Virus record (IMG/VR): IMGVR_UViG_3300050821_013558
Length of the DNA stretch: 64,000 nucleotides
Source: an uncultured virus (IMG/VR IMGVR_UViG_3300050821_013558)
Lineage: Duplodnaviria; Heunggongvirae; Uroviricota; Caudoviricetes
Direction: 5' to 3' (one strand)
Shown piece by piece: positions 1 through 64,000 of this stretch. The notes beneath the pieces were generated by a model. It was not told the origin of the DNA and searched no databases. It was given only the letters and a program-made list of their open reading frames with translations. Position numbers and translations under genes: made by a program. Every line of letters begins with the position of its first letter. Within the stretch, counting starts at the first letter, position 1.

Positions 1-68
1 GACAACGTCCTGGTCAGTAATAGACCGAACCGCATGGGGCGGTGGACGAATCCAATTGAGGTGGGCCA

Positions 69-581
69 GTGACCGTCGAGAGGCGACGCGGGGGAGAAAG
101 CAGGGATTTTGTGGTAGCTGAAATCACCCGGCAATTACAACCCGTGGAGTCCGCAGTGGCGAATATGGACAAGCGCCTGGAGCGCCTCTATAACTCCAAT
201 GGCGGCCCTCCGGGATATCTTCAGACTGCGCGTGCCGAGGATAATGGACGCTTCGAGATGATCTTCAAGATTCTCAACGAAGTCAATCCCAAGTTAAGAA
301 CACTGGAGGATTTCGTCAGGGATCATGAAACGGCCGAGAAGCAGAAGGAAGAAGATCAGGCAGCAGAGAGAATCGCACTAGCCGCAAAAGTCACAGAGTC
401 GGAGAAGAGATTTAAGAGGTGGCTAGGTTTAGCGACTCTTTTTCTCGGAATTCTAACTGTGATTATGAACCTGAGAGGCTGTGGGCCGAATCTGAAAGCG
501 CTATTCTTGTCGCAGAATCACTCAATATTACAGGATTCCCAAACACACGCGGATTATCATCCTGATGAGGTGACAAAATGA
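69..581 (+). CDS. Hypothetical coiled-coil protein with one C-proximal TM helix (lysis-region membrane protein)
   Basis: Charged helical body, then WLGLATLFLGILTVIM; stop overlaps next ATG; start uncertain. Confidence 0.6.
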   Translation: MTVERRRGGESRDFVVAEITRQLQPVESAVANMDKRLERLYNSNGGPPGYLQTARAEDNGRFEMIFKILNEVNPKLRTLEDFVRDHETAEKQKEEDQAAERIALAAKVTESEKRFKRWLGLATLFLGILTVIMNLRGCGPNLKALFLSQNHSILQDSQTHADYHPDEVTK

Positions 582-757
582 GTTCTCCCAATCCGTTTCC
601 TTGCGGCGGCGCGGGGCAGCATCCGTGCCCTCCGACCAACGCGCTTTCAATCTCAACCCCCAAAGGTTTTTATGCTACCGAAGACATGAACGCCTACGGA
701 GAAGAATGCTACAAAAAAGCGCTGGCCGACGCAACCGCGCACAAGCCGGCACAATGA
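578..757 (+). CDS. Small hypothetical protein, 59 aa (MSSPNPFPCGGAGQHPCPP...), not in ORF track
   Basis: GAGG SD; ATGA overlaps with both neighbours. Confidence 0.55.
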   Translation: MSSPNPFPCGGAGQHPCPPTNALSISTPKGFYATEDMNAYGEECYKKALADATAHKPAQ

Positions 758-978
758 CCGATAAGCCTCCTATCCCGCCAACGTCAAAAAGGGATGATAG
801 GAAGCCGTTGCATGAAAAAACGGATGAAGAATTAGATGCAGATGCCAAAGCACATCAGCGGGAAGTCTGGAGGCGGTGGGTGAAGAAAAGATGGCCCGTT
901 GCGAGCTACACCGATGAGCAGATTGATGAGTTGATAAAGCGATACCAAGATTCCGGCGGGCATGAAGGCCTACTATGA
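754..978 (+). CDS. Hypothetical protein (MTDKPP...)
   Basis: ATGA coupling at both ends; start re-called within track ORF 601..978. Confidence 0.5.
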   Translation: MTDKPPIPPTSKRDDRKPLHEKTDEELDADAKAHQREVWRRWVKKRWPVASYTDEQIDELIKRYQDSGGHEGLL

Positions 979-1199
979 CTGACACTGTTACGGTCGCAGT
1001 GATACACGCCATCGAGATCATCATTCCTTCCGGTATCAGCGCCTATGTCGCTCTGGTTGTCCTTCGCGTTCAGCGGGAAGTGGGTGAAGTTAAGCACGCC
1101 ATGAACAGTATCCTGGATAAACGTGTGGAAGTAGCGCATGACCTGGGATTTGCGGATGGAACTGCTTCGGGTGTGGAGCAAGAAAGAAATCGCAAATGA
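975..1199 (+). CDS. Small membrane protein, possible holin/antiholin
   Basis: Hydrophobic N-terminal helix, charged C-terminus, upstream of endolysin. Confidence 0.45.
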   Translation: MTDTVTVAVIHAIEIIIPSGISAYVALVVLRVQREVGEVKHAMNSILDKRVEVAHDLGFADGTASGVEQERNRK

Positions 1200-1807
1200 C
1201 CGTCACCTATCAATTCGCTTACACCGCTCTCGGGCCATGGACCGCCGTGTGGAACTCAGCCATCAATCTTACCGAGCCCACGTTCTACGCCGTGCAGGCA
1301 AACGCGGACGGCAGCGTGGAGCTATTCGTGTCCGGGCCGGCCGTAGCGGGTGCCACGGGCGCCGGGGCGCTGGCGAAAGGGGTTGTGGCTTCTCCTGCGA
1401 TCCCATTCTCACAGTTGACCACCAATGTGCTGGTGACGGTGGACGATTCGCCGGCCCGGCAATGGATCGAGATCGACACCCGGCTCACGACCGCAGACGG
1501 ATTCACCTACCCCGGAGATATGGATATCGGACTCGACGGCACGGTAAGGGTTGGGGACATCAGCGGGACCTGGCACGTTTCTCCGGTTAAGCTGGCGCCT
1601 TTTCGGCCCTGGACTGCCACGCCGCTCTCGATCCTGAAGACCTACGACTTCACCAAAAAGACAGTCACCATGTTCGGCATGACCTTCCCTGCGGCGAATA
1701 TTGGATGGGCTCCGAACGAAATCGTGAACCAGCTTCAGATCGATCAGGCTCCCGCCGGCGGGACGTGCGTGGCGTGTTTCAGCAATATTTCGATGGCAGG
1801 GAGTTAA
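1196..1807 (+). CDS. Beta-rich hypothetical protein (possible lectin-like fold)
   Basis: 203 aa T/V/W/G-rich ORF coupled to upstream gene. Confidence 0.55.
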   Translation: MTVTYQFAYTALGPWTAVWNSAINLTEPTFYAVQANADGSVELFVSGPAVAGATGAGALAKGVVASPAIPFSQLTTNVLVTVDDSPARQWIEIDTRLTTADGFTYPGDMDIGLDGTVRVGDISGTWHVSPVKLAPFRPWTATPLSILKTYDFTKKTVTMFGMTFPAANIGWAPNEIVNQLQIDQAPAGGTCVACFSNISMAGS

Positions 1808-1873
1808 TTTTGTTGAATTTAAGCACTTGGATGGATGTACCATAATGGCAACTTCAACACCTGAAGGTGGTCG

Positions 1874-2077
1874 ATGCATCATATCCCGCTGCCAAGGTTG
1901 CAGGATGTAGAGGTCACATTGGAAGGTTCTAAGCACGGATCAATGGATATTGACACGTATCTGGCTTGCTGCTATCTCGAAGCGAATGGCTGGAATTTTT
2001 ATGTCAATTATGATCCGACCGATGCGCTTGAAAAGGCTCGGCAACGATACATGGAGTTTGGGAGAGCGAGTCAATGA
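1874..2077 (+). CDS. Hypothetical protein
   Basis: SD-like AGGTGG; stop overlaps next ATG. Confidence 0.5.
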   Translation: MHHIPLPRLQDVEVTLEGSKHGSMDIDTYLACCYLEANGWNFYVNYDPTDALEKARQRYMEFGRASQ

Positions 2078-2427
2078 TCATGATCGATCACCCCGCGTGG
2101 GAAGCTCTCCGAATCGGAGTCGCCAATGCGATTACGAATAATCTTCCTGAATGGATTATCTTTATCGGAGCCCTCGCTATTGCTTTTGTTTGTACATGGC
2201 CGGAATTGATTCCTCGAAATGCACAGGACTGGTGGTCATGGTTTCGGAATGCGTTTCAGACTGCAGTCCCGGCAGCACGAGCAAGGCATGAAGCTTCAAG
2301 TTCCACCATTACCACCACTACGGATTCTTCAACCAAACAAGAGGCATCGGCGAGTACCGCCCTTGATCCCCCAGCGGTCCCTACGACGCCGGTAGAACCG
2401 GCAGCAGTTCCCAAGCAAGGAGCATAA
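2074..2427 (+). CDS. Membrane protein, putative holin
   Basis: TM segment WIIFIGALAIAFVCTW; lysis-cassette position. Confidence 0.45.
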   Translation: MIMIDHPAWEALRIGVANAITNNLPEWIIFIGALAIAFVCTWPELIPRNAQDWWSWFRNAFQTAVPAARARHEASSSTITTTTDSSTKQEASASTALDPPAVPTTPVEPAAVPKQGA

Positions 2428-2871
2428 ATGAAGCGCAAACTGAAACTAGCGGCCCTGTATTTAGCATCGGGAGTGTTCTGGGCAGTATTTCTCCTGACGT
2501 GCTTCTCAGCGGTGGGCTGCACTCCAACCACGACGACTCCAGCGCAACTGGCTCCCGGCTACCAGAATGCGGCCGATCAACAGATGGGGAGCATATTGTC
2601 TGGAGCGCGCGCCTTCTACACGTCGATTCAGCAACAGTCGGCAGCGGGAACGCTGACGCTGACCCCGGCAGTGAAGCAGGCGTTCAACACGTTCGGAGTG
2701 AGCCTGAACGCAGCGGAGTCAGTCTATCTGGAATATCACGCGCTATTCAGCAGTGGGGTATCGGCAGCAGACCCGACGACAACGGCAAATTTGGAAGCCA
2801 AAGCTCAGGCAGCAGTCAACACGGTCCAGAGCCAGCAGGCAGCCCTTCCGCTGCCGGGAGCGACGAAATGA
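2428..2871 (+). CDS. Putative lipoprotein
   Basis: Basic N-terminus, hydrophobic stretch, lipobox-like AVG-C; AAGGAG SD. Confidence 0.6.
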   Translation: MKRKLKLAALYLASGVFWAVFLLTCFSAVGCTPTTTTPAQLAPGYQNAADQQMGSILSGARAFYTSIQQQSAAGTLTLTPAVKQAFNTFGVSLNAAESVYLEYHALFSSGVSAADPTTTANLEAKAQAAVNTVQSQQAALPLPGATK

Positions 2872-3257
2872 GCACAACCCCCACACCAGCGCCCGCTACG
2901 GGATTCTGGACGAAATTCAAGGCTATCCTGCCCGCGCTTGAGATGGCTGGTAATGTCGCTCTCCTAGCTACGCCGTTCGCTGCTTTTGAGCCATTGGTCG
3001 CAGGGCTTGAAACCGATTCGCAATCGCTGGTGAATCTCATCAGTACTAAGCCGTCTGTGCAGACCGAAACGATGGCTTTGTTCGCCAGCAGTATCGGCAT
3101 CCTGACTACGCTCAAGGCTCAACCAGGATTGCCTGCCGCAACGTTGACACAGATTGACGGATACATCACCGCAGCCGAGGCGGGAACAGCAGCTTACATT
3201 CAGGCGGAATCTGGATTTTCGGCAGCCAACTATCAACCCGTAACGCCGATTGCATAG
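2868..3257 (+). CDS. Ala/Thr-rich helical hypothetical protein (MSTTPTP...)
   Basis: GGAG SD and ATGA overlap; start re-called within track ORF 2499..3257. Confidence 0.6.
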   Translation: MSTTPTPAPATGFWTKFKAILPALEMAGNVALLATPFAAFEPLVAGLETDSQSLVNLISTKPSVQTETMALFASSIGILTTLKAQPGLPAATLTQIDGYITAAEAGTAAYIQAESGFSAANYQPVTPIA

Positions 3258-3259
3258 TC

Positions 3260-3739
3260 ATGCCTGACCTCAAGATTCGCTTTATCACGGAGTCTGATGC
3301 CGTCTCCGCAGCCATCCGGTTTGTTACTTTCTCGGAGTTTTCGCATACCGAGATAGAGCTGCCGGATGGCTCTTTTTTAGGGGCGCACGCAGGCTCGGGC
3401 GTCCAGATCCGGCCGGCCAATTACTGCAAGCCGACTTTCGAGAGACGCTACGCGTTGCCTCTTAATGACGAAAAGTACGCGCAGGCTATGAAGTACGCGC
3501 ATTCCTGCATCGGCTATTCCTACAACTACACCGATATCGTCGGCTTGCTCTTCCACCACAACCTGACATCGAAAGGCCGGGTTATCTGCTCGCAGTTCGT
3601 CTTCGATGTGATGACAGTGGCTGGAATTCAATCGTTGAACGTTTTACAGGCTTACGACTTTCGCGTGACGCCCGACATCCTGCATTTCTCGCCGGTCTTT
3701 ATCGGCAAACAATACCTACAAACGGCGGTGCCGAAATGA
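3260..3739 (+). CDS. Permuted papain-like amidase (YaeF/YiiX-type NlpC/P60)
   Basis: FSHTEI (His) precedes Y-x-YNY and VICSQFV (Cys), the permuted order. Confidence 0.75.
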   Translation: MPDLKIRFITESDAVSAAIRFVTFSEFSHTEIELPDGSFLGAHAGSGVQIRPANYCKPTFERRYALPLNDEKYAQAMKYAHSCIGYSYNYTDIVGLLFHHNLTSKGRVICSQFVFDVMTVAGIQSLNVLQAYDFRVTPDILHFSPVFIGKQYLQTAVPK

Positions 3740-4251
3740 GCGACTTCAACCTCTGCTATTCCTTCTTGCTTCCGAATGAGGCGGCATTCGAAAACGGTGC
3801 GCCCGTGTTTGAGCCTAACCCGGATCCTACGAGAAGCGATCCGGCAGCTCAGGCCCTTGCGGGTATCAACTCTGCTTACTGGCCGGAGGACTTCGCGGCG
3901 ATTCTTGCGCTGCCTCAAGATCAACGTGGTCCCGCAGTTCAGGATTTCTACAAGCGCAACTTCTGGGGAGTCTGGCTCGACAAACTGGATTCAAACAAAA
4001 TTGCCGCCATGGTGCTGGATGCCAGCGTGAACCAGGGTGAAGGCTGGGCGGTGAGATTCCTGCAAACCTCATGCGGCGCCACGGTGGACGGAATATGGGG
4101 GCCGAATACGATCACAGCGGCCAACAGCGTGCCGGAAAGTGTGCTCATCCCTGCGTTCGTAGCAGCCCGTAAAGCGCGTTACACGGCTGTAGGCGGCCCA
4201 TCCCTGCCTGATTGGTTAGCAAGGGCTTCTAAAGTGCCACAATTCGCTTGA
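3736..4251 (+). CDS. Endolysin, GH108-like lysozyme with peptidoglycan-binding segment
   Basis: LPNE..., AGIN, FYKRNFW, VLDASVNQG, FLQ..G..VDGIWGPNT. Confidence 0.85.
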   Translation: MSDFNLCYSFLLPNEAAFENGAPVFEPNPDPTRSDPAAQALAGINSAYWPEDFAAILALPQDQRGPAVQDFYKRNFWGVWLDKLDSNKIAAMVLDASVNQGEGWAVRFLQTSCGATVDGIWGPNTITAANSVPESVLIPAFVAARKARYTAVGGPSLPDWLARASKVPQFA

Positions 4252-4299
4252 TCCACACACGCAGCGCAGGAAACCAGCCGAGTTCACAATCCCAGATGG

Positions 4300-4839
4300 T
4301 CACCGATCCCCCTTGCCGGTAGAGCGGGCCGCGAACTCAACTTGCAATGCTTCGATTTCCTTGCGCGTATCTGAGAATTCTTCCGTGTCTAGGCAGTCGA
4401 GCAGATCTTCAAAGAGTTCTATTGCGCGGTCCACTGGCTGCTTCAGACGTGCCACTTCGGCCTTTGCTTCAGCCTTATGCTTATCGTCCATAAAAACGGC
4501 GTGATTCAACTCGCGTTGCAGTCGCTCATTCTCTTCGCGCAGCCTGGTGTTGTCGGCTTCGAGGGAGGCGATGCGCTCGATGAGGCGCACGATTTCTTTG
4601 TCAAATTCGAAAGAATTGTGAGCAGTGCGGGGATGTTTGCCCGCGTCAGTCCAAGCCTTTAAAAGCGTATGGCGCTCCCGCAGATCATCCGGCACCTTAG
4701 GGCTGTCGCTCCCCGCTTGCTGCGGCAGGAATTTAGTGTGCTCACCCGCATCGCAAAATGGGACGTAGCGGCCCTCAACTACTATGCCGGGGTGTTGGCG
4801 TTCGGTTTTACCGCAGTGTTGGCATGTTGGCTCACTCAT
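4300..4839 (-). CDS. Hypothetical coiled-coil protein
   Basis: AAGGAG SD; last gene of leftward arm. Confidence 0.6.
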   Translation of the reverse strand: MSEPTCQHCGKTERQHPGIVVEGRYVPFCDAGEHTKFLPQQAGSDSPKVPDDLRERHTLLKAWTDAGKHPRTAHNSFEFDKEIVRLIERIASLEADNTRLREENERLQRELNHAVFMDDKHKAEAKAEVARLKQPVDRAIELFEDLLDCLDTEEFSDTRKEIEALQVEFAARSTGKGDR

Positions 4840-4932
4840 GGTGATTCTCCTTCGCCAGCCACCGCGAAATGCCGATAATAAGAAATCCCCAAATCATCAG
4901 CCAAAAACCTGGATCATTCCAAAAATCTCCCA

Positions 4933-5367
4933 TCACTGATTCTCCTTCGCCAGTGCGTCTATTTTATGATTAAGGAAAGCGAATCGTCCATCCTCTACTG
5001 GTTCATGGATATGATCTCCAACCAATTGCTCCCACCCACAAGTGCAGCCTACATACACGAAGACGGTAGAACCGTGATGAAGCATCCCCGGCCCCCCATG
5101 ATCATCCTTACATCCAGCCATGCAGGGATAGTGGTAGGGTAAGTTCGCCGTCCTGTCGCCGTCCTTGCGCTTAACGCTTAGATTGGCCCACCGCTCCTCT
5201 CGACGCCACTTGATTGAATGCGTGCTGCTTTTCTGATCACTCACAACTTCTCCTTCGCCAGTGCTGCGTCGGTGCGCTCCTGCATTAGCCCACGGAGTCT
5301 TGCGGAAGCTGCTAGGAAAAACAATCCGCTCAATTTGGCAGGCGATCACATGCACCGATTTTTCCAT
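4933..5367 (-). CDS. Hypothetical Cys/His-rich protein (true start may be the GTG near 5240)
   Basis: Open frame; internal AAGGAG SD before VSDQ. Confidence 0.45.
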   Translation of the reverse strand: MEKSVHVIACQIERIVFPSSFRKTPWANAGAHRRSTGEGEVVSDQKSSTHSIKWRREERWANLSVKRKDGDRTANLPYHYPCMAGCKDDHGGPGMLHHGSTVFVYVGCTCGWEQLVGDHIHEPVEDGRFAFLNHKIDALAKENQ

Positions 5368-5376
5368 TCTGGCCTC

Positions 5377-5820
5377 CTACTTCATTCCACGTTTCAGTTC
5401 GGTTAGTGCTGCTTGTTCGCGTGCGAGAATGCGTGCCCACCTACAAAGTTCTCTGACAAGCGGTGTGTATTGTTCGACCATTGTCGCTAGTCTGATCTCG
5501 CCATGCATTTCCCAAAACTCTAAATTTAAAAGCGCAATCTCTTCCTCTACTTGCCGAATCTCCTCTTCGCGGGCCTCGGTAAAGGCGCGGGCTGCTTGCC
5601 AATCACTAAAAGCATGCTGCCGCCAATAGGGCGAGTAGAGGCGAATTGGCTTACGCATTTGCCGCGCGATCACGATGCGACTAAACCTCTGCCTCACACA
5701 CTCTTCATCTGTCATTTTCCGTTTCCTCTCTATAGCCTGTACCGCGTCACGCCGGTTTCTCGATGTGGCATTCATCGCATTCAGTGAAGCCAACGCCCTT
5801 GTCCTCGTCGATTCGCTCAA
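5377..5820 (-). CDS. Hypothetical protein (start probably internal, MTDEECVR)
   Basis: Open frame on coding strand of arm. Confidence 0.45.
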   Translation of the reverse strand: MSESTRTRALASLNAMNATSRNRRDAVQAIERKRKMTDEECVRQRFSRIVIARQMRKPIRLYSPYWRQHAFSDWQAARAFTEAREEEIRQVEEEIALLNLEFWEMHGEIRLATMVEQYTPLVRELCRWARILAREQAALTELKRGMK

Positions 5821-6303
5821 CCCAACGGTGAACGTGTTCCGGCTTGTACGTTACCGTTGTGACTGTCGAGGGCGGCGCAATGGCAAGCTGCCCCTGAAAC
5901 GACATCCGCCATCGAGCTTGCGTGCAATCGTGGCAGTCGCAACGTTGATGTTCTTGCGGATACCCGCCAAAAAACGCATTCAAAGGTGCTCCCATCATCC
6001 CCTCCATCCCCGGTTAAGCCACGCGCTAACGCGGCACGAGCACTGTGACAGGCCCAACTTTTTCAATCAGTGGCACGCATTTTTTGTCGCATTGATAGTA
6101 CGCAGCCCGTTTGGGCGCGGCACAGGATGCGAGCGCCAGAAGCAAAATGCAGGCGGCGATCGACACAGCCACGATGCAAGCAGCGTCGATGTACTTTTGC
6201 ACGCGCTCTTCGAGTTGAGGATTGTGTGGGGTTTCGTCGTCGTATCGGTCGGCCATGGGTCACTTCGCTTTCGTTTCCAGTGCTTTCAGTGCGATTGCGT
6301 ATT

Positions 6304-6633
6304 TCATAGCTTCGGCTTTCTTAATAGTTTCTCCACTGGCGCGTGGCACGGTTTAGTGGGATCGTTGGGTGGTGCTGCGCAGTCCGTTTTAGAACTTCCA
6401 TCTTCTACAGATAATGGATGTTCATTCCCGTTAATATCTTTTAAATAAACCACATATGTAATCTCGCAAGGACCGAAAACTGGAGAGGCATCGCAAGGCG
6501 CTCCCACCACATCGTCTCGGACAGGAGCGCGCATCCGTTGAATTTGAGCAAGTTGGAATGATCGTAATGGTTCAGGAGAAGGCTTCGCACACCCCGCCAT
6601 TCCAATCATCAGTGCTGCGATTGCGAGTTTCAT
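6304..6633 (-). CDS. Putative lipoprotein
   Basis: MKLAIAALMIGMAG-C lipobox-like signal; GGAGG SD. Confidence 0.6.
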   Translation of the reverse strand: MKLAIAALMIGMAGCAKPSPEPLRSFQLAQIQRMRAPVRDDVVGAPCDASPVFGPCEITYVVYLKDINGNEHPLSVEDGSSKTDCAAPPNDPTKPCHAPVEKLLRKPKL

Positions 6634-6640
6634 AAGCCTC

Positions 6641-6892
6641 CTAATACAAGTATCCGCCGTTATTCCAAGCCTTCGCCACGAGTCCGATCGACGAACTGAC
6701 GCCGGCCTTTTTGTAGACCCGGCACAGGTGCATCTTGACCGCGTGGTCGGTTACGCCGAGTACCGCCGCGATTTCATCGACCTTTTGCCCCTGGAACAGC
6801 AAGGTCACAATTTCGGCTTCGGATTTGGTCATGAGGATGGGGTCAAGCATCGACTCCCGCCTGTCTCGGCTTGACAAATTCCGTGGCGACAA
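6641..6892 (-). CDS. LuxR-type HTH DNA-binding protein
   Basis: MTKSEAEIVTLL.QGQKVDEIAAVLGVTDHAVKMHLCRVYKKAGV. Confidence 0.8.
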   Translation of the reverse strand: MSPRNLSSRDRRESMLDPILMTKSEAEIVTLLFQGQKVDEIAAVLGVTDHAVKMHLCRVYKKAGVSSSIGLVAKAWNNGGYLY

Positions 6893-7070
6893 GCCGGTCG
6901 CATTCGTATCTGATCACGTCCGATTCACGGTACATCACCCGCCGGTTCAGCTTGACGTAGGGGCAACCCTTCCCCTGGCTGCGCAGATTGGCCAGATAGC
7001 TGCGGGATGTCGACCATCGCTTCGCGAGTTCATCGGCGGCGAGGAGTCGGTTCATGATCCACACTCGCAA
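6843..7070 (-). CDS. Excisionase/AlpA-like HTH protein
   Basis: LLAADELAKRW..SRSYLANLRSQGKGCPYVKLNRRVMYR. Confidence 0.75.
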   Translation of the reverse strand: MRVWIMNRLLAADELAKRWSTSRSYLANLRSQGKGCPYVKLNRRVMYRESDVIRYECDRLVATEFVKPRQAGVDA

Positions 7071-7801
7071 GAGCCTATCTCGATAGCCTCTTTCCTATTT
7101 ACCTTATGAAACAACCCTTCTTGCTCAATCTGCACCAGCGAGTATCTGCGACTGAATGTTGCCCCAAATTCCACCTCCAACTGTTTTCGTTGCACAAACA
7201 CCTCCGGTGCATTTTCCTTCACCGCTAGCCAATACGCTTTCCCTCCTCGAACACAACCAACACAATTTGCATGATCGCTCCACGAATACATCCTTGGGAT
7301 AGGAACGCCCATTGTGCAAGAGCACCAATCGGCGCAGTCCTGTTTACTCACTCCATCTTCTATGATCGGAAACCTCGGAGTGAAACCCATCTTCCAGCCC
7401 ATCGCAACCATGCGTTGAACCCGCTCAGATTCATTTGAACTGAACCCAAACACCTTCACGATCTCGTCTACTCCGCTCTTCTTCAATTCGTCGATGTACC
7501 GATTTCCCGGCTCGATTTTTAGTTCATGAGAGCAAAACGCCATCATGTTATTGGGCAGCGCGTTGTGGTCATACGCGAGTTCGGTGACACTACGACCGTC
7601 ACTTCTCTCTGTGAGCGGGTGGTCAAGTTTAGCGATCATCTCTCGAAGGAAACGGTAGGTATCAGAATCCTCTTCTTTTGTATCGTGAAAAAGGAGAACC
7701 ACCTCATCTTTCGGAAATGTTCGCAATGCCCAACCAGCACACCATGCTGACGTGACACCGCCAGAAAATCCGACAACAACTCTTCTTTTCATTCCGGCCA
7801 T
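7052..7801 (-). CDS. PAPS-reductase-like (PP-loop) protein with Cys cluster
   Basis: VVVGFSGGVTS PP-loop, DT..EDSDTYRFL, FCSHELK, HANCVGCV, C-terminal SCEC. Confidence 0.8.
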   Translation of the reverse strand: MAGMKRRVVVGFSGGVTSAWCAGWALRTFPKDEVVLLFHDTKEEDSDTYRFLREMIAKLDHPLTERSDGRSVTELAYDHNALPNNMMAFCSHELKIEPGNRYIDELKKSGVDEIVKVFGFSSNESERVQRMVAMGWKMGFTPRFPIIEDGVSKQDCADWCSCTMGVPIPRMYSWSDHANCVGCVRGGKAYWLAVKENAPEVFVQRKQLEVEFGATFSRRYSLVQIEQEGLFHKVNRKEAIEIGSCECGS

Positions 7802-9960
7802 GGCGTTGACCCCCCGATGTAGGCATCGAATTCCTGCCGTAAGTCCTCAAGCGGCGCTTTGAAATACGCGTAGCTCGTGTCTCCGTCCGCCAGACGAGTG
7901 CCGAGTTTTTTCTTTTCGAAACCGGGAGCCATCTGACGGAGAATCTTTCCGAAGTTCACGTCGTTAGGCAGGCGCCCCTTGATATTGCGGTTCCCAACCC
8001 AACGCCTGAGCGCGTCTCTTAAACGGTTGCTGGGGATCGTATCCGGCCACTCCCCTCCCCAGTCTCCTCCCGCGATCGTGCCGGCTGACAGCGTATCGTA
8101 CCACCATTGCTGGACAGGCTCGAGGGACGATATTTTCTGCGACACAAGGCCCGCCGTATTCGGAGCCTGATTGACGTCCTGCGTGATCTTGTAATCCATC
8201 AGGTAGCGAAGTAGATGCGCCGCGCCTCCCTGTTCGTCGAGGCCCACGCGCATCTCCGTGAAATACTGCCTGTCCTGCCTGCGGCCTTCTCCGACTTCGA
8301 ACACTGCCCAGCGGCGCTCGTCTTCTGATGCTGGAACCAGCCACTCCTCGTTACCGATCACGACCACCCTGGTGAGATTCCGCACGGTGTAGGATTCCTT
8401 GCCTTTAGGCTCGATTACGTGCTTCGCGCCTGTAACCAGGTCCTTGACGACACCCTCGCACTCCTTATCTCCGGACCAGAAGGCTTCATCCAGAATGAAC
8501 AGCAGGGAATACTGCAAATGTGCTGTGAAATTGCTCACAAGGTACCGGCGTCGGGCCGTGGTCATGGCGTGGCCGCCGAGCAGTTTGCTGATGCGCTCGA
8601 CCAGCGCATTCTTGCCCACGCCTTTCCCGCCGCGGAAGACGATCGCCACCAAGGGCTTTTCGTAAGGCTTTTGGATCAAATGAGCGAACCAGCATGTCAG
8701 CCAGTCGGCCAGGTTCCTGTCCTTGTTGCAGATGTTCTCGAACAGATGTTCTTTCCAGCGTTCGACCATCGGATGATCGGGAGAGTCGGCGGGCTGGGTA
8801 GAGAATCCATGCCACATGTTGTACCACTTTTTGTCCACGGTGAGCCCCGGTTCGAACACCACCCCGTCGTAGCTTCTGCGTCCCGACCACTCCATCCACA
8901 GTTGTGCCACGGCTTTGCTCTTGTCCCCGATCTGCAATTTTTTCGCAGCGTTCATATCGAAAAAAGATTGCTTGTTCATCATGTGAAAGACATACGCTCC
9001 ATCGGGGCTCATAGTCTCCCACAAAATGTTTCCGGTTCCCCCGGAGAAGACGAAAGCAAAACGGTCGTTTAATTTCCCGAGTGGATGGGCCGTTGGTGGC
9101 TCAGGTTCTGGCTCAGGAATTGGTGGAAAAACAGCCTCGGGTGCTGCGATGCCTTGCGGGTCGCGTCCGTACCTGAATGCGTTGCGAACTTTCGTTTCGA
9201 GTTCTTCCTGACTCCATGGAGGCAGGCAGCGCTCGTTCCATGGGATGAGCAGAGCGAGCGCCTGATCGGCATCGCAGCCGAGGTCCTTCAGGTGGAGAGC
9301 GACTTTGTACGTCTCGGCGTCGCCACCCTGGCCTTCGATGGCTAAAGGGGCCGAGTTGAGAAGCCATTGTTGCGCGCGCTGGAATGCACGGTCGGGTTCG
9401 ATATTCGAGAGAGACGAGGATTCGGCTTTAGAGCGCTCTCGGGCTGCACCTAGTTTTTGCACTAACCAGTCGGGAGCTGGCGCGACGAAAGACTTGTTGA
9501 TAATTGGATAACCTTTACCATCAAGCTCACTTCCCGGACCCAACACATACCCGCCCAAACTTCGGATGTCAAGACCGTTTCCGAGCAAATCAACACCCTG
9601 ACGTAACGCTTTGGGGACTCTATAGTAGAGATGCTCCCCACCGAAAGGTGTGGCCACTGTGAACGTTGGCGGTAGCTCAAAGCCTTCAAGTTCTAACTGC
9701 ATCAAACTCAGGTCGCCGCGTTTTCCTTTTTTTACGTCCTTGTCGACTATAATCAAGGCTTCGTCTGTACCGAAATGTGTTGTGCTTATGCCTATATTTT
9801 TCGGCTGACCATTCCACCAAATTTTGACCTGTTCCTTATCCATGGTCGCTTTGTGTGGAAAGTCCTTGATCGCGGGAAGCTTTGAATTAACCGCGCAAGG
9901 AAATACATGGAACCCGCTATGTGCGAGACGAACCGCGAATTCCGATTGAGAGGTGGTCAT
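7789..9960 (-). CDS. Bifunctional primase-polymerase fused to SF3-like (DUF5906-type) helicase
   Basis: VFPC..NSKLP, NIGI, IVDKDVK, TPFGGEHLYY, DIRSLGGYV; Walker A GGKGVGKN, Walker B ILDEA. Confidence 0.9.
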   Translation of the reverse strand: MTTSQSEFAVRLAHSGFHVFPCAVNSKLPAIKDFPHKATMDKEQVKIWWNGQPKNIGISTTHFGTDEALIIVDKDVKKGKRGDLSLMQLELEGFELPPTFTVATPFGGEHLYYRVPKALRQGVDLLGNGLDIRSLGGYVLGPGSELDGKGYPIINKSFVAPAPDWLVQKLGAARERSKAESSSLSNIEPDRAFQRAQQWLLNSAPLAIEGQGGDAETYKVALHLKDLGCDADQALALLIPWNERCLPPWSQEELETKVRNAFRYGRDPQGIAAPEAVFPPIPEPEPEPPTAHPLGKLNDRFAFVFSGGTGNILWETMSPDGAYVFHMMNKQSFFDMNAAKKLQIGDKSKAVAQLWMEWSGRRSYDGVVFEPGLTVDKKWYNMWHGFSTQPADSPDHPMVERWKEHLFENICNKDRNLADWLTCWFAHLIQKPYEKPLVAIVFRGGKGVGKNALVERISKLLGGHAMTTARRRYLVSNFTAHLQYSLLFILDEAFWSGDKECEGVVKDLVTGAKHVIEPKGKESYTVRNLTRVVVIGNEEWLVPASEDERRWAVFEVGEGRRQDRQYFTEMRVGLDEQGGAAHLLRYLMDYKITQDVNQAPNTAGLVSQKISSLEPVQQWWYDTLSAGTIAGGDWGGEWPDTIPSNRLRDALRRWVGNRNIKGRLPNDVNFGKILRQMAPGFEKKKLGTRLADGDTSYAYFKAPLEDLRQEFDAYIGGSTPWPE

Positions 9961-10184
9961 TACTTACCTTGTTCTAACTTGCTGATTTTGCGACTCAGAT
10001 ACCATTGGGCTTTCTTCAAGTCTTCCAATTGGTTTCCTTTGTGATCGGAACGAGCCACATACTTAACCACGTTCTCCAAATGAAATCCGAGGCCCCACGC
10101 TTCAATCGCATCGATAACTTCGATCGATCCGAACGTGTAGTGCTGAGGGTGATTTATGTTGTCGACTGTTTGGCTCTTTTTCAC
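9960..10184 (-). CDS. DUF3310-like (SaV-like) protein
   Basis: DNINHPQHY..GSIEVID, NVVKYVARSDHKG, EDLKKAQWYL. Confidence 0.85.
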   Translation of the reverse strand: MKKSQTVDNINHPQHYTFGSIEVIDAIEAWGLGFHLENVVKYVARSDHKGNQLEDLKKAQWYLSRKISKLEQGK

Positions 10185-10338
10185 GCGAACGGCCCTTTCT
10201 TCGGGTCCGGCTTTATCTTCTCCCCACACTTGCTGCACCGGGCTTCGCGTTCTTCGAAATCGAACAGAATGCGCTCGCCCTCGTCGATGTTACGGGTGCA
10301 GGAGACGCATTCGGATTTGTATTTGGCAGTTATCCAGT

Positions 10339-10611
10339 TCACAAAGACCTCTCTTTTCTCCAACCACCGCGGGGTCCGCGGACTTGGATCTGCTGAGAGT
10401 GTGGCCGCTCAACGTACCCCCTCCCCGTTGGAGTGTAAGAACAAACTGAATCCTCGGCACGAGAGGCATCTTCGAAGGTGACAAAATACTGCCAGTGTTT
10501 AGTCCCGCCGCGATACCGGAATTCGACACGAAAAGGCGTATCTTTACCTCGTACTGATTCAGCCTGTTCACGCCTCTTTAGGAGTTCATGCTCGATTTTA
10601 TGAAAGCTCAT
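10339..10611 (-). CDS. Hypothetical protein
   Basis: Fills leftward operon between coupled small genes. Confidence 0.5.
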   Translation of the reverse strand: MSFHKIEHELLKRREQAESVRGKDTPFRVEFRYRGGTKHWQYFVTFEDASRAEDSVCSYTPTGRGYVERPHSQQIQVRGPRGGWRKERSL

Positions 10612-10615
10612 TCGG

Positions 10616-10906
10616 TCACCATTTCCACTTAGGATTCCAATTAACTTCGTTTTGGAAGTCGCTGATTTCTTTTCTGATCTTTACCGGAATCTCAGTGCCT
10701 TTTTTCCTCAGTCTAGCCACTATTTCCATATCGCCTTCAACGTCACCAAATCCAGTAAAACGAGCATTGAAGACGCGCTCGTGGCAAGTAGAGCAAAATG
10801 TGCCGCGGCCATGGGTGAAACTGCCTGTGTGATTTTCGGCGCGTTCTAGGAACCCACAGAGATGATTGGTTACTGTTCTTGATAGAAGTTTGAATTCCTC
10901 AACCAT
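10616..10906 (-). CDS. Hypothetical protein
   Basis: AAGGAG SD before MVEEFK. Confidence 0.5.
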   Translation of the reverse strand: MVEEFKLLSRTVTNHLCGFLERAENHTGSFTHGRGTFCSTCHERVFNARFTGFGDVEGDMEIVARLRKKGTEIPVKIRKEISDFQNEVNWNPKWKW

Positions 10907-11087
10907 TCTGGTGCTCCTTATTGAATCGCGCGTCAGCATGTTTCTCAAGTAACGCAAGAACTTGCTTCATTGAAATCATTTTGTCTTCGAAAGCGATCAA
11001 TCCGTAAGAAGGAAGTGTTTTCACATCGGACCACAGTTTGTAGTCTCGCTCGTCCCAACCATTTGTGCGATTCTTAATTTCCAGCAT
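10899..11087 (-). CDS. Hypothetical protein
   Basis: AAGGAG SD directly after polymerase stop. Confidence 0.55.
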   Translation of the reverse strand: MLEIKNRTNGWDERDYKLWSDVKTLPSYGLIAFEDKMISMKQVLALLEKHADARFNKEHQNG

Positions 11088-11102
11088 GTTGATTCACTCC
11101 TT

Positions 11103-13163
11103 TTACTTGCGATATCTCCTTGCGTGAAATCCTTCCGCAGCCAGCGGCAGTCCTTTCGCCCACAGCGGCGTCGTTGACATAATTTTTTCCATCTTCCCCA
11201 AAGCCCATTCAGCGCGTTCCTGCCGAACTTCTGCGACCACTTCGTCATGCACATGTAGGACTATCTCTATTCCTTGAGATTCAATTGCCCACATCGCATC
11301 GGCCAACAGGTCACGTGCGATCGCCTGCGTCATGTTCTCGGCCAGCGATCCGCCGTAGGTTGAGACCCGTTGCCAACGGCCCTTGCTGTTAGGGTCCGGA
11401 AGTGTCTTTGCTTTCTTTTTCTGAGTCTGATCCACGACCGTCATGAAGGTCAATTGTTCTTTTTCCTCTCCCCACGGGGTCATGACCATTTGCAGTTCGG
11501 GGTAGGGATAACACAGAGCACGGCCACTGGGCAGCAGAGCCCACAGGAAAGAGCCGACCTTGCGGAACTTGACCTGACGGCCGCCGGCACCGGCATAATG
11601 AACGCCGCCGGTCTTCATGGCGCAGGTTACCGCTTCTTCCAGTTCATACCAGTACTGAACGATGCGTTGGTTAGCCGCACGCCATGCTTTTACAATCTCT
11701 AAAGCCTCTTCGTCGGGAACCGTCACGTTGTAGTTTTTGGCCATGGACTGAAAGGCTCCGATGGAACCTCCAAATCCGCAGGCCAAAATTATTACCTTGC
11801 CCCGCTGACGCTGGTCCTTCGTCACCTCGTCCAAAGGCACATGGTAGATACCCGCCGCAGCGTGCTCGTAGATGAGCCCGTGTGTCCTGAATACCTCCAG
11901 CACACTCTCCTGGCCAGCAAGCCATGCTAGGGCTCGCGCTTCAACAGCAGAGAAGTCACATGCGACTAATTCATTTCCTTCGCCTGCAATTAGCATCCCG
12001 CGAAGACAGTCCGAAATTGCAGCCATCGCGGGTCCGTAAAACAGATCAAGTCTTTCCTTGTCGCCCAGCATCGAGAACATGGCCTCGATGTCTTCGAAAG
12101 TGATTCCCGGTCTTCCCCGGAAAAAGTTCTGAGGTTGTACTCCTCTTCCACCCCACCGGCCCGTCGACGCGGCGTGGTACTGATGCATGTTCCTTAACCG
12201 GCCATCAACAGACGCTTTCTCGCGCATGGTGACCAGTTTCGCCGTACTGCTCTTGGCGGCCTCCTGACGCAGCTCCAGAGCACGGCGAACAGCGGGAGGC
12301 ATCGGGGTCACCCAAGGAGGAAGATCATCACCCTCTTCGTAAGGGCCGTCTTCATCCCCTGCGTTCGCCAATGCGTCGATCACATCCGCCTTGGCCAGGC
12401 CGTCCATCTGAACGCCCTGCGCAGCGATCCACTTGCCGAGCACCTGCACTTCGTTGCAGGATCCGACCACGCCGCCTGTGACTTTGAGCATCTCAGCATT
12501 GAGCCGCTTCTGTTCGGACTGGATAATTGCGATCGCCTTATCGGCGCTAGCGAGGTCGCACATCACACCACGATTATTGATCTTGTAATCGAGTTCCCAC
12601 AGAGCGCATTCGGACGGGGACAATTCCATCAACCGCTCGAGGCAGGAAAGCTCCGTCCTCACATCCTGCGCGTTGTATTCGTAGAGTCTGAGAAACTTAT
12701 CGAGGCTCTCGACGTCACGGCGCCACATCGTCCCGTCTTTCTTAGGCTTGCTCAGTTGCAGCATGATCCTGTGGCCCTCAGCGTCTTTTCTTTGGTCCAC
12801 ACCGAGCGCCGGCGCGGCGTCCTCCAGAGCGCCCGGCAGGGCCATCGCGTAGGCCCGCACCATGGAGCAGCGGACTTGAGCGATCGGGAGAGGCTTCCAA
12901 CCGTATTTGGGAACGCAGCAGAAGTTCCAGATTGCGAGTTCAAATGCTGCATTCCAAGCGGTGATGATTCCGCCCTGGTCGATATGGGCTTTCAGATCCT
13001 TGGGGAAGGGCTCGCCCTCGACCCAAGTCTTGATGTGCTCAGGATCGGGGCCGTAGGACATGCAGTGAACGCCCGTGGACTCGTCGGTCGCGTAGTTGTG
13101 CAAGCCTGATTTTTTCAGGTCTATTTGAGAAAAAGTTTCGAAATCCAAGCCCCAGGAGGTCAT
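11103..13163 (-). CDS. Family A DNA polymerase with 3'-5' exonuclease (APSE-like phage type)
   Basis: Exo LDFET, AWNAAFE, YNAQD; motif A CDFSAVEAR, motif B RQRGKVIILACGFGG, motif C LHVHDE. Confidence 0.95.
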   Translation of the reverse strand: MTSWGLDFETFSQIDLKKSGLHNYATDESTGVHCMSYGPDPEHIKTWVEGEPFPKDLKAHIDQGGIITAWNAAFELAIWNFCCVPKYGWKPLPIAQVRCSMVRAYAMALPGALEDAAPALGVDQRKDAEGHRIMLQLSKPKKDGTMWRRDVESLDKFLRLYEYNAQDVRTELSCLERLMELSPSECALWELDYKINNRGVMCDLASADKAIAIIQSEQKRLNAEMLKVTGGVVGSCNEVQVLGKWIAAQGVQMDGLAKADVIDALANAGDEDGPYEEGDDLPPWVTPMPPAVRRALELRQEAAKSSTAKLVTMREKASVDGRLRNMHQYHAASTGRWGGRGVQPQNFFRGRPGITFEDIEAMFSMLGDKERLDLFYGPAMAAISDCLRGMLIAGEGNELVACDFSAVEARALAWLAGQESVLEVFRTHGLIYEHAAAGIYHVPLDEVTKDQRQRGKVIILACGFGGSIGAFQSMAKNYNVTVPDEEALEIVKAWRAANQRIVQYWYELEEAVTCAMKTGGVHYAGAGGRQVKFRKVGSFLWALLPSGRALCYPYPELQMVMTPWGEEKEQLTFMTVVDQTQKKKAKTLPDPNSKGRWQRVSTYGGSLAENMTQAIARDLLADAMWAIESQGIEIVLHVHDEVVAEVRQERAEWALGKMEKIMSTTPLWAKGLPLAAEGFHARRYRK

Positions 13164-13179
13164 GATCGTCTTTCAAGTG

Positions 13180-13557
13180 CTACTTTGTTTCGCGTCCGGT
13201 TTTCTTGCGTAAATCGTCTCTCGCAGCACTTGGACTGTCACCCCATCCGGACTCAGATTCTTGTAAATTAGCAAAATCCGGAAACACAGCACACCACATA
13301 TCGCCATCCTTAAAAACTCGCGAATGTGGGCCTCCATGCCCGATGCAAGCCAGCGCTGGAACATAGCCGTCGTACCGGCAGTCATCTCGCTGCATTCTGT
13401 TGGTACAATAATTCATGTGACGCGGAGACGGCGGAGGTTCACCGTAAGCTTCCTTGTCGCAAAAACCACATGGAGCACCTCCCATCCACATGGGCACAGA
13501 GCAAGCCCCTATACCGTTTTCGTTCAGCGTCCTGTGCTGCTCGCTAATAGCACTCAT
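13180..13557 (-). CDS. Cys-rich hypothetical protein
   Basis: GGAAGG SD before MSAISE, just after terminator. Confidence 0.5.
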   Translation of the reverse strand: MSAISEQHRTLNENGIGACSVPMWMGGAPCGFCDKEAYGEPPPSPRHMNYCTNRMQRDDCRYDGYVPALACIGHGGPHSRVFKDGDMWCAVFPDFANLQESESGWGDSPSAARDDLRKKTGRETK

Positions 13558-13586
13558 CGATTTACCCTTCCTGCATAAAGCAACAC

Positions 13587-13617
13587 AAAAAAGTGGGGAG
13601 GCTCTGCACCTCCCCGT
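13587..13617 (-). terminator. Intrinsic terminator after SSB gene
   Basis: Minus strand ACGGGGAGG-TGCAGAG-CCTCCCCAC then T6. Confidence 0.8.
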
Positions 13618-13630
13618 ACCCAACCACAAA

Positions 13631-14203
13631 TTATCCGAAGATCGACGTTGCGGTCTTCCCGTTCGCTGCCCCAGCGGGGACGTCGACGGGCTCGAAGGCC
13701 TTGGAGGCGGGAATGCGGCCGTTGCCGAGGGGATCGTCGTCACGGAGTTTCTGCACGTTCTGCAGGCCGAAGCTGACGCCCTTGTTGCCGGCAGTATCGT
13801 AGGCGAAGGCACGCACCTGGCAGCGGTACCATGCGCCGGAGTACACGTCTGCATCGTCGATGATGTCCTGCAGCTTGCTGTCGACGATGCCGGGACGACG
13901 GTCCTCGTTCGCGGAGAAGGACATGATCACCCAGTCGTCTCCGATGCCGACGATGGGGGCTTCAAGTTCTTCGTTGACGCGAAACGGCGAGCGCAGGGTC
14001 TTGGGAATTTTGTCTCCCCATTTTTCGGTCGCGGCGGCGTGCGCTTCCTTCTTGAGCGCGCTCAGATCCGCCTTGGGCGGGAACGCGGCACGAATCGAGA
14101 ACTTCGGTTTGCTGGTGGAACCATCCGCGTTTTTCATTGCGGTGGCACGGAAGACGCTGATGAAAGCGGCGCGGAACTCAGGCGTGATTAAGTTGTCTGG
14201 CAT
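13631..14203 (-). CDS. Phage ssDNA-binding protein (DUF2815/gp2.5-like)
   Basis: DVYSGAWYRCQVRAFAY..AGNKGVSFGLQNVQKLRDDDPLG. Confidence 0.9.
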   Translation of the reverse strand: MPDNLITPEFRAAFISVFRATAMKNADGSTSKPKFSIRAAFPPKADLSALKKEAHAAATEKWGDKIPKTLRSPFRVNEELEAPIVGIGDDWVIMSFSANEDRRPGIVDSKLQDIIDDADVYSGAWYRCQVRAFAYDTAGNKGVSFGLQNVQKLRDDDPLGNGRIPASKAFEPVDVPAGAANGKTATSIFG

Positions 14204-14276
14204 TTGTTGCTCCTTTGTGATTGTTGAGTATCGGTTGTGGTTGTCGGTTGGCTTAGGAGCGCGGTGCTCTGTGGCC

Positions 14277-14597
14277 TTACGAATCTGTCAAACGTAGAGA
14301 GACGACTTCGATCTCCACGGCCTTGCGTTCAGGAACGTCTTTGATTTCAGTCCAATGTTCCTCGCCCGTATCCATAGAGTCCCAAGAAGTTGGATACGAA
14401 ACTTTGTTGACGTGTACCCCGCGACGCCATTGGATGAGAGCATTTTGCGCTGACTTCTGCGATGGAAAAAGTCGCACCGGTTTATCCTGAGTTGGCTCTT
14501 CCGGTTCATCCATCGAATAGCCGCGCCGCTGATTGGGACGGCGAAGAAAGAACTTTTCAGTTCCCTTCACGCGGAGCCCGAAGTACACCATGTTCAT
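14277..14597 (-). CDS. Hypothetical protein
   Basis: ATG overlaps stop of the Cas4-like gene. Confidence 0.5.
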   Translation of the reverse strand: MNMVYFGLRVKGTEKFFLRRPNQRRGYSMDEPEEPTQDKPVRLFPSQKSAQNALIQWRRGVHVNKVSYPTSWDSMDTGEEHWTEIKDVPERKAVEIEVVSLRLTDS

Positions 14598-15817
14598 TCG
14601 AGTATCCCCGCTAAAGTCACTTCACCAAACGCCGCCTTCGCATCGATCCTTACCGGATCGCGTTTGTCCGAAACATGCACCAGGGTGTGACCGCTCGATT
14701 TGCGCTCGACAAACGGTTCGAGCATCGCGGCGCGTTCCTTCGCGTTCTTGCCGGGAGCAAGTTTCTCGGCGTCTCCGACGTTGATAAGTTCCTTCGGCTT
14801 CCAGACATCTTTCTCGTCGCAGCCGAGGTGCTTGGCCAGGGCGTAGCCCGCGTCAGGCAAGTTCTCTTTCCACTTACGGATGGCCTGTTTGTCCACCAGT
14901 TTGTAGTCGGGGATCTCGATGCCCTTCTCAGCTTCGCCGTATGCGAACTCACGAGTATTCTTGATCCATGCTTCAAGGATCGGCATGAAGTCGAGAGCGC
15001 GCGCCAGTTCGAGAGGGTTGTAGGCGGGTTTGGCCAAAGCCTTGTCAGGAGGCAGGACTGTGGGCTCGGCAAACACCTGCTTGGCCAAAGCCTGCGCCCG
15101 ATTTTTGATCGCGGGGCACTTGGGGGATGCGGCACACCAGCGGCAGCCTTTTTCGGAAGGCTTGAGATACATGGGCTCCGTTTGCAATCCCCATGGGTGG
15201 GCCGCCTTCGCTTCATTAACGCGGCCCACTGCATCCAGCACATCCGCGTGCAGGTCAAGAAGATCCGCAACGTCGAAGTCCACGCTGCGAATGAACCCAT
15301 CGGGGTGGTCGTACCGCGGCTGCACGATACCGATGTTGATCGTGCGCGCCGGCAGCTTCATCGTAAGCAGCGTCGCCAGGGCGTAGATGCGGAGTTGGAT
15401 GTTGCGCTCCACGTTGACGACCACGCCGGCGCCGTACTTCAGATCGCGCACATAGAGAGTGTGTGAATCCGGGTGCCAGGTGATGAAGTCCGCAGTACCG
15501 TAGACATCCTCGTTGACCGCTACCTGCTTTTCCACATAGACCTTTGGACCTTTGACCCGGATGCATTCGTCGACGTAGACCTTGACGTTTTTGTGGATCT
15601 CGACTTCCTCGCCGGGGGCCGGAGATGGAGTCGCGCCGTGCTGCGCAAAGTGAAGCAGCAGCCACTTCTGCGCGTAGGCGTGGGCTCGCGTGCCTTCGTC
15701 GGCGTATTCGGATTCGGACTCGGGCATGCCTTCAGAGAGCACAACCGAACCGGGGCAGGTCATCCAGCGGTCTGCCCCCGACGGAGGTAGTTTGGAATGG
15801 AGAGATGGGCTACCCAT
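14594..15817 (-). CDS. DUF2800-like Cas4/PD-(D/E)XK exonuclease
   Basis: HSKLPPSGADRWMTCPGS, ADEGTRAH, GTAD, DLKYG, QLRIYALA, CRWCAASPKC. Confidence 0.9.
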   Translation of the reverse strand: MGSPSLHSKLPPSGADRWMTCPGSVVLSEGMPESESEYADEGTRAHAYAQKWLLLHFAQHGATPSPAPGEEVEIHKNVKVYVDECIRVKGPKVYVEKQVAVNEDVYGTADFITWHPDSHTLYVRDLKYGAGVVVNVERNIQLRIYALATLLTMKLPARTINIGIVQPRYDHPDGFIRSVDFDVADLLDLHADVLDAVGRVNEAKAAHPWGLQTEPMYLKPSEKGCRWCAASPKCPAIKNRAQALAKQVFAEPTVLPPDKALAKPAYNPLELARALDFMPILEAWIKNTREFAYGEAEKGIEIPDYKLVDKQAIRKWKENLPDAGYALAKHLGCDEKDVWKPKELINVGDAEKLAPGKNAKERAAMLEPFVERKSSGHTLVHVSDKRDPVRIDAKAAFGEVTLAGILE

Positions 15818-16082
15818 TGGAGACCGCCTTTTCTCGTTCAACACAAACGTGTTTCGTTCCGAACTGCGGACAGCCTTCATCCTGACAAAGAACAGGTACT
15901 TCCTTGACAGCGAATAAAGCCACTTCTTTAGAAACAGCGTTTCGAAAACCGGCTTTACGCCCAAGCTCGGCAAGAACCGAGTGCACTAAGTTTTCCAACG
16001 ATTCCTGCCCAAGATAGTGCAATTGGTAAACGATATCCGTTGCCCTTTCGATTTCGTTTTCGCTACGGATTAGTTCAGCCAT
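15810..16082 (-). CDS. Hypothetical protein
   Basis: Flanked by near-identical 18-bp junction repeats. Confidence 0.5.
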   Translation of the reverse strand: MAELIRSENEIERATDIVYQLHYLGQESLENLVHSVLAELGRKAGFRNAVSKEVALFAVKEVPVLCQDEGCPQFGTKHVCVEREKAVSNG

Positions 16083-16279
16083 TGGAGACTGCCTTTGCCG
16101 CGTCTGGTTGTGTGGCAATTATCAAGTCGTGCAGCCGCTGCTCAGCTTGCTTGCGACAATGGCGCTCGTGTTGCAACGCCGCAATCAGCGCGTTGCCTGC
16201 CGACGCGCAGACCGCACAATCCCCGTCGCCGTCGTCATCCACACCGACGCCGCAACGTGGACAGTCAAATTCCATGTAC

Positions 16280-16804
16280 CTAGCCATTGAGTGTAGCTGC
16301 AAGCTGGCTGAGCTTGTCGGACTCCAGAGCGAGAGCCTCGGTGACCCGGTTGCATCCGAAAGCACGCAGCTTCTCGATCGCGTCTTCCATGCTGTGCCGC
16401 GCGATGTAGCCGTTCAGGAGGGCGCGTAGCTGATCCGCGTCGATCTTGGTTGCGCCGTTAGGAGCGACAGCATTTTGCTGAGCTTCAGCAGCAGCCTTCC
16501 GCGCGGCTTCGGCGGCTATGAGTTGATCTCCGACCGTGGGGGTTCTGTCGGTCTTGGCTGCTTCATCTGCGGCAATCTGCTCTTTGGTGCGGCGGGTGCG
16601 TTTGGTAGTAGATTCGGTTGTGAGCTCGACAAGGACAGGACCACTGGAGGTCTGTTCGACGCTTGCCTTGAGTTGTTCGTGGAACGTGGTGGGGGCTGGC
16701 GCGAGACTGGGCTGGGAAGGCTGACCGTAGAGAGTGGACAGGAATACAAGGAGGGCTTGTGCCTCACTTGGGTTCATAGAAGCAGTGTCAAATTGGATGT
16801 TCAT
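16280..16804 (-). CDS. Hypothetical replication-module protein, Ala/Pro/Thr-rich with helical C-terminus
   Basis: First gene after promoter; typical position ahead of DUF2800. Confidence 0.65.
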   Translation of the reverse strand: MNIQFDTASMNPSEAQALLVFLSTLYGQPSQPSLAPAPTTFHEQLKASVEQTSSGPVLVELTTESTTKRTRRTKEQIAADEAAKTDRTPTVGDQLIAAEAARKAAAEAQQNAVAPNGATKIDADQLRALLNGYIARHSMEDAIEKLRAFGCNRVTEALALESDKLSQLAATLNG

Positions 16805-16830
16805 TTTTGGCCTTTCGGAATTGTGGAATA

Positions 16831-16859
16831 ACTGTACGTCACTATCTGGAGTTTGTCGA
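16831..16859 (-). promoter_or_regulatory. Sigma70-like promoter for the replication operon
   Basis: TCGACA-17 bp-TACAGT. Confidence 0.55.
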
Positions 16860-16885
16860 GAGGAAAAATTCAGAAAAATTTCAAG

Positions 16886-18253
16886 TCATAATATCTTCGC
16901 TAATTCCCGCATTTTTTTCGTCAAGACGTCCTGAACGTGTTCGTCGACACTCCCGTACAAACTGAAGATTCGAGCGCGGACAGGATTCCGCTGACCAATG
17001 CGACAAAGACGCATGACAGCTTGGAGATTTTGCGAGGGTACCCAACTCTGTTCACAGAAAAGACACTCATCACAGACGTTTTGAAGGCCGTCCACGCCTG
17101 TGCCAGCGGCGTCGATGTTGCCCAGGAACAAGCGGCATTTATCCTCTCGCTGAAATCGATCGATATGAGCCTGCCGAAGATGGCTGGGTGTGTCGCCCGT
17201 AAGTGTAACAGGATGGAACGCCGCGAGTTTATCGTTGAGCCAACGGATACCAATTTTGTGAATTCCAAAAACCGTGAGTTTCTGAATCCCGCCGTTAGTG
17301 AGGTCCTCTTCGATCTGCTCCGCGATTGCAGGAAGTTTTGCCATCAAAGTGTATCTTCTTAAAGTTGCCAGGCTTGACGCCATGCTTTCAAGAGTCTGTA
17401 ACTGCGCGTCAGGATCGCCGGAAGAAAGCGCGTTTTGAAGTTCTTCATCAGCCTGTGTAATCTGCGGGATCATCGCAAGGAATTCCGGTGCCATCGCTGC
17501 GTCGGATCGCGGAACTGTAATGGTCTCGAACATCGGCTCGCTGAGATCAGGCTGGACCTCGGCTTTGGATCTTCGAATCATGAAAGGCTTGAGAAGCGCC
17601 AGCAGCTCAGGGACGTTACGGTGCTTAGTAAAACGAAAGCCATGCTCACTGTCGAAACCTTCACAGAACCTGGCCAGATAATCCCAATAAGGCGTGTCGA
17701 TGATACCGGCAGATTTGAGGTGCGTGAACAACTCGCCAGCGTGATTCGGAGCGGGTGTTCCAGAGAGTCTTATTACACGATCGGCTTGAGTGATGAGTCC
17801 AGGGAACCTTTTTCCAAAACCATAAATTGCTTTTGTTCGATAGCCTGAAGTTTTCTTTCCGACTTTATAGCGTTCCTTTAAATAATGGCATTCATCTAGG
17901 ACGAGGCATTCCCAACGAACAGACATCAATCGTTCAAGATACTTCACAACCTGATCGTAAAAAAGTATCACAACTCCGGATGTGTTCGGAATCTGATTCG
18001 GCATACAGATTTGCATTGGCCGATCCATTGGACTGAAACGCTCAAACTCACGACCCCATTGAATGCGAACACTCGCCGGGCAGACCACTAGAATGTTAGC
18101 GGCACCGACGAGATCGCAGGCACGAATTGCCGAAGCCGTCTTCCCGACCCCTGGAGGATCGCCACACAAACTGTCCCGTCGCTGAGCCATCCAGCGCGCA
18201 GCCTCGATTTGGTAAGGGTAGGGCTCGATGAGAGGCGCGCGATAAGGAATCAT
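16886..18253 (-). CDS. SNF2-family helicase
   Basis: GDPPGVGKT, VVCPAS, LDECH, LSGTP, RRSK, QAVMRLCRIGQ. Confidence 0.92.
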   Translation of the reverse strand: MIPYRAPLIEPYPYQIEAARWMAQRRDSLCGDPPGVGKTASAIRACDLVGAANILVVCPASVRIQWGREFERFSPMDRPMQICMPNQIPNTSGVVILFYDQVVKYLERLMSVRWECLVLDECHYLKERYKVGKKTSGYRTKAIYGFGKRFPGLITQADRVIRLSGTPAPNHAGELFTHLKSAGIIDTPYWDYLARFCEGFDSEHGFRFTKHRNVPELLALLKPFMIRRSKAEVQPDLSEPMFETITVPRSDAAMAPEFLAMIPQITQADEELQNALSSGDPDAQLQTLESMASSLATLRRYTLMAKLPAIAEQIEEDLTNGGIQKLTVFGIHKIGIRWLNDKLAAFHPVTLTGDTPSHLRQAHIDRFQREDKCRLFLGNIDAAGTGVDGLQNVCDECLFCEQSWVPSQNLQAVMRLCRIGQRNPVRARIFSLYGSVDEHVQDVLTKKMRELAKIL

Positions 18254-18254
18254 A

Positions 18255-18746
18255 TCAAAGCCAGCCATTCTTTGAGGCCCAAAAACGAGCAATTAAACAA
18301 CTTTCGGAACGGTCTGCGTCTTTCACTCTTTTGAAATTCGCCGCACACTCAGGCCATAATTTACTCGCTATTACGCGGGCTCGATTTTTAGTATCGGCTT
18401 GGTTTTCGTTTGGGAGTTTATAGAGCCCATAAACTTTTTTCCAAACGTTCGGGCTGACCAGTTCCATAGAAACTCCCATGGCGCCCAATACCCCATGCAC
18501 CACGCCAGCGGATCTTCCGAAATTGAAGGCTCCGGCCTGCCGTGGCATACTGGACACATTCTCGACTGCAGCAACAATCGAACCCTGCATCTTACACATC
18601 TCGATAATACCCGCCAGTTTCGCAGGGTCGACACGGCCATCGGTCACAGGCATATCGAAAAGGCTGATCTGCCTGTCGGATATCCGCAGCAGACAGAGTG
18701 CGCCGCTGAGCCCTGGGTCGATTCCGAGAACGAAATTAGGTTTCAC
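18255..18746 (-). CDS. RuvC-like Holliday junction resolvase
   Basis: LGIDPGLSGA, VENV.SMP, AFNFG, P.VWKK, DRSESCLIA. Confidence 0.85.
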   Translation of the reverse strand: MKPNFVLGIDPGLSGALCLLRISDRQISLFDMPVTDGRVDPAKLAGIIEMCKMQGSIVAAVENVSSMPRQAGAFNFGRSAGVVHGVLGAMGVSMELVSPNVWKKVYGLYKLPNENQADTKNRARVIASKLWPECAANFKRVKDADRSESCLIARFWASKNGWL

Positions 18747-18964
18747 TTTCCTGCCTTCTTCACCCAACACAACGAGTACCCGAGTCCGGCCGCTACCTTC
18801 ACGCTGATCGCCTGATTCCCTGAGCGCATCGCTCTCAAATGCGCCGACTCGACGCCCAGTTCCCGCGCGGTGCGCTCGCCGTTGCCGTGGCCGGCCATGC
18901 GCCGGTCCAGAGCTGCGAGGACTTCATCGTCGTTGACAGGGCGCATCAGTTTCCCGAGATCCAT
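18743..18964 (-). CDS. Small HTH (Cro-like) protein
   Basis: ERTARELGVESAHLRAMRSGNQAISVKVAAGLGY. Confidence 0.6.
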   Translation of the reverse strand: MDLGKLMRPVNDDEVLAALDRRMAGHGNGERTARELGVESAHLRAMRSGNQAISVKVAAGLGYSLCWVKKAGK

Positions 18965-19191
18965 CGATATTTTGCGTGTGGAGTATTGTGAATCCGGCCG
19001 AGTTCCGCCATCAGATCCGCAGCTTCAGTCAACCGTTCGAGTTGCTGAGGCGCCAAGGCAAGATTTTCGATTTCAGATTTCTGGTCTTTGATCTTGGCCT
19101 CCAGTTCTTTAATCTCGTCCTCGAGACCAGTGGTGTAAGCTATCAGTTCGCTGCGAGTTGTCGAATCGGTGATGCTTAGCTGGTCGATCAT
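18946..19191 (-). CDS. Coiled-coil hypothetical protein
   Basis: GGAG SD; heptad pattern. Confidence 0.55.
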   Translation of the reverse strand: MIDQLSITDSTTRSELIAYTTGLEDEIKELEAKIKDQKSEIENLALAPQQLERLTEAADLMAELGRIHNTPHAKYRWISGN

Positions 19192-19469
19192 GGTGGAATC
19201 TCCGAAATATAGCAGGCGTGAAGCGTGAAGTGTGAAACGTGAGGACCGGGTGAGGATCGATGCCTGAGAGAACTACAATCTACTTTCAGGGTTCGGTACG
19301 ATTGAAGGCGGTTGAATCCCTCCTATCCGGGGCATTAGACCGAGGATACGAGCGGCACTGCGGCGATCGTGACGAGCAATCCATGCGGTAGTGATCCAGA
19401 ATCCAGTAAAGAGCCCTACGAGGCTGCCGGCGAAGAATGAAAGCCGGAGGAGAGTTCCTATAGAAGTGC

Positions 19470-19832
19470 TCACAGCGGTTTACCCCCAATCCACTGGTAA
19501 AGGCCCATGAATCCCCAAAGGATAAGACTAGTTCCGGCGATCGAAACCGCAGTCAGAAGGCCTAGAGTCAGCACATCCTTCCATTGCAGACGTGTCTCTG
19601 TCAGCAGCGTAGCGTGAATGTACGGTTTGGGTAGCTCGATTAGCTGCGGTTTGAATGGACCGAGAGGCTGTGACTGCGGCTGAGGCTGAGGCTGTGGCTG
19701 CGCGTCCGAGAGCATGGCCAGGGTCTTGCCATCATCCACAGTCCAGGTGATATCGTGTCGGCAAATAGGCTGAGGCTCACCGATGCGATTACGATCGGCC
19801 CATCGGAAAGTGATCCTGGCGGTTGTGGTCAT
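19470..19832 (-). CDS. Membrane-anchored protein with PQ-repeat linker
   Basis: AQPQPQPQPQSQP and C-terminal hydrophobic helix. Confidence 0.55.
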   Translation of the reverse strand: MTTTARITFRWADRNRIGEPQPICRHDITWTVDDGKTLAMLSDAQPQPQPQPQSQPLGPFKPQLIELPKPYIHATLLTETRLQWKDVLTLGLLTAVSIAGTSLILWGFMGLYQWIGGKPL

Positions 19833-20098
19833 CGGCTCAGTACCTTTCGATCCGTCTTAACAGGCTGTCGATTTCGGTTTTCCAGGCGTGCGCAGCCGAC
19901 AAAACAACTACGCCGACGATGACGGGTACAACGATTGCGAGCAGCACCAGCATCAGGCAAATCCTTTCCTCGAACAAGATCACCGCTGTTTTGTCTTTCC
20001 CTTGAAACTGATCCACGCCATGCCGAGGCCGAAGAGCACGAACAGCGCCTGCACTGCGGTCCAGATGTCAAGCTTCATTGGTTTGCCTCTTTCAAATA

Positions 20099-20127
20099 AC
20101 CTTACAACGGAATTTGGCTATTGTCAA
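20099..20127 (-). promoter_or_regulatory. Sigma70-like promoter
   Basis: TTGACA-17 bp-TAAGGT. Confidence 0.7.
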
Positions 20128-20145
20128 TAGAAAATTTCGGTTCAG

Positions 20146-20496
20146 TCAAGAAAAGATATTGGGGTTTGAATTGCTGAGTGTGTCGTTGGCGGGAGGGTAA
20201 ATCTTGCCGGCGCCGGTGTAGGAATCCTGTTTCTTCGGGGCCGCGGGTTTGATTGGTAGTCTGCGTGTGACCGTGACCTTGAGCCAGGGGCCTTCCTGAT
20301 CGACTCGAACGACGAAGCCGGCTTTCTTGGCGCCGGCCTGAATCTGCTTGGGAGTGAACCTGGCCTTTGGCGTGCGAAAGATACTCCCGATAGACATGGT
20401 TTTGTAGTTGTCCCTGAGAAAAGCGGTGTCGTCTTTAGCACCTTTGATAGGATCCGTCTCGCCGTCGAAGTGCCAGTACCGATTCTGTTTCAACAC
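20146..20496 (-). CDS. Hypothetical protein, probable paralog of 20508..21014
   Basis: AGGAGG SD; shares IKPAAP and terminal IFS with neighbour. Confidence 0.6.
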   Translation of the reverse strand: MLKQNRYWHFDGETDPIKGAKDDTAFLRDNYKTMSIGSIFRTPKARFTPKQIQAGAKKAGFVVRVDQEGPWLKVTVTRRLPIKPAAPKKQDSYTGAGKIYPPANDTLSNSNPNIFS

Positions 20497-20507
20497 AACG
20501 CGCCTCC

Positions 20508-21014
20508 TTAACTGAAGATGGTTTTCTCAGGAACCTTGTCGAGGTCGTCGTGCTCGTCGAAAAGGGTCTTTTTGAGTCGAGAGTAAGGACCTTCTGGAAG
20601 AGGTCCCTGAACCCAAATTTCCGGACTGTAGGCATCTCTCCGGATGTAGTAACCTTCCGGCAATCCGTCGCTGGCCGCCGTCTTTGCGATTTTGGGCCAC
20701 TCGGGTGGAGGTCCGCCGCGTGGAGCTGGAGGCTTGGCGACCACAGGCGCGGCAGGTTTGATGACGATGGGAATGTCGAAGATGCTCTCGCTACTATGAG
20801 CGGCTCCGGTTCCGGGATCGATGCGCCAAACTGTGAGGGTCCCGTCGTGGTTGCTGCGGGTCCTTACCTTGGCGCCGATCGAGCGCGCGCTTGTGTGGGC
20901 GGCTACGCGTCGGTCGATGGGTATGACAATGCTGTCCCCACACTCCATCTTCCGGATTGTGTCTGTCAGACCTTTTGAAGGAACCGGCACTCCTTTACGT
21001 ATCTCAAATGTCAT
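20508..21014 (-). CDS. Putative small phage DNA-binding protein with Pro-rich tail
   Basis: FEIRKGVPVP...MECGDSI...TVWRI pattern common in phage proteins. Confidence 0.6.
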   Translation of the reverse strand: MTFEIRKGVPVPSKGLTDTIRKMECGDSIVIPIDRRVAAHTSARSIGAKVRTRSNHDGTLTVWRIDPGTGAAHSSESIFDIPIVIKPAAPVVAKPPAPRGGPPPEWPKIAKTAASDGLPEGYYIRRDAYSPEIWVQGPLPEGPYSRLKKTLFDEHDDLDKVPEKTIFS

Positions 21015-21033
21015 TTATGTTGCCTCATGAAAG

Positions 21034-21062
21034 AAATTACAAAACTAATGGGATTTTGTCAA
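21034..21062 (-). promoter_or_regulatory. Sigma70-like promoter
   Basis: TTGACA-17 bp-TAATTT. Confidence 0.7.
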
Positions 21063-21339
21063 TTTTATTTTTTGTGTGTGTGTTTTGGGGAGCTTTCTGC
21101 CGCGCCTTGTGGCTGCGAGAGCTAGATTGTGCTGCTTCCGTTGACTGTGGTCGAGACCATGCCTCTGTCGTCTCCACAGTGAGTCCAGGCTGCGGGAACC
21201 GCCCTCTACGCCTTCGCCCGGCCCTGTGAAATCAACCCTTACAAGCCTGGCGGCCTCGCCACAAGCCCCTGGCGCGTCTGCGAGGAGGCTTCCGCAGCCA
21301 CGTGCCTGAGGCACAATCTCAGGGAACCCTCAACATCAA

Positions 21340-21780
21340 GACATTCCACGTGGAGAAGATCACAGTATGTCGTTGATTACACTAAGCATGCGTCGCATTC
21401 GACAGGGAGCTTATTCTGCGTCAGCTAGGTGGTTCTGTGTCATTCTAAGGGTTAAAAAACGGTGTATATCGTTGATTACACAATCGATACTAGGAACGGA
21501 AGGGGTCGAAATGCCTCCGGTCGAGTTGCCTACAGAAAACGTGTAGTATTGTTTTGTTTATTTGTTTATTAATGTTTTTATTTCAGTACTACATTCTATT
21601 ATATTGATTGATTTTCTACCTAGAATCTATAGAGAGTATAGTAAAACACTGATTCCAAAGGGCAAAAAATTCTATGTGATCGATCTGCTTTCTATGCAGT
21701 AGTTGGAATTGACGACTTGAAATCCCGCCGCTGGCCGTCAATTTTGTCTCTGTCTGTTGATTTTAAAGATACTTAATCGA
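21340..21780. other. Candidate replication origin (non-coding, direct repeats, AT-rich core)
   Basis: GTATRTCGTTGATTACAC at 21365 and 21464; AT-rich 21542-21660 with inverted repeat. Confidence 0.5.
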
Positions 21781-22016
21781 GAGCCACGGCCAGCACAGCC
21801 AGGATCAGTGCGAGGAGAAGCCAGCCGAGGGCTCGGAGGAGATGGGATGTGTGGGTCATGAGGTCTTTTTCTTTTCGGAGAGGACGCACGAGAGAACGAG
21901 TGTCTGGCTGCCGCAGACGGGGCAGGTACGCTGGTTGGTCACTACCGAGCAACTTGGCTCCGCGCAAAGGTTGGCGAGCATCAGGGGAATGATTGCGATC
22001 GTGTCGAAAGGTGGGG

Positions 22017-22271
22017 TCATTGGGCGGCCTTGAGAGCCGTCACAGTCTGCACCAGTTCCCACTTTGCTAGTGCCGCGGCATCCCGATTGGGGAATGTAGG
22101 CTGCTCGTCAAACTCCCGATCGTCGCAGACAATCCGCCACTTTTTGTCTGGGTAGTTCCGTGACACACATCCCACGGCGCCGGATGGATAGCGTATGTTG
22201 GTGACGTACCAACCGCCATGCCTCCAGCGGTCGTAATAGAATTTTCTCGGTGCGGTCTCTGTCTGTTTCAC
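22017..22271 (-). CDS. Hypothetical protein
   Basis: GGAGG SD; GTGA overlap with recombinase stop. Confidence 0.55.
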   Translation of the reverse strand: MKQTETAPRKFYYDRWRHGGWYVTNIRYPSGAVGCVSRNYPDKKWRIVCDDREFDEQPTFPNRDAAALAKWELVQTVTALKAAQ

Positions 22272-22843
22272 GCTGCTACCTCCGCTTTCTGTTGGTTTTT
22301 GAGCCACGAGTACACTGTCTGCCGGCTGACGCCCACGGTGCGCGCCATCTCCGCTACGCCTTTGCCTTCGGCTGCCAGTTTGGTCAGTTGCTCTAGTTTG
22401 CCGTTGCCAGCACGGATCGCTGGCACTCTCCCGTGGTACTTCCCGGCCTTCTTTGCCAGCGCTACGCCTTCCCGTTGCCTCTCGAGGATCATGGAGCGCT
22501 CAAAACTGGCTACGGCGCCCATAATTGAAAGCATGAGGGTTGCCATTGGCGAATCTTCACCTGTAAAGCACAGTGATTCCTTGACGAATTCGACTTTGAC
22601 CTTGCGATTCGTCAAATCCGCGACGATCCGGAGCAGGTCCCCCAGGTTGCGGGCCAGGCGGTCCATGGAGTGAACGACCAAAGTATCGCCTTCCCGAGCC
22701 CATTCAAGGGCTGCCTGCAACTGCGGCCGCGCTGTGTCCTTGCCGCTAGCATGATCTTCAAAGACTTTGTCGACGGGGATGCCGTCGAGCTGGCGTGCGG
22801 TGTTTTGGTCGACGGTTGAAACTCTGCGATACCCAATTCTCAT
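22268..22843 (-). CDS. Small serine recombinase (resolvase/invertase family)
   Basis: IGYRRVSTVDQ, DHASGK..RPQL, GDTLVVHSMDRLAR, ERQREG, C-terminal HTH (VGVSRQTVY). Confidence 0.95.
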   Translation of the reverse strand: MRIGYRRVSTVDQNTARQLDGIPVDKVFEDHASGKDTARPQLQAALEWAREGDTLVVHSMDRLARNLGDLLRIVADLTNRKVKVEFVKESLCFTGEDSPMATLMLSIMGAVASFERSMILERQREGVALAKKAGKYHGRVPAIRAGNGKLEQLTKLAAEGKGVAEMARTVGVSRQTVYSWLKNQQKAEVAA

Positions 22844-22931
22844 AGGTTGCCTCTGTTTGTACCGAGGTTTCGTACTCGGTCCCGATTACCAGTCGGACGT
22901 TTACTTGCTAACGGAGAGAAGCAAGCAAAGA

Positions 22932-23411
22932 TTAGCGATACCAGTAGGTCTCGCTGTCAATCTCTGTGCTCGTGTAATCCATCTGAAGCGCGTCATAATC
23001 GACGGTGATTTTGAGGTAGCACGGCAGATCCTTGGGGAGTTCGCCGATATCCTCAAGTAAATCATCCATTGCGGTCTCAAAGTAGGAATCACGGATGAGC
23101 GTTACAGGATACCAGTCGCCGCGCCACTGCTCATCTCCGCCGTTGCCTTTGAGGTCTTCCAGTAATGCCGTCAATTGCGCGAACTCTTGTCCCTCGTCCT
23201 CGTCCCAGTCTTTAACGGATTGCTCCGTGCGGTCCATTTCATCGGCCAAACCCTGCAAATCGTCGGCTGACTTGCTGGATTCGTATGTTTCCTTGGCGTC
23301 GGCTGCAACATCTACCCAGTTCTGCCGCTCGGATTCAAGTTCTTCGTATCGCGCGATAACGTCTCGTACGTCGATATAGTCTGCGGTTAGGTCCAGATCA
23401 TGTGTTTTCAT
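22932..23411 (-). CDS. Highly acidic protein, ArdA-like antirestriction candidate
   Basis: 44 D/E vs 14 K/R in 159 aa; C-terminal LP.YL...VDYDAL..DY. Confidence 0.55.
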   Translation of the reverse strand: MKTHDLDLTADYIDVRDVIARYEELESERQNWVDVAADAKETYESSKSADDLQGLADEMDRTEQSVKDWDEDEGQEFAQLTALLEDLKGNGGDEQWRGDWYPVTLIRDSYFETAMDDLLEDIGELPKDLPCYLKITVDYDALQMDYTSTEIDSETYWYR

Positions 23412-23465
23412 CGGTGTATCTCCATTTCTTTCTGGCTGGTTAAGCCGAGTTGATCGAATGTGTTA

Positions 23466-23532
23466 ATTTTCTCACAATTCCATTTTATTGTCAATATTCT
23501 ATTTTGACAAAAATCCATTTTTCCACTATCTT
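23466..23532. promoter_or_regulatory. Back-to-back divergent promoters
   Basis: Minus: TTGACA-17-GAAAAT (23466-23494); plus: TTGACA-17-TATCTT (23504-23532). Confidence 0.7.
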
Positions 23533-23538
23533 TCCCAC

Positions 23539-23937
23539 ATGCCTGCATCTGCTCATCCGACTCGCAAACCTGCAAGCGCTAAGGCCCAAGCGCGCATCGG
23601 CGTGCTGCGTGCTGCCCGGAAGAAGGATCCCGTCGAGCTGACCTGGGAGCAACAAAAGGTTGCTGACCAGTGGTACTGGAAGTTCTGCCAGCGCTGGGGC
23701 AATGACTTGCCGGTTTGGCGCGCGAACATTCTCAAGGGAGTAGCTCGGCGCTTGGCGAAGAATCCGCCGGCTGCTAATTTTGCCAAACGAATGTTTGCAC
23801 AGAAGCATGCGCGCGCCTTGGTTCGTAAGTGCCAGGCTGCAGGCGTCGAGCATCCGCGGATTGTTGCTATGCGCCGTGGGCTCGCTTGGAAGAGGGCAGG
23901 GCGGCCGGCATTGCCTAGCCGGCAGTTGGTTGCTTAA
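23539..23937 (+). CDS. Basic hypothetical protein on the opposite strand, probably leaderless
   Basis: ATG 6 nt after the -10 box; no SD. Confidence 0.5.
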   Translation: MPASAHPTRKPASAKAQARIGVLRAARKKDPVELTWEQQKVADQWYWKFCQRWGNDLPVWRANILKGVARRLAKNPPAANFAKRMFAQKHARALVRKCQAAGVEHPRIVAMRRGLAWKRAGRPALPSRQLVA

Positions 23938-24274
23938 TCGGTTTGTATCCCTTGAAAATTGGGTGAAAGTCGTCTGAGAACGGAGCTGCGTCCAAGTCTT
24001 CGCTCCAAGGTTGCTCAGCGATGTCTCCAGCCATATTGCAGTGACCAGAAAACACTAAAGCCTTGTCGTTTCCTGCTAGGATCCCACGTGTGAACGTTTC
24101 GGCGCCATAAAAGGTGCCTTGATAGAGGCGCTTAGCGTCTCTGCCGAATGTTCCATAATTCGCTGTACGGACGGCGAAGACGTTCGCGATCCCGCCTTGA
24201 TAAATCAGGGCGAAGACTTCGTAACCCATTTGTTGCTCGGTCGACAGTGGTACGGGTATCAGTTCGGTTTGCAT
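23915..24274 (-). CDS. Hypothetical early protein
   Basis: AAGGAG SD. Confidence 0.6.
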   Translation of the reverse strand: MQTELIPVPLSTEQQMGYEVFALIYQGGIANVFAVRTANYGTFGRDAKRLYQGTFYGAETFTRGILAGNDKALVFSGHCNMAGDIAEQPWSEDLDAAPFSDDFHPIFKGYKPIKQPTAG

Positions 24275-24309
24275 TTTGAATTCTCCTTTTCTGCTAGTAG
24301 CGAGTCCAT

Positions 24310-24343
24310 CGTGTCAGTTTTGACACGTGTCAAAATTGACACG
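24310..24343. repeat. 34-bp nested palindrome (two CGTGTCA-N4-TGACACG boxes)
   Basis: cgtgtcagttttgacacgtgtcaaaattgacacg. Confidence 0.85.
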
Positions 24344-24450
24344 TTCCTGTGACGCGTTCCTCTGTGAACGTCTCATTTTCATTCTCCTTAGTGCTTCGGT
24401 TGAAATCAGGCAACGGTGCGTTACGGGCCATGGCCCGGTTTTTACGGTTT

Positions 24451-24765
24451 TTACGCTTCGTAAGTATTCGCAGGGTCGTTGCGGGGGTCGTTGTCATCTT
24501 CAGTGTAAGCGGATTCGATACGCTTGTTGCAGTGGTCGCAGTACAGTTCTGAGTCTTCCCAGTTCACATCTTGACCAGAAACGTTCCATCCGTCGCGAGC
24601 ATTCTCGACAGTCGATCGAACGATAGACGCGCGTTCTTTTGTCATGCAATCCGCGCACAATGCGGCGCCGTCTGTCGTGACGTAGTACAGCGGATATCCG
24701 CCAGGCCATGCGTAACGGTTAGCTTTTCCCTTGTGATACCAGCGCTTTACTTCAGAGAGTGTCAT
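24451..24765 (-). CDS. Hypothetical early protein with two CxxC pairs
   Basis: YAWPGGYPLYY..DG..LCADC, LYCDHC...IESAY; GGAGG SD. Confidence 0.65.
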   Translation of the reverse strand: MTLSEVKRWYHKGKANRYAWPGGYPLYYVTTDGAALCADCMTKERASIVRSTVENARDGWNVSGQDVNWEDSELYCDHCNKRIESAYTEDDNDPRNDPANTYEA

Positions 24766-24787
24766 CGGTGTTCCCTCCACATCCATA

Positions 24788-24816
24788 ACCTTATCCCACT
24801 TCCATTCTCTTGTCAA
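24788..24816 (-). promoter_or_regulatory. First leftward sigma70-like promoter
   Basis: TTGACA-17 bp-TAAGGT. Confidence 0.7.
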
Positions 24817-24846
24817 TAGATTCTTTGAATTTATTTTGACTCACTC

Positions 24847-24964
24847 CGTCTAACTAGGTCACACCATATCCGAGCGTTCGCTAGCTCGAGCAAACACGTC
24901 CAACTAAAGCGGGATTCCTTCACCTTGACACGGATGGGGGAGTCCCTAAGAATCTAGTTGGACG
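24847..24964. repeat. res-like array of CGTCYAACTA half-sites
   Basis: Direct copies at 24847 and 24897, inverted copy at 24955. Confidence 0.5.
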
Positions 24965-25161
24965 ATCGGACGCGCGCCAGCTCGCACGGCACGGTGTCGA
25001 CCCCGATGACCCCCTATGGAGTCCCCATTCCGGAAAGCCGAGCCCCCTCTCGCCGGCCGGATACGGGCCTCGCGCCTCCGTCTAAGAAGGCATACAAAAA
25101 ATATTCCAAAAGTATGGTTGCAAACTAACTAACCTATGCTACAGTGGCAGCGAGGTAGAAA

Positions 25162-25425
25162 ATGGGAGTTCCAGTAACGATTGAAATTTGTCAAATTTGC
25201 GGGGCGGAATTCCAATTGGAGATGTGCAAGGATCGCCGAGCAGGCGGCTACACTGAAGGCGACGCTTCGATGCAGCTTTCCTATGAAGGGGATTATGTTG
25301 AGGATTGCGACTACGATAAGGTTTGCCCGTCTTGTTTGAGCACCATTTCGAACCGTGTCCGCGTGGTGATTCACGAGATCAAGGAGCAGCACAAGAACAC
25401 GCCGAAGAGGAAGTCAAAGCGATGA
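25162..25425 (+). CDS. Small zinc-finger-like protein
   Basis: CQIC and CPSC; GAGG SD; upstream TTGCAA-16-TACAGT. Confidence 0.55.
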   Translation: MGVPVTIEICQICGAEFQLEMCKDRRAGGYTEGDASMQLSYEGDYVEDCDYDKVCPSCLSTISNRVRVVIHEIKEQHKNTPKRKSKR

Positions 25426-25597
25426 TCCTCAAAATCTTCCACAAACTCGTCTGCTTCTTCAGAGGTCATACAAGAGAATGGGATCCTATGGCTTTTTTCC
25501 GTTCCTGGAACAACCTTCACGAGATCGGTTCTCTTCACTGTAAGCGCTGCGGCGCGATGCTCGGTGAGTACAAAAAGAACTTGGCGGAGCCGGTGCA

Positions 25598-25924
25598 ATG
25601 AGCGACGAACAATTTTTCAATCGTGTTGCCGAAGTGTTGTCCGATGAACTCAGCCAGCCGGAGCATTGGCAGTATCTGTCTTTCGCTGACAGTGAATTTA
25701 GAGGCGCGGTAGTGGTCAGGGCTCACGGGATCACTGACGCTTTACTCAAGGTTAACGCGTTGAAGCAGAATCCCGGTGGTGAAGTTTTATGTGTTGAGAT
25801 TCCAGTGGAGCAGATTCCTGACCCGAAGTTCTGTGACCGGCTTTTGACTAAGGCGGATATCGAGGAGATGTGGGGCGAACCTTGCAAGACCATTCGTGAA
25901 TGGGAAGAGGAAGAATCGACATGA
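25598..25924 (+). CDS. Hypothetical protein
   Basis: GGAG SD, ATGA overlap; YLSFAD..FRGAVVV. Confidence 0.6.
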   Translation: MSDEQFFNRVAEVLSDELSQPEHWQYLSFADSEFRGAVVVRAHGITDALLKVNALKQNPGGEVLCVEIPVEQIPDPKFCDRLLTKADIEEMWGEPCKTIREWEEEEST

Positions 25925-26268
25925 TCCAAGATCACGATTTCATCTGCCCCCTCTGCGGCCTCGTTCTCTCTTCCCTTTTCGGCTTTCACAAGCACGTCCG
26001 CGAGCAACACGAGGACCGAAAATGACCCGTCTTCTCCATTTCGTCTGCTGGCTTCGGACCGGTCACGACTGGGTCGGCAACTTCGACCACATGTTCTGTT
26101 TCTGGTGCGCCAGGCCGCGGAAAAGGAGTCTCTGATGTTCGTCCACGACCACTACGATATTCTTCTGGTTGTTCTGACGGACATCTACTATCTCGCGCTG
26201 TGGATGGCGGATTCAATGTTTCGATTCGATCTGGAAGGATGGCTGGGCAGCCAGCGGAGGAAGTTTGC

Positions 26269-26667
26269 ATGGCAAAGATTGTAATTCCTGATGGACTGAT
26301 GGATGCCGTGGGGCAGGCGATAGACGAGGCTCGCGGTGGTCGTAACAGCATGACCGACCTTCCTGCTTGCTGCGTGAAGGAAATATCCGTCGAAGCCACT
26401 CTCCGCTGGCTGAGTGAGAACCCAACTACACCAACACTGAAACAGATGTGTGAAGTTGAAACGGCGGCGGCTCACGAGCCTATAAATTCGACCCGATGGT
26501 TGAGCGATATTTTGATGGAATGGCAGCGCCGCATGTTCTTCGCGCCGGAGCCGGAAGTGGAATCTGACGAGCAGGTACGCGAGAAACTTGCCGATCTGTT
26601 GCGACCGGAAGTCGGAGTCTACACGAGTATGATCGAAGCCTACCGCCGTGGAAAGGCCTCCCGATGA
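26269..26667 (+). CDS. Hypothetical protein
   Basis: GGAGG SD before MAKIV. Confidence 0.55.
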   Translation: MAKIVIPDGLMDAVGQAIDEARGGRNSMTDLPACCVKEISVEATLRWLSENPTTPTLKQMCEVETAAAHEPINSTRWLSDILMEWQRRMFFAPEPEVESDEQVREKLADLLRPEVGVYTSMIEAYRRGKASR

Positions 26668-26894
26668 CCCGTCGCCGCGGCAATCCCAACTGGGGCCGGA
26701 CTCTCGATAGCTATCCTCCGATGCCCGTTTCCCTCTCCGGTTGGGACCTTCTGCTGTACAGTCTCAATCTGCGCGAGCCCGAGGCGCTCAAGAGCCCAAA
26801 GGTCAGGGAGTATGTGGTCAAGTACCATCGCAACCGGTTCGTTCCTACGAAGGTGCTTGAACATTTCGGTATGGACGGAAGTTTCTTCGATTGA
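26664..26894 (+). CDS. Hypothetical protein
   Basis: ATGA overlap; RRGNPNWG start. Confidence 0.55.
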   Translation: MTRRRGNPNWGRTLDSYPPMPVSLSGWDLLLYSLNLREPEALKSPKVREYVVKYHRNRFVPTKVLEHFGMDGSFFD

Positions 26895-27081
26895 ACAATG
26901 AAAGGCAGGTGATGCCCAATGCACACAACAAACGATCGCAATAAACTGATTCCGCGCTCGTAGGCACCGTATCGAGCAGGCGGGATCGAATACGGTGTGC
27001 ATCGAGCAGTTTCTTCGATTGATCAAAAACGCTCACCCATCTTTCACAAATTTAATGTACGATTCTCAGTGGAGTCCAAAC

Positions 27082-27609
27082 ATGGCTCATGATCGTTACC
27101 TTCTCGAACTGCTCGACACCTGCCTTAAAACCATGGAGCGCCAGATCCGGCGCATCGAGCAGGCCGACCGCGAGGATCTCGACACCCTCCGCCTGATTCA
27201 GCGCGAACTGCATGTCCTTGCACAAGAGCTTCAGCCTCCCCCGCCGCCCTCAACCCTCGCAACCAGCATTTCATTCCAGGAGACGTCTATGAACCCGACT
27301 CAAGCCGGTCAGACCCAGGTCTTCACCGGAACTCTCTCGCCCGCCGGCTCCGTCCTCGCGCCGGATGCCAAAGCCACCATCACCTCGAACGATCCAGCCG
27401 TCTCGCCGACCCTGGATTCGACTCAACTGATCGTCAGCGTCACTTATCCCAGCGGATGGGTCGAGAGCACGACCACCCCTCTGGCTTTCTCGTACGTGTC
27501 CGCTAGCATCAGCACCGGCCAGACGTTGTCAGCCGCCATTACTCCGAGTGCGCCGCCTCCGCCTCCTCCGGTTCTGGCAACAAGCATCGGATTCCAACAG
27601 ACTCAATGA
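27082..27609 (+). CDS. Coiled-coil plus Ig-like beta protein with internal second start (27289)
   Basis: GGAG SD at both starts; followed by terminator. Confidence 0.6.
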   Translation: MAHDRYLLELLDTCLKTMERQIRRIEQADREDLDTLRLIQRELHVLAQELQPPPPPSTLATSISFQETSMNPTQAGQTQVFTGTLSPAGSVLAPDAKATITSNDPAVSPTLDSTQLIVSVTYPSGWVESTTTPLAFSYVSASISTGQTLSAAITPSAPPPPPPVLATSIGFQQTQ

Positions 27610-27630
27610 CGTAGTTCTCCCTGCAGCAAG

Positions 27631-27663
27631 AAAAGGTCCCGGCTCAAAACCGGGGCCTTTTTA
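27631..27663 (+). terminator. Intrinsic, probably bidirectional terminator
   Basis: AAAA-GGTCCCGG-CTCAAAA-CCGGGGCC-TTTTT. Confidence 0.85.
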
Positions 27664-27698
27664 TTGACAACACATTCCAATCGTGACATGATTAATCC

Positions 27699-28301
27699 AT
27701 GACCCGCGATCCCATCCCCCCGCTTCCGTCTCAAATCCTCTCCGTACACTCTTTACTCGCCGCGCGGGACCTGCTCTCCCCGGCTGATTTCCGCCTGCGC
27801 CTGCGCAGGACTCTGCTCTCGGATCCCAGCCTGACTCTCAAACAGGTGGCTCAGGCCCTCGGCGTCACCCGGCAGTGCGTCGGTGCCATCGTCGGGAAAC
27901 TCAATCGTCCCACCGGCAAGCCAGCGATCAAGCGGGAGCAGGCTCGATCCAAACTGGCCGAGCTGCGCATCAGGGTGGCCGCCGGCGAGTCCGCGGAGCA
28001 TGCGGCGAAGGAACTGGGTATCAGCCTGGGCCAGGCGATGACTCTTGGCTTTAGAGCGCGTGACATCAAGCCAGCCCATGGCGGCGGGCGGAAGGATTGT
28101 TTTTGTTGGCGTTGCAGACGTGCAGCCGGAATCGCCACGCCAAGAGGCCCACGGATGCGGTCGGAGCAGGTCAGTACGGCTCTGGACCTTCTGGCTTACG
28201 TGGACCCGGATTCAGGAGAAGGTTTGAGCCAGAGACGAATCGGCGAGATGGTCGGTGCAGGGCAGGCCGCGATTTCGAGGATTGCAAGGAGCGCCCAATG
28301 A
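27699..28301 (+). CDS. Multi-HTH DNA-binding protein, probably leaderless
   Basis: LTLKQVAQALGVTRQCV, AAKELGIS, LSQRRIGEMVGAGQAAISR; TTGACA-17-CATGAT-6-ATG. Confidence 0.7.
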   Translation: MTRDPIPPLPSQILSVHSLLAARDLLSPADFRLRLRRTLLSDPSLTLKQVAQALGVTRQCVGAIVGKLNRPTGKPAIKREQARSKLAELRIRVAAGESAEHAAKELGISLGQAMTLGFRARDIKPAHGGGRKDCFCWRCRRAAGIATPRGPRMRSEQVSTALDLLAYVDPDSGEGLSQRRIGEMVGAGQAAISRIARSAQ

Positions 28302-28588
28302 GAGACGTCTCGATCGATGAAATAGTCACTTGGCGTGAGGAGTTCGGCGTCAAGGCGAAGGAAGCATTTGGTGGCTGGCGCGTGGACGTGAGCCCGCAGA
28401 CCTACAGCGATCTGAAGCAGCGGTGTGATCGGTTGGAGAGAGAAGCGGACCCGTTCTTCGAGCACATCCGCAGTCTGCTGCCGGAACAGGTGCCTCTGAA
28501 CGGGATCACGGTTCACATGGTCAAGACAGGCGAAGTGCCGGACGGGGTGCTCCGCGCCTGCGGGTGCGGCAAAGAGGTCAATCGTTAG
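28298..28588 (+). CDS. Hypothetical protein
   Basis: AAGGAG SD, ATGA overlap. Confidence 0.55.
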   Translation: MRDVSIDEIVTWREEFGVKAKEAFGGWRVDVSPQTYSDLKQRCDRLEREADPFFEHIRSLLPEQVPLNGITVHMVKTGEVPDGVLRACGCGKEVNR

Positions 28589-28737
28589 CGCGCCAAGTGC
28601 ACATCGCCCAGGACAACAGCCAGCGCCCAGAGAGCCATCCCCAGCCAACCGAGGTTGAGCCTGGGCGGTGACGGGATATTGAATGCCGCGAGCAACAGAA
28701 GTACGAACGAGAATACCATGAGGATCAGGGTCAGCAT
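28585..28737 (-). CDS. 50-aa two-TM membrane protein, not in ORF track
   Basis: MLTLILMVFSFVLLLLAAFNIPSPPRLNLGWLGMALWALAVVLGDVHLAR; AGGAG SD. Confidence 0.65.
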   Translation of the reverse strand: MLTLILMVFSFVLLLLAAFNIPSPPRLNLGWLGMALWALAVVLGDVHLAR

Positions 28738-28878
28738 CTTGCACACTCCTGATCCGATTGGATGCCGACGGCGCGTAGATCGTTCAAACTTTCCTCTGTG
28801 AGGGTATAAAGCAAATGATAGAATGGGGTTGTGGAGGTTGGATGCCTCCGCTCACTTCAGGCTGTTGAGGAGCCGTTC

Positions 28879-29490
28879 ATGCCAACCCCATCAAAATCAG
28901 TGTACCGTGTTTGCGCTCGGTGCTCAAAAACTTTCAGTACCTATCTATCAGAAGTGAAGTTAGGTCGTGGAGTTTTCTGTGGCCAAGCATGTTATTTTGC
29001 AAGCTTAGCTGAAAGAAAGTCTCGTCCTGAGATTAGATTTTGGAAGTACGTGAATAAGACTGAGGGCTGTTGGCTTTGGACTGGAGCGCAATGTAGAGGG
29101 GGATACGGACAGATGAGCGGAGTAGCCTCAAACAGTCGTGTCCATCGATTTTCTTGGGAACTGTTTAACAGGCTTATACCAAAAGATATTTGTGTTCTCC
29201 ATAAGTGCGATGTCCGTCTTTGTGTACGCCCGGATCATCTTTTTCTAGGTACTAATACAGACAACATCAGGGATCGTATTAGGAAACGCCGGGGAAATGT
29301 GCGATTAGTTACAGCTTTTGGTGAAACTAAAGCTTTGGTGGAATGGCTGGAAGATGATCGATGTTTAGGAAGCAGAGAATCAATCATAAGACGGTTAAGT
29401 AACGGTTTTAGTCCAGAGTACGCGTTGACAACCACGCCTCTCACGAGTTTTGAATACGGTTTGTGCGGGGTAATTTCTCGGTCACTGTAG
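28879..29490 (+). CDS. HNH homing endonuclease
   Basis: CWLWTG..GYG, RVHRFSWE, VLHKCDVRLCVRPDHLFLGTNTDN. Confidence 0.9.
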   Translation: MPTPSKSVYRVCARCSKTFSTYLSEVKLGRGVFCGQACYFASLAERKSRPEIRFWKYVNKTEGCWLWTGAQCRGGYGQMSGVASNSRVHRFSWELFNRLIPKDICVLHKCDVRLCVRPDHLFLGTNTDNIRDRIRKRRGNVRLVTAFGETKALVEWLEDDRCLGSRESIIRRLSNGFSPEYALTTTPLTSFEYGLCGVISRSL

Positions 29491-29556
29491 TCAAATGCAG
29501 ACAAGGTGTATTTTCCACTTGTAAGGTTTGCAATTAACTGTTACGCTTTTCTCGCA

Positions 29557-29898
29557 ATGACTGACAAGTCCCCCACCACCGATACCGAAAAGCGCCTGCT
29601 CTGGCTGGTCCGCGATCTTGTAGCGCAGGGGTGCACTGAGTACAAGAAGGGTGATTCAATCTCCTGGGACGGTCCGATTCCGGTTTTCTCCCAGTTCGTC
29701 GGCAAGTACGCCGAGGCTATCGCGCTGCTTGCCGAGTACGGTCTGGTGACGGACCTGACGGACAACGGCGGCCGGGTCGTCAGCGGAAATCTTCTGTCGT
29801 TGATGAATACAGCAGAGGTGCTGCAGACCGGGATATTCAATCCGCGAAAGGAAGAGGCGTTCCAGTCCGCGCCTGAGATCGGAGATCATCTTGGGTGA
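29557..29898 (+). CDS. Hypothetical protein
   Basis: Open frame overlapping next start. Confidence 0.5.
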   Translation: MTDKSPTTDTEKRLLWLVRDLVAQGCTEYKKGDSISWDGPIPVFSQFVGKYAEAIALLAEYGLVTDLTDNGGRVVSGNLLSLMNTAEVLQTGIFNPRKEEAFQSAPEIGDHLG

Positions 29899-30253
29899 CA
29901 CCATCCGTCTCGATCCCTGCCGCAGTAAAGTTTTCTCGTGGATCGAGTTCAACCCCGATGCTCCCGAGGTGAGAGACGAAGCCACAGGCCGCCTAATTCA
30001 GCCAGCAGGCCCTGCGATCACGGCGCGGTACCGAACTACGGGTATGGAAATGACTGCCTGGCCGTGCACCGAGGACGAGGCGCGCCGGATCATGCAGCCT
30101 GGCGCCGAGTTCGATTATTCTAGCGGCCGTGCCTGGTCGCAGATCGTGATGCCTTACAAATCCAAGCGCATGGTCAAGAGCGGGCAGAGACAGGAAACTG
30201 TGAAGCAGCGGGAAGAGACGGAACAGCGCGCGGGGAGAAGGTGGCTCGTATGA
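29891..30253 (+). CDS. Hypothetical protein, weak KTSC-like pattern
   Basis: GGAG SD, TTG start; S..FSWIEFNP...SSGRAW..IV. Confidence 0.45.
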   Translation: MGDTIRLDPCRSKVFSWIEFNPDAPEVRDEATGRLIQPAGPAITARYRTTGMEMTAWPCTEDEARRIMQPGAEFDYSSGRAWSQIVMPYKSKRMVKSGQRQETVKQREETEQRAGRRWLV

Positions 30254-30296
30254 CCAATGAGACCGGCGACGGAGCAGTCGCAGAGATGAGCAACGA

Positions 30297-30566
30297 ATGA
30301 ACCCGAATCCGGAAGATTTGATCAACGCAGCAACGTATGCGGAAAAAATGAAGTTCGCACAAGCACAGCAGGCACAGTGTGGTCAGGCTATAGGTGGTGT
30401 CACTCAAGCGTGGCATCGTCCTTCTTTGCGCGAAGAAGCTGAGAAGAGCGTCGGCTATCATCGCGAGCAAGCCGATAAGCAGGATCGTGCTGCTGCATTT
30501 TTCCGCGAACATCCTGAGTTTGATGAGTTCATTCAACTTATCCGCAGCGGAACGATCGGAATATAG
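30297..30566 (+). CDS. Hypothetical protein
   Basis: Open frame in rightward operon. Confidence 0.55.
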   Translation: MNPNPEDLINAATYAEKMKFAQAQQAQCGQAIGGVTQAWHRPSLREEAEKSVGYHREQADKQDRAAAFFREHPEFDEFIQLIRSGTIGI

Positions 30567-30568
30567 CC

Positions 30569-30910
30569 ATGAGCCCACGTCCCCGGCTTCCGAAAACGCA
30601 GTGGGCAGACGATTCGATCCGAGTCGAGGTCAAGGCTGCGGGTCTTGTCGACGAGCCTGCCAACCAGGAAGTCTTCAACGCTTGTCTTGCCGAGATGGGA
30701 TCTGTTCGGATGAGAGTTATGCTCGGATGTTACGGACCAGGAAGCGAAGAGCGCCCCAAGCCTCGCTATAGCTGGCTTTTGGGAGAGTCAGCAACGATCT
30801 TGTGTCGTGACACAGATGTGGCTAATTGGTTTCGTGAAGAACTTTTGAAGTGGCTGAAGTCTCTCGACGGAATAAAACTAGAGCGTGTGGAAGATGAGGA
30901 AGTCAAGTGA
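30569..30910 (+). CDS. Hypothetical protein
   Basis: Stop overlaps GTG of next gene. Confidence 0.55.
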   Translation: MSPRPRLPKTQWADDSIRVEVKAAGLVDEPANQEVFNACLAEMGSVRMRVMLGCYGPGSEERPKPRYSWLLGESATILCRDTDVANWFREELLKWLKSLDGIKLERVEDEEVK

Positions 30911-31917
30911 TCGCTTATATTCTTTTTGGCGCCGGCACGATCGGTCGTCTGATTGCACGGCAATTGATTGCGAAGGGAACTTCGCCAGTCTGTTTTGCCG
31001 ACAACGACCAGAGTAAGTGGGGAAAGGAAGTCGAGGGAATTCTTGTGCTCAGTCCCGAAGATGCGCTGCGAGAGTACCCTGATGCGAAGTGGGTCGCTAC
31101 AATCCACCGAACTCCTTTCCGTGGCGAGATTCTCGAACAGTTGGAAGCAATGGAAGTGAAACAGGTTTCGCTCTACGATTTTCTTCCTGCACGGTGCGAT
31201 TTGCCGCCCGACGATGCCGATGAGACTGTTCGGGGCCTGTTGACAGACGGAGAATCATTGGCCGAGTGGAAAGATCAATTGGCTTTCCGGCGCGACTCCA
31301 CGACTCATATTCAGCGGCCTCCCCGCAACATCGCCAACGTCTACTTTGAGAACTTCTTTACTCACGACGATAATGAAGTGTTCATCGACTGCGGAGCAGC
31401 TACCGGAGACACTATCGATGAATTTCTTAATCGTTGGGATAAATTCAGAATCATAATCGGGTACGAGCCCGATAAGGCGAACTATGCCACCCTTGTCACT
31501 GCCGTTCACCGTTTCAACGACAGCCGTATCCTGCCTGTCTTTGGTGCTATCGGCGACCACCGTACTGAAATGTCCTTTATCGCAACCGGCGATCAAACCG
31601 CGCACCTTGGGGGTGATGGAGAGAAGGTTCCGGTATTTCCTCTTGACTCAGCGCTGGGAGGAATTATTCCAACTTTCATCAAAATGGACATCGAAGGCGC
31701 GGAACTGGAAGGCCTCTGGGGCGCACGCGAGACGATCAAGAAATACTCTCCGGTGCTCGCTATCTGTGCGTATCATCTTGGGTCGCATCTTTGGGAAGTG
31801 CCGCTCTTACTACACGCTCTCAATCCGATGTACAAGATTTACTTGCGGCGGTATCTTGAGGCGACGTGGGAGTTAGTCTGGTATGCAGTACCGCCTGACC
31901 GGGTGGTGTCCCGATGA
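30907..31917 (+). CDS. FkbM-family SAM methyltransferase with N-terminal Rossmann-like domain
   Basis: LFGAGTIG...FADND..KWG; FIDCGAATGD, YEPD, FIKMDIEGAE, LAICAYH. Confidence 0.9.
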   Translation: MIAYILFGAGTIGRLIARQLIAKGTSPVCFADNDQSKWGKEVEGILVLSPEDALREYPDAKWVATIHRTPFRGEILEQLEAMEVKQVSLYDFLPARCDLPPDDADETVRGLLTDGESLAEWKDQLAFRRDSTTHIQRPPRNIANVYFENFFTHDDNEVFIDCGAATGDTIDEFLNRWDKFRIIIGYEPDKANYATLVTAVHRFNDSRILPVFGAIGDHRTEMSFIATGDQTAHLGGDGEKVPVFPLDSALGGIIPTFIKMDIEGAELEGLWGARETIKKYSPVLAICAYHLGSHLWEVPLLLHALNPMYKIYLRRYLEATWELVWYAVPPDRVVSR

Positions 31918-32603
31918 ACGATCTTCTTGTCATTGCGGCAGCGAGTTCCGACTCCGGAGGTACTTTGCCTCAGTACCGCGCTCAGCTTGCCGCAGCGGGG
32001 ATTCCTTTCCATGTCGTGCCTTTAACCGGGCCTCCGGATGCAACGATTGCCGCGACTCTTTTTTATTTTCGCCGCTTGGCCGAACAGTTTTCTTCCTACA
32101 GGCGTTTGATTCTTACCGATGCTTTCGATGTGAGTTTTTTCGGAACCGCTGCGGATGTGCCCGATATATGCGCCAAGGTTCCTCTCGATCATGTTCTTTG
32201 GGCTGCGGAAAAGAACTGCTTCACGGACCCGCATATGGCGACACCGATCCATGCGCGTCACCCCGAGCGTTCCCCCTGGCTTTATGCCAATGGCGGTATG
32301 TTGGCGGCAACACCGCAGGTTCTCTACGATTGGACTCTGGCGGTCGAGCGCTACCCTCTTTATGCCGATTTTTTCATTAACCAGGGTTTTTACAACATCT
32401 TGCTTGCCGCTGGATGGGATCAGATGTGCGTGGACTGGAGAACCGATCTGTTTTTCTGTCTTCACAGCGGTTATTCGGAATTGGATTTCGAGCGCGGGAA
32501 GCCGGTGAACACAAAGTGGGGGACCAGGCCTCTGTTCGCTCACGCCAACGGCGCGTGGCCCACCGATGAGATGTGGGCGAAGTATCATAGGAGCCTTCAG
32601 TGA
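31914..32603 (+). CDS. GT-A glycosyltransferase, PLOD/LH3-like
   Basis: ILTDAFDV, LWAAEKNC, YANGGML, LFAHANG. Confidence 0.75.
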   Translation: MNDLLVIAAASSDSGGTLPQYRAQLAAAGIPFHVVPLTGPPDATIAATLFYFRRLAEQFSSYRRLILTDAFDVSFFGTAADVPDICAKVPLDHVLWAAEKNCFTDPHMATPIHARHPERSPWLYANGGMLAATPQVLYDWTLAVERYPLYADFFINQGFYNILLAAGWDQMCVDWRTDLFFCLHSGYSELDFERGKPVNTKWGTRPLFAHANGAWPTDEMWAKYHRSLQ

Positions 32604-33388
32604 GCGAACAGGTTCGCATTTGCGCGATATCGAAAAACGAGGGCCGGTATCTCCACGAGTGGTGTCTCTTTCATCAGATTGTCGGTGTCGATCACATTAC
32701 GATTTATGACAACGGTTCGACGGACGACACGCGTGAAGTTCTTCGTTCTTTTGTCGATTCCGGGTTTGTGGATCTGATCGATTGGCCGATGCCGTCTCCG
32801 AGCCAGTTCGCTGCATATCGGCATTTCATCGAAGGGCACCGCGGGCCGTATTGGATTGCTTTCATCGATATCGATGAGTTTCTTTTCTCTCCGGTTTTTC
32901 CCACTATCTCCGAGGCTTTGTCTGCGATTCCCCATCGCAGCAGCGCGCTTGGGGTTAATTGGGCGTGTTTCGGCAATTCAGGCCGTCGGGCATATTCTCC
33001 TGAGCCCGTGATTGAGCGATTTTCATGGCGCCTCGCTTCAAGCAATCCGGTTAATACGCACATCAAGTCTTTGATCTGGATGGACCAGGATGTGTGTGTC
33101 GGTAACGATCCGCATTTCTTCGCGGTCGAGCACGGAACGTTTACCGAAAACGGCGATCCTATTCATGGGCCTTTGTCTGGCTCGCATTCTTCCAGTTTGC
33201 TCCGCCTGAACCACTACGTCACCAAATCGGATGAGGAGCTGGCTGGAAAGATTGCGCGGGGAAGAGCGGATCTGGCGCAGCCAAGGCAGTTGTCGGAATT
33301 CGATGGTTATCATGCGCGAGAGGTAGACGACCGGGAGATTCAGCGGTTCTTGCCGGAACTGAAGAGGAGGCTCGAATGCCTCGTCTGA
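32600..33388 (+). CDS. Glycosyltransferase (GT92/GT2-like)
   Basis: ICAISKNEGRYLHEW..FH...GVDHITIYDNGSTD, WIAFIDIDEF, LNHY.TKS. Confidence 0.9.
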   Translation: MSEQVRICAISKNEGRYLHEWCLFHQIVGVDHITIYDNGSTDDTREVLRSFVDSGFVDLIDWPMPSPSQFAAYRHFIEGHRGPYWIAFIDIDEFLFSPVFPTISEALSAIPHRSSALGVNWACFGNSGRRAYSPEPVIERFSWRLASSNPVNTHIKSLIWMDQDVCVGNDPHFFAVEHGTFTENGDPIHGPLSGSHSSSLLRLNHYVTKSDEELAGKIARGRADLAQPRQLSEFDGYHAREVDDREIQRFLPELKRRLECLV

Positions 33389-33984
33389 GTTTCATCGTAG
33401 TTGCTTACGAAAATCCTTCGACTCTGCGGACCTGTCTTTCATCTCTACTCGACCAGACGATGCGGGATTTTGAAATCATCGTTGTCGATAATTCGATCGG
33501 CAGTACATGGATCGATTTGAATAAGGATCTTTGCCGGATGTCGGATCGAATTCGCTACGAGTGGACGGCAGACAGGACTGATGTTTCTCATCTGAGGCTG
33601 CGGCATTCTAACTGTCTCTACACTGCGACTGAGATCGGAGCGGAACTAGCGATCGGAGATTTTTTATGTTTTCCTTCGCAGGACTCTTACTATGTTCCTG
33701 TCTTTGCCGAAAGAATGATCTCCGCCGCTGGTCGTCACCATTGCGATCTTGTTTACTGTGGGCTGGTCCATGGGCTCCCGGATCGCCATTACGTTCCGAT
33801 CGAGCCTTCCTGTCGCGTGGGCCAGGCGGACAAAGGTTCGTTCATTTTGCGGCGATCTTTATTCACTGGATTTCCGGACAAGCGCCTCGATTATGAGAAG
33901 GCAGACGGATTGCTGATCGAGCGCCTGGCGCAGGCCGGTGTGACGCGGCGCAGGTTGGATGAATATTTGATGTTTCACAGTTGA
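33376..33984 (+). CDS. GT2-family glycosyltransferase
   Basis: LSFIVVAYE, CLSSLLDQT..DFEIIVVDN, GDFLCF..QD. Confidence 0.85.
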   Translation: MPRLSFIVVAYENPSTLRTCLSSLLDQTMRDFEIIVVDNSIGSTWIDLNKDLCRMSDRIRYEWTADRTDVSHLRLRHSNCLYTATEIGAELAIGDFLCFPSQDSYYVPVFAERMISAAGRHHCDLVYCGLVHGLPDRHYVPIEPSCRVGQADKGSFILRRSLFTGFPDKRLDYEKADGLLIERLAQAGVTRRRLDEYLMFHS

Positions 33985-34003
33985 TAGGAAAGGGAACAGT
34001 CGA

Positions 34004-34825
34004 ATGAGTCGCATTTTGATTGGGATTTTAACGGCGCATCATCCCTCCCGTTGGTGGTATCGCGTAGCTGCGCGGCAAAATTATCTTAAAGGTTCCGATC
34101 TGGATCATTTGTTTGTCTTCGGGCGGCCTCCTGTTTCCGATTGGCCAGTCGAGCAGCAGGAGGATGAACTTTGGGTGGATTGCGACGATCGCAAGGAGTA
34201 CATGGTTTACAAGAATCAAGCGCTGTTTCGTTACGCGCTCGATCATGGGTATACGCATGTGTTCAGGTGCTGCGACGATACGGTTGTTTTTCCTGACCGT
34301 ATCGCCAACGCCGGTCTGGAAAGTTATGATGTAGCCGGCACAGTGCCCTGCAAATTTTCTCTTGGCGGCACGTTTAAGACCTGGTTCCAGTATCTGAATT
34401 ATTTTCACGGCGGAACGGGAATTTGGCTTTCGCGTAAAGCGATGGAAATGCTCGTAGCGGATGTGTGGGACGAGCATCGTTTGGATTCATGGCCGGAGAA
34501 ATTGGACCTGGGCTTTGGCTTGCAGATTAGTAAGCCGAAAAAATATTGGGACGACCACTGGATTTCGGAGGTGCTGCAAGGCAATTTGCCTTACGACCAC
34601 CCCAACCGCAAGCAGCCAATGACCGCCTATGCCTTGAATGGATTGTCGGTGTTCGAGGATGAGATGCTGTTTGTCAACAGCGAGCCTATGCGGGCTCTTA
34701 CTCTTCACGATCCAGGCGTCCACAAGATCAATTCACGCGAGATGGACGAAGTAATGGAGCAGATCAAACAGCGTAATATCGCGATGGCTGAAGCTGCACG
34801 AGCACAGGAGGCCCCCATTGCCTGA
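34004..34825 (+). CDS. GT31/Fringe-like glycosyltransferase
   Basis: ILIGILT, HVFRCCDDT, YFHGGTGIWLSRKAMEML, WDD..IS. Confidence 0.75.
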   Translation: MSRILIGILTAHHPSRWWYRVAARQNYLKGSDLDHLFVFGRPPVSDWPVEQQEDELWVDCDDRKEYMVYKNQALFRYALDHGYTHVFRCCDDTVVFPDRIANAGLESYDVAGTVPCKFSLGGTFKTWFQYLNYFHGGTGIWLSRKAMEMLVADVWDEHRLDSWPEKLDLGFGLQISKPKKYWDDHWISEVLQGNLPYDHPNRKQPMTAYALNGLSVFEDEMLFVNSEPMRALTLHDPGVHKINSREMDEVMEQIKQRNIAMAEAARAQEAPIA

Positions 34826-35048
34826 AGCCGTCAATCATCCTGCTCATTACGGCGGTGACGTTCCACACGAGACGTACAAGTGTCTTCGCGCATGGGGACT
34901 GGAGCAGGATGCGTTGATATGGAATGCGGTGAAGTATCTCTCACGAGCAGGCAAGAAAGGCAGCAGTACTAAGATCGAAGACTTACAAAAATCGGTTTGG
35001 TACATCAATAACCGAATCGAACAATTGAAAGAGGAACGGTCAGAATGA
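34818..35048 (+). CDS. Second DUF3310-like protein
   Basis: VNHPAHY, NAVKYLSRAGKK, EDLQKSVWYI. Confidence 0.85.
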   Translation: MPEAVNHPAHYGGDVPHETYKCLRAWGLEQDALIWNAVKYLSRAGKKGSSTKIEDLQKSVWYINNRIEQLKEERSE

Positions 35049-35791
35049 AAATTGTCAAGCCTTATGCAAAGATTATGGAACCGGATTTGTTAGCCGGTGC
35101 CTTGAAACGTATCGAGTATTCTGCTCGCATCAGCCACGGCTCGGAAGATGCACAGACTGAAGATTCAGCGGAACGATTCATTCGTGCGGTCGTTCTCCAA
35201 CACGGCGATTGGTCTGTCGTCGAGCATGTGTCAGCTTCGGTTGAGTTCCTTGTGGATCGCGGGATTACGCATGAGATTGTCAGGCATCGTATCGCGAGCT
35301 ACACGCAATCGAGCACGAGATTCATCAATTACGCAAAGAAGATGCCGCCAACTTTCATTTATCCGAAGCCGGAGGTGGAATGCGTCAAATGCGCAGCCGG
35401 TAACGAGCCTTCTTTGGATGATCGTGAGATTGTTTGTCATGTCAAAATAGGTGAGACAAGCCTTTACAACATGGACTGCGCTTATGATCAAGATTGGTTA
35501 CTGGCGATCGAGGAGTCTGAGCGGCGTTATCGGAGGCTATTAGAGAAAGGCTGGCGTCCCCAAGAAGCCAGATCAGTCTTCCCCAACGCTCTTAGCAGTA
35601 AGATCATGGTCACGCTCAACCTGCGAACTTGGCGTCACTTTTTCTTAATGAGGACCAGCAAAGAAGCTCATCCTCAGATGCGACAGGTGACGATTCCTCT
35701 GCTTGCTGAGTTCCAGCGCCTCGTGCCGGTTCTCTACGAAGACATTGTGCCGGAGTCGCGGCAGGTCGATAACATCGCTAAAGGTCGATAG
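35045..35791 (+). CDS. thyX: Flavin-dependent thymidylate synthase
   Basis: RGITHEIVRHRIASYTQSSTR signature, QEARSVFPN, NLRTWRHF, AHPQMR. Confidence 0.95.
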   Translation: MKIVKPYAKIMEPDLLAGALKRIEYSARISHGSEDAQTEDSAERFIRAVVLQHGDWSVVEHVSASVEFLVDRGITHEIVRHRIASYTQSSTRFINYAKKMPPTFIYPKPEVECVKCAAGNEPSLDDREIVCHVKIGETSLYNMDCAYDQDWLLAIEESERRYRRLLEKGWRPQEARSVFPNALSSKIMVTLNLRTWRHFFLMRTSKEAHPQMRQVTIPLLAEFQRLVPVLYEDIVPESRQVDNIAKGR

Positions 35792-35802
35792 GGAGGTCCC
35801 CA

Positions 35803-36318
35803 TTGCCTGATTTCAATCTTTTCCAAAGAGTCGGTGATTTCTGTGAATTGCGCAAGGAATACCGTGCAACCGCTTTGAAGAACTTGCGCAAACGAGAAGG
35901 ACTTCCATCTCCTGTGGATGAGAACGGCAACGAACTAGAAACCCGTTTCGACGATCAGGGTAACGCGCACTACTACAACGCATCCGGCGAGAAACAGGAG
36001 CATGTCCTCTTTGCCGGTGCGGGCAAGGACGGCAAGCCCGGTTCCTTTGCCGTTGGTACGCGCAAGCAGGAGCCACGCGAACTGGCGGATGCCTCCTGGC
36101 ATTCAGAATCCGAGTTCCGGATTCTCGACGTCGCGGAAGACGGACGGCGTATCGAGAGTGAATTGGTTGATTTGCATCGGGACGTCGCAACCTACGAGAG
36201 GGCAGAGCGAGTTTCTCACGGCGACGCAGGCGAGCAGGTGCCAGAGTTGCATTTGGCGGGAACCTCAGACGAAGAGATCGACGAGACGCTGCAGAAGTTT
36301 TTGAAACGAGGGTTGTGA
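35803..36318 (+). CDS. Hypothetical acidic protein
   Basis: GGAGG SD, TTG start. Confidence 0.55.
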   Translation: MPDFNLFQRVGDFCELRKEYRATALKNLRKREGLPSPVDENGNELETRFDDQGNAHYYNASGEKQEHVLFAGAGKDGKPGSFAVGTRKQEPRELADASWHSESEFRILDVAEDGRRIESELVDLHRDVATYERAERVSHGDAGEQVPELHLAGTSDEEIDETLQKFLKRGL

Positions 36319-36740
36319 TGGGTTGCTTGGAAGATGATATTGATTACGCGCTGCGCGTCCAACGAGGCGAGATTAAGCTGCCTCCGCCACGGCCAAAGAT
36401 TGTCTGTCTCTGTGGGTCAACTCGCTTCACAGATCAAATGCTGGAGAAGCAATGGGAGTTGACTAAACAGGGGATCATTGTTGTCACTTGGTGCGCTTTG
36501 CCTGAAAGCTACTTTCAACGTACCCGCGCACGTGACGCTTTGAACGGTGATCTTGCGCATATTGGCGACAAGGAAAATGTCAAGGCTCAGGTGGACGAAC
36601 TTCACAAACGAAAAATCGATCTTGCTGACGAAGTGTTTGTGTTGAACGTCGGGGGCTATGTTGGTGACAGCACACGAAGTGAAATCGATTATGCGATTGC
36701 GCACGGCAAGCCTGTGATGTATATGGAACCGAGGAATTGA
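36315..36740 (+). CDS. Nucleoside 2-deoxyribosyltransferase-like protein
   Basis: IVCLCGSTRF, LHKRKIDLADEVFVLN.GGYVGDST.SEI.YA...GKPV. Confidence 0.7.
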   Translation: MMGCLEDDIDYALRVQRGEIKLPPPRPKIVCLCGSTRFTDQMLEKQWELTKQGIIVVTWCALPESYFQRTRARDALNGDLAHIGDKENVKAQVDELHKRKIDLADEVFVLNVGGYVGDSTRSEIDYAIAHGKPVMYMEPRN

Positions 36741-37507
36741 TGAATGACATTGAATCTGTAAAACCCGCTCTCACCGTAATTCTCGATGACGGGGATTTTA
36801 TCATCAACTCGACTGGCGCGATTGGTAAAGCAATGGCTCAATCTGTGCTTCCTCTCGCCGCCGGTGCTCAGCGTGTCACGATAATTTCTGACGGTGAGAT
36901 GCGGGTGATGAAAAGAAATCCAGCGGCAGAGAACGGAGTGGAAGCAAACGGCAAAGCCCCAGCCACTCCTCCAGCACGTAGGCCCGCTTCCCCAGCGCCA
37001 GTCGAAACCGGTCCCGACGTCCAGGACTCCTTCATTTCCGATCTTGAGTCCGGCGTCACAGGCGAGAAAGCCACAGGAGAACAACCCTCCCCCACTCCCG
37101 GCCCGTCCGATCCGGTCGCTATCCCAGCCAAGAAGCGTGTTCCCCGCATATACCAGGATGCCGCCGCGCCTCCCGCGCCGGAGCTGGCTGAGGCTGAGAT
37201 GGACCGTCTGCTGGCCGAGGCGCAGCAGGCTGAGGTTGAAGCGGCCAGGGTAGCCGAGGACCAGCGGTTCCAGCGCCAGCAGGCGGTGCAGGCCCAAGTG
37301 GAGCCCTCTGACGTTCCCGCCGAGCAGCCGGCAGAGGCGGCAAGGCCGCGTCGCCGGGAGCGCCAGCTTGCGACTACGGGTCGCCCCTGCGGCCGCTGCG
37401 GCGGGGGCGGGAAGATCGTCGGGGATGCTGGATTTGAAGGATCCTGCCCTGTGTGCCACGGCGAGGGTCAGGTGAAGACGTGGGATCGGTCGTTGAAGGT
37501 GAGGTAG
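36737..37507 (+). CDS. Pro/Ala-rich protein with C-terminal DnaJ-type zinc motif
   Basis: CGRCGGGG and CPVCHGEG. Confidence 0.6.
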   Translation: MMNDIESVKPALTVILDDGDFIINSTGAIGKAMAQSVLPLAAGAQRVTIISDGEMRVMKRNPAAENGVEANGKAPATPPARRPASPAPVETGPDVQDSFISDLESGVTGEKATGEQPSPTPGPSDPVAIPAKKRVPRIYQDAAAPPAPELAEAEMDRLLAEAQQAEVEAARVAEDQRFQRQQAVQAQVEPSDVPAEQPAEAARPRRRERQLATTGRPCGRCGGGGKIVGDAGFEGSCPVCHGEGQVKTWDRSLKVR

Positions 37508-37578
37508 GGGGGGGGAAAGTAGGGAAGTCTGTAGTACAGTAAGGTTGCAAACCAATCGGTCAATAGGGAGACAGTCTA

Positions 37579-38550
37579 GTGATCAATGTATTCGCACATA
37601 TAGATGACAGTAAAGGTAATCGAGTTGCCGAGATGATCGGTCCTGCGAATGCACTTTCCAAGGATGCCGATTCGATCTCGCAGGGTATTTATTTGTTGAG
37701 CGATACTATCATTCGCGGTCTTAAACCTGATTCTTTCGGTGGGTTTCTCGGCGGGCGTTTTGGTTACGCGACTGATTACGAGAACGAGGTTTTTCGTCTG
37801 CGTTTTGATAGACAACACGGGGAGTGCTCGTGCGGATTTGAGAAACTAGCAGAAGAGTGGCATTCTGCGCACCCTCACTCTTCCGAGTGCTACTATTCGC
37901 GGTTTAACGCTCTCACAGATGCATGGGAAAAAGAACATAATTGGGGGTTTACCCGTGGGGATGAACGGCGGCCTCTGTACGATCAGAAGGATAAGTACGA
38001 AAATAAGATTTCTCGTTCTCTATGCAAGGAACTCGGTATTCCTTGGAACAAGGGATGGCGCAGTGCGTGTCACTGTACCTGTGGGAAAGACGATCAGGCA
38101 AAACTTTGGTTTTCTGATCCTGCACACGATCATATAGAACCATGTGACATCTGGTGGATGAGCCAACCTCTTTTTATTCACAAGCGTACCGGCTTCGAGG
38201 TAAGTTGGTACAAGTGGATTGGTCGTGATATGAAGATGAACAGGGAATCGATTTTAGGCGAAGAATGGTCAGAAATTATTCAAGATTGTTATCGTTCTAT
38301 TCCTGAAGAGGCTCGCCTGAAAGCGCAGGCCGAACGTGATTACGAAGATACTCCAGAATATAAGTCTGAGCAGGAAGCGGCTCAGAATAGCATGATGGAG
38401 TTTATGCTCAACCCAGCAAAGTACGGTTGTCCGGTTAAGAAACATGTTTGCGATTCATGCGGCAAAGAATACGAGTACCAGGATTGGGCAACGATTGTTT
38501 CTGGGTCGTGCGATGACTGCACGAAGAAGCGTTTTCAGAGGATTCGTTGA
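37579..38550 (+). CDS. Cys/His-rich hypothetical protein
   Basis: 323-aa ORF, GGAG SD; YENEVF and VSWYKWIGRDM segments. Confidence 0.6.
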   Translation: MINVFAHIDDSKGNRVAEMIGPANALSKDADSISQGIYLLSDTIIRGLKPDSFGGFLGGRFGYATDYENEVFRLRFDRQHGECSCGFEKLAEEWHSAHPHSSECYYSRFNALTDAWEKEHNWGFTRGDERRPLYDQKDKYENKISRSLCKELGIPWNKGWRSACHCTCGKDDQAKLWFSDPAHDHIEPCDIWWMSQPLFIHKRTGFEVSWYKWIGRDMKMNRESILGEEWSEIIQDCYRSIPEEARLKAQAERDYEDTPEYKSEQEAAQNSMMEFMLNPAKYGCPVKKHVCDSCGKEYEYQDWATIVSGSCDDCTKKRFQRIR

Positions 38551-39152
38551 TGGCCACACTGCCCGATTCCGCGCTCCCCAACTGCGATAATCCGCAGCAC
38601 CCTCCTTCTCTCCCCCGTCGGATGATCTATCTTCAAACCAAGGATCACGCGCATGTGTTCGGCTGCCAGGCGTGCAAGGATGTAAACAAAAAGCTCTCCG
38701 TCCGTGTGATGACCGACCAGTTTTACAAAAGGGAGGTTCGCAAGACTCTGGCTGCTCAAGGTCAACTTCTTCGAGGGCCGATGCAGAAGCGCAAGCGCTC
38801 TCCTTTCGAAGTCGGCCTGATGCGGGAGATGTCGCTCGACGCAGCCCATCGCAATGCCGCTGCGCGTACGATCGACTGGGACTCCGAGCACCGGCGCTCG
38901 AAGGACGGCAAATACGAGCTGGTCGAGTACAAAGAACTCGGCGAAGGCGCGCTGCGCATCCAGATGGCGATCAACGGCAAGCTATGTCCTCAGATGGACG
39001 ACCATGTAGCCAGCCGCGAAGAGTTCAGGACCGAGGAAGAATACTGGTCGCGCGTGGCGCGCGGGAGCGAGTTGATTTTGTACTTGTACGGCGATCCGAG
39101 GAATCCATTGACGCCGGAAGAGTCGGCTTTGAGAGAACAGGAGACTTTCTGA
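38547..39152 (+). CDS. Hypothetical protein
   Basis: Coupled ORF on coding strand. Confidence 0.6.
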   Translation: MMATLPDSALPNCDNPQHPPSLPRRMIYLQTKDHAHVFGCQACKDVNKKLSVRVMTDQFYKREVRKTLAAQGQLLRGPMQKRKRSPFEVGLMREMSLDAAHRNAAARTIDWDSEHRRSKDGKYELVEYKELGEGALRIQMAINGKLCPQMDDHVASREEFRTEEEYWSRVARGSELILYLYGDPRNPLTPEESALREQETF

Positions 39153-39401
39153 GATGAGACTCACAATCGAGGTAGTCGTATTCTTTGTCTCAGTTTGGTC
39201 AGCGTATCGTCTTGGCAAGATGGAGACTGCGAGGTTTGTTTGGAACTTGCTGTCCAATCAAAGAAATGAAGGAATGGCTGAGGCTGTATGTTTGTATTGT
39301 GCGATGATGAATCCTAATATTCTGCATCGGAACGGATGGAAGTGTGTGAATGATGTGTATCTTGCGCTTCGAAGTAAGAAAGAATTGACGGACAACATCT
39401 G

Positions 39402-39572
39402 ATGACTTACACCTACGCTATCCTCGAAGTCAGCCACGCAGCCTACGTCGAAATCAAATCGAAGTTGGAAGCGGCAGGATACTCCGATCAATTCCATGAC
39501 GACCGTGACGGCGACGGGGTTGTCATCGACATGCACGGCATCGCTTTGAAAGACGAAGGAGAATCAAATTGA
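39402..39572 (+). CDS. 56-aa hypothetical protein (MTYTYAILEVS...), not in ORF track
   Basis: TGATG coupling upstream; ends on SD/start of next gene. Confidence 0.55.
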   Translation: MTYTYAILEVSHAAYVEIKSKLEAAGYSDQFHDDRDGDGVVIDMHGIALKDEGESN

Positions 39573-40096
39573 GCAAACTCGCAGCAGTCCGCACCGGTCA
39601 GGCCACCCAGGGCATCGGCGCTGTTCCTAACGGTATTCATCCGCCAGCCGTTATCGATGACCTCGATCCACCTCCGGTCATCAATCCCCGCTCTGCGCAC
39701 TCGGCTGCGGCTGCGACTGTGACGGCCGCGTGGCTGTCGCTTGAAGCCAAAGAGATCGAAGTCAGGAATTATTTTCGATCTATCTCCGTGGCGTCGGGTT
39801 TGGAGATGCTCGCCAAGATGCGCAAGCAATGTGACATGGCTGCTGAGTCGCTTCAAGGCCGCATGGATGAGGACAACACGCAGCGATGTACCGGTTGCGG
39901 GAAGACGCTGGAGGAACTGCGGAAAACGCAATTTCTGATGATGGGTGCCGATACCGATCCTGAAACCGGCGTTCCTGTGCCGTATCGCTTCTGTGGCCCG
40001 ATGTGTATTCGTGAACGCAATAAGGAGCGGATGCTGCCTAAGGAAGAGAGAAACAAGCTGCGGTTTGACGGACAGGACATGGGTGATATCCGGTGA
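39569..40096 (+). CDS. Hypothetical protein with treble-clef-like Cys motif
   Basis: AAGGAG SD; CTGCGK...FCGPMC. Confidence 0.6.
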   Translation: MSKLAAVRTGQATQGIGAVPNGIHPPAVIDDLDPPPVINPRSAHSAAAATVTAAWLSLEAKEIEVRNYFRSISVASGLEMLAKMRKQCDMAAESLQGRMDEDNTQRCTGCGKTLEELRKTQFLMMGADTDPETGVPVPYRFCGPMCIRERNKERMLPKEERNKLRFDGQDMGDIR

Positions 40097-40407
40097 GCCA
40101 GAAGTACGAAGACATCCTCAAAAACTCCGTCGAGAAGCTCTCCCTCGGTCCCAATGACATCCTCATTGTGAAGTCTCAGGAAGCCATGAGCACTTTTCTG
40201 GAGATGACACAACAAGGTATCGGTTTTTCGAAGTACGCCAACCCGATTCTGCTCGTCCCCGGCGGCCTGGAGAAGGCGACGCGGGAAGATCTGCTGGACG
40301 CGCTGCGGATTCTGGATGAGAAAGCTGCGAACGAAGGGAAGCCAGAGGAGCAGGTTTCGCGGATCATTACGGATTTGAATGGGCCGATGATCAGGAAGGT
40401 TCAATGA
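40093..40407 (+). CDS. Hypothetical protein
   Basis: GTGA/ATGA coupling. Confidence 0.6.
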   Translation: MSQKYEDILKNSVEKLSLGPNDILIVKSQEAMSTFLEMTQQGIGFSKYANPILLVPGGLEKATREDLLDALRILDEKAANEGKPEEQVSRIITDLNGPMIRKVQ

Positions 40408-40576
40408 CAACGCACACTATCCTCCATCCGCGAGTCACTTGTTGCGCGCAGATATTCCTCGATCCTGCGGGCATGTCCAGTACGTATTGCCAACGCGAGC
40501 TGGGCCACCCGGACGAGGCAGTGAAGGGGTATCCCGGCGGCCACAACATTGTGGACGCGCCTCCTGCGGTGAAGAA

Positions 40577-40888
40577 ATGACCAAGCCTTTGAGTCCGCTT
40601 CATCGGCCGCTGGATATCATCGACGCCAGTGACATAGGAGAACCTTACGTCCCTCCTTCTCCCCCTCCGATCCCCTCGCGCATCGCGCGTCTCGCTCAGC
40701 TCGACTCCCATTCGCTCTCCGGGCGCCAGCACTCGCTCGGCCCTGGCGGTGCCTCAGCAATGTTCACGCAGGCGGTGCAGAGAGCGCTGGTTGAAGAGAT
40801 GGCCGCTCAGTTGCGTGGCGCGGATTGGCGGGAAACAGATATTGGTAGATGGGCTGCGGGGATCATTGCTGCGTTTTGTGAGGAGTAG
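40577..40888 (+). CDS. Hypothetical protein
   Basis: ATGA overlap with 58-aa ORF 40404..40580. Confidence 0.5.
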   Translation: MTKPLSPLHRPLDIIDASDIGEPYVPPSPPPIPSRIARLAQLDSHSLSGRQHSLGPGGASAMFTQAVQRALVEEMAAQLRGADWRETDIGRWAAGIIAAFCEE

Positions 40889-40890
40889 TC

Positions 40891-41262
40891 ATGGCGGATA
40901 CATACAAGGCTCCTGCGGATAGCTGGGTTTGCTTCCATTGCGGTGAGCGATTCACGACGCGGGGAAGCGCCGAGGATCACTTTGGTGCCAAGCCGAATGC
41001 TACCGCTGCGTGTCTGATTAAGGTCGGAGAGGAACTCGGCCTGGTAATGGAATTGCGTCGCGTAGAGAAGGATCGTGAGTTCTTGTGGGACTTGCTCGAC
41101 GACATCGATACCGTGAGCGACGCCGCCAAGTCTGATGATGCGGGGTATTGTCGAGCGGTCACACGAATCTAGGCACGCAGGCACGAGGTCGGGGAATCTC
41201 GCGATGGTCAAACGATCACGTGGAAGAACACAGGTCGTCATTTCGACAAGGTGACTGTGTAA
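40891..41262 (+). pseudogene. Zn-finger protein gene interrupted by in-frame TAG (41170-41172)
   Basis: Frame stays open 29 codons past TAG and ends in TAATG coupled to next gene. Confidence 0.5.
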
Positions 41263-41561
41263 TGGACTCCATCTCTCCCGTTCTGACAGACGCTGAAGTC
41301 CCCACTGAGCAGGTCGTCGCGCTCGGGCAGGAGGAGTTTTATTCGATCGTGGTTGCTCGCGTTTGGCATGTAAGCTCGACTGAAGACGGGAAGCAGGAAG
41401 GAACTCCTTCTTCCTACACTCGTTTTCGCTTCACCGCCGCGGAGAGGGATTTGGTTTTGAAAGGGGCGGACTTGATCCTCGGTCAGCCGCACCACTCGGT
41501 AATGATGCCGGTCAGTTTACAGTTGGCGATGCCGGGAGAGTATCCGGTTTCTGAGAAATGA
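41262..41561 (+). CDS. Hypothetical protein
   Basis: TAATG coupling; start re-called. Confidence 0.55.
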   Translation: MDSISPVLTDAEVPTEQVVALGQEEFYSIVVARVWHVSSTEDGKQEGTPSSYTRFRFTAAERDLVLKGADLILGQPHHSVMMPVSLQLAMPGEYPVSEK

Positions 41562-41651
41562 AGTGCTCAGTAGGGATGCAAACGGGGTATAATTATGGGG
41601 TCACGGTGTTTGAGCACCTGGCCAAGACCTCATCGCTTGAAGGAGCGACTT

Positions 41652-42146
41652 ATGACCCCACAAAGAGCATATCGCATTAAAGAGGCAGTCTGTTACTTTA
41701 CAGACAAAAACAACAAGCGTGCTGTGATGCGCGATGTCGTATTGGGAGAGGTCATCACTCCGCGAATCGAGCATATTTTCTCTAAAGGTCAGTGCCACGC
41801 TCTTGCGGTCGCGTTGCATGAGATTCTTGGGTGGGAAGTGATGGGTGCGTGTGATTTTTGGGGCGGCGGCTCTCGCCACACGTACCATTACGTTATTCAG
41901 TGCCCAGACCACCGAGGCGATGCGGACATCCACGGAATTCGTTGTTTGGACCATGGTTTGCGAAAGGCGAATGTAGGCGCGATTCTCGGTGGAAGGGTTA
42001 GAGGATTCTTGCCGCCAGCAATGAGCTTTGCCAGGCACTACGCCAAGATTATCGCTCCTGAGATTCAGAAGCAGTGGGATGCTTTGAAAGCCGGGAAGTC
42101 TAAACCGCGCTGGACGTTGTGCTCGGAAGGATACGACGATAAATAG
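41652..42146 (+). CDS. Hypothetical protein, possible Cys-His-Asp (transglutaminase/papain-like) fold
   Basis: GQCHALAVALH...GW, HYVI, DADIHG; AAGGAG SD. Confidence 0.5.
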   Translation: MTPQRAYRIKEAVCYFTDKNNKRAVMRDVVLGEVITPRIEHIFSKGQCHALAVALHEILGWEVMGACDFWGGGSRHTYHYVIQCPDHRGDADIHGIRCLDHGLRKANVGAILGGRVRGFLPPAMSFARHYAKIIAPEIQKQWDALKAGKSKPRWTLCSEGYDDK

Positions 42147-45040
42147 TGCCTCTCGATCTTCAACACGTTGAAAAATTCTTCACGCGACTGCATATCCGCG
42201 ATAGAGACGAGGGAACGTTTGTCCCTTTCACACTTCGTCCTCAGCAGCAGGAGATATTTCACTTAGCTAAAGAGCATCTTGCGCGGCGTCGTAGACTGTT
42301 TATTATCTTCCTCAAAGCTCGTCGTCTTGGAATTTCCACCATCGCAACCGGGCTCGGTCAAGCGCACTGCATTGCACATCCAGGGTCCATGGCGCGCTGC
42401 ATCGCACAGAATGCCAAAGTAGCGTCTGCTAATTTCGAGATGGCCGGTAGTTTTTTCAAGGACTGCCGCGACCTATATCCTGGCGCAGCTAAGCCCACTA
42501 AGTCTCTACTTGTATGGCCACATTCTGACGGACCTGATTCTACTTTCGAGCATCATACCGCAGCTACGGTTCACGGTCAGCGCGGACTAACTTCGTCTTT
42601 CATTCATTTAACCGAAGCAGCGTTTTATCCCTACGAAGGGGTGTTCACGAGTTTGCTCAACACGCTGAGCATGGATAAAAATAACGCCTGCTTAGTTGAA
42701 ACAACAGCAAATGGCCAAGAAGGCCCTGGCGAAGCGTACTACCAGTATTGGGAAGCGGCGATGTCAGGAGAAAACGAGTTTCTTCCTATTTTTCTGCCGT
42801 GGTGGGACGATCCGGCGTATGTGCTGCCGGAAGAACTTGCTCAAGACGCTCCTCGCGATGAGTACGAGAAGCGTTTAATGAATGATATCAGACACTGGAA
42901 GACGGGGAAGAAAGTTAAGTTAGGCAAAGATCGCATCGCGTGGTTTCGCGAAACACTCTCCACACGTTGCGAAGGAATTTTGGAAAAATTTCGCGCTGAG
43001 TACCCATCTGACCCGCAGGAAGCTTTTATCGCCACAGGCAACCCTGCGTTCACGATTGAAGAGATTCAATTTGCTGAAAATGCGGTAGTGAAGATCCCTC
43101 CGTTCCGCGGCCGATGCGTTCTCTCAAGTGATCTCAAGCACGGTGAACTTCAGAAGGGAACGGACGGGCCGTTGGTAGTCTACGAGACTCCACAAAAAGG
43201 TCACCATTATTTCGCGGGCGTGGACTCCGCACGAGGTGAAGAAAACACGATGGCCCCCGGCGATTATGCGGCTATTGTGGTGTGGAACGGAGAGACCGGA
43301 GATTTGGCGGCACGGTATATGTCTCGCGTGTCTCCGGAAGAGCTTGCTCCTGTAGCTGCAGCTCTCGGCTATTATTTCAATGGAGCCATGCTCAATGTTG
43401 AGCTGAACAATATCGGCTACGTCACGATGCGTGAACTTCGTGACCGGCTTTACTATCCGAACCAATATATCTGGAAGGGCCGCGATGACCGCGTGGATCG
43501 CTCGAAGCAAGGTGTGGCCTACGGATTTGAGACTTCCGATCGCTATCGGAAGATGATGTTCTCTATGTTTCGTAATTCTCTTTATCGCAAAGAGGTCGTG
43601 CCGAAGGATCGTGTATTCGTGGATCAGATGAAGAAAGCGAAGATGGAAATGGCTTGGCGCTGGAATGTTGCAGTTGGCCACGATGATGTTCTTATGTGTC
43701 TCAATCCAAAAGAGTTAGTAGAAACTCAAGATGGATTAAAACACATTTGTGATATTCGGCCAAGTGAATTCGTGCGGACCCACACAGGTGAACTCCATCA
43801 AGTTCAAGGTGTCATGTCGCGTGAAGTCAATGAGGAAATGATTCACGTTGGTGTGATGGGAAATCCCGAGCCCACAAGTACGACAAGTAACCACCCTTAC
43901 TATGTGTGTCGGTACGAATGGAACAAACGCAACGGGGAACTAACTAGAACCAAAAAACAGGTCGAGATGCCGTCATGGAAGGCGGCGTCTGATGTACGCC
44001 TTGGGGATTCAGTGTTGTTTCCAAAGAGAAAGAATCTTCCTCTTGCCAGTCTTCCTCTCGACCAGTTATGGATTTTGGGTTGGTACTTAGCTGAGGGTTC
44101 ACGTTGCCGCAGGATTAAAAAAAGTCAAATGGCATTTTCGATTTCATTTGGATTGAACTCTTCGGAACGTAGTGTGGCGGAGCGGATATGCGAAATTTTG
44201 ATTAAGTACGATCCTCCTTCCAAATCTAATCAGAAGTCTCCGCGCATAGAAGACGTAAAAGGAAAAAATGCAATTCGTGTGAATTATAGTTCACGGTATT
44301 GGCATGCTTTTTTTACTAAATTGGCTGGCGGTTTGCAACAAGTTCGTAAAATCGATTCCTCAGTCTACAACTGTTCTGGGCTTTTGCCTCTCGTAGCTGC
44401 TTTCATGTCCGGCGATGGGTCTCAGCCAAAAGGGCAGCGTCATGCAGTTCACGGGAGTAGCACATCGCGTGTACTCATTCACCAGATCAGACAGATCATG
44501 ATAGATGAGGGTATTTGGTCTACAATCCACAAACCGAAAAATCAGGAAATTTGGGCATTGTGTGCGAGCGCTGAGTTTATTGAACGCTTTGTAGGTATTT
44601 CGAAATTTCATTCTATTGAGCATGAGAGAAAGTTTCACAAACGGCACGTCGTCGAGACAGATGAGGGATTTTGGGCACCAATCAAATCGCTCGCATTGAT
44701 ACCGTACTCTGGTCCGGTGTTGAATCTTGATATCGAGGGAGATCACACCTACCAGGCGCAGGGAGTAGCTGTTCACAACTCGGGCTTCCTCGGATGGATC
44801 GCAAAAGAGCAAAATCATCAGTTCGCATGTCAGCGCAAGTCAAGCAAAAACGTCATGATGTCCAAAGAAGAACTCGAAAACGCAGGCTTCGCACCTGCCC
44901 GCGGTCAGATGCCTGAGTGGCTGAAAGCACCGGAGGTGACTGGAGCCGGGATGCTGTTGACCAGCGGCAACGATCACCTTAAGAAGCTCGAAATTTATGC
45001 GAAGAAAAAAGCGCGTATGAATCGCTTAGAGTGGGTCTAG
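42146..45040 (+). CDS. terL: Terminase large subunit containing an intein
   Basis: Walker A-like LKARRLGIST, Walker B IHLTEAAF, ETTANG, nuclease GVDSARG...GDY...HDD. Confidence 0.92.
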   Translation: MPLDLQHVEKFFTRLHIRDRDEGTFVPFTLRPQQQEIFHLAKEHLARRRRLFIIFLKARRLGISTIATGLGQAHCIAHPGSMARCIAQNAKVASANFEMAGSFFKDCRDLYPGAAKPTKSLLVWPHSDGPDSTFEHHTAATVHGQRGLTSSFIHLTEAAFYPYEGVFTSLLNTLSMDKNNACLVETTANGQEGPGEAYYQYWEAAMSGENEFLPIFLPWWDDPAYVLPEELAQDAPRDEYEKRLMNDIRHWKTGKKVKLGKDRIAWFRETLSTRCEGILEKFRAEYPSDPQEAFIATGNPAFTIEEIQFAENAVVKIPPFRGRCVLSSDLKHGELQKGTDGPLVVYETPQKGHHYFAGVDSARGEENTMAPGDYAAIVVWNGETGDLAARYMSRVSPEELAPVAAALGYYFNGAMLNVELNNIGYVTMRELRDRLYYPNQYIWKGRDDRVDRSKQGVAYGFETSDRYRKMMFSMFRNSLYRKEVVPKDRVFVDQMKKAKMEMAWRWNVAVGHDDVLMCLNPKELVETQDGLKHICDIRPSEFVRTHTGELHQVQGVMSREVNEEMIHVGVMGNPEPTSTTSNHPYYVCRYEWNKRNGELTRTKKQVEMPSWKAASDVRLGDSVLFPKRKNLPLASLPLDQLWILGWYLAEGSRCRRIKKSQMAFSISFGLNSSERSVAERICEILIKYDPPSKSNQKSPRIEDVKGKNAIRVNYSSRYWHAFFTKLAGGLQQVRKIDSSVYNCSGLLPLVAAFMSGDGSQPKGQRHAVHGSSTSRVLIHQIRQIMIDEGIWSTIHKPKNQEIWALCASAEFIERFVGISKFHSIEHERKFHKRHVVETDEGFWAPIKSLALIPYSGPVLNLDIEGDHTYQAQGVAVHNSGFLGWIAKEQNHQFACQRKSSKNVMMSKEELENAGFAPARGQMPEWLKAPEVTGAGMLLTSGNDHLKKLEIYAKKKARMNRLEWV
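43697..44779 (+). mobile_element. 361-aa intein with LAGLIDADG homing endonuclease
   Basis: Starts CLNPKELV, TT.NHPY block B, LGWYLAEG and AFMSGDG, VLNLDIEGDHTY, ends VHN followed by Ser. Confidence 0.95.
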
Positions 45041-45051
45041 GGGGCGCAGAG

Positions 45052-46020
45052 GTGAACAACGATGATCGAGCAACGAGGGACTCAATTGCTGATTTCCTTT
45101 CCAACGGAACAGGCGGCAAGTCAAGCCCGGCAGTGGATGGAAATGGCGGTGATCCCGTGGCTGCCGATGGTAAGCCAGCAACAACCCCCCGCACCCGCCA
45201 GCTCCGAACCTCCTTCCGAACAGCAGCGTTCGAATCACGTCCTCTTGACGGACGACCGGTTGGAGGCTCTCTCGAACCAGCGAGCCCAGGGCCTGACGGC
45301 GCACCAGCGACTGCTGCGCGCGCAAAGCACTTTAAGGGATGGCGTACTTCCCTTCAGCAAACCGGGGGAAGCCCCTCAACCGACAAACCAGTCCAGCCCG
45401 CGGATGCGAGCGCAGCAGGAGGGCGGGTTCGCGGACGGGGAGCTGCGGAGCCCGGACCCGCAGCCGAAGGCGACCGCACTACGGCCAGCAGCGCTGGCCG
45501 ACGGGGCCGTCCAAAGAAAGACCAGACTCAGGCCATCCCCAAGCTCCCTAAAGCCATCGCAAAGTTGATTCCGAGGAACGGGGGAGATGTCGCTTCTGTT
45601 GCGTCTTTGTCAAAACTCGTCCCCACCGAGACTGAGCGATCGAGTGCCACCCGTCTCTTCCGCGAGATCGGCGAGACGTTCAACAAGAACCGGAAGAAGT
45701 CGAAGACAGCGGCCTACGCCGCCTTCCGTCACGACTTGATGGCGAATCTCGATACCCTGATCATGGGTGGCGCGATCGATCTGAAGGAAGCGACCACGAT
45801 CATCACTAATCTCGAGCAGTACACCAAAGAGACCGAAGCGGAATCGACCGAGACCCCAGCGACGATCCTGGGCCGTTGGTTGCGGATGGACGCGGTTGAG
45901 GTGGTTGGACTTTCGGTTGAGACTGTGGAAGAAGTTGTGGAAGATGAGGAAAACTCAGGAGAAGAGATTGACGAGTTGGATTCTCTTCCCGATCCACTCC
46001 ATGCAACAGACGGCCATTGA
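45052..46020 (+). CDS. Hypothetical protein: disordered N-half, helical core, acidic tail (possible small terminase)
   Basis: Follows terL; GTG start; function inferred from position only. Confidence 0.55.
   Translation: MNNDDRATRDSIADFLSNGTGGKSSPAVDGNGGDPVAADGKPATTPRTRQLRTSFRTAAFESRPLDGRPVGGSLEPASPGPDGAPATAARAKHFKGWRTSLQQTGGSPSTDKPVQPADASAAGGRVRGRGAAEPGPAAEGDRTTASSAGRRGRPKKDQTQAIPKLPKAIAKLIPRNGGDVASVASLSKLVPTETERSSATRLFREIGETFNKNRKKSKTAAYAAFRHDLMANLDTLIMGGAIDLKEATTIITNLEQYTKETEAESTETPATILGRWLRMDAVEVVGLSVETVEEVVEDEENSGEEIDELDSLPDPLHATDGH
45062..45568 (+). CDS. Possible overprinted ORF (168 aa) in +1 frame
   Basis: GAGGTG SD 7 nt before ATG. Confidence 0.4.
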   Translation: MIEQRGTQLLISFPTEQAASQARQWMEMAVIPWLPMVSQQQPPAPASSEPPSEQQRSNHVLLTDDRLEALSNQRAQGLTAHQRLLRAQSTLRDGVLPFSKPGEAPQPTNQSSPRMRAQQEGGFADGELRSPDPQPKATALRPAALADGAVQRKTRLRPSPSSLKPSQS

Positions 46021-47622
46021 GTTTCCAAGGGCCTTGTATCGTGGCCCGTCCGCTGTTTTCTTGTTTATTTTGGTGTAGCCATCGGGAAATTTCTGAAGGC
46101 GTTCGCATTCCGTTGGGGTAAGACGACGGACTTGCATGGCAGCTACGTAGCTTCTGCTGCTGCCTCCGCTGGCCGAACGCAACGAAGCCTGGTCGGCCAT
46201 TTCAGGTTGTGATCCGCCTTCGCGGCCACGGAGGTTGAAAGCCACCGCCTGCGGCACTTGCCGCGCTTCGACTGTGTACGCCAACCCGTCTTCCCGCACA
46301 CCCACGCCATCGGGACCGGCCAGTGGATTCTCGCAGATGGCGCGTTCCTGAATTGCGATGGCGATCTGCCCCCCGGCATTCGCATGGCTGCCGGAGAAGT
46401 TCATGGAGCGGAGAGTCGGAGCGATTTCGCCGGAGTCGAGGCCCGAGTCTTTACAGGAGAAGGCGATTGTTTGAGCACGCTTTGTGTCTAAAGGCAATGC
46501 GCAGTCCTCAAGTGTCGGGCATGAGGGGGGAGCCCACTCAGATCCTCCTTGAGCCATACCCGTGAATGCAATTGCCACCGGCACTAGCGGCGTCCCCCTT
46601 CCCGTTTCGTCTTCCGAGGCGTCGAATCCGTCGGCGCGGAGGGAGTGAGTGACCAGGGTGCTTTCCCTGGCTCCCCCTTGTCCTTGAAGATTGCCTTTAC
46701 GAATTGTTGTCGCTTCTTTTGCTTCGTTCCACCAGCCAGCGCCGGTTTCGTTGAAGGTTTCCTGCGGCACAAGGACTGCGGGGAACCTATTTTTCTCGGG
46801 CATCATCTGGCCCTTCTGCAGCACAGCATCAAGAGTCTGGCTTACCTGTCCGCCGTCCCACCACGAAGGCTCTAGCTCAGCAGGTCTTCCAGTGTTGGCG
46901 ACAAGTCCTCCGTCGCAGTCGAAGTCGGTTCCGAGGCCACCGCCAGCAGAGCGTCGCGAAGGGATGGTGGGAGCGCCTTGCCCCTTTTCTCTGCTCGGCG
47001 GAGAATTCCCTTGCAGGCTTTGGCGCTCAAAAAGAACCGGCGGTCGACTTTGCCAGTCTCCAGAATCTCGGACAAGGAAGACGCGACGGCGCCGTTGCGG
47101 AACTCCGAACCATTGCGCGTCCAGAACTGTCCACTCGACGAGTCCTCGGGGTCCAAGAGCCACTCCGGTGTTTTGCCATTTGTTTTTGGGTACAGCAAAT
47201 TCGGTTCCAGCCAGTTCTCCAACCACTGCCGCAAAGTCAAGTCCTGAGTTGGAAGAAAACAGTCCGGGGACGTTTTCTGCGATAGTCCAGCGAGTTCCCC
47301 AGAGTCCATGGCAGATTTCGACGATTCGCATGGCTTCAAAGAAGAGTCCACTACGTGATCCTTTCAATCCGGCGCGTTTGCCGGCGACCGATAAATCCTG
47401 GCAGGGAAACCCAAAGACGACGGCATCGACAGGGCCGATCGCAATCAGCATTTCACGGGTGATTCCACACACGTTGCCCAGGTTCGGTACGTCTGGGTGA
47501 TGATGTTTCAGAACGGCGCAGGGGAATTTGTCGATTTCGGCTACTGCGGCACAGACCCAACCCAGGCGAATCCAGGCTACGCTTGCGGCCTCGATTCCGC
47601 TGAACAAACTGATAAAACGCAT
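45955..47622 (-). CDS. C5 cytosine DNA methyltransferase
   Basis: SLFSGIE, GFPCQDLS, ENVPG, QRRRRVFLV, RRLTPTECERLQ, YKALGNS. Confidence 0.95.
   Translation of the reverse strand: MRFISLFSGIEAASVAWIRLGWVCAAVAEIDKFPCAVLKHHHPDVPNLGNVCGITREMLIAIGPVDAVVFGFPCQDLSVAGKRAGLKGSRSGLFFEAMRIVEICHGLWGTRWTIAENVPGLFSSNSGLDFAAVVGELAGTEFAVPKNKWQNTGVALGPRGLVEWTVLDAQWFGVPQRRRRVFLVRDSGDWQSRPPVLFERQSLQGNSPPSREKGQGAPTIPSRRSAGGGLGTDFDCDGGLVANTGRPAELEPSWWDGGQVSQTLDAVLQKGQMMPEKNRFPAVLVPQETFNETGAGWWNEAKEATTIRKGNLQGQGGARESTLVTHSLRADGFDASEDETGRGTPLVPVAIAFTGMAQGGSEWAPPSCPTLEDCALPLDTKRAQTIAFSCKDSGLDSGEIAPTLRSMNFSGSHANAGGQIAIAIQERAICENPLAGPDGVGVREDGLAYTVEARQVPQAVAFNLRGREGGSQPEMADQASLRSASGGSSRSYVAAMQVRRLTPTECERLQKFPDGYTKINKKTADGPRYKALGNSMAVCCMEWIGKRIQLVNLFS
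46872..47351 (-). CDS. Nested out-of-frame ORF resembling the M.EcoHK31I beta polypeptide
   Basis: KTSPDC...GQFWTRN.SE...SSLSEILET...FFLS.KACKGILRRAEKRGKALP. Confidence 0.7.
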   Translation of the reverse strand: MDSSLKPCESSKSAMDSGELAGLSQKTSPDCFLPTQDLTLRQWLENWLEPNLLYPKTNGKTPEWLLDPEDSSSGQFWTRNGSEFRNGAVASSLSEILETGKVDRRFFLSAKACKGILRRAEKRGKALPPSLRDALLAVASEPTSTATEDLSPTLEDLLS

Positions 47623-47663
47623 GATGGGAGTTTATTGCAAACTTTCATCTATGTCCACAACAT

Positions 47664-47710
47664 TCTTAGTGTTATGGCGTAAAAGTCCACTCCCTACCCA
47701 CACATAATAT
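47664..47710 (+). promoter_or_regulatory. Putative late promoter
   Basis: TCTTAGTGTTATGG, 27 nt, TAATAT; 14-mer identical at 52058. Confidence 0.55.
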
Positions 47711-47735
47711 CCTTCCAACCAGCAGAGGGATACGC

Positions 47736-47933
47736 ATGTCTGAGACTGCCCGCGCAAAATATCAGGACTCCGGAGCCCCGCCTGAGTTCCGCTCTTCCCT
47801 CCCCCAGAATCCGCGCAAGGAATACAATTCCGCCGAAGCTCGTCCTTCAGGGCGCTCCGGTGGCGGGTCGGTTTCGACTCCCCATCGTGTGTCCAGTTCC
47901 CGCCGTGGGAAGAGAAAGTCGGCGCGCGCATGA
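47736..47933 (+). CDS. Small basic protein with Arg/Lys tail
   Basis: GAGGG SD; ends SSSRRGKRKSARA. Confidence 0.6.
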   Translation: MSETARAKYQDSGAPPEFRSSLPQNPRKEYNSAEARPSGRSGGGSVSTPHRVSSSRRGKRKSARA

Positions 47934-48241
47934 TGGACGATCCGGAAGTTACAATCGAGCCTGCCGACAACGGCTACATCGTCAAGCACTACCAGCGCTC
48001 GACCAAGAAGGACGAAAGCGGACGCACTATCCGCCGCGTTGCATCGACTGCTGACGAAGCGCTGGGGCACGCAGGCAAGGTGCTCAGCACCAGGGCCGGC
48101 AAAAAGAAATCGTCTCGGGATGGGCAAGCTCAAGAAGCGGGGGCGGAGGCTTCATCCCCCGTTGCCCATTCCTTCGGTGGTCATCGTTCTCGCGGCTTAG
48201 CCAGGCGTCGCCGCCCTCGCGTCGGCGGAAGGAGAGCCTGA
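47930..48241 (+). CDS. Small protein with Arg-rich tail
   Basis: VTIEPADNGYIV; ends LARRRRPRVGGRRA. Confidence 0.65.
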   Translation: MMDDPEVTIEPADNGYIVKHYQRSTKKDESGRTIRRVASTADEALGHAGKVLSTRAGKKKSSRDGQAQEAGAEASSPVAHSFGGHRSRGLARRRRPRVGGRRA

Positions 48242-48244
48242 TCC

Positions 48245-48514
48245 ATGCCACAGGATAATCCTGCTGCGGACACTCTTCTGGCGATTCCTCGTATGCTGGG
48301 CCGGATAGGCAACCGCTACGACCCGCCTGCCCCTGCGCGCGTAGATCCTTCTTGGCACAACGATATGGTTCAGCAGGCCAATCGATCGTTTCAGGCGAGA
48401 CAGGACGCTGAACGGGCTGCTGCGGCAGCAGCGGCAGCGGCGCCTGCGGCTGCGCGATCCGCGAAGCGAGTTCCGAAGCGCACTCCAGCGCGGCCGGTGG
48501 CGAAGCGGAGGTAG
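48245..48514 (+). CDS. Small protein with Ala run and basic tail
   Basis: AAGGAG SD; ends RSAKRVPKRTPARPVAKRR. Confidence 0.6.
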   Translation: MPQDNPAADTLLAIPRMLGRIGNRYDPPAPARVDPSWHNDMVQQANRSFQARQDAERAAAAAAAAAPAAARSAKRVPKRTPARPVAKRR

Positions 48515-48518
48515 AATC

Positions 48519-48704
48519 GTGCCATGGCGAGCCAGCGACGTTTCGAAACACAACAAGTCGGTAAAATCACCAAAACGTAAAAGACAGTGGAGTGAAATCG
48601 CGAATTCCATCCTCGAGCGGACAGGCTCGGATTCGCGTGCAATTCGTGGCGCGAACGCCGCAGTGAAGAAGTCTCAGGCCCGTCGTACCAGAAAGAGGGC
48701 GTAA
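48519..48704 (+). CDS. ChaB-like small basic protein
   Basis: MPW...QWSEIANSIL...D.RAIRGANAAVKK; ends QARRTRKRA; GGAGG SD. Confidence 0.6.
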   Translation: MPWRASDVSKHNKSVKSPKRKRQWSEIANSILERTGSDSRAIRGANAAVKKSQARRTRKRA

Positions 48705-48706
48705 CC

Positions 48707-49045
48707 ATGATTTCTCGTTTCCGTAAAATCGTTGTTTTCTTCGTTGTAGTTTTATTCTGCGCTCTGGCAGCGTGGGCTACGACTCCGCGTTTGATCCAGG
48801 TCACTCTCGGCACAGGTGCGACGCAGATAGTTGTCACATCCACTTACTTTAATCAAATGACAATTCAGAACAACGCCACGCACAACATCCGATACGGCGA
48901 TTCCACGGTCTCGTCTACCAAAGGGATTCTCCTTACTCCCGGTGGTGCCGGCAGCACAGGTACGGTCTCAGGACAACAGGGAGACGCGAGTCAGTTCTAC
49001 ATCGCTGGAACGAGCGGCGACGTAATTGATGTGCTTGTGTGGTAA
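48707..49045 (+). CDS. Beta-sandwich protein with signal-peptide-like N-terminus
   Basis: RFRK + hydrophobic run + AWA; IQNN...IRYGDSTVS...GILL.PG. Confidence 0.6.
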   Translation: MISRFRKIVVFFVVVLFCALAAWATTPRLIQVTLGTGATQIVVTSTYFNQMTIQNNATHNIRYGDSTVSSTKGILLTPGGAGSTGTVSGQQGDASQFYIAGTSGDVIDVLVW

Positions 49046-49073
49046 AGGGATGCTACGATAGGAGGCGAGTCCC

Positions 49074-49322
49074 ATGGCAACCAAACATAAGTTTGCGCGC
49101 GGCGAGTGGAATCCGGTGCATCCGTCCAAAAAAGGTGCGGAGACGGCCAAGGCCAAACGCCGTGGAGTTTCCTTGCACCAGCAGGCGGAAAAAGATTCTC
49201 ACAGCAGCGATCCGAAAGTTCGCGGCCGTGGCGTATTTGCGTTGAACGCTCAGGCGGGGAAGTTCCACCATCGGACTGGTCTGAAGAAGGCAACGCGACG
49301 CCGTAGCCGGTCGCGCGCATAG
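49074..49322 (+). CDS. Small basic protein with Arg/Ser tail
   Basis: AGGAGG SD; ends KKATRRRSRSRA. Confidence 0.7.
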   Translation: MATKHKFARGEWNPVHPSKKGAETAKAKRRGVSLHQQAEKDSHSSDPKVRGRGVFALNAQAGKFHHRTGLKKATRRRSRSRA

Positions 49323-49324
49323 GT

Positions 49325-49939
49325 TTACGAGAGTATATTCGTGAGCGCCGCGCACATACGCTTCTTGCGAATTACCTTGATTGGAAAGTGATTGGTGCCC
49401 GGAATGGTGAGGGCTTCTTCGACGGTCCATCCGCCGCGGTCGATGCGATTTTTAACTGTCATAAAAGGCAAGCCGATTGTGCGCGCCCATTCTGAAATAC
49501 ATTTCGTTTCTCCATGAAATGTGAGTAGGTGATTGCTTTTCAAGTTTTGGTTTTGTTCTCGTCGTGTAGCCCATCGACAATTTCCTTTGAAGTACCCGAG
49601 AGATCCGTTGATTCTATCGAGGCTTTTTCCAATCGGACGTTCTCCGAGGTCAGAAAGAAAAGCCTCGAACGATTCGCTCCATTCTTTTGAGACAGTGATG
49701 CCTGCGCCTCCGTATTTTGGAAAATCCGTGTAGTTTGGGTTGGTGCACCGTTGGAGCATCATTGCCCAGCTTCTGTAAGTACGACTCCTGGATTTTCCAT
49801 GGGTTGGGTTATTAAACTTGGCGCTGCATGAAACAGAGCAGAATTCGCCCAAGCCACGCTTAATGCGGTAGGGGTGCACGTAGAATTCTTTGTTACAGTA
49901 TTTGCAGTAACGCAGTACACTTGATTTTGGGGGTGTCAT
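49325..49939 (-). CDS. HNH-like homing endonuclease, antisense insertion
   Basis: THG.S.SRTYRSW..M.QRC, YGGAGITV..EW..SFEAFL.D.GERP..KSLDRI...GY..GNCRWAT. Confidence 0.85.
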   Translation of the reverse strand: MTPPKSSVLRYCKYCNKEFYVHPYRIKRGLGEFCSVSCSAKFNNPTHGKSRSRTYRSWAMMLQRCTNPNYTDFPKYGGAGITVSKEWSESFEAFLSDLGERPIGKSLDRINGSLGYFKGNCRWATRREQNQNLKSNHLLTFHGETKCISEWARTIGLPFMTVKNRIDRGGWTVEEALTIPGTNHFPIKVIRKKRMCAALTNILS

Positions 49940-50045
49940 GGTCGCTCCTTGTCAGCGGCTAGGCTTTGCCGGTGCTTCAACACCGACACTCCCCATCGTA
50001 TCACAAAGAAAAGTGCTATGCTGATGAACAAAAGAGGGTAAGGCC

Positions 50046-51818
50046 ATCGCAAACATTACGTTCATCGGAACTGCTCGAAAGTCCGCGAAGCAGGAGCATA
50101 TAGATCCGAGGGCAAGACATATCCGCGAATGGCGAGAGGCTTCAGATTCAGCCCGCAACAAGGCTCTTGGGGAATCCTTCGCCAAGAATGCTGAAGACCT
50201 TTATAATCTTTCCGATGCGATGACCCCCGGTCCGGTCTACAGGCCCTCGTTGTCCATTCCGATGCTGCAGCGAATCATGCTTGAAGAGGCTAATCAAGTC
50301 TCGAATCTTTCTCCTCGCATGTATGTGTTTCCGTCTGCCGGTTCTTCTGATCCTTCTTACCAAGGTGCGCAGCAAGCGGATTCTTCTCTTCCCTCATCGT
50401 CTGCGCGCGATCTGGCGCGAGAGGTTTCACTTCAAGCTCAGTGGCAGATCAGTAAAATGAATCTGCATCTCCTGATGGCAGGGCTGACTGCGCGATACTG
50501 CGGAGCTGGCTGGATCGTCGCTGGGTTTGATCCGAATCTTTCGCGTGCGCGCGGCGGTATGTGGGCTCGTTCGATGGACCCTCGCATGGTCTTCTTCGAT
50601 CCCAACACGGACTATACTTGGAATCCTTCTTTCGCTGGCTGGTCTATGGGGATGAATTTGGAGGATATCCGGCTCAAATGGCCGGAGACCTCGCGTGCGG
50701 TTCAACCGCGTCGTACCAGCGGAGGCTTTCAACCATTTTCTGGCGACTCCGGTTACGGGATCTCGCAGCCCCCAGGGCCTATGTCGTCGATGCCTTCTTC
50801 TCCCGGTCAGAATGCGAAGACACAATCTTCTGACTCAATGCTGTTGGTAACCCACTGCTTTTGTCGCGACTACACACGCGAGGCTGTTGAGAAGCCTGAT
50901 GTACCGACTACGTCTTTGATCGATCCAGAAGTTCGGCTCAAATATCCGAATGGCCGTTGGTTGATAGAGTGCGAAGGCGTTGTGCTTCAAGACGGCGACA
51001 ATCCATATCCTCCACGTCGCGACATCACAGCGCCGAGATTTCCGTTGTTTGTAAATTACACATTGCCTCCTCTCTTCGGTCCATGGGGGATTCCCGTCAC
51101 GCGCATGACTGAGAATATGCAGAGGCTTGCTCAGCGGTTTTATTCGCAAATCTTCGAGAATGGTCTGCGTATGAACAACGCGCTATGGATTATAGATGAA
51201 AATACTGGAGTGGATATCGACGGTTTTGGAGGTCTGCCCGGTGAGGTCGTGACAATCAAGCCGGGCAGCCGGCCGCCTCAGCCGATTACTCCCAGTGCGA
51301 TCGGCGCGGGCGCCATGCAAGGCGCCGAGAAACTTCTCGCGCTGCAGAACGACGTGCTTGGATTCTCAGCTTCCCGGCAGGGCGATCCAGGCGCCGGCAA
51401 CGTGTCGACTGATTTATTCGATTCAGCGGTTTTGCAATCGTCGGGATTGCTGCAATTGGCTGGACGATTTTTGTCGGAGACGGCGCAGATGGTTGGAGAA
51501 TTTTTCTTCGACAGCATGTGTCGGTACATGGACAAGAGCAATCTTCCTTACCGTGGACCCGAGGGAATTACCCTCGCTTCATGGGCGGGCATGGTTGATC
51601 CTTCGACCTACGATGTGGCGCTCGACGAAGCTTCAGTGCGGCCACTCAGCGAAGCGATCGTCCGAAAAATTACGCCAGACTTGATGAAATCTGGAGTCGT
51701 AGGACCGGAGCGCGGGCTGCGGACTTTGGGTTACCCCGATCCCGAGGGAATTGCTTCGGAGCAACAAACGCAGCAGGCCCTGGCCGCGCTGGCTAAAGTT
51801 CGGAGTGGGCGCAAATGA
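50046..51818 (+). CDS. Portal protein (start probably ATC 50046; first ATG 50220)
   Basis: Size and position between terL and scaffold/capsid; MDPRMVFFDP, PWGIP..R..E.MQR, PGEVV. Confidence 0.75.
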   Translation: MANITFIGTARKSAKQEHIDPRARHIREWREASDSARNKALGESFAKNAEDLYNLSDAMTPGPVYRPSLSIPMLQRIMLEEANQVSNLSPRMYVFPSAGSSDPSYQGAQQADSSLPSSSARDLAREVSLQAQWQISKMNLHLLMAGLTARYCGAGWIVAGFDPNLSRARGGMWARSMDPRMVFFDPNTDYTWNPSFAGWSMGMNLEDIRLKWPETSRAVQPRRTSGGFQPFSGDSGYGISQPPGPMSSMPSSPGQNAKTQSSDSMLLVTHCFCRDYTREAVEKPDVPTTSLIDPEVRLKYPNGRWLIECEGVVLQDGDNPYPPRRDITAPRFPLFVNYTLPPLFGPWGIPVTRMTENMQRLAQRFYSQIFENGLRMNNALWIIDENTGVDIDGFGGLPGEVVTIKPGSRPPQPITPSAIGAGAMQGAEKLLALQNDVLGFSASRQGDPGAGNVSTDLFDSAVLQSSGLLQLAGRFLSETAQMVGEFFFDSMCRYMDKSNLPYRGPEGITLASWAGMVDPSTYDVALDEASVRPLSEAIVRKITPDLMKSGVVGPERGLRTLGYPDPEGIASEQQTQQALAALAKVRSGRK

Positions 51819-52051
51819 CGGAATCAACGATTGCAAACAAAGAGTCCGAGCCTGTCCGATCTGTTCCATCTCATGCTTGGCGATCCCACTGGTTGACTGT
51901 TCAAGAATTTGCACGTGTGACGGGCCGTGATCCTCAGACTGTTTACTGGTGGATCGGAAACGGAACTTTAGCCGAATTCGGAGTTCCGGTGTGCCAGTTC
52001 CGCGGCAGCAGGCTGCATTCGGGCAGGACGTTTATCTTAAATATCTACTGA
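51815..52051 (+). CDS. Excisionase-like HTH protein, candidate late regulator
   Basis: WLTVQEFARVTGRDPQTVYWWIGNGTL. Confidence 0.7.
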   Translation: MTESTIANKESEPVRSVPSHAWRSHWLTVQEFARVTGRDPQTVYWWIGNGTLAEFGVPVCQFRGSRLHSGRTFILNIY

Positions 52052-52057
52052 TTCGGC

Positions 52058-52105
52058 TCTTAGTGTTATGGAACCTGTCTAGTATTCCCCTCCCATCGCT
52101 AATAT
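52058..52105 (+). promoter_or_regulatory. Putative late promoter
   Basis: TCTTAGTGTTATGG, 28 nt, TAATAT. Confidence 0.55.
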
Positions 52106-52166
52106 TCTTTCTCCAATCACACATTCACCCGGCATTCGTGCTCGTGCTTGTGTAAAGGAGAACATC

Positions 52167-52205
52167 ATGGCTCGTCGTCATCGCAAGGAAAAGAAACGGA
52201 AGTAA
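52167..52205 (+). CDS. 12-aa basic micropeptide MARRHRKEKKRK
   Basis: AAGGAG SD 6 nt upstream; GAAA-loop hairpin after stop. Confidence 0.55.
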   Translation: MARRHRKEKKRK

Positions 52206-52294
52206 TCTGGCGGCGGAGAGAAATCTTCGCCTGACCTGATCTACCTCCCTGTCGTCCGTCGTCGCATCAACTCCCGAAAGGAGCCTCAGTCCAG

Positions 52295-52420
52295 ATGGCC
52301 GGAACCCCTCGAATCAAAGCTTCCAGCGTCGTCAAAGACTTTGGCCAGCCCCGGAAGTTTCTGCGTGACATGCGGGCAAAGGCCGCTAAGAATTCCCGCA
52401 AAGGATCGAAGCGGACCTAG
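52295..52420 (+). CDS. 41-aa basic peptide MAGTPRIK...NSRKGSKRT
   Basis: AAGGAG SD; 13 of 41 residues K/R. Confidence 0.55.
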   Translation: MAGTPRIKASSVVKDFGQPRKFLRDMRAKAAKNSRKGSKRT

Positions 52421-52515
52421 CTCATCCCGGAGACGGTGCTGTTGCCCTTCGCACCCCGTCTTCTTAGCCAGCAGCGACACCTGTCGTTGCAACCCGGAGC
52501 GAAGGAGGCTCGACG

Positions 52516-52572
52516 ATGGCTTCTCGTGGTGGTAGACGATCTAAGCGTCGGCGCGCCGCCGTTCGTAGGTAG
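52516..52572 (+). CDS. 18-aa protamine-like micropeptide MASRGGRRSKRRRAAVRR
   Basis: AAGGAGG SD 7 nt upstream; hairpin after stop. Confidence 0.6.
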   Translation: MASRGGRRSKRRRAAVRR

Positions 52573-52734
52573 AGGGAACTTAGGTTCCTTTTGTTCGACG
52601 GCGGCGGTGAGAACTGGTGGGGGACTAGAATTCACCCCGCTTGCCGAAAGCGGTCGATGCGCAAGACAGGAGGAAGGCCGGAGCCGGGGAAACCCGCTTC
52701 GGCTCAACTCCCAACTTAAACTTTGGAGCAGAAC

Positions 52735-52803
52735 ATGAAAAGCTGCAAGATCATGAAGATGACCCGGAACGTGGATCGCAGGGTCGGCGGGAAGCGGAAG
52801 TAG
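52735..52803 (+). CDS. 22-aa basic micropeptide MKSCKIMKMTRNVDRRVGGKRK
   Basis: GGAG SD 6 nt upstream. Confidence 0.5.
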   Translation: MKSCKIMKMTRNVDRRVGGKRK

Positions 52804-52812
52804 AGGACTTCG

Positions 52813-53358
52813 ATGGCAGGTGTTAAGCAAGCAAACCGGCGAACGCTCAAGGTCGATATCAGGGATACCGATTGGGCGCGGCTTGCGGCCTACATCGATG
52901 GTGAGGGATGCGTTAACATCCACACTAACCGTGGGCAAGAGGCGCTCGGAAAGTCAAGGAATCATTCTCTTAAGATTCATGTCACCAACACGGATCCACG
53001 CTTGCCAGTTTGGATTTTTGAGACGTTTGGTGTTGGTAAGTGCCGTCAGAAACAAAAATCTCCGAGCATCGTCGCTTATATGGGCACGGGGAAGAAGTGG
53101 CGGCAAGTTCATATTTGGCAGGTAGAGGCTAAACTCGCCGCGCAAATCCTTGAAGGCTGTATGCCGTTCTTCGTCATCAAACGCGAACAGGCTGAAATTG
53201 CCATTGCATTTCAGAAGACCAAGACCTATCACAACGGCGGAGGCAAACGGGGAACTCGTATCCCAGTCAATGTAATTCAAATGCGCGAGCAGATGGCGCA
53301 TGAGGTTCGCCAACTTAAGCACGTCAACTATGAAATCAAGGAGGCCGTAAATGGCTAA
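52813..53358 (+). CDS. Free-standing single-motif LAGLIDADG endonuclease
   Basis: WARLAAYIDGEGCV, VTNTD, PFFVIKREQA. Confidence 0.88.
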   Translation: MAGVKQANRRTLKVDIRDTDWARLAAYIDGEGCVNIHTNRGQEALGKSRNHSLKIHVTNTDPRLPVWIFETFGVGKCRQKQKSPSIVAYMGTGKKWRQVHIWQVEAKLAAQILEGCMPFFVIKREQAEIAIAFQKTKTYHNGGGKRGTRIPVNVIQMREQMAHEVRQLKHVNYEIKEAVNG

Positions 53359-53536
53359 AATCAAGGAATCGATGGGGAATACGTTCAACTCCGAAATTTT
53401 GAAATCCCCCCTCACGGTCGGTCGCGTAGGCAACGAGCCCGGTCCTGACGTGAACAACAATCCGGTTGCGATGCCCAAGGATCCTCTTGGCCTCATCCCC
53501 GAAGGCGGCGACAAGCCTCACTGGTCTGACAAGTAA
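53351..53536 (+). CDS. Small head-module protein
   Basis: AAGGAGG SD. Confidence 0.65.
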   Translation: MAKIKESMGNTFNSEILKSPLTVGRVGNEPGPDVNNNPVAMPKDPLGLIPEGGDKPHWSDK

Positions 53537-53560
53537 GCATCGAACGAGGATTTGATCTAA

Positions 53561-54064
53561 ATGGCAGCAGGGAATCCAGCCTTGGCGCAGATGATGGCGC
53601 GGCAACTGATCGGGAAACTCGCAGGAGGAGCGCCTAACGGCGGCCCTCCCGCTGGCCCCGGCGGTCCGATGCCTCCTCCGCCTGGGATGACAGGTCAGGG
53701 TGGTTCTGGTGGCCCAAGTGCGGGCGGAACGGGAGCCCCCGGCTCCCCGCCCCCTACAACTCCTGCTGGCCTTCAGCTTTCTCAGCAACTGGCCGAGCTT
53801 CAGGGCGCCGATCCTGACGCCATGATCAAGTCTTTAACTTCGATGAAGTCGATGGCTGTTCAGCAGTACACGCGCGCCGCCTTCACCATGCCCGGCGTCA
53901 CGCGTAATCTCGCTCAGGTCGTCAAGTATCTCGATAACTGTATCCAGGAAGCGGAGAAGGCAGCGGCCACCACGGCTGCGGCTGGTCCGATCACCAACAA
54001 CGCAGCCATCCCCAATCCTGCTGGCCAGAATGCGCCGGTCAACGGAATGGGATCACAACAATAG
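53561..54064 (+). CDS. Gly/Pro-rich head-module protein
   Basis: GAGG SD; between portal and scaffold. Confidence 0.65.
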   Translation: MAAGNPALAQMMARQLIGKLAGGAPNGGPPAGPGGPMPPPPGMTGQGGSGGPSAGGTGAPGSPPPTTPAGLQLSQQLAELQGADPDAMIKSLTSMKSMAVQQYTRAAFTMPGVTRNLAQVVKYLDNCIQEAEKAAATTAAAGPITNNAAIPNPAGQNAPVNGMGSQQ

Positions 54065-54080
54065 AAGGAGACCTACCCCC

Positions 54081-55061
54081 ATGGCTCTAAATGACATTCT
54101 CAAGAACGGCAAATATCCTGACGACATGGTGCTGAACCTGCCCGACGGGACTACGGTCAATGTTGGAGAAATCCGCGCTCTTCCTGTCGCTGAGCGCCAG
54201 GCTCTGACGGCGCAGATCGAGCAGCGCCAGAACACTCTCGGCCAGGCCGAGCTTGCCTTCGCAGCCAAGTTTCAGGATGCGGTCAAGGCCGGCTGGATCG
54301 CGCAGGACGGCAGAATCGTTCCGCCGACGCAGCAGACGACTCAGCAAACCACGCAACAGACTACGACGGCCGATCTCCGTCGCGCTGCCGCTGCCGAATA
54401 TGGTCTTGACGAGAACGACCCCTTGCTTGGCCCGGTGGTCAAGGAAATGAAGGCTCAGTTAGCTGAGCGCGACAAGACTTTGAATGAGCTTCGCACGAAG
54501 CTCGACGCGCTGCCGGCTCAGTTCGATTCGCTCAAATCCACCCTCACTGATTCGCTTGGCAAGGTGACCGGTGTGGTCAACACCTCGGTTGGCCGCTATT
54601 TGAACGACACGTATCAGCAGCAATTTGCCGCGGCAACCAAGGATTTGCCCAAGGACGTCAAGGTCGATTACGAGGCGGCTTACAAATATGCTTCCGACCA
54701 TGGCCTCAAGGACAAGGACGGGTTTCTTCAGATCCCCGATGCGGTGGACCGGCTGACCTGGAATGATCGTAAGAAAGCTGAACTGGACGCGGCCAAGGCT
54801 GATCTGATCGCCAAGACCACGAAGGATCTCGAGGAGAAGAATCGCGTTTCCACCCTTACTCCTCCGTCGCGCAATCCGCTTACGCAGACGGCCAAGCCCA
54901 AGGAAGGTGAATTCATTCCCTACAACGAGCGCACCGATTCCAAGGGGAACAAGGTCCGTGCCGTCAAGTCTTTCGAGGAAGCGATGTCGGAAGCGATGTC
55001 GGATGAAGATGTTCTGAAATCGGCGCTCTCGACGGCCAGTTTCGGTGGCGGAGTTCAGTAA
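54081..55061 (+). CDS. Putative scaffolding protein
   Basis: Helical/coiled-coil ORF directly upstream of capsid gene; AAGGAG SD. Confidence 0.65.
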   Translation: MALNDILKNGKYPDDMVLNLPDGTTVNVGEIRALPVAERQALTAQIEQRQNTLGQAELAFAAKFQDAVKAGWIAQDGRIVPPTQQTTQQTTQQTTTADLRRAAAAEYGLDENDPLLGPVVKEMKAQLAERDKTLNELRTKLDALPAQFDSLKSTLTDSLGKVTGVVNTSVGRYLNDTYQQQFAAATKDLPKDVKVDYEAAYKYASDHGLKDKDGFLQIPDAVDRLTWNDRKKAELDAAKADLIAKTTKDLEEKNRVSTLTPPSRNPLTQTAKPKEGEFIPYNERTDSKGNKVRAVKSFEEAMSEAMSDEDVLKSALSTASFGGGVQ

Positions 55062-55162
55062 GCAAGTTTTGGTGGGGCCGAGAATTATCTCAGCTTCATT
55101 CTTTTAACCTTTAACCCGTCCGGCGATCCTCCCCCTTTTCGCTTGGACCAGGAGCAGCCATC

Positions 55163-56149
55163 ATGGCCAATAGCGTGGTTGGACTGGGACTTGCATCGCC
55201 ACCGGTTCAGTTGAGTAACACCGTCAACGCGATTTCCCAGAAATTTATCGTCCCTGTCCTCGGCGACAACGTGTTCAAGCCCTCCCCTGTTTTCTGGGCT
55301 CTCACCCGAGAGGGCAAACGGTTTGGCGCCGGCGAACTGATCTTCCCGGAAATCTACCAGGAAGAGCTTCCCGGCGGCGCGTACTACGGCGACCAGTTGC
55401 TCGATACCTCGGTCGTCGATTCCGTGCAGCCGGCGAACCAGCAGTGGAAGCCGTACCGCCAGCCTGTCGTGATTCCGATCACCGACATCATTTTGAACCG
55501 CGGCGGCTCGAACAACCTGGACATCATCCGGGCGAAATTCCAGACCGCATCCGGCAGCTTCCTGCAGAAGCTCTCGCGCGCCTTGTGGCACACCTCGCCG
55601 CAGAACACCTCGCTTGACGTGGACGATCTCAACTCGTGGGTCGTGTCGACCACGAATACGATCGCGGGCATTAATCGTGCGTCCTCGGCGAATGCCTGGT
55701 GGCTGGCCGCGACCGCTGTGGCCGGCGGTTCCGCTGCGTTGTCTTCGGCGACTGCCGAGCCTGGATACCAGTCCGTCACCTGGGGCTATGACGAGCCCGA
55801 TCTGTTCGTAATGAACCGGACATCGTATGCGGCGTTCAAGAATCAGTTTGTCGCCAACATCCGATTTGGCCAGGGAATGCAGGATGACGAAGCCTTGCAG
55901 GTTGGCTTCCGCAATCACTTCCTGTTCAACAACGCGGTGACGGTTGCCGATTACTTCGCGACCGCGAATCAGGCTCTGCTGTTGAACTCGAAGTACATTT
56001 TCCCGGTCTTCCATGAGGCGGATTACTTCAACGTGGATCCGTTCCTGAAGCCGTCGAACCAGCGTGTTCTCGTGTCGTGCATGTATCTGACCTGGAATCT
56101 GAGTTGCATCTCGCCCAGGATGAACGTGCCGTTCACAGCGATCACCTAA
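55163..56149 (+). CDS. Major capsid protein
   Basis: 328 aa, strongly C-biased third positions, DNVFK.SP, YYGD..L, IAGINR...WW, LLNSKY; position. Confidence 0.8.
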   Translation: MANSVVGLGLASPPVQLSNTVNAISQKFIVPVLGDNVFKPSPVFWALTREGKRFGAGELIFPEIYQEELPGGAYYGDQLLDTSVVDSVQPANQQWKPYRQPVVIPITDIILNRGGSNNLDIIRAKFQTASGSFLQKLSRALWHTSPQNTSLDVDDLNSWVVSTTNTIAGINRASSANAWWLAATAVAGGSAALSSATAEPGYQSVTWGYDEPDLFVMNRTSYAAFKNQFVANIRFGQGMQDDEALQVGFRNHFLFNNAVTVADYFATANQALLLNSKYIFPVFHEADYFNVDPFLKPSNQRVLVSCMYLTWNLSCISPRMNVPFTAIT

Positions 56150-56227
56150 CGAGCCAAGGGAGGAGAAGGCAGACCAGGCCTGTGACCCGGATTCAACCTT
56201 CTCCTTCCAACCCCAAGGAGAACTTCC

Positions 56228-56659
56228 ATGGCGCTACCTTTTGCAAATCCAGTTTCGCAATGCATGCCGGGGTTCGGCTCGCCTTCATTCTACGGGGCTG
56301 CGACTCAGACTCCCACCACCACGGCCGCTCTAACCCTTACGATCGGCGCGACGGCCACCACACCTTCAACCGGAGGCACACCGTTCAATCTCAACGGCGG
56401 CCCGGCTCCGACTTCCGGCAAGTGGCATCTGCGCATGGCCGGCGCGACAGGTACTCCGACTCTCGCGCTTCAGGTCACTGTCTCCGATGGCACGAATACA
56501 TGGACTGTTGCGACGATTCCGGCATCTGTAGCCACCAACTATCTTGACTACACAGGTGAATTCAAGACGGATGTGTCGATCACCTCAGTAGCGTTTGTCA
56601 CGACACCCGGCGGCGGAGGGACCAATATTCCGCTGGATGCGGAAGTCTCGCTCGTCTGA
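56228..56659 (+). CDS. Thr-rich beta protein, putative capsid decoration protein
   Basis: Between capsid gene and terminator; AAGGAG SD. Confidence 0.55.
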   Translation: MALPFANPVSQCMPGFGSPSFYGAATQTPTTTAALTLTIGATATTPSTGGTPFNLNGGPAPTSGKWHLRMAGATGTPTLALQVTVSDGTNTWTVATIPASVATNYLDYTGEFKTDVSITSVAFVTTPGGGGTNIPLDAEVSLV

Positions 56660-56694
56660 TCTTTGTTGCCCGTCGCCATAGCCGCTGTCCCATC

Positions 56695-56734
56695 GGCGGA
56701 TGTCCTACTGACCGGGGACATCCGCCTTCTTTTT
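56695..56734 (+). terminator. Intrinsic terminator
   Basis: GGCGGATGTCC-10 nt-GGACATCCGCC-TTCTTTTT. Confidence 0.85.
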
Positions 56735-56748
56735 GTAGGAGGGTTCAA

Positions 56749-57369
56749 TTGGGAATTAAGTGTTTCTGGCTTGAGCCGACTGATCGGGAAAAGCGATATC
56801 TGCGTCGGTACGCAGGAGGTTCAAAATGTCCCGGTCCAATGTCTTATCACGACGCGATGACGTTCCTTGACGAATCGCGTGAAGTGATGAGCGAGGATGG
56901 CACGCATTGGGTCGACAGTGGTCAGATAGCCAAAGATTTTGAGGGTCATCCGCTTTGGCCGACTCACTGTCCCTGCGGGTACGAGTTTCAAGATTCGCCA
57001 GATGAACAACGTCAACTTTTCAGTTCTCACATCTACCGCCGCGCAGATACTGGCGAAGAGATGACTTTGCGCGACGCGCCGGACGGAGCGATGTGGGATG
57101 CGACGTGGCTTCATGGCTGGGCTGCGAACTGTGGCCCAGATGGAAGATCGATTGTTTGCAAGGTCCCCGTTAATCACGATTGGCACATCGATGGCCCTTG
57201 CAGTAACTGCACACGACCTAACGAGCCGCACAAGTGCTGGGTGCGCCATGGCGAGCCGCCGAACTTGACAGTCGATAAGAATGGTGACACTTGCGCTGCG
57301 GGAGCAGGATCAATTCTTACACCGACCTGGCATGGATTTTTACGTAATGGCGAACTGGTTTCTTGTTAA
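56749..57369 (+). CDS. Cys/His-rich protein with DUF6527-like C-terminus
   Basis: W.RHGEPPNLTV...SI....WHGFLRNGEL; GGAGG SD. Confidence 0.55.
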   Translation: MGIKCFWLEPTDREKRYLRRYAGGSKCPGPMSYHDAMTFLDESREVMSEDGTHWVDSGQIAKDFEGHPLWPTHCPCGYEFQDSPDEQRQLFSSHIYRRADTGEEMTLRDAPDGAMWDATWLHGWAANCGPDGRSIVCKVPVNHDWHIDGPCSNCTRPNEPHKCWVRHGEPPNLTVDKNGDTCAAGAGSILTPTWHGFLRNGELVSC

Positions 57370-57384
57370 ATACGGGGGTGTGAT

Positions 57385-58752
57385 TTGAGTCAATGGTCAC
57401 TAGTCGGGGACGCACTTATGGCGCTCCGTGAGCAAGCCGCCGACGTTCCTTCCGCTCTTCCGGCGCCCACTCTTAGCTCCGTCACTCCGTTCCCGACTGG
57501 TTCTCTAGCCGCTTGGTTCACGGTCACCCAACTCACCCCGTGGGGTGAGTCTCCCGCTTCTGCTGAGATCGATGTCACGACCGGCGCGATTGGTGCCACC
57601 TTCACTCTGGTTGGAAGCTGCTCGTTCGCTGCGACTTCGCTGCGCGTCTATTTCACACTCAGCGCGGCGGGTGGTGAGGACCGTTATTCCGAGTATCCGA
57701 TTCCTTCCGGTGGCACAGGCGCGTTCTCTCTTGCGTTCACGCTCTCGAGCACCGGGACGGGGCAGGGAGCCATCACGCCGGGATTCGCGCCGACGCGCTC
57801 TTCGGCCTGGCTGCCCGACACAGATGGGACGGCGCTGAGCGCGGCGGCTCTTTATAGGTGGATCTCGGAAGGCTTGGACGTGATTACTGGGCTTACTGAC
57901 GGTATCCGCGACGTGACCGGCATTCCAAGTACAGCTGGCCAGGCTCAATACCAACTCATTTCCAACTGGCGCAAGATTGACAATCAATGGTTTGACGGCT
58001 GGCCGATGACGATGGGCAACAAATCTGACGTCTTCCGGCACAGTAACGTAGTTGGGATATCCGGGACCGGTGTGCTCAATCAGGACTCTGTAATTCAGCA
58101 GGTTGAGTTTTATCCGCAATCGAGCAGGACTTCGGGAAATGGTGTCTTAAGTGGGAATCTTTCAGCCACGGCGACCGCGATTCCATACACCCCCGGATCT
58201 TCCGGATGGGTACTTGGATTTGGCCTCGCGCTCCTCGGGCCTTATCCAGCCGACCCTTCCGCCTGCGAATTAGTTTATTACTCGGGCAATGTTTCAAACT
58301 CGCTTTCTCCTGTCACGAGGGGTATGGGCGGTACTTTCGCGACCGCATGGCCATCTGGTACTCAAGTCCTTGAGTGCAATCTCTACCTGACCGGCCTGCG
58401 ATATCCAACGCACTATACGCGCGGTCAGGCCAACAATCAGCTTGGCTTGCCTCCCGCATGGATCGATGTGTTGAAGGACTACTTGGCGTCGCGGTTCAAA
58501 GGTGCGGAACAGGATATCGAAGGTCAACAGGCATTGTTGAAACAGGTCGAGAACAAATGTCAGTCGATCAAGGGAAATCGGCAGGTCATGATGCGGAGAC
58601 AGGTGCAGGTGGGCGGTTCTAGTGGCGTCGAAACCGTGGCTGGGACAGGTGGGTACTTCGGGTCAGTGATTCTTCCCCTTTTGTTCGCTTTTTTGGTATT
58701 GAGTCCTACGCTCTTTTCGCCGTTTGCCAGGATTTGTTGCTATGGCAGCTAA
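57385..58752 (+). CDS. Putative head-tail adaptor with inserted beta domains
   Basis: LYRWISEG, GQAQYQL, LPPAW.DVL..YLASRFK..EQD; position. Confidence 0.55.
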   Translation: MSQWSLVGDALMALREQAADVPSALPAPTLSSVTPFPTGSLAAWFTVTQLTPWGESPASAEIDVTTGAIGATFTLVGSCSFAATSLRVYFTLSAAGGEDRYSEYPIPSGGTGAFSLAFTLSSTGTGQGAITPGFAPTRSSAWLPDTDGTALSAAALYRWISEGLDVITGLTDGIRDVTGIPSTAGQAQYQLISNWRKIDNQWFDGWPMTMGNKSDVFRHSNVVGISGTGVLNQDSVIQQVEFYPQSSRTSGNGVLSGNLSATATAIPYTPGSSGWVLGFGLALLGPYPADPSACELVYYSGNVSNSLSPVTRGMGGTFATAWPSGTQVLECNLYLTGLRYPTHYTRGQANNQLGLPPAWIDVLKDYLASRFKGAEQDIEGQQALLKQVENKCQSIKGNRQVMMRRQVQVGGSSGVETVAGTGGYFGSVILPLLFAFLVLSPTLFSPFARICCYGS

Positions 58753-61693
58753 GGTAATCAGCCAAAAAAAGTTCGCTAAGCTCGTAGCCTCCACCGGTGC
58801 TCTCTCCCAGCCGCCCGGTGCGTTGACCCGCCTCTCGAATCTGTTTTTTAGCCAGCGCGGCAGCCTCCAAATCGCCGATGGCTCTCAAGCCATATCGTCT
58901 GCCATCTCTCCTGCATCCTTCATTTCCGCTATCGCTGCGTTCGCCAATCTCCAGGCGGGTCAATTCCCCTACTACGAATTGCTGGCCTACGCTTCCACTC
59001 CGCAGCTTGCCGACGTCACCGGTTTCGCTATTTCCAGTACGTCTGGATCCACTGACAACCCAGCCGGCACATACACATTCGCTATTGCGGCCAATCTTGG
59101 GTCTTTGCACACCAACCCTCACAACTCTTCGATATTTCAAACGCTTGGCGCGTTCGATACGGTTAATTTCTCCTGGACTGCTGTCGCCGGGGCAACCGGG
59201 TACACGGTGTACTACGTTTATCGCCTTCCGTTGTCCCCGCTCCCGAGCTATATCGTTTTGGGCACTTCGGCCGGAACCACGTTTTCATTCACCGGTGCCC
59301 TCCCTCTTTCTCCTGCCGTTATTCCTTCGCCGACTTTCAACAACACTTTCGAACTGCTTTTGTACGTGAGCACTACGCTCGCCACGGCACCGCCCCAGGT
59401 GACTTTCAGCGAAGTGACTGCCGGGGCGTTCCCATTTGCTCCGCCTCAGCCAGCTACCCTGGCGCCCGGATCGGTGGGGTTCAGTGCCACTCCCGGTATC
59501 CCAGGGTTCTCGCCCTACGGCGGAATCTATGGCGTCGCCGGGCCGCTTCCACAAATTGTTCAGTTTGCCGGTGAGTCCATTCTGATCCTCGGTAACGGTT
59601 ACGCTCCGCAGCAAGTCGATCCTTCGCTTGGGGCTATCGCACCCGTCACCCCTCTTCGAAACACGTTTCAAGCTGCCTATCCAACTTGGCAAACAGGGGT
59701 CGACTGGATCACCGGATCGCAATTGGCGGTGCTCAGTGCAGGGATCAACTACCTGTTTACCGCTACTCAGGGAGGCGTCTCCGGAACGAGTACGCCGTCG
59801 TGGAATTTTACGACCGGCTCTGAGACTTCGGATGGGAGCGCGGTGTGGACCTGTAACGGTCCTATCGTCGTGTCGGTTGCCCCTATCGGCGCTGCTCATG
59901 CGGTTGCTTACGCCGGTTCTCTCTGGCTGGCCAACACTCACCCTACGACCACCACATATCCTTCATGGATTCCAACCAACACTTACGTTGCCGGTCAGCA
60001 GATCGTTGTGGTGGATGGCTCTGGAAATCAGTGGCTGTTCCAGGTGCAGACCGGAGGTGTCTCAGGCTCGAGCGCGCCATCATGGGTTTTTACTATCGGC
60101 AGCACTACCGCCGACGGCACAGTAGTCTGGCTGTGCGTTCTGGAATTTCAAAATGCATCCGGAACTCAGACCCACACATCCGGATCGCAGACAACCAACG
60201 GTTCCGGAAACTGGAGTTTTGTCGGCACCCAATGGAGATCCAACTTCAATCCCGGTTCGTCTGCGCTCGCGAACCTGGTGTTCAAGGGCTTTGGATTCTC
60301 CATACCATCCGGCGCTACGATCCTGGGAGTGATAGTCACTGCCAGTTTGACTTCGCAGTCCACCACAACGGGAACTCTGTCCCAAGTCGCTTTGTACTAT
60401 ACAAACGCTGTACTCGGCACGATAAAAACTCCGGGTACGGCTTTCACGACGACAATAACGCCGGAGTCTTACGGCAGCTCAAGCGACTTGTGGGGGGCGT
60501 CACTTACTCCCGCCATTGTCAACGATCCGAGTTTTGGATTCGCAATGGCTGCGACCTGCGATTCCATCCGTGTGTTTATCGGTCAGCCCTTCCAGGTGAC
60601 TGTCTTCTATACAACGACGACATCGGGATCGGGCGCGCTGGCCGCCGGGATCGATGGACCGACCTGCCTCAAGATGTCCGATTCCAACAATCCAAACTCA
60701 TGGAACCCGGTCAACACCGCTTTCATCGGCCGGGACGACGGGACGCAGATTACCGGACTGCAGCCGTTCACGATCGCCGCGCTAGGCATATCTCCTACCG
60801 GGTCTCTGTGTGTGTTCAAGGAATTCACCACTTATCAGGTTATCGGCGTGTTTGGCTCCAGTTCGTTCGAGATCCAGCCGGCGCAGACGAATCTCGGCTG
60901 CATCGCTGCGCGGTCGATTCAATTCTTGCCCGGCTTCGGCGTCGCTCGATTCTCGCATTTGGGGTTTGCAATATTCGACGGCATCAACGACCGGCTTATT
61001 TCAGAGGATATTCGGCCTTATCTGTTTGGCGGGGTGGACTCGGAATCCGATATCACCTCTGTTGATCCATCTTTTCTCTACCTCGCACAATCGGGTCAGA
61101 CCACTCAGCCGCCGATGTACATGTGTGCGATGCCCTTGTTGGGGTCTGCCGGTCAGTTAACCCGCCTGTTCGTCTACGACCTGGTAATGAAGGCGTGGAC
61201 TGTGCTCGATCTTCCCTGGCCCATCACCGCGCTCTCGGCTGTGGCGGTTGGCGAAGGGTATCCGCTGGTTCTCGCCGGGAAGACCGACGGAACAGTACAG
61301 CGGCTGCAGGCAGGCGATTTGAACTGGGATCAGGGCGCGAGCGATCAGTCCGCAGTGAACTGGTCGTTTAGAAGCCCGGATGTGTTCGGCGAGGGCTCAA
61401 GCCAGCGTCTCTTTTTCCAGCAGGCTGTCATCCGCGGCTACGGAAACGCAGCCATGGTCAAATCGATTGTTGCAAACCTGTGGCTGGACGGAAAGAATGT
61501 AGGTGCGCAGGCTATCGACATTGTGCCGATGGGCGGGGCCAATCTGTTCGAAGTCAATATCAAAATCTGGATAAATGGCGAGAGAGCACACCTGGATATC
61601 TCGGGGAACAACGGTGGTGCCCCCGGTGTGATCGATGCCGTGGATTGGTCGATTGTGCCTAAGTCTTCCCAGGCGCGGAGGATCATTGGATGA
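58742..61693 (+). CDS. Podovirus nozzle/stabilisation protein (P22 gp10/T7 gp12-like) with inserted carbohydrate-binding-like repeats
   Basis: AYAGSLWLA, SD..NP.SW, DDG.QITGL, LCVFKE, GCIAARSI, FVYDL..KAW propeller-type motifs. Confidence 0.7.
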   Translation: MAAKVISQKKFAKLVASTGALSQPPGALTRLSNLFFSQRGSLQIADGSQAISSAISPASFISAIAAFANLQAGQFPYYELLAYASTPQLADVTGFAISSTSGSTDNPAGTYTFAIAANLGSLHTNPHNSSIFQTLGAFDTVNFSWTAVAGATGYTVYYVYRLPLSPLPSYIVLGTSAGTTFSFTGALPLSPAVIPSPTFNNTFELLLYVSTTLATAPPQVTFSEVTAGAFPFAPPQPATLAPGSVGFSATPGIPGFSPYGGIYGVAGPLPQIVQFAGESILILGNGYAPQQVDPSLGAIAPVTPLRNTFQAAYPTWQTGVDWITGSQLAVLSAGINYLFTATQGGVSGTSTPSWNFTTGSETSDGSAVWTCNGPIVVSVAPIGAAHAVAYAGSLWLANTHPTTTTYPSWIPTNTYVAGQQIVVVDGSGNQWLFQVQTGGVSGSSAPSWVFTIGSTTADGTVVWLCVLEFQNASGTQTHTSGSQTTNGSGNWSFVGTQWRSNFNPGSSALANLVFKGFGFSIPSGATILGVIVTASLTSQSTTTGTLSQVALYYTNAVLGTIKTPGTAFTTTITPESYGSSSDLWGASLTPAIVNDPSFGFAMAATCDSIRVFIGQPFQVTVFYTTTTSGSGALAAGIDGPTCLKMSDSNNPNSWNPVNTAFIGRDDGTQITGLQPFTIAALGISPTGSLCVFKEFTTYQVIGVFGSSSFEIQPAQTNLGCIAARSIQFLPGFGVARFSHLGFAIFDGINDRLISEDIRPYLFGGVDSESDITSVDPSFLYLAQSGQTTQPPMYMCAMPLLGSAGQLTRLFVYDLVMKAWTVLDLPWPITALSAVAVGEGYPLVLAGKTDGTVQRLQAGDLNWDQGASDQSAVNWSFRSPDVFGEGSSQRLFFQQAVIRGYGNAAMVKSIVANLWLDGKNVGAQAIDIVPMGGANLFEVNIKIWINGERAHLDISGNNGGAPGVIDAVDWSIVPKSSQARRIIG

Positions 61694-61828
61694 TTTGGCT
61701 TGTGTTATGGCAAGTTTCGAGTCTTTCGCCTCTTCCCTCTTCCCTCCCGCTAAACTTATCCTCAGAAGCCACCCCCAGGTTTCATTGCAGACGTGCGTGC
61801 TGGCACGCTGGTGCGAGGAAGGAGCGCG

Positions 61829-62359
61829 ATGACTGTCATAAATGAGCATCTTGATGTTGCCGTTCCCGTCATTGCGTCCGAAGTTGAGGTTCAGCCCGTT
61901 TCTTTCAGGGCGATCCTCGACGATCCTGCTGCTCCCGCTCTTCTTCGGGCTTATGCCGAAGAGTGCCTGGTTCCCGACGCCGAGCCTCAAATTGCGATCT
62001 ACGAATCCATGGAGAAAGCGAATGTTATCCAGTGTTTTGCAGCGTATTACGACCGACCCGGAACTCCGCTTTTAATTGGATTCGTTTCAATTTTGCGCAC
62101 TATCGTCCCGCACGACGGTCATCATATTGCTGCGATCGAGTCTCTGTTCGTCGATCCTGCTTATCGCTCGACTGGCGCTTTTCTTATGCTCGCTGCTGCG
62201 GCCGAGCAATTTGCAACCGTTTCCGGATGCAGGTGTCTTCTTGCGTCAGCTCGCATCGGCAGCGCGCTCGATGTGGTTCTTTCGCGTCGTACCGGCTACG
62301 AAAAAACTCACAATCAGCATACCCACTGGCTGAACGGTTTCAAGGGAGGCCGGGCATGA
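61829..62359 (+). CDS. GNAT acetyltransferase
   Basis: ESLFVDPAYRSTGA..L..AAEQFA...GC. Confidence 0.8.
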   Translation: MTVINEHLDVAVPVIASEVEVQPVSFRAILDDPAAPALLRAYAEECLVPDAEPQIAIYESMEKANVIQCFAAYYDRPGTPLLIGFVSILRTIVPHDGHHIAAIESLFVDPAYRSTGAFLMLAAAAEQFATVSGCRCLLASARIGSALDVVLSRRTGYEKTHNQHTHWLNGFKGGRA

Positions 62360-62820
62360 GCGATCTGGTTGTCGACTCTCCTTGCGCACTGACTCCTCCG
62401 TCGCCGGAGATGCTCGACAAAATGAATCAGGCGAACGATTTGATCCGGGCCTGTCCGCAGGTGGAGATTGTTACTGAGCACCTTATCCACGGCGGGATGT
62501 ATGCGCGGACGATACGGCGTGGTCCCGGCGTGGTCGCAGTCGGCTCGCTGATTCTGCGTGCCACTATTTTGATCGTTTCCGGTCCCTGCACTCTTGTTAC
62601 AGGAGACCGGCGCATCGACCTTCATGGATACAACGTTCTTCCTGGTCTCGCAGGCCGCAAACAGATTTCGCTTACCCATGGTGATGTGGAAATGACGATG
62701 ATCTTTCCAACTTCAGCCAAGACAGTCGAAGACGCAGAAAATGAAATTTTTGCCGAAGCCGATCAACTGGTCTCGCGAAGAGACGGCGACCGGGACATCA
62801 TCACGATTACCGGCCAATGA
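62356..62820 (+). CDS. Cupin-like protein
   Basis: EHLIHGGMYARTI..GPG..VGSLI, GRKQ; GGAGG SD. Confidence 0.65.
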   Translation: MSDLVVDSPCALTPPSPEMLDKMNQANDLIRACPQVEIVTEHLIHGGMYARTIRRGPGVVAVGSLILRATILIVSGPCTLVTGDRRIDLHGYNVLPGLAGRKQISLTHGDVEMTMIFPTSAKTVEDAENEIFAEADQLVSRRDGDRDIITITGQ

Positions 62821-62841
62821 CGCTGGGGAAAGGAGTTTCTG

Positions 62842-63387
62842 ATGTCGGGTACCATCTCAGCCACAACCGCTGCTTTAATCGCTGCCGCGGTAGGCGCAGC
62901 AGGCGTTGGCACTAGCGTTTACGAAGGAGTTCAGTCGAGCGATCAGGCATCTGCCGCGCAGAAAGCGCAGCAACAGGCTTTGGCCCAGCAACAACAGGCT
63001 CAAGCCAACCAGGCAAATCTTACGAAGCAGGAAGCCGTGCTTGGCGCGCAAGGTCAGACGCAGCAGCAGACCGGCGGATCATTAACTGATTCCGGAACCT
63101 CCGCTTTGACTGATCTTTTGGCTGGATATCCCGGCTATCAAGGTGGCTCAGGCACAAGTACCGGCACGGGTGTGGGAACAAGCGACGTTGGCGGTACAGG
63201 TTCTCCTGGTGGCAGCGGACCTACTCCTGACATTGCTTCTATTTTGGCGGCTTTACGCAATAACAGCGGCAGCGGCGGGCCTGGCCTTAGTGCTCCCGGT
63301 ACTTCTGGAAATATCTTCGGCGGTAACTGGCAAACTCAACCGGCTACGCCACAAAATCAGTTGGAGCTTGCCAACCCGCTGGTCTAA
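62842..63387 (+). CDS. Putative internal virion (ejection) protein
   Basis: Ala/Gly-rich hydrophobic N-terminus, Gln-rich coil; AAGGAG SD. Confidence 0.65.
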   Translation: MSGTISATTAALIAAAVGAAGVGTSVYEGVQSSDQASAAQKAQQQALAQQQQAQANQANLTKQEAVLGAQGQTQQQTGGSLTDSGTSALTDLLAGYPGYQGGSGTSTGTGVGTSDVGGTGSPGGSGPTPDIASILAALRNNSGSGGPGLSAPGTSGNIFGGNWQTQPATPQNQLELANPLV

Positions 63388-63397
63388 GGAGGCTTTT

Positions 63398-64000
63398 ATG
63401 TCCGGTACACTTTCTGCGACAACTCTCGGTGCGCTTGCTCCCATACTAAAGGACGCTACCGGTGTCGCCGGCCTCGGCTCCACAGTCTACAATCTCTACA
63501 ATCAGTACCAAAATCAGCAGTATCAAAATCAGCTTCGGTCTCTGGCGCAGGACCCGGCGAAGATGAATGCCTACGCTGCGAAATTTACCCAGCCGCTGAC
63601 TGCTGGATTGACCGCCGGAGTCGCTAATCAGGCTCAGGGCTACTTGGCTTCCCGTGGGCTCTCCGACTCACCGCAGATTTCCGAGCAGGTCGAAGCGCAG
63701 GCCATCGCTCCCTATATTCAGCAAAATCAGCAGCAGGGGTATCAGGACGCGCTTCAGGCGCTCAGCGTTGGCGGTGGAGCGATCAATCCGGCGCTTCAGC
63801 AGCAGAATGGTCTTACAGCGCTAACCAAGGCATTTTCGCAATTGAGTCCTCCCGGCTCTTCTCCTTCTCCTGCTACTCTCCAGGACTATTTGCGCACATT
63901 TGGGACTCAGTCACAGCAACTCGATCCAAGCCAGTGGAATCCCGGCGCCGCACCGCCGCCGATCGACACTTCTTCATGGGACTGGGGCGCATCGGCGCCG
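63398..64000 (+). CDS. Putative internal virion protein, truncated by window end (not in ORF track)
   Basis: AAGGAGG SD; 201 open codons MSGTLSATT..., Gln/Ala-rich. Confidence 0.65.
   Translation, partial: MSGTLSATTLGALAPILKDATGVAGLGSTVYNLYNQYQNQQYQNQLRSLAQDPAKMNAYAAKFTQPLTAGLTAGVANQAQGYLASRGLSDSPQISEQVEAQAIAPYIQQNQQQGYQDALQALSVGGGAINPALQQQNGLTALTKAFSQLSPPGSSPSPATLQDYLRTFGTQSQQLDPSQWNPGAAPPPIDTSSWDWGASAP

Follow-up and report, generated by a model that had tools for sequence, protein, structure and literature searches.

A conserved array of basic micro-ORFs and two covarying RNA elements in the head module of uncultured tailed phages

Four very short, strongly basic open reading frames lie in a row in the head module of an uncultured tailed phage (IMG/VR record IMGVR_UViG_3300050821_013558), and the same four recur in the same order at every closely related locus that we compared. 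By every comparative test available these frames, ORFs A to D, behave as real genes, whose translation is predicted from patterns of conservation. ORF C lies behind a covarying pseudoknot (element 1) that overlaps its Shine-Dalgarno (SD) sequence, and a second structured RNA (element 2) lies between C and D; both are covarying motifs absent from Rfam, whatever the function of the peptides. The reading we favour, at somewhat less than an even chance, is that the ORFs encode polycationic peptides, made late, which stand in for polyamines by binding phage DNA inside or near the head, their dose being set by the pseudoknot. Throughout, the window is the whole stretch of DNA analysed, 64,000 nucleotides long. 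The array consists of the following ORFs, each preceded by an SD sequence:

52167..52205, + strand: ORF A, 12 aa, 8 Lys+Arg, net charge +7; present in 44/44 close loci
52295..52420, + strand: ORF B, 41 aa, 13 Lys+Arg, net charge +11; conserved amphipathic core
52516..52572, + strand: ORF C, 18 aa, 9 Lys+Arg, net charge +9, RGG-type; behind the pseudoknot
52735..52803, + strand: ORF D, 22 aa, 9 Lys+Arg, net charge +8; conserved core

The initial annotation had given the coordinates, lengths and Lys+Arg counts of these four ORFs exactly, and each does have the SD sequence it was credited with. After the initial Met there is no large hydrophobic residue in A and one in C, and mean hydrophobicity is strongly negative; B and D contain amphipathic stretches, and their conserved cores read D-F-x-x-P-R-K-F-L-R-D-M-R-A and I-x-R-M-T-x-x-V-D-R-R-V-G, respectively. 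The same ORF filter, applied to both strands of the whole window, returned 18 ORFs: the four of the array, one in an upstream basic cluster, and 13 elsewhere. Against this background of 128 kb (both strands), the 640-nt array stretch is expected to hold 0.07 such ORFs and holds four (P(>=4) ~7e-7). Neither B nor D matched a family in Pfam, PHROG or NCBIfam (A and C fall below the tools' 20-aa limit), and B had no match in the Atlas and no significant match in the PDB, its sole match there being to a KFLRNAR stretch of ribosomal eL29 at E 2.3, which we rejected.

Relatives were gathered by searching viral contigs for the capsid and portal, which gave 69 distinct intervals between the portal gene and a 61-aa gene described below, one of them identical to that of the window. 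We define as close the intervals whose portal is at least 78% identical (n = 44), as distant those at 31-63% (n = 25), and as very distant a further set at ~30% (n = 19, two of them identical). The full series from A to D, each ORF keeping its SD sequence, start, stop and charge, is found in the same order in 44/44 close intervals (42 called automatically, and two D genes found by a relaxed search), although these loci share ancestry and do not amount to 44 independent tests. In every distant interval (25/25) the slot is occupied by between one and five SD-led basic ORFs, while among the very distant loci a short basic ORF is found in 16 of 19, an ORF of 45-47 aa with a basic tail in two, and none in one (L204). 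The slot peptides span 11-49 aa, and their length and number vary freely; pooled, they contain 41% Arg+Lys and 9% Gly, with large hydrophobics scarce. Over the 69 intervals, the density of SD-led basic ORFs was 2.53 per kb on the plus strand of the slot, 0.05 per kb on its minus strand and 0.085 per kb 3' of the capsid gene, which is an enrichment of ~50-fold over the slot minus strand and ~30-fold over the region 3' of the capsid gene.

Pooled pairwise Nei-Gojobori dN/dS, which ignores the tree, was 0.33 for A (where the alignment is poor), 0.44 for B, 0.32 for C and 0.33 for D, whereas the 61-aa gene gave 0.13 and the capsid gene, over its first 150 codons, 0.03. Across relatives, the stop codons of A to D alternate, Lys and Arg swap freely, length changes stay in frame, and amino-acid motifs survive synonymous change; the Arg codons are mixed, with no rare-codon runs. 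Values of 0.32-0.44, combined with free Lys/Arg exchange and in-frame length changes, are as expected if charge matters, and the low dS of ORF C (0.21) suggests an extra constraint at the RNA level. The initial annotation had named as one refuting outcome the case in which relatives keep RNA structure alone; we found instead that starts, frames, stops and charge are all kept. The coding sequences are short, rich in Arg and Lys, of low complexity and under selection, as those of viral protamine-like core proteins are, and no homology of B or D to any described family of such proteins was found. ORF B occurs in 69 viral loci, every one from this phage group; a blastn search of the array against cultured phages gave no match, and we found no cultured relative.

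The head module runs in the order terminase, SU10-like portal, HTH gene, array, LAGLIDADG ORF, ORFs of 61 and 167 aa, scaffold, capsid; the SU10-like assignment is a weak Pfam match, and the scaffold gene, which matches no family, is presumed from position alone. The neighbours referred to below are:

51815..52051, + strand: HTH gene (excisionase/MerR/BldC-like), directly 5' of the array; Pfam HTH_17 at E 8.8e-6, PHROG 575
52813..53358, + strand: free-standing LAGLIDADG endonuclease ORF
53351-53536: 61-aa ORF of no known family, immediately 3' of the array in most relatives
55163..56149, + strand: major capsid protein of HK97 fold; PHROG 9953 at E 1.5e-23, model pLDDT 84.5, Foldseek

In a Foldseek comparison with tailed-phage capsids the capsid model scored E 1e-11. 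The HTH_17 score of the HTH gene falls slightly short of the curated cut-off, and the gene has matches in most relatives. The LAGLIDADG ORF is confined, among close loci, to the window's twins and L003, and among distant loci to L057 and L067; it is an insertion, outside the array proper. The array had been described as lying between the portal and scaffold/capsid genes, but neither portal nor scaffold flanks it directly: the HTH gene separates it from the portal, and the LAGLIDADG ORF and two more ORFs separate it from the scaffold. The capsid, scaffold and portal proteins are all slightly acidic. The sole match among GTDB genomes was a 5.8-kb contig, with all four ORFs present, binned in an uncultured Terracidiphilus MAG, and on this thin evidence the host is probably an acidobacterium.

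Three features bear on the transcription of the array:

52061..52067, + strand: TAGTGTT box, where an activator of the array promoter may bind, in 44/44 close loci
52103..52108, + strand: putative -10 hexamer, TAnnnT at 30-40 nt 3' of the box, in 44/44
52129..52663, strand not assigned: RNA contig stretch over A-B-C in four runs, 99-100% identical in runs X1-X3

The late promoter proposed earlier has no match to the sigma-70 consensus, but a conserved TAGTGTT-like box, 92-118 nt 5' of ORF A, and the TAnnnT hexamer are found there in all 44 close loci; transcription would start near 52115, and the HTH gene is a candidate regulator of the box. A second copy of TAGTGTT, at 47667, stands before a second basic cluster. 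Part of the region 51800-54100 was present in 11 soil metatranscriptomes, and we compared contigs from runs X1-X4, leaving out X5-X11 (shares 0.08-0.15). The RNA contigs of two runs start at 52129 and 52130, and those of three end at 52660, 52663 and 52662, the end of a T-loop-like hairpin in element 2. In the same four runs, later genes are represented by scattered pieces of 151-252 nt, and ORF D and the HTH gene by no contig at all. The contigs carry neither strand nor level, and we draw no conclusion about level from these gaps; the pattern hints weakly that A, B and C share a discrete RNA which starts from a promoter near 52115. No terminator-like site was found on the plus strand.

The most distinctive feature of the array is the structure in front of ORF C:

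52429..52508, + strand: element 1, H-type pseudoknot with no Rfam family, from covariation and a shuffle test
52429-36/52456-63: helix P1 of element 1
52446-52/52499-505: helix P2 of element 1, overlapping the SD sequence of ORF C

P1 has 7-8 bp and a loop of 9-10 nt, P2 has 7 bp, and the remaining loops measure 3 nt and 7-81 nt; the third loop can contain a variable hairpin, here at 52471-90. The P1 pairing is retained across unrelated sequences, with 25 distinct 5' strands in 65 calls, a few of them doubtful, and P2 shows two-sided changes (CCUUCGC/GCGAAGG, CUUUCGC/GCGAAAG, CUUCUCUC/GAGAGGAG). Two crossing helices that covary, one of them over an SD sequence, are what is expected of a translational cis-regulatory pseudoknot. 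Beating all but at most 5 of 40 shuffles were 11 of the 12 close C ORFs tested (out of 44) and 21/25 distant last ORFs, as against 2/12 for A, 3/12 for B, 6/12 for D, 3/12 for distant first ORFs and 7/16 for very distant ORFs; the signal is uneven among the very distant loci. An automatic helix picker found P1 and P2 in 65 of the 69 intervals, with doubtful helices in L040 and L044 and none in L013, L053, L054 and L067, and a separate analysis recovered the expected knot in L040 and L053. In the most distant group, L193, L195, L196, L198 and L070 have an anti-SD right behind the P1 5' strand and a long second loop, a pseudoknot of another geometry that follows the same logic.

A pattern search for the pseudoknot matched 17 viral and 26 metagenome stretches, and 17/17 and 22/26 of these, respectively, lie 5' of a basic micro-ORF belonging to these phages. 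The other four (L258, L259, L261, L280), with neither a basic ORF nor an evident P1, we attribute to chance; the L261 match (901-953) precedes what appears by eye to be a prolyl-tRNA synthetase start. None of the 401 genomes searched from the phylum of the putative host matched a pattern that allows a gap of at most 42 nt and misses most close-clade copies, which argues that element 1 is not a borrowed host circuit. The stop codon of the upstream ORF, here ORF B, falls 8 nt before P1 in 43/44 close loci; in 14/25 distant loci this distance ranges from -1 to 22 nt, the other 11 having no called upstream SD-ORF or P1; a terminating ribosome could therefore melt the pseudoknot. The suggestion in the initial annotation that the peptides are tuned by mRNA structure has thus gained a concrete basis, and comparative data make element 1 a strong candidate for a translational switch.

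SD-sequestering H-type pseudoknots are known from the preQ1-II, SAM-II and SAM/SAH riboswitches, from the autoregulation of T4 gene 32 and rpsO, and from the coupling of IncI repY and repZ. Element 1 is like these in that a hairpin loop pairs with the SD-containing strand, with an optional hairpin in loop 3, and differs in matching no Rfam model and in its place before basic micro-ORFs. The HDV-like ribozyme consensus has a conserved P3 closing L3, a P1.1 and cleavage 5' of P1. We considered an HDV-like (theta) ribozyme and rejected it: the putative P3 fails to pair throughout in the window, L002, L005 and L039, the CUUCUCUC type lacks it, and the RNA contigs of X3 and X4 span the cleavage site.

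The second RNA element is restricted to the close clade:

52594..52713, + strand: element 2, a long stem with sub-elements
52614-28: invariant G5-loop hairpin of element 2
52650-62: T-loop-like hairpin of element 2
52663-71: conserved linker of element 2, which also has a variable stem and an invariant CCC

Among 31 sequences, 21 pairs were 97.6% paired, seven of them with two-sided change, and the score exceeded all 500 shuffles and all slid controls, in a test whose structure came from the same alignment and which relatedness of the sequences inflates. All 50 pattern matches (50/50) were contigs of the close clade. Pairing of the G5 loop with the CCC, which would make a pseudoknot, involves invariant columns with no covariation and was excluded from the pair count. 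We rejected a tmRNA or tRNA (ARAGORN found 0 genes, and the T-loop-like hairpin has no adjoining acceptor strand). Searches of Rfam 15 gave 0 matches at the gathering score and otherwise chance ones at E 1.4-9.4 (window at E<=10, nine relatives at E<=5). Group I intron, RNase P, pistol/twister and cobalamin/FMN classes, compared by consensus, were dropped, Rfam and ARAGORN having given nothing. The four hairpins singled out in the initial annotation all exist (52212-31, 52471-90, 52575-88, 52676-704), but their sequences vary and they are mostly accessory, the third being present here and missing in several relatives; the conserved RNA cores are elements 1 and 2, which had been overlooked.

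A shared C-terminus links the array to other proteins of the module. Arg occupies position -2 in 29/29 distinct A peptides, 30/32 B, 15/15 C and 37/37 D, and in 61/68 distant peptides (eight doubtful ORFs having been removed by name beforehand), against a background of 32% Arg at positions -8 to -3. The portal carries a basic C-terminal tail in 69/69 intervals, and a basic tail with Arg at -2 is found in 6/8 SD-ORFs of the 47.7-52.8 kb region as opposed to 3/152 elsewhere. Further basic ORFs lie outside the slot:

47667..49322, + strand: second cluster of five ORFs of 61-103 aa (47736-49322), with basic C-terminal tails ending Arg-x, behind the second TAGTGTT promoter
L040:11317-11424, L046:11560-11661, L053:12077-12187 and others: B-like peptides 3' of the capsid gene

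The second-cluster ORFs have no significant match in Pfam or NCBIfam; some of them resemble widespread unannotated small phage proteins and may be ChaB-like. Distant members of the group have more basic small ORFs beside the portal and 3' of the capsid gene, and a 55-kb clade whose slot lacks B has, in nine loci, a basic peptide resembling B at 0.46-1.1 kb 3' of the capsid gene (0/17 in close loci). Homology of these peptides to B received no support (hhalign probability 1%, E 0.056). The basic tails in the second cluster and the portal, together with the B-like peptides, suggest that basic peptides are spread over the whole module and are most densely packed in the array.

According to PMC6755088, the dsDNA stored by tailed phages is naked and accompanied by polyamines and cations, and adenoviruses package basic proteins; PMC7377361 notes, in a passage on polyamines, that most polyamine in cells is already bound. 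In the reading we favour, we infer that the micro-peptides are translated late, from their own promoter inside the head operon, and would bind phage DNA during maturation and packaging. They would finish inside or on the head as it fills, and so replace polyamines with a product of the phage itself ('phage protamines'). The basic tail ending in Arg-x-COOH, which the small proteins encoded upstream share, may be a DNA-gripping or head-sorting end. Gating of the most Arg-rich peptide by the pseudoknot is proposed because surplus polycation would do harm; excess polycation is reported to jam a packaging motor. The pseudoknot might open once a ribosome completes the upstream ORF, or at low free polycation, a direction and triggers that we infer from its position. 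The co-packaged DNA-neutralising role would follow from gene position, composition and promoter sharing. In its favour, the slot stays in the head module even as portal identity falls from 100% to ~30%, and by calculation ~440 copies of each peptide would neutralise 10% of a 77-kb genome, a number consistent with the strong SDs. Against it, the conserved hydrophobic cores of B and D and the Arg, rather than Lys, at -2 exceed the needs of pure charge neutralisation, and the RNA contigs are more continuous over A-B-C than over scaffold and capsid and end before D, a pattern just as compatible with expression at a time other than morphogenesis. The number of slot peptides has no monotonic link to complete genome size (four at 76.8 kb, three at 50.0 kb, one at 53.9 kb), and co-folding of the capsid protein with peptide B scored 0.00, to which we give no weight either way.

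A more elaborate form of the favoured reading, which we consider doubtful, is a self-regulating polycation system of 11-49 aa surrogates in which Arg-x-COOH is a head-sorting tag, the pseudoknot senses free polycation as a riboswitch would, and element 2 ends or processes the message. The sensed polycation would be the peptide itself, polyamines or Mg2+, the phage would titrate the charge neutralisation of its packaged genome, and element 2 would represent another new class of RNA.

The main rival, to which we give a better than one-in-four chance, is that the peptides stay in the cytoplasm. There they would compact or shield the host nucleoid or phage DNA that is yet to be packaged, as in a dormant carrier state, or else bind ribosomes, rRNA or the structured RNA that encodes them, in the manner of Arg-rich-motif peptides or tiny basic ribosomal proteins. 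The presence of A-B-C contigs in 4/4 runs, with only short scattered pieces from the head genes, points weakly this way, as do the RGG-type sequence of ORF C, the elaborate RNA structure on the same transcript, and the non-significant eL29 match of B. The basic peptides are, however, strictly among head genes, at three separate positions, the portal shares their basic tail, and the pseudoknot's absence from the 401 host-phylum genomes speaks against a borrowed host circuit.

The Arg at -2 could also be a docking signal. On this account, which we regard as improbable, the peptides help to assemble the procapsid or tag its cargo, and their Arg-x-COOH end and B/D helices dock on acidic scaffold, portal or capsid interior and so nucleate or size the shell, DNA binding being secondary. 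P22- and P2-type scaffolds use basic C-termini, whereas the scaffold C-terminus here is acidic, and both the near-universal Arg and the conserved amphipathic cores of B and D suit such docking. But A and C are nearly devoid of residues for specific protein contacts, and neither the length of the peptides (11-49 aa) nor their number (1-5 per slot) is constrained. Moreover, basic penultimate residues favour efficient termination, which could explain part of the Arg signal.

We rate slightly lower still the idea that the ORFs are leader peptides, of which translation alone matters, with ribosomes sensitive to Arg/Lys-tRNA refolding elements 1 and 2 and thereby setting read-through into scaffold and capsid. 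The spacing of the upstream stop from P1, the three RNA runs that end within element 2 and the low dS of ORF C all fit, yet amino-acid motifs persist despite synonymous change, Arg codons are mixed, similar basic ORFs exist away from the RNA elements, and the plus strand has no terminator-like site. Cationic membrane-active or lysis-accessory peptides, suggested by short cationic sequences with amphipathic stretches in B and D, are very improbable given the near absence of large hydrophobic residues from A and C, the strongly negative hydrophobicity, the lack of any apparent signal or transmembrane segment, and the place of the genes in the head module.

Among known systems, adenovirus mu and baculovirus P6.9 are protamine-like and condense packaged dsDNA. 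The array peptides resemble adenovirus VII/mu and P6.9 as short, Arg/Lys-rich, virus-encoded polypeptides with a proposed role in condensing packaged dsDNA (for pVII, PMC6755088). We found no sequence relation to pVII, mu or P6.9; these belong to eukaryotic viruses without an HK97 capsid, and their control is proteolytic or by phosphorylation, whereas the array has an SD-occluding pseudoknot. Microvirus J/VP8 and SSV1 VP2 are small basic proteins packaged with the genome, but they are single genes of ssDNA or spindle viruses, while here up to five slot ORFs with satellites occur in a tailed dsDNA phage, and B and D have no PHROG match. T4 IPI-III are basic proteins loaded into a tailed-phage head via a shared terminal capsid-targeting sequence; they are far larger and folded, with an N-terminal signal cleaved by protease, whereas the array peptides have 11-49 aa and share Arg-x at the C-terminus, and we identified no prohead protease. 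Myxococcus phage Mx9, the nearest cultured phage by capsid (26% identity), has a similar order of portal, small ORFs, scaffold and capsid, and its portal-scaffold interval, examined for ORFs of at least 20 aa, shows no SD-led basic micro-ORF array.

Neither an array of this kind nor its RNAs turned up in the open literature, where small-gene and RNA-motif catalogues in supplements could list them. As micro-ORFs fall far under annotation cut-offs, similar arrays elsewhere may go unnoticed. If the favoured reading is true, lineage-wide phage-made polycations would overturn, for common soil phages, the view of naked DNA with borrowed host polyamines, and the tolerance of the packaging motor for counter-charge would become testable with cheap synthetic 12-22-mers. 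Independently of that reading, element 1 is a strong candidate for a translational switch, with an unusual suspected trigger.

Several other features of these phages were seen along the way. Some slot peptides (in L005, L006, L012, L038, L054, L107, L187, L188 and L190-L193) have a short N-terminal leader, containing F/Y/L and rich in E, ahead of the basic part, like a cleavable targeting sequence. The portal frame runs ~59 codons 5' of the listed ATG (50042-50219), with an apparent ATC start behind an SD; among 16 distinct relatives in which the motif was located, the extended start is ATG in 11 and ATC in 5. The terminase large subunit (42146-45040) has 964 aa here, as compared with about 590-640 aa in most relatives, and its C-terminal insert resembles, by eye, a LAGLIDADG intein. 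The minus strand of the packaging region appears, again by eye, to hold a DNA-methyltransferase-like ORF (45955-47622), an overlapping ORF on the same strand (46872-47351) and an HNH-like ORF (49325-49939). Farther upstream, at 30907-34825, a cluster of FkbM-like methyltransferase and glycosyltransferase-like ORFs, likewise recognised by eye, may serve in DNA or surface modification.
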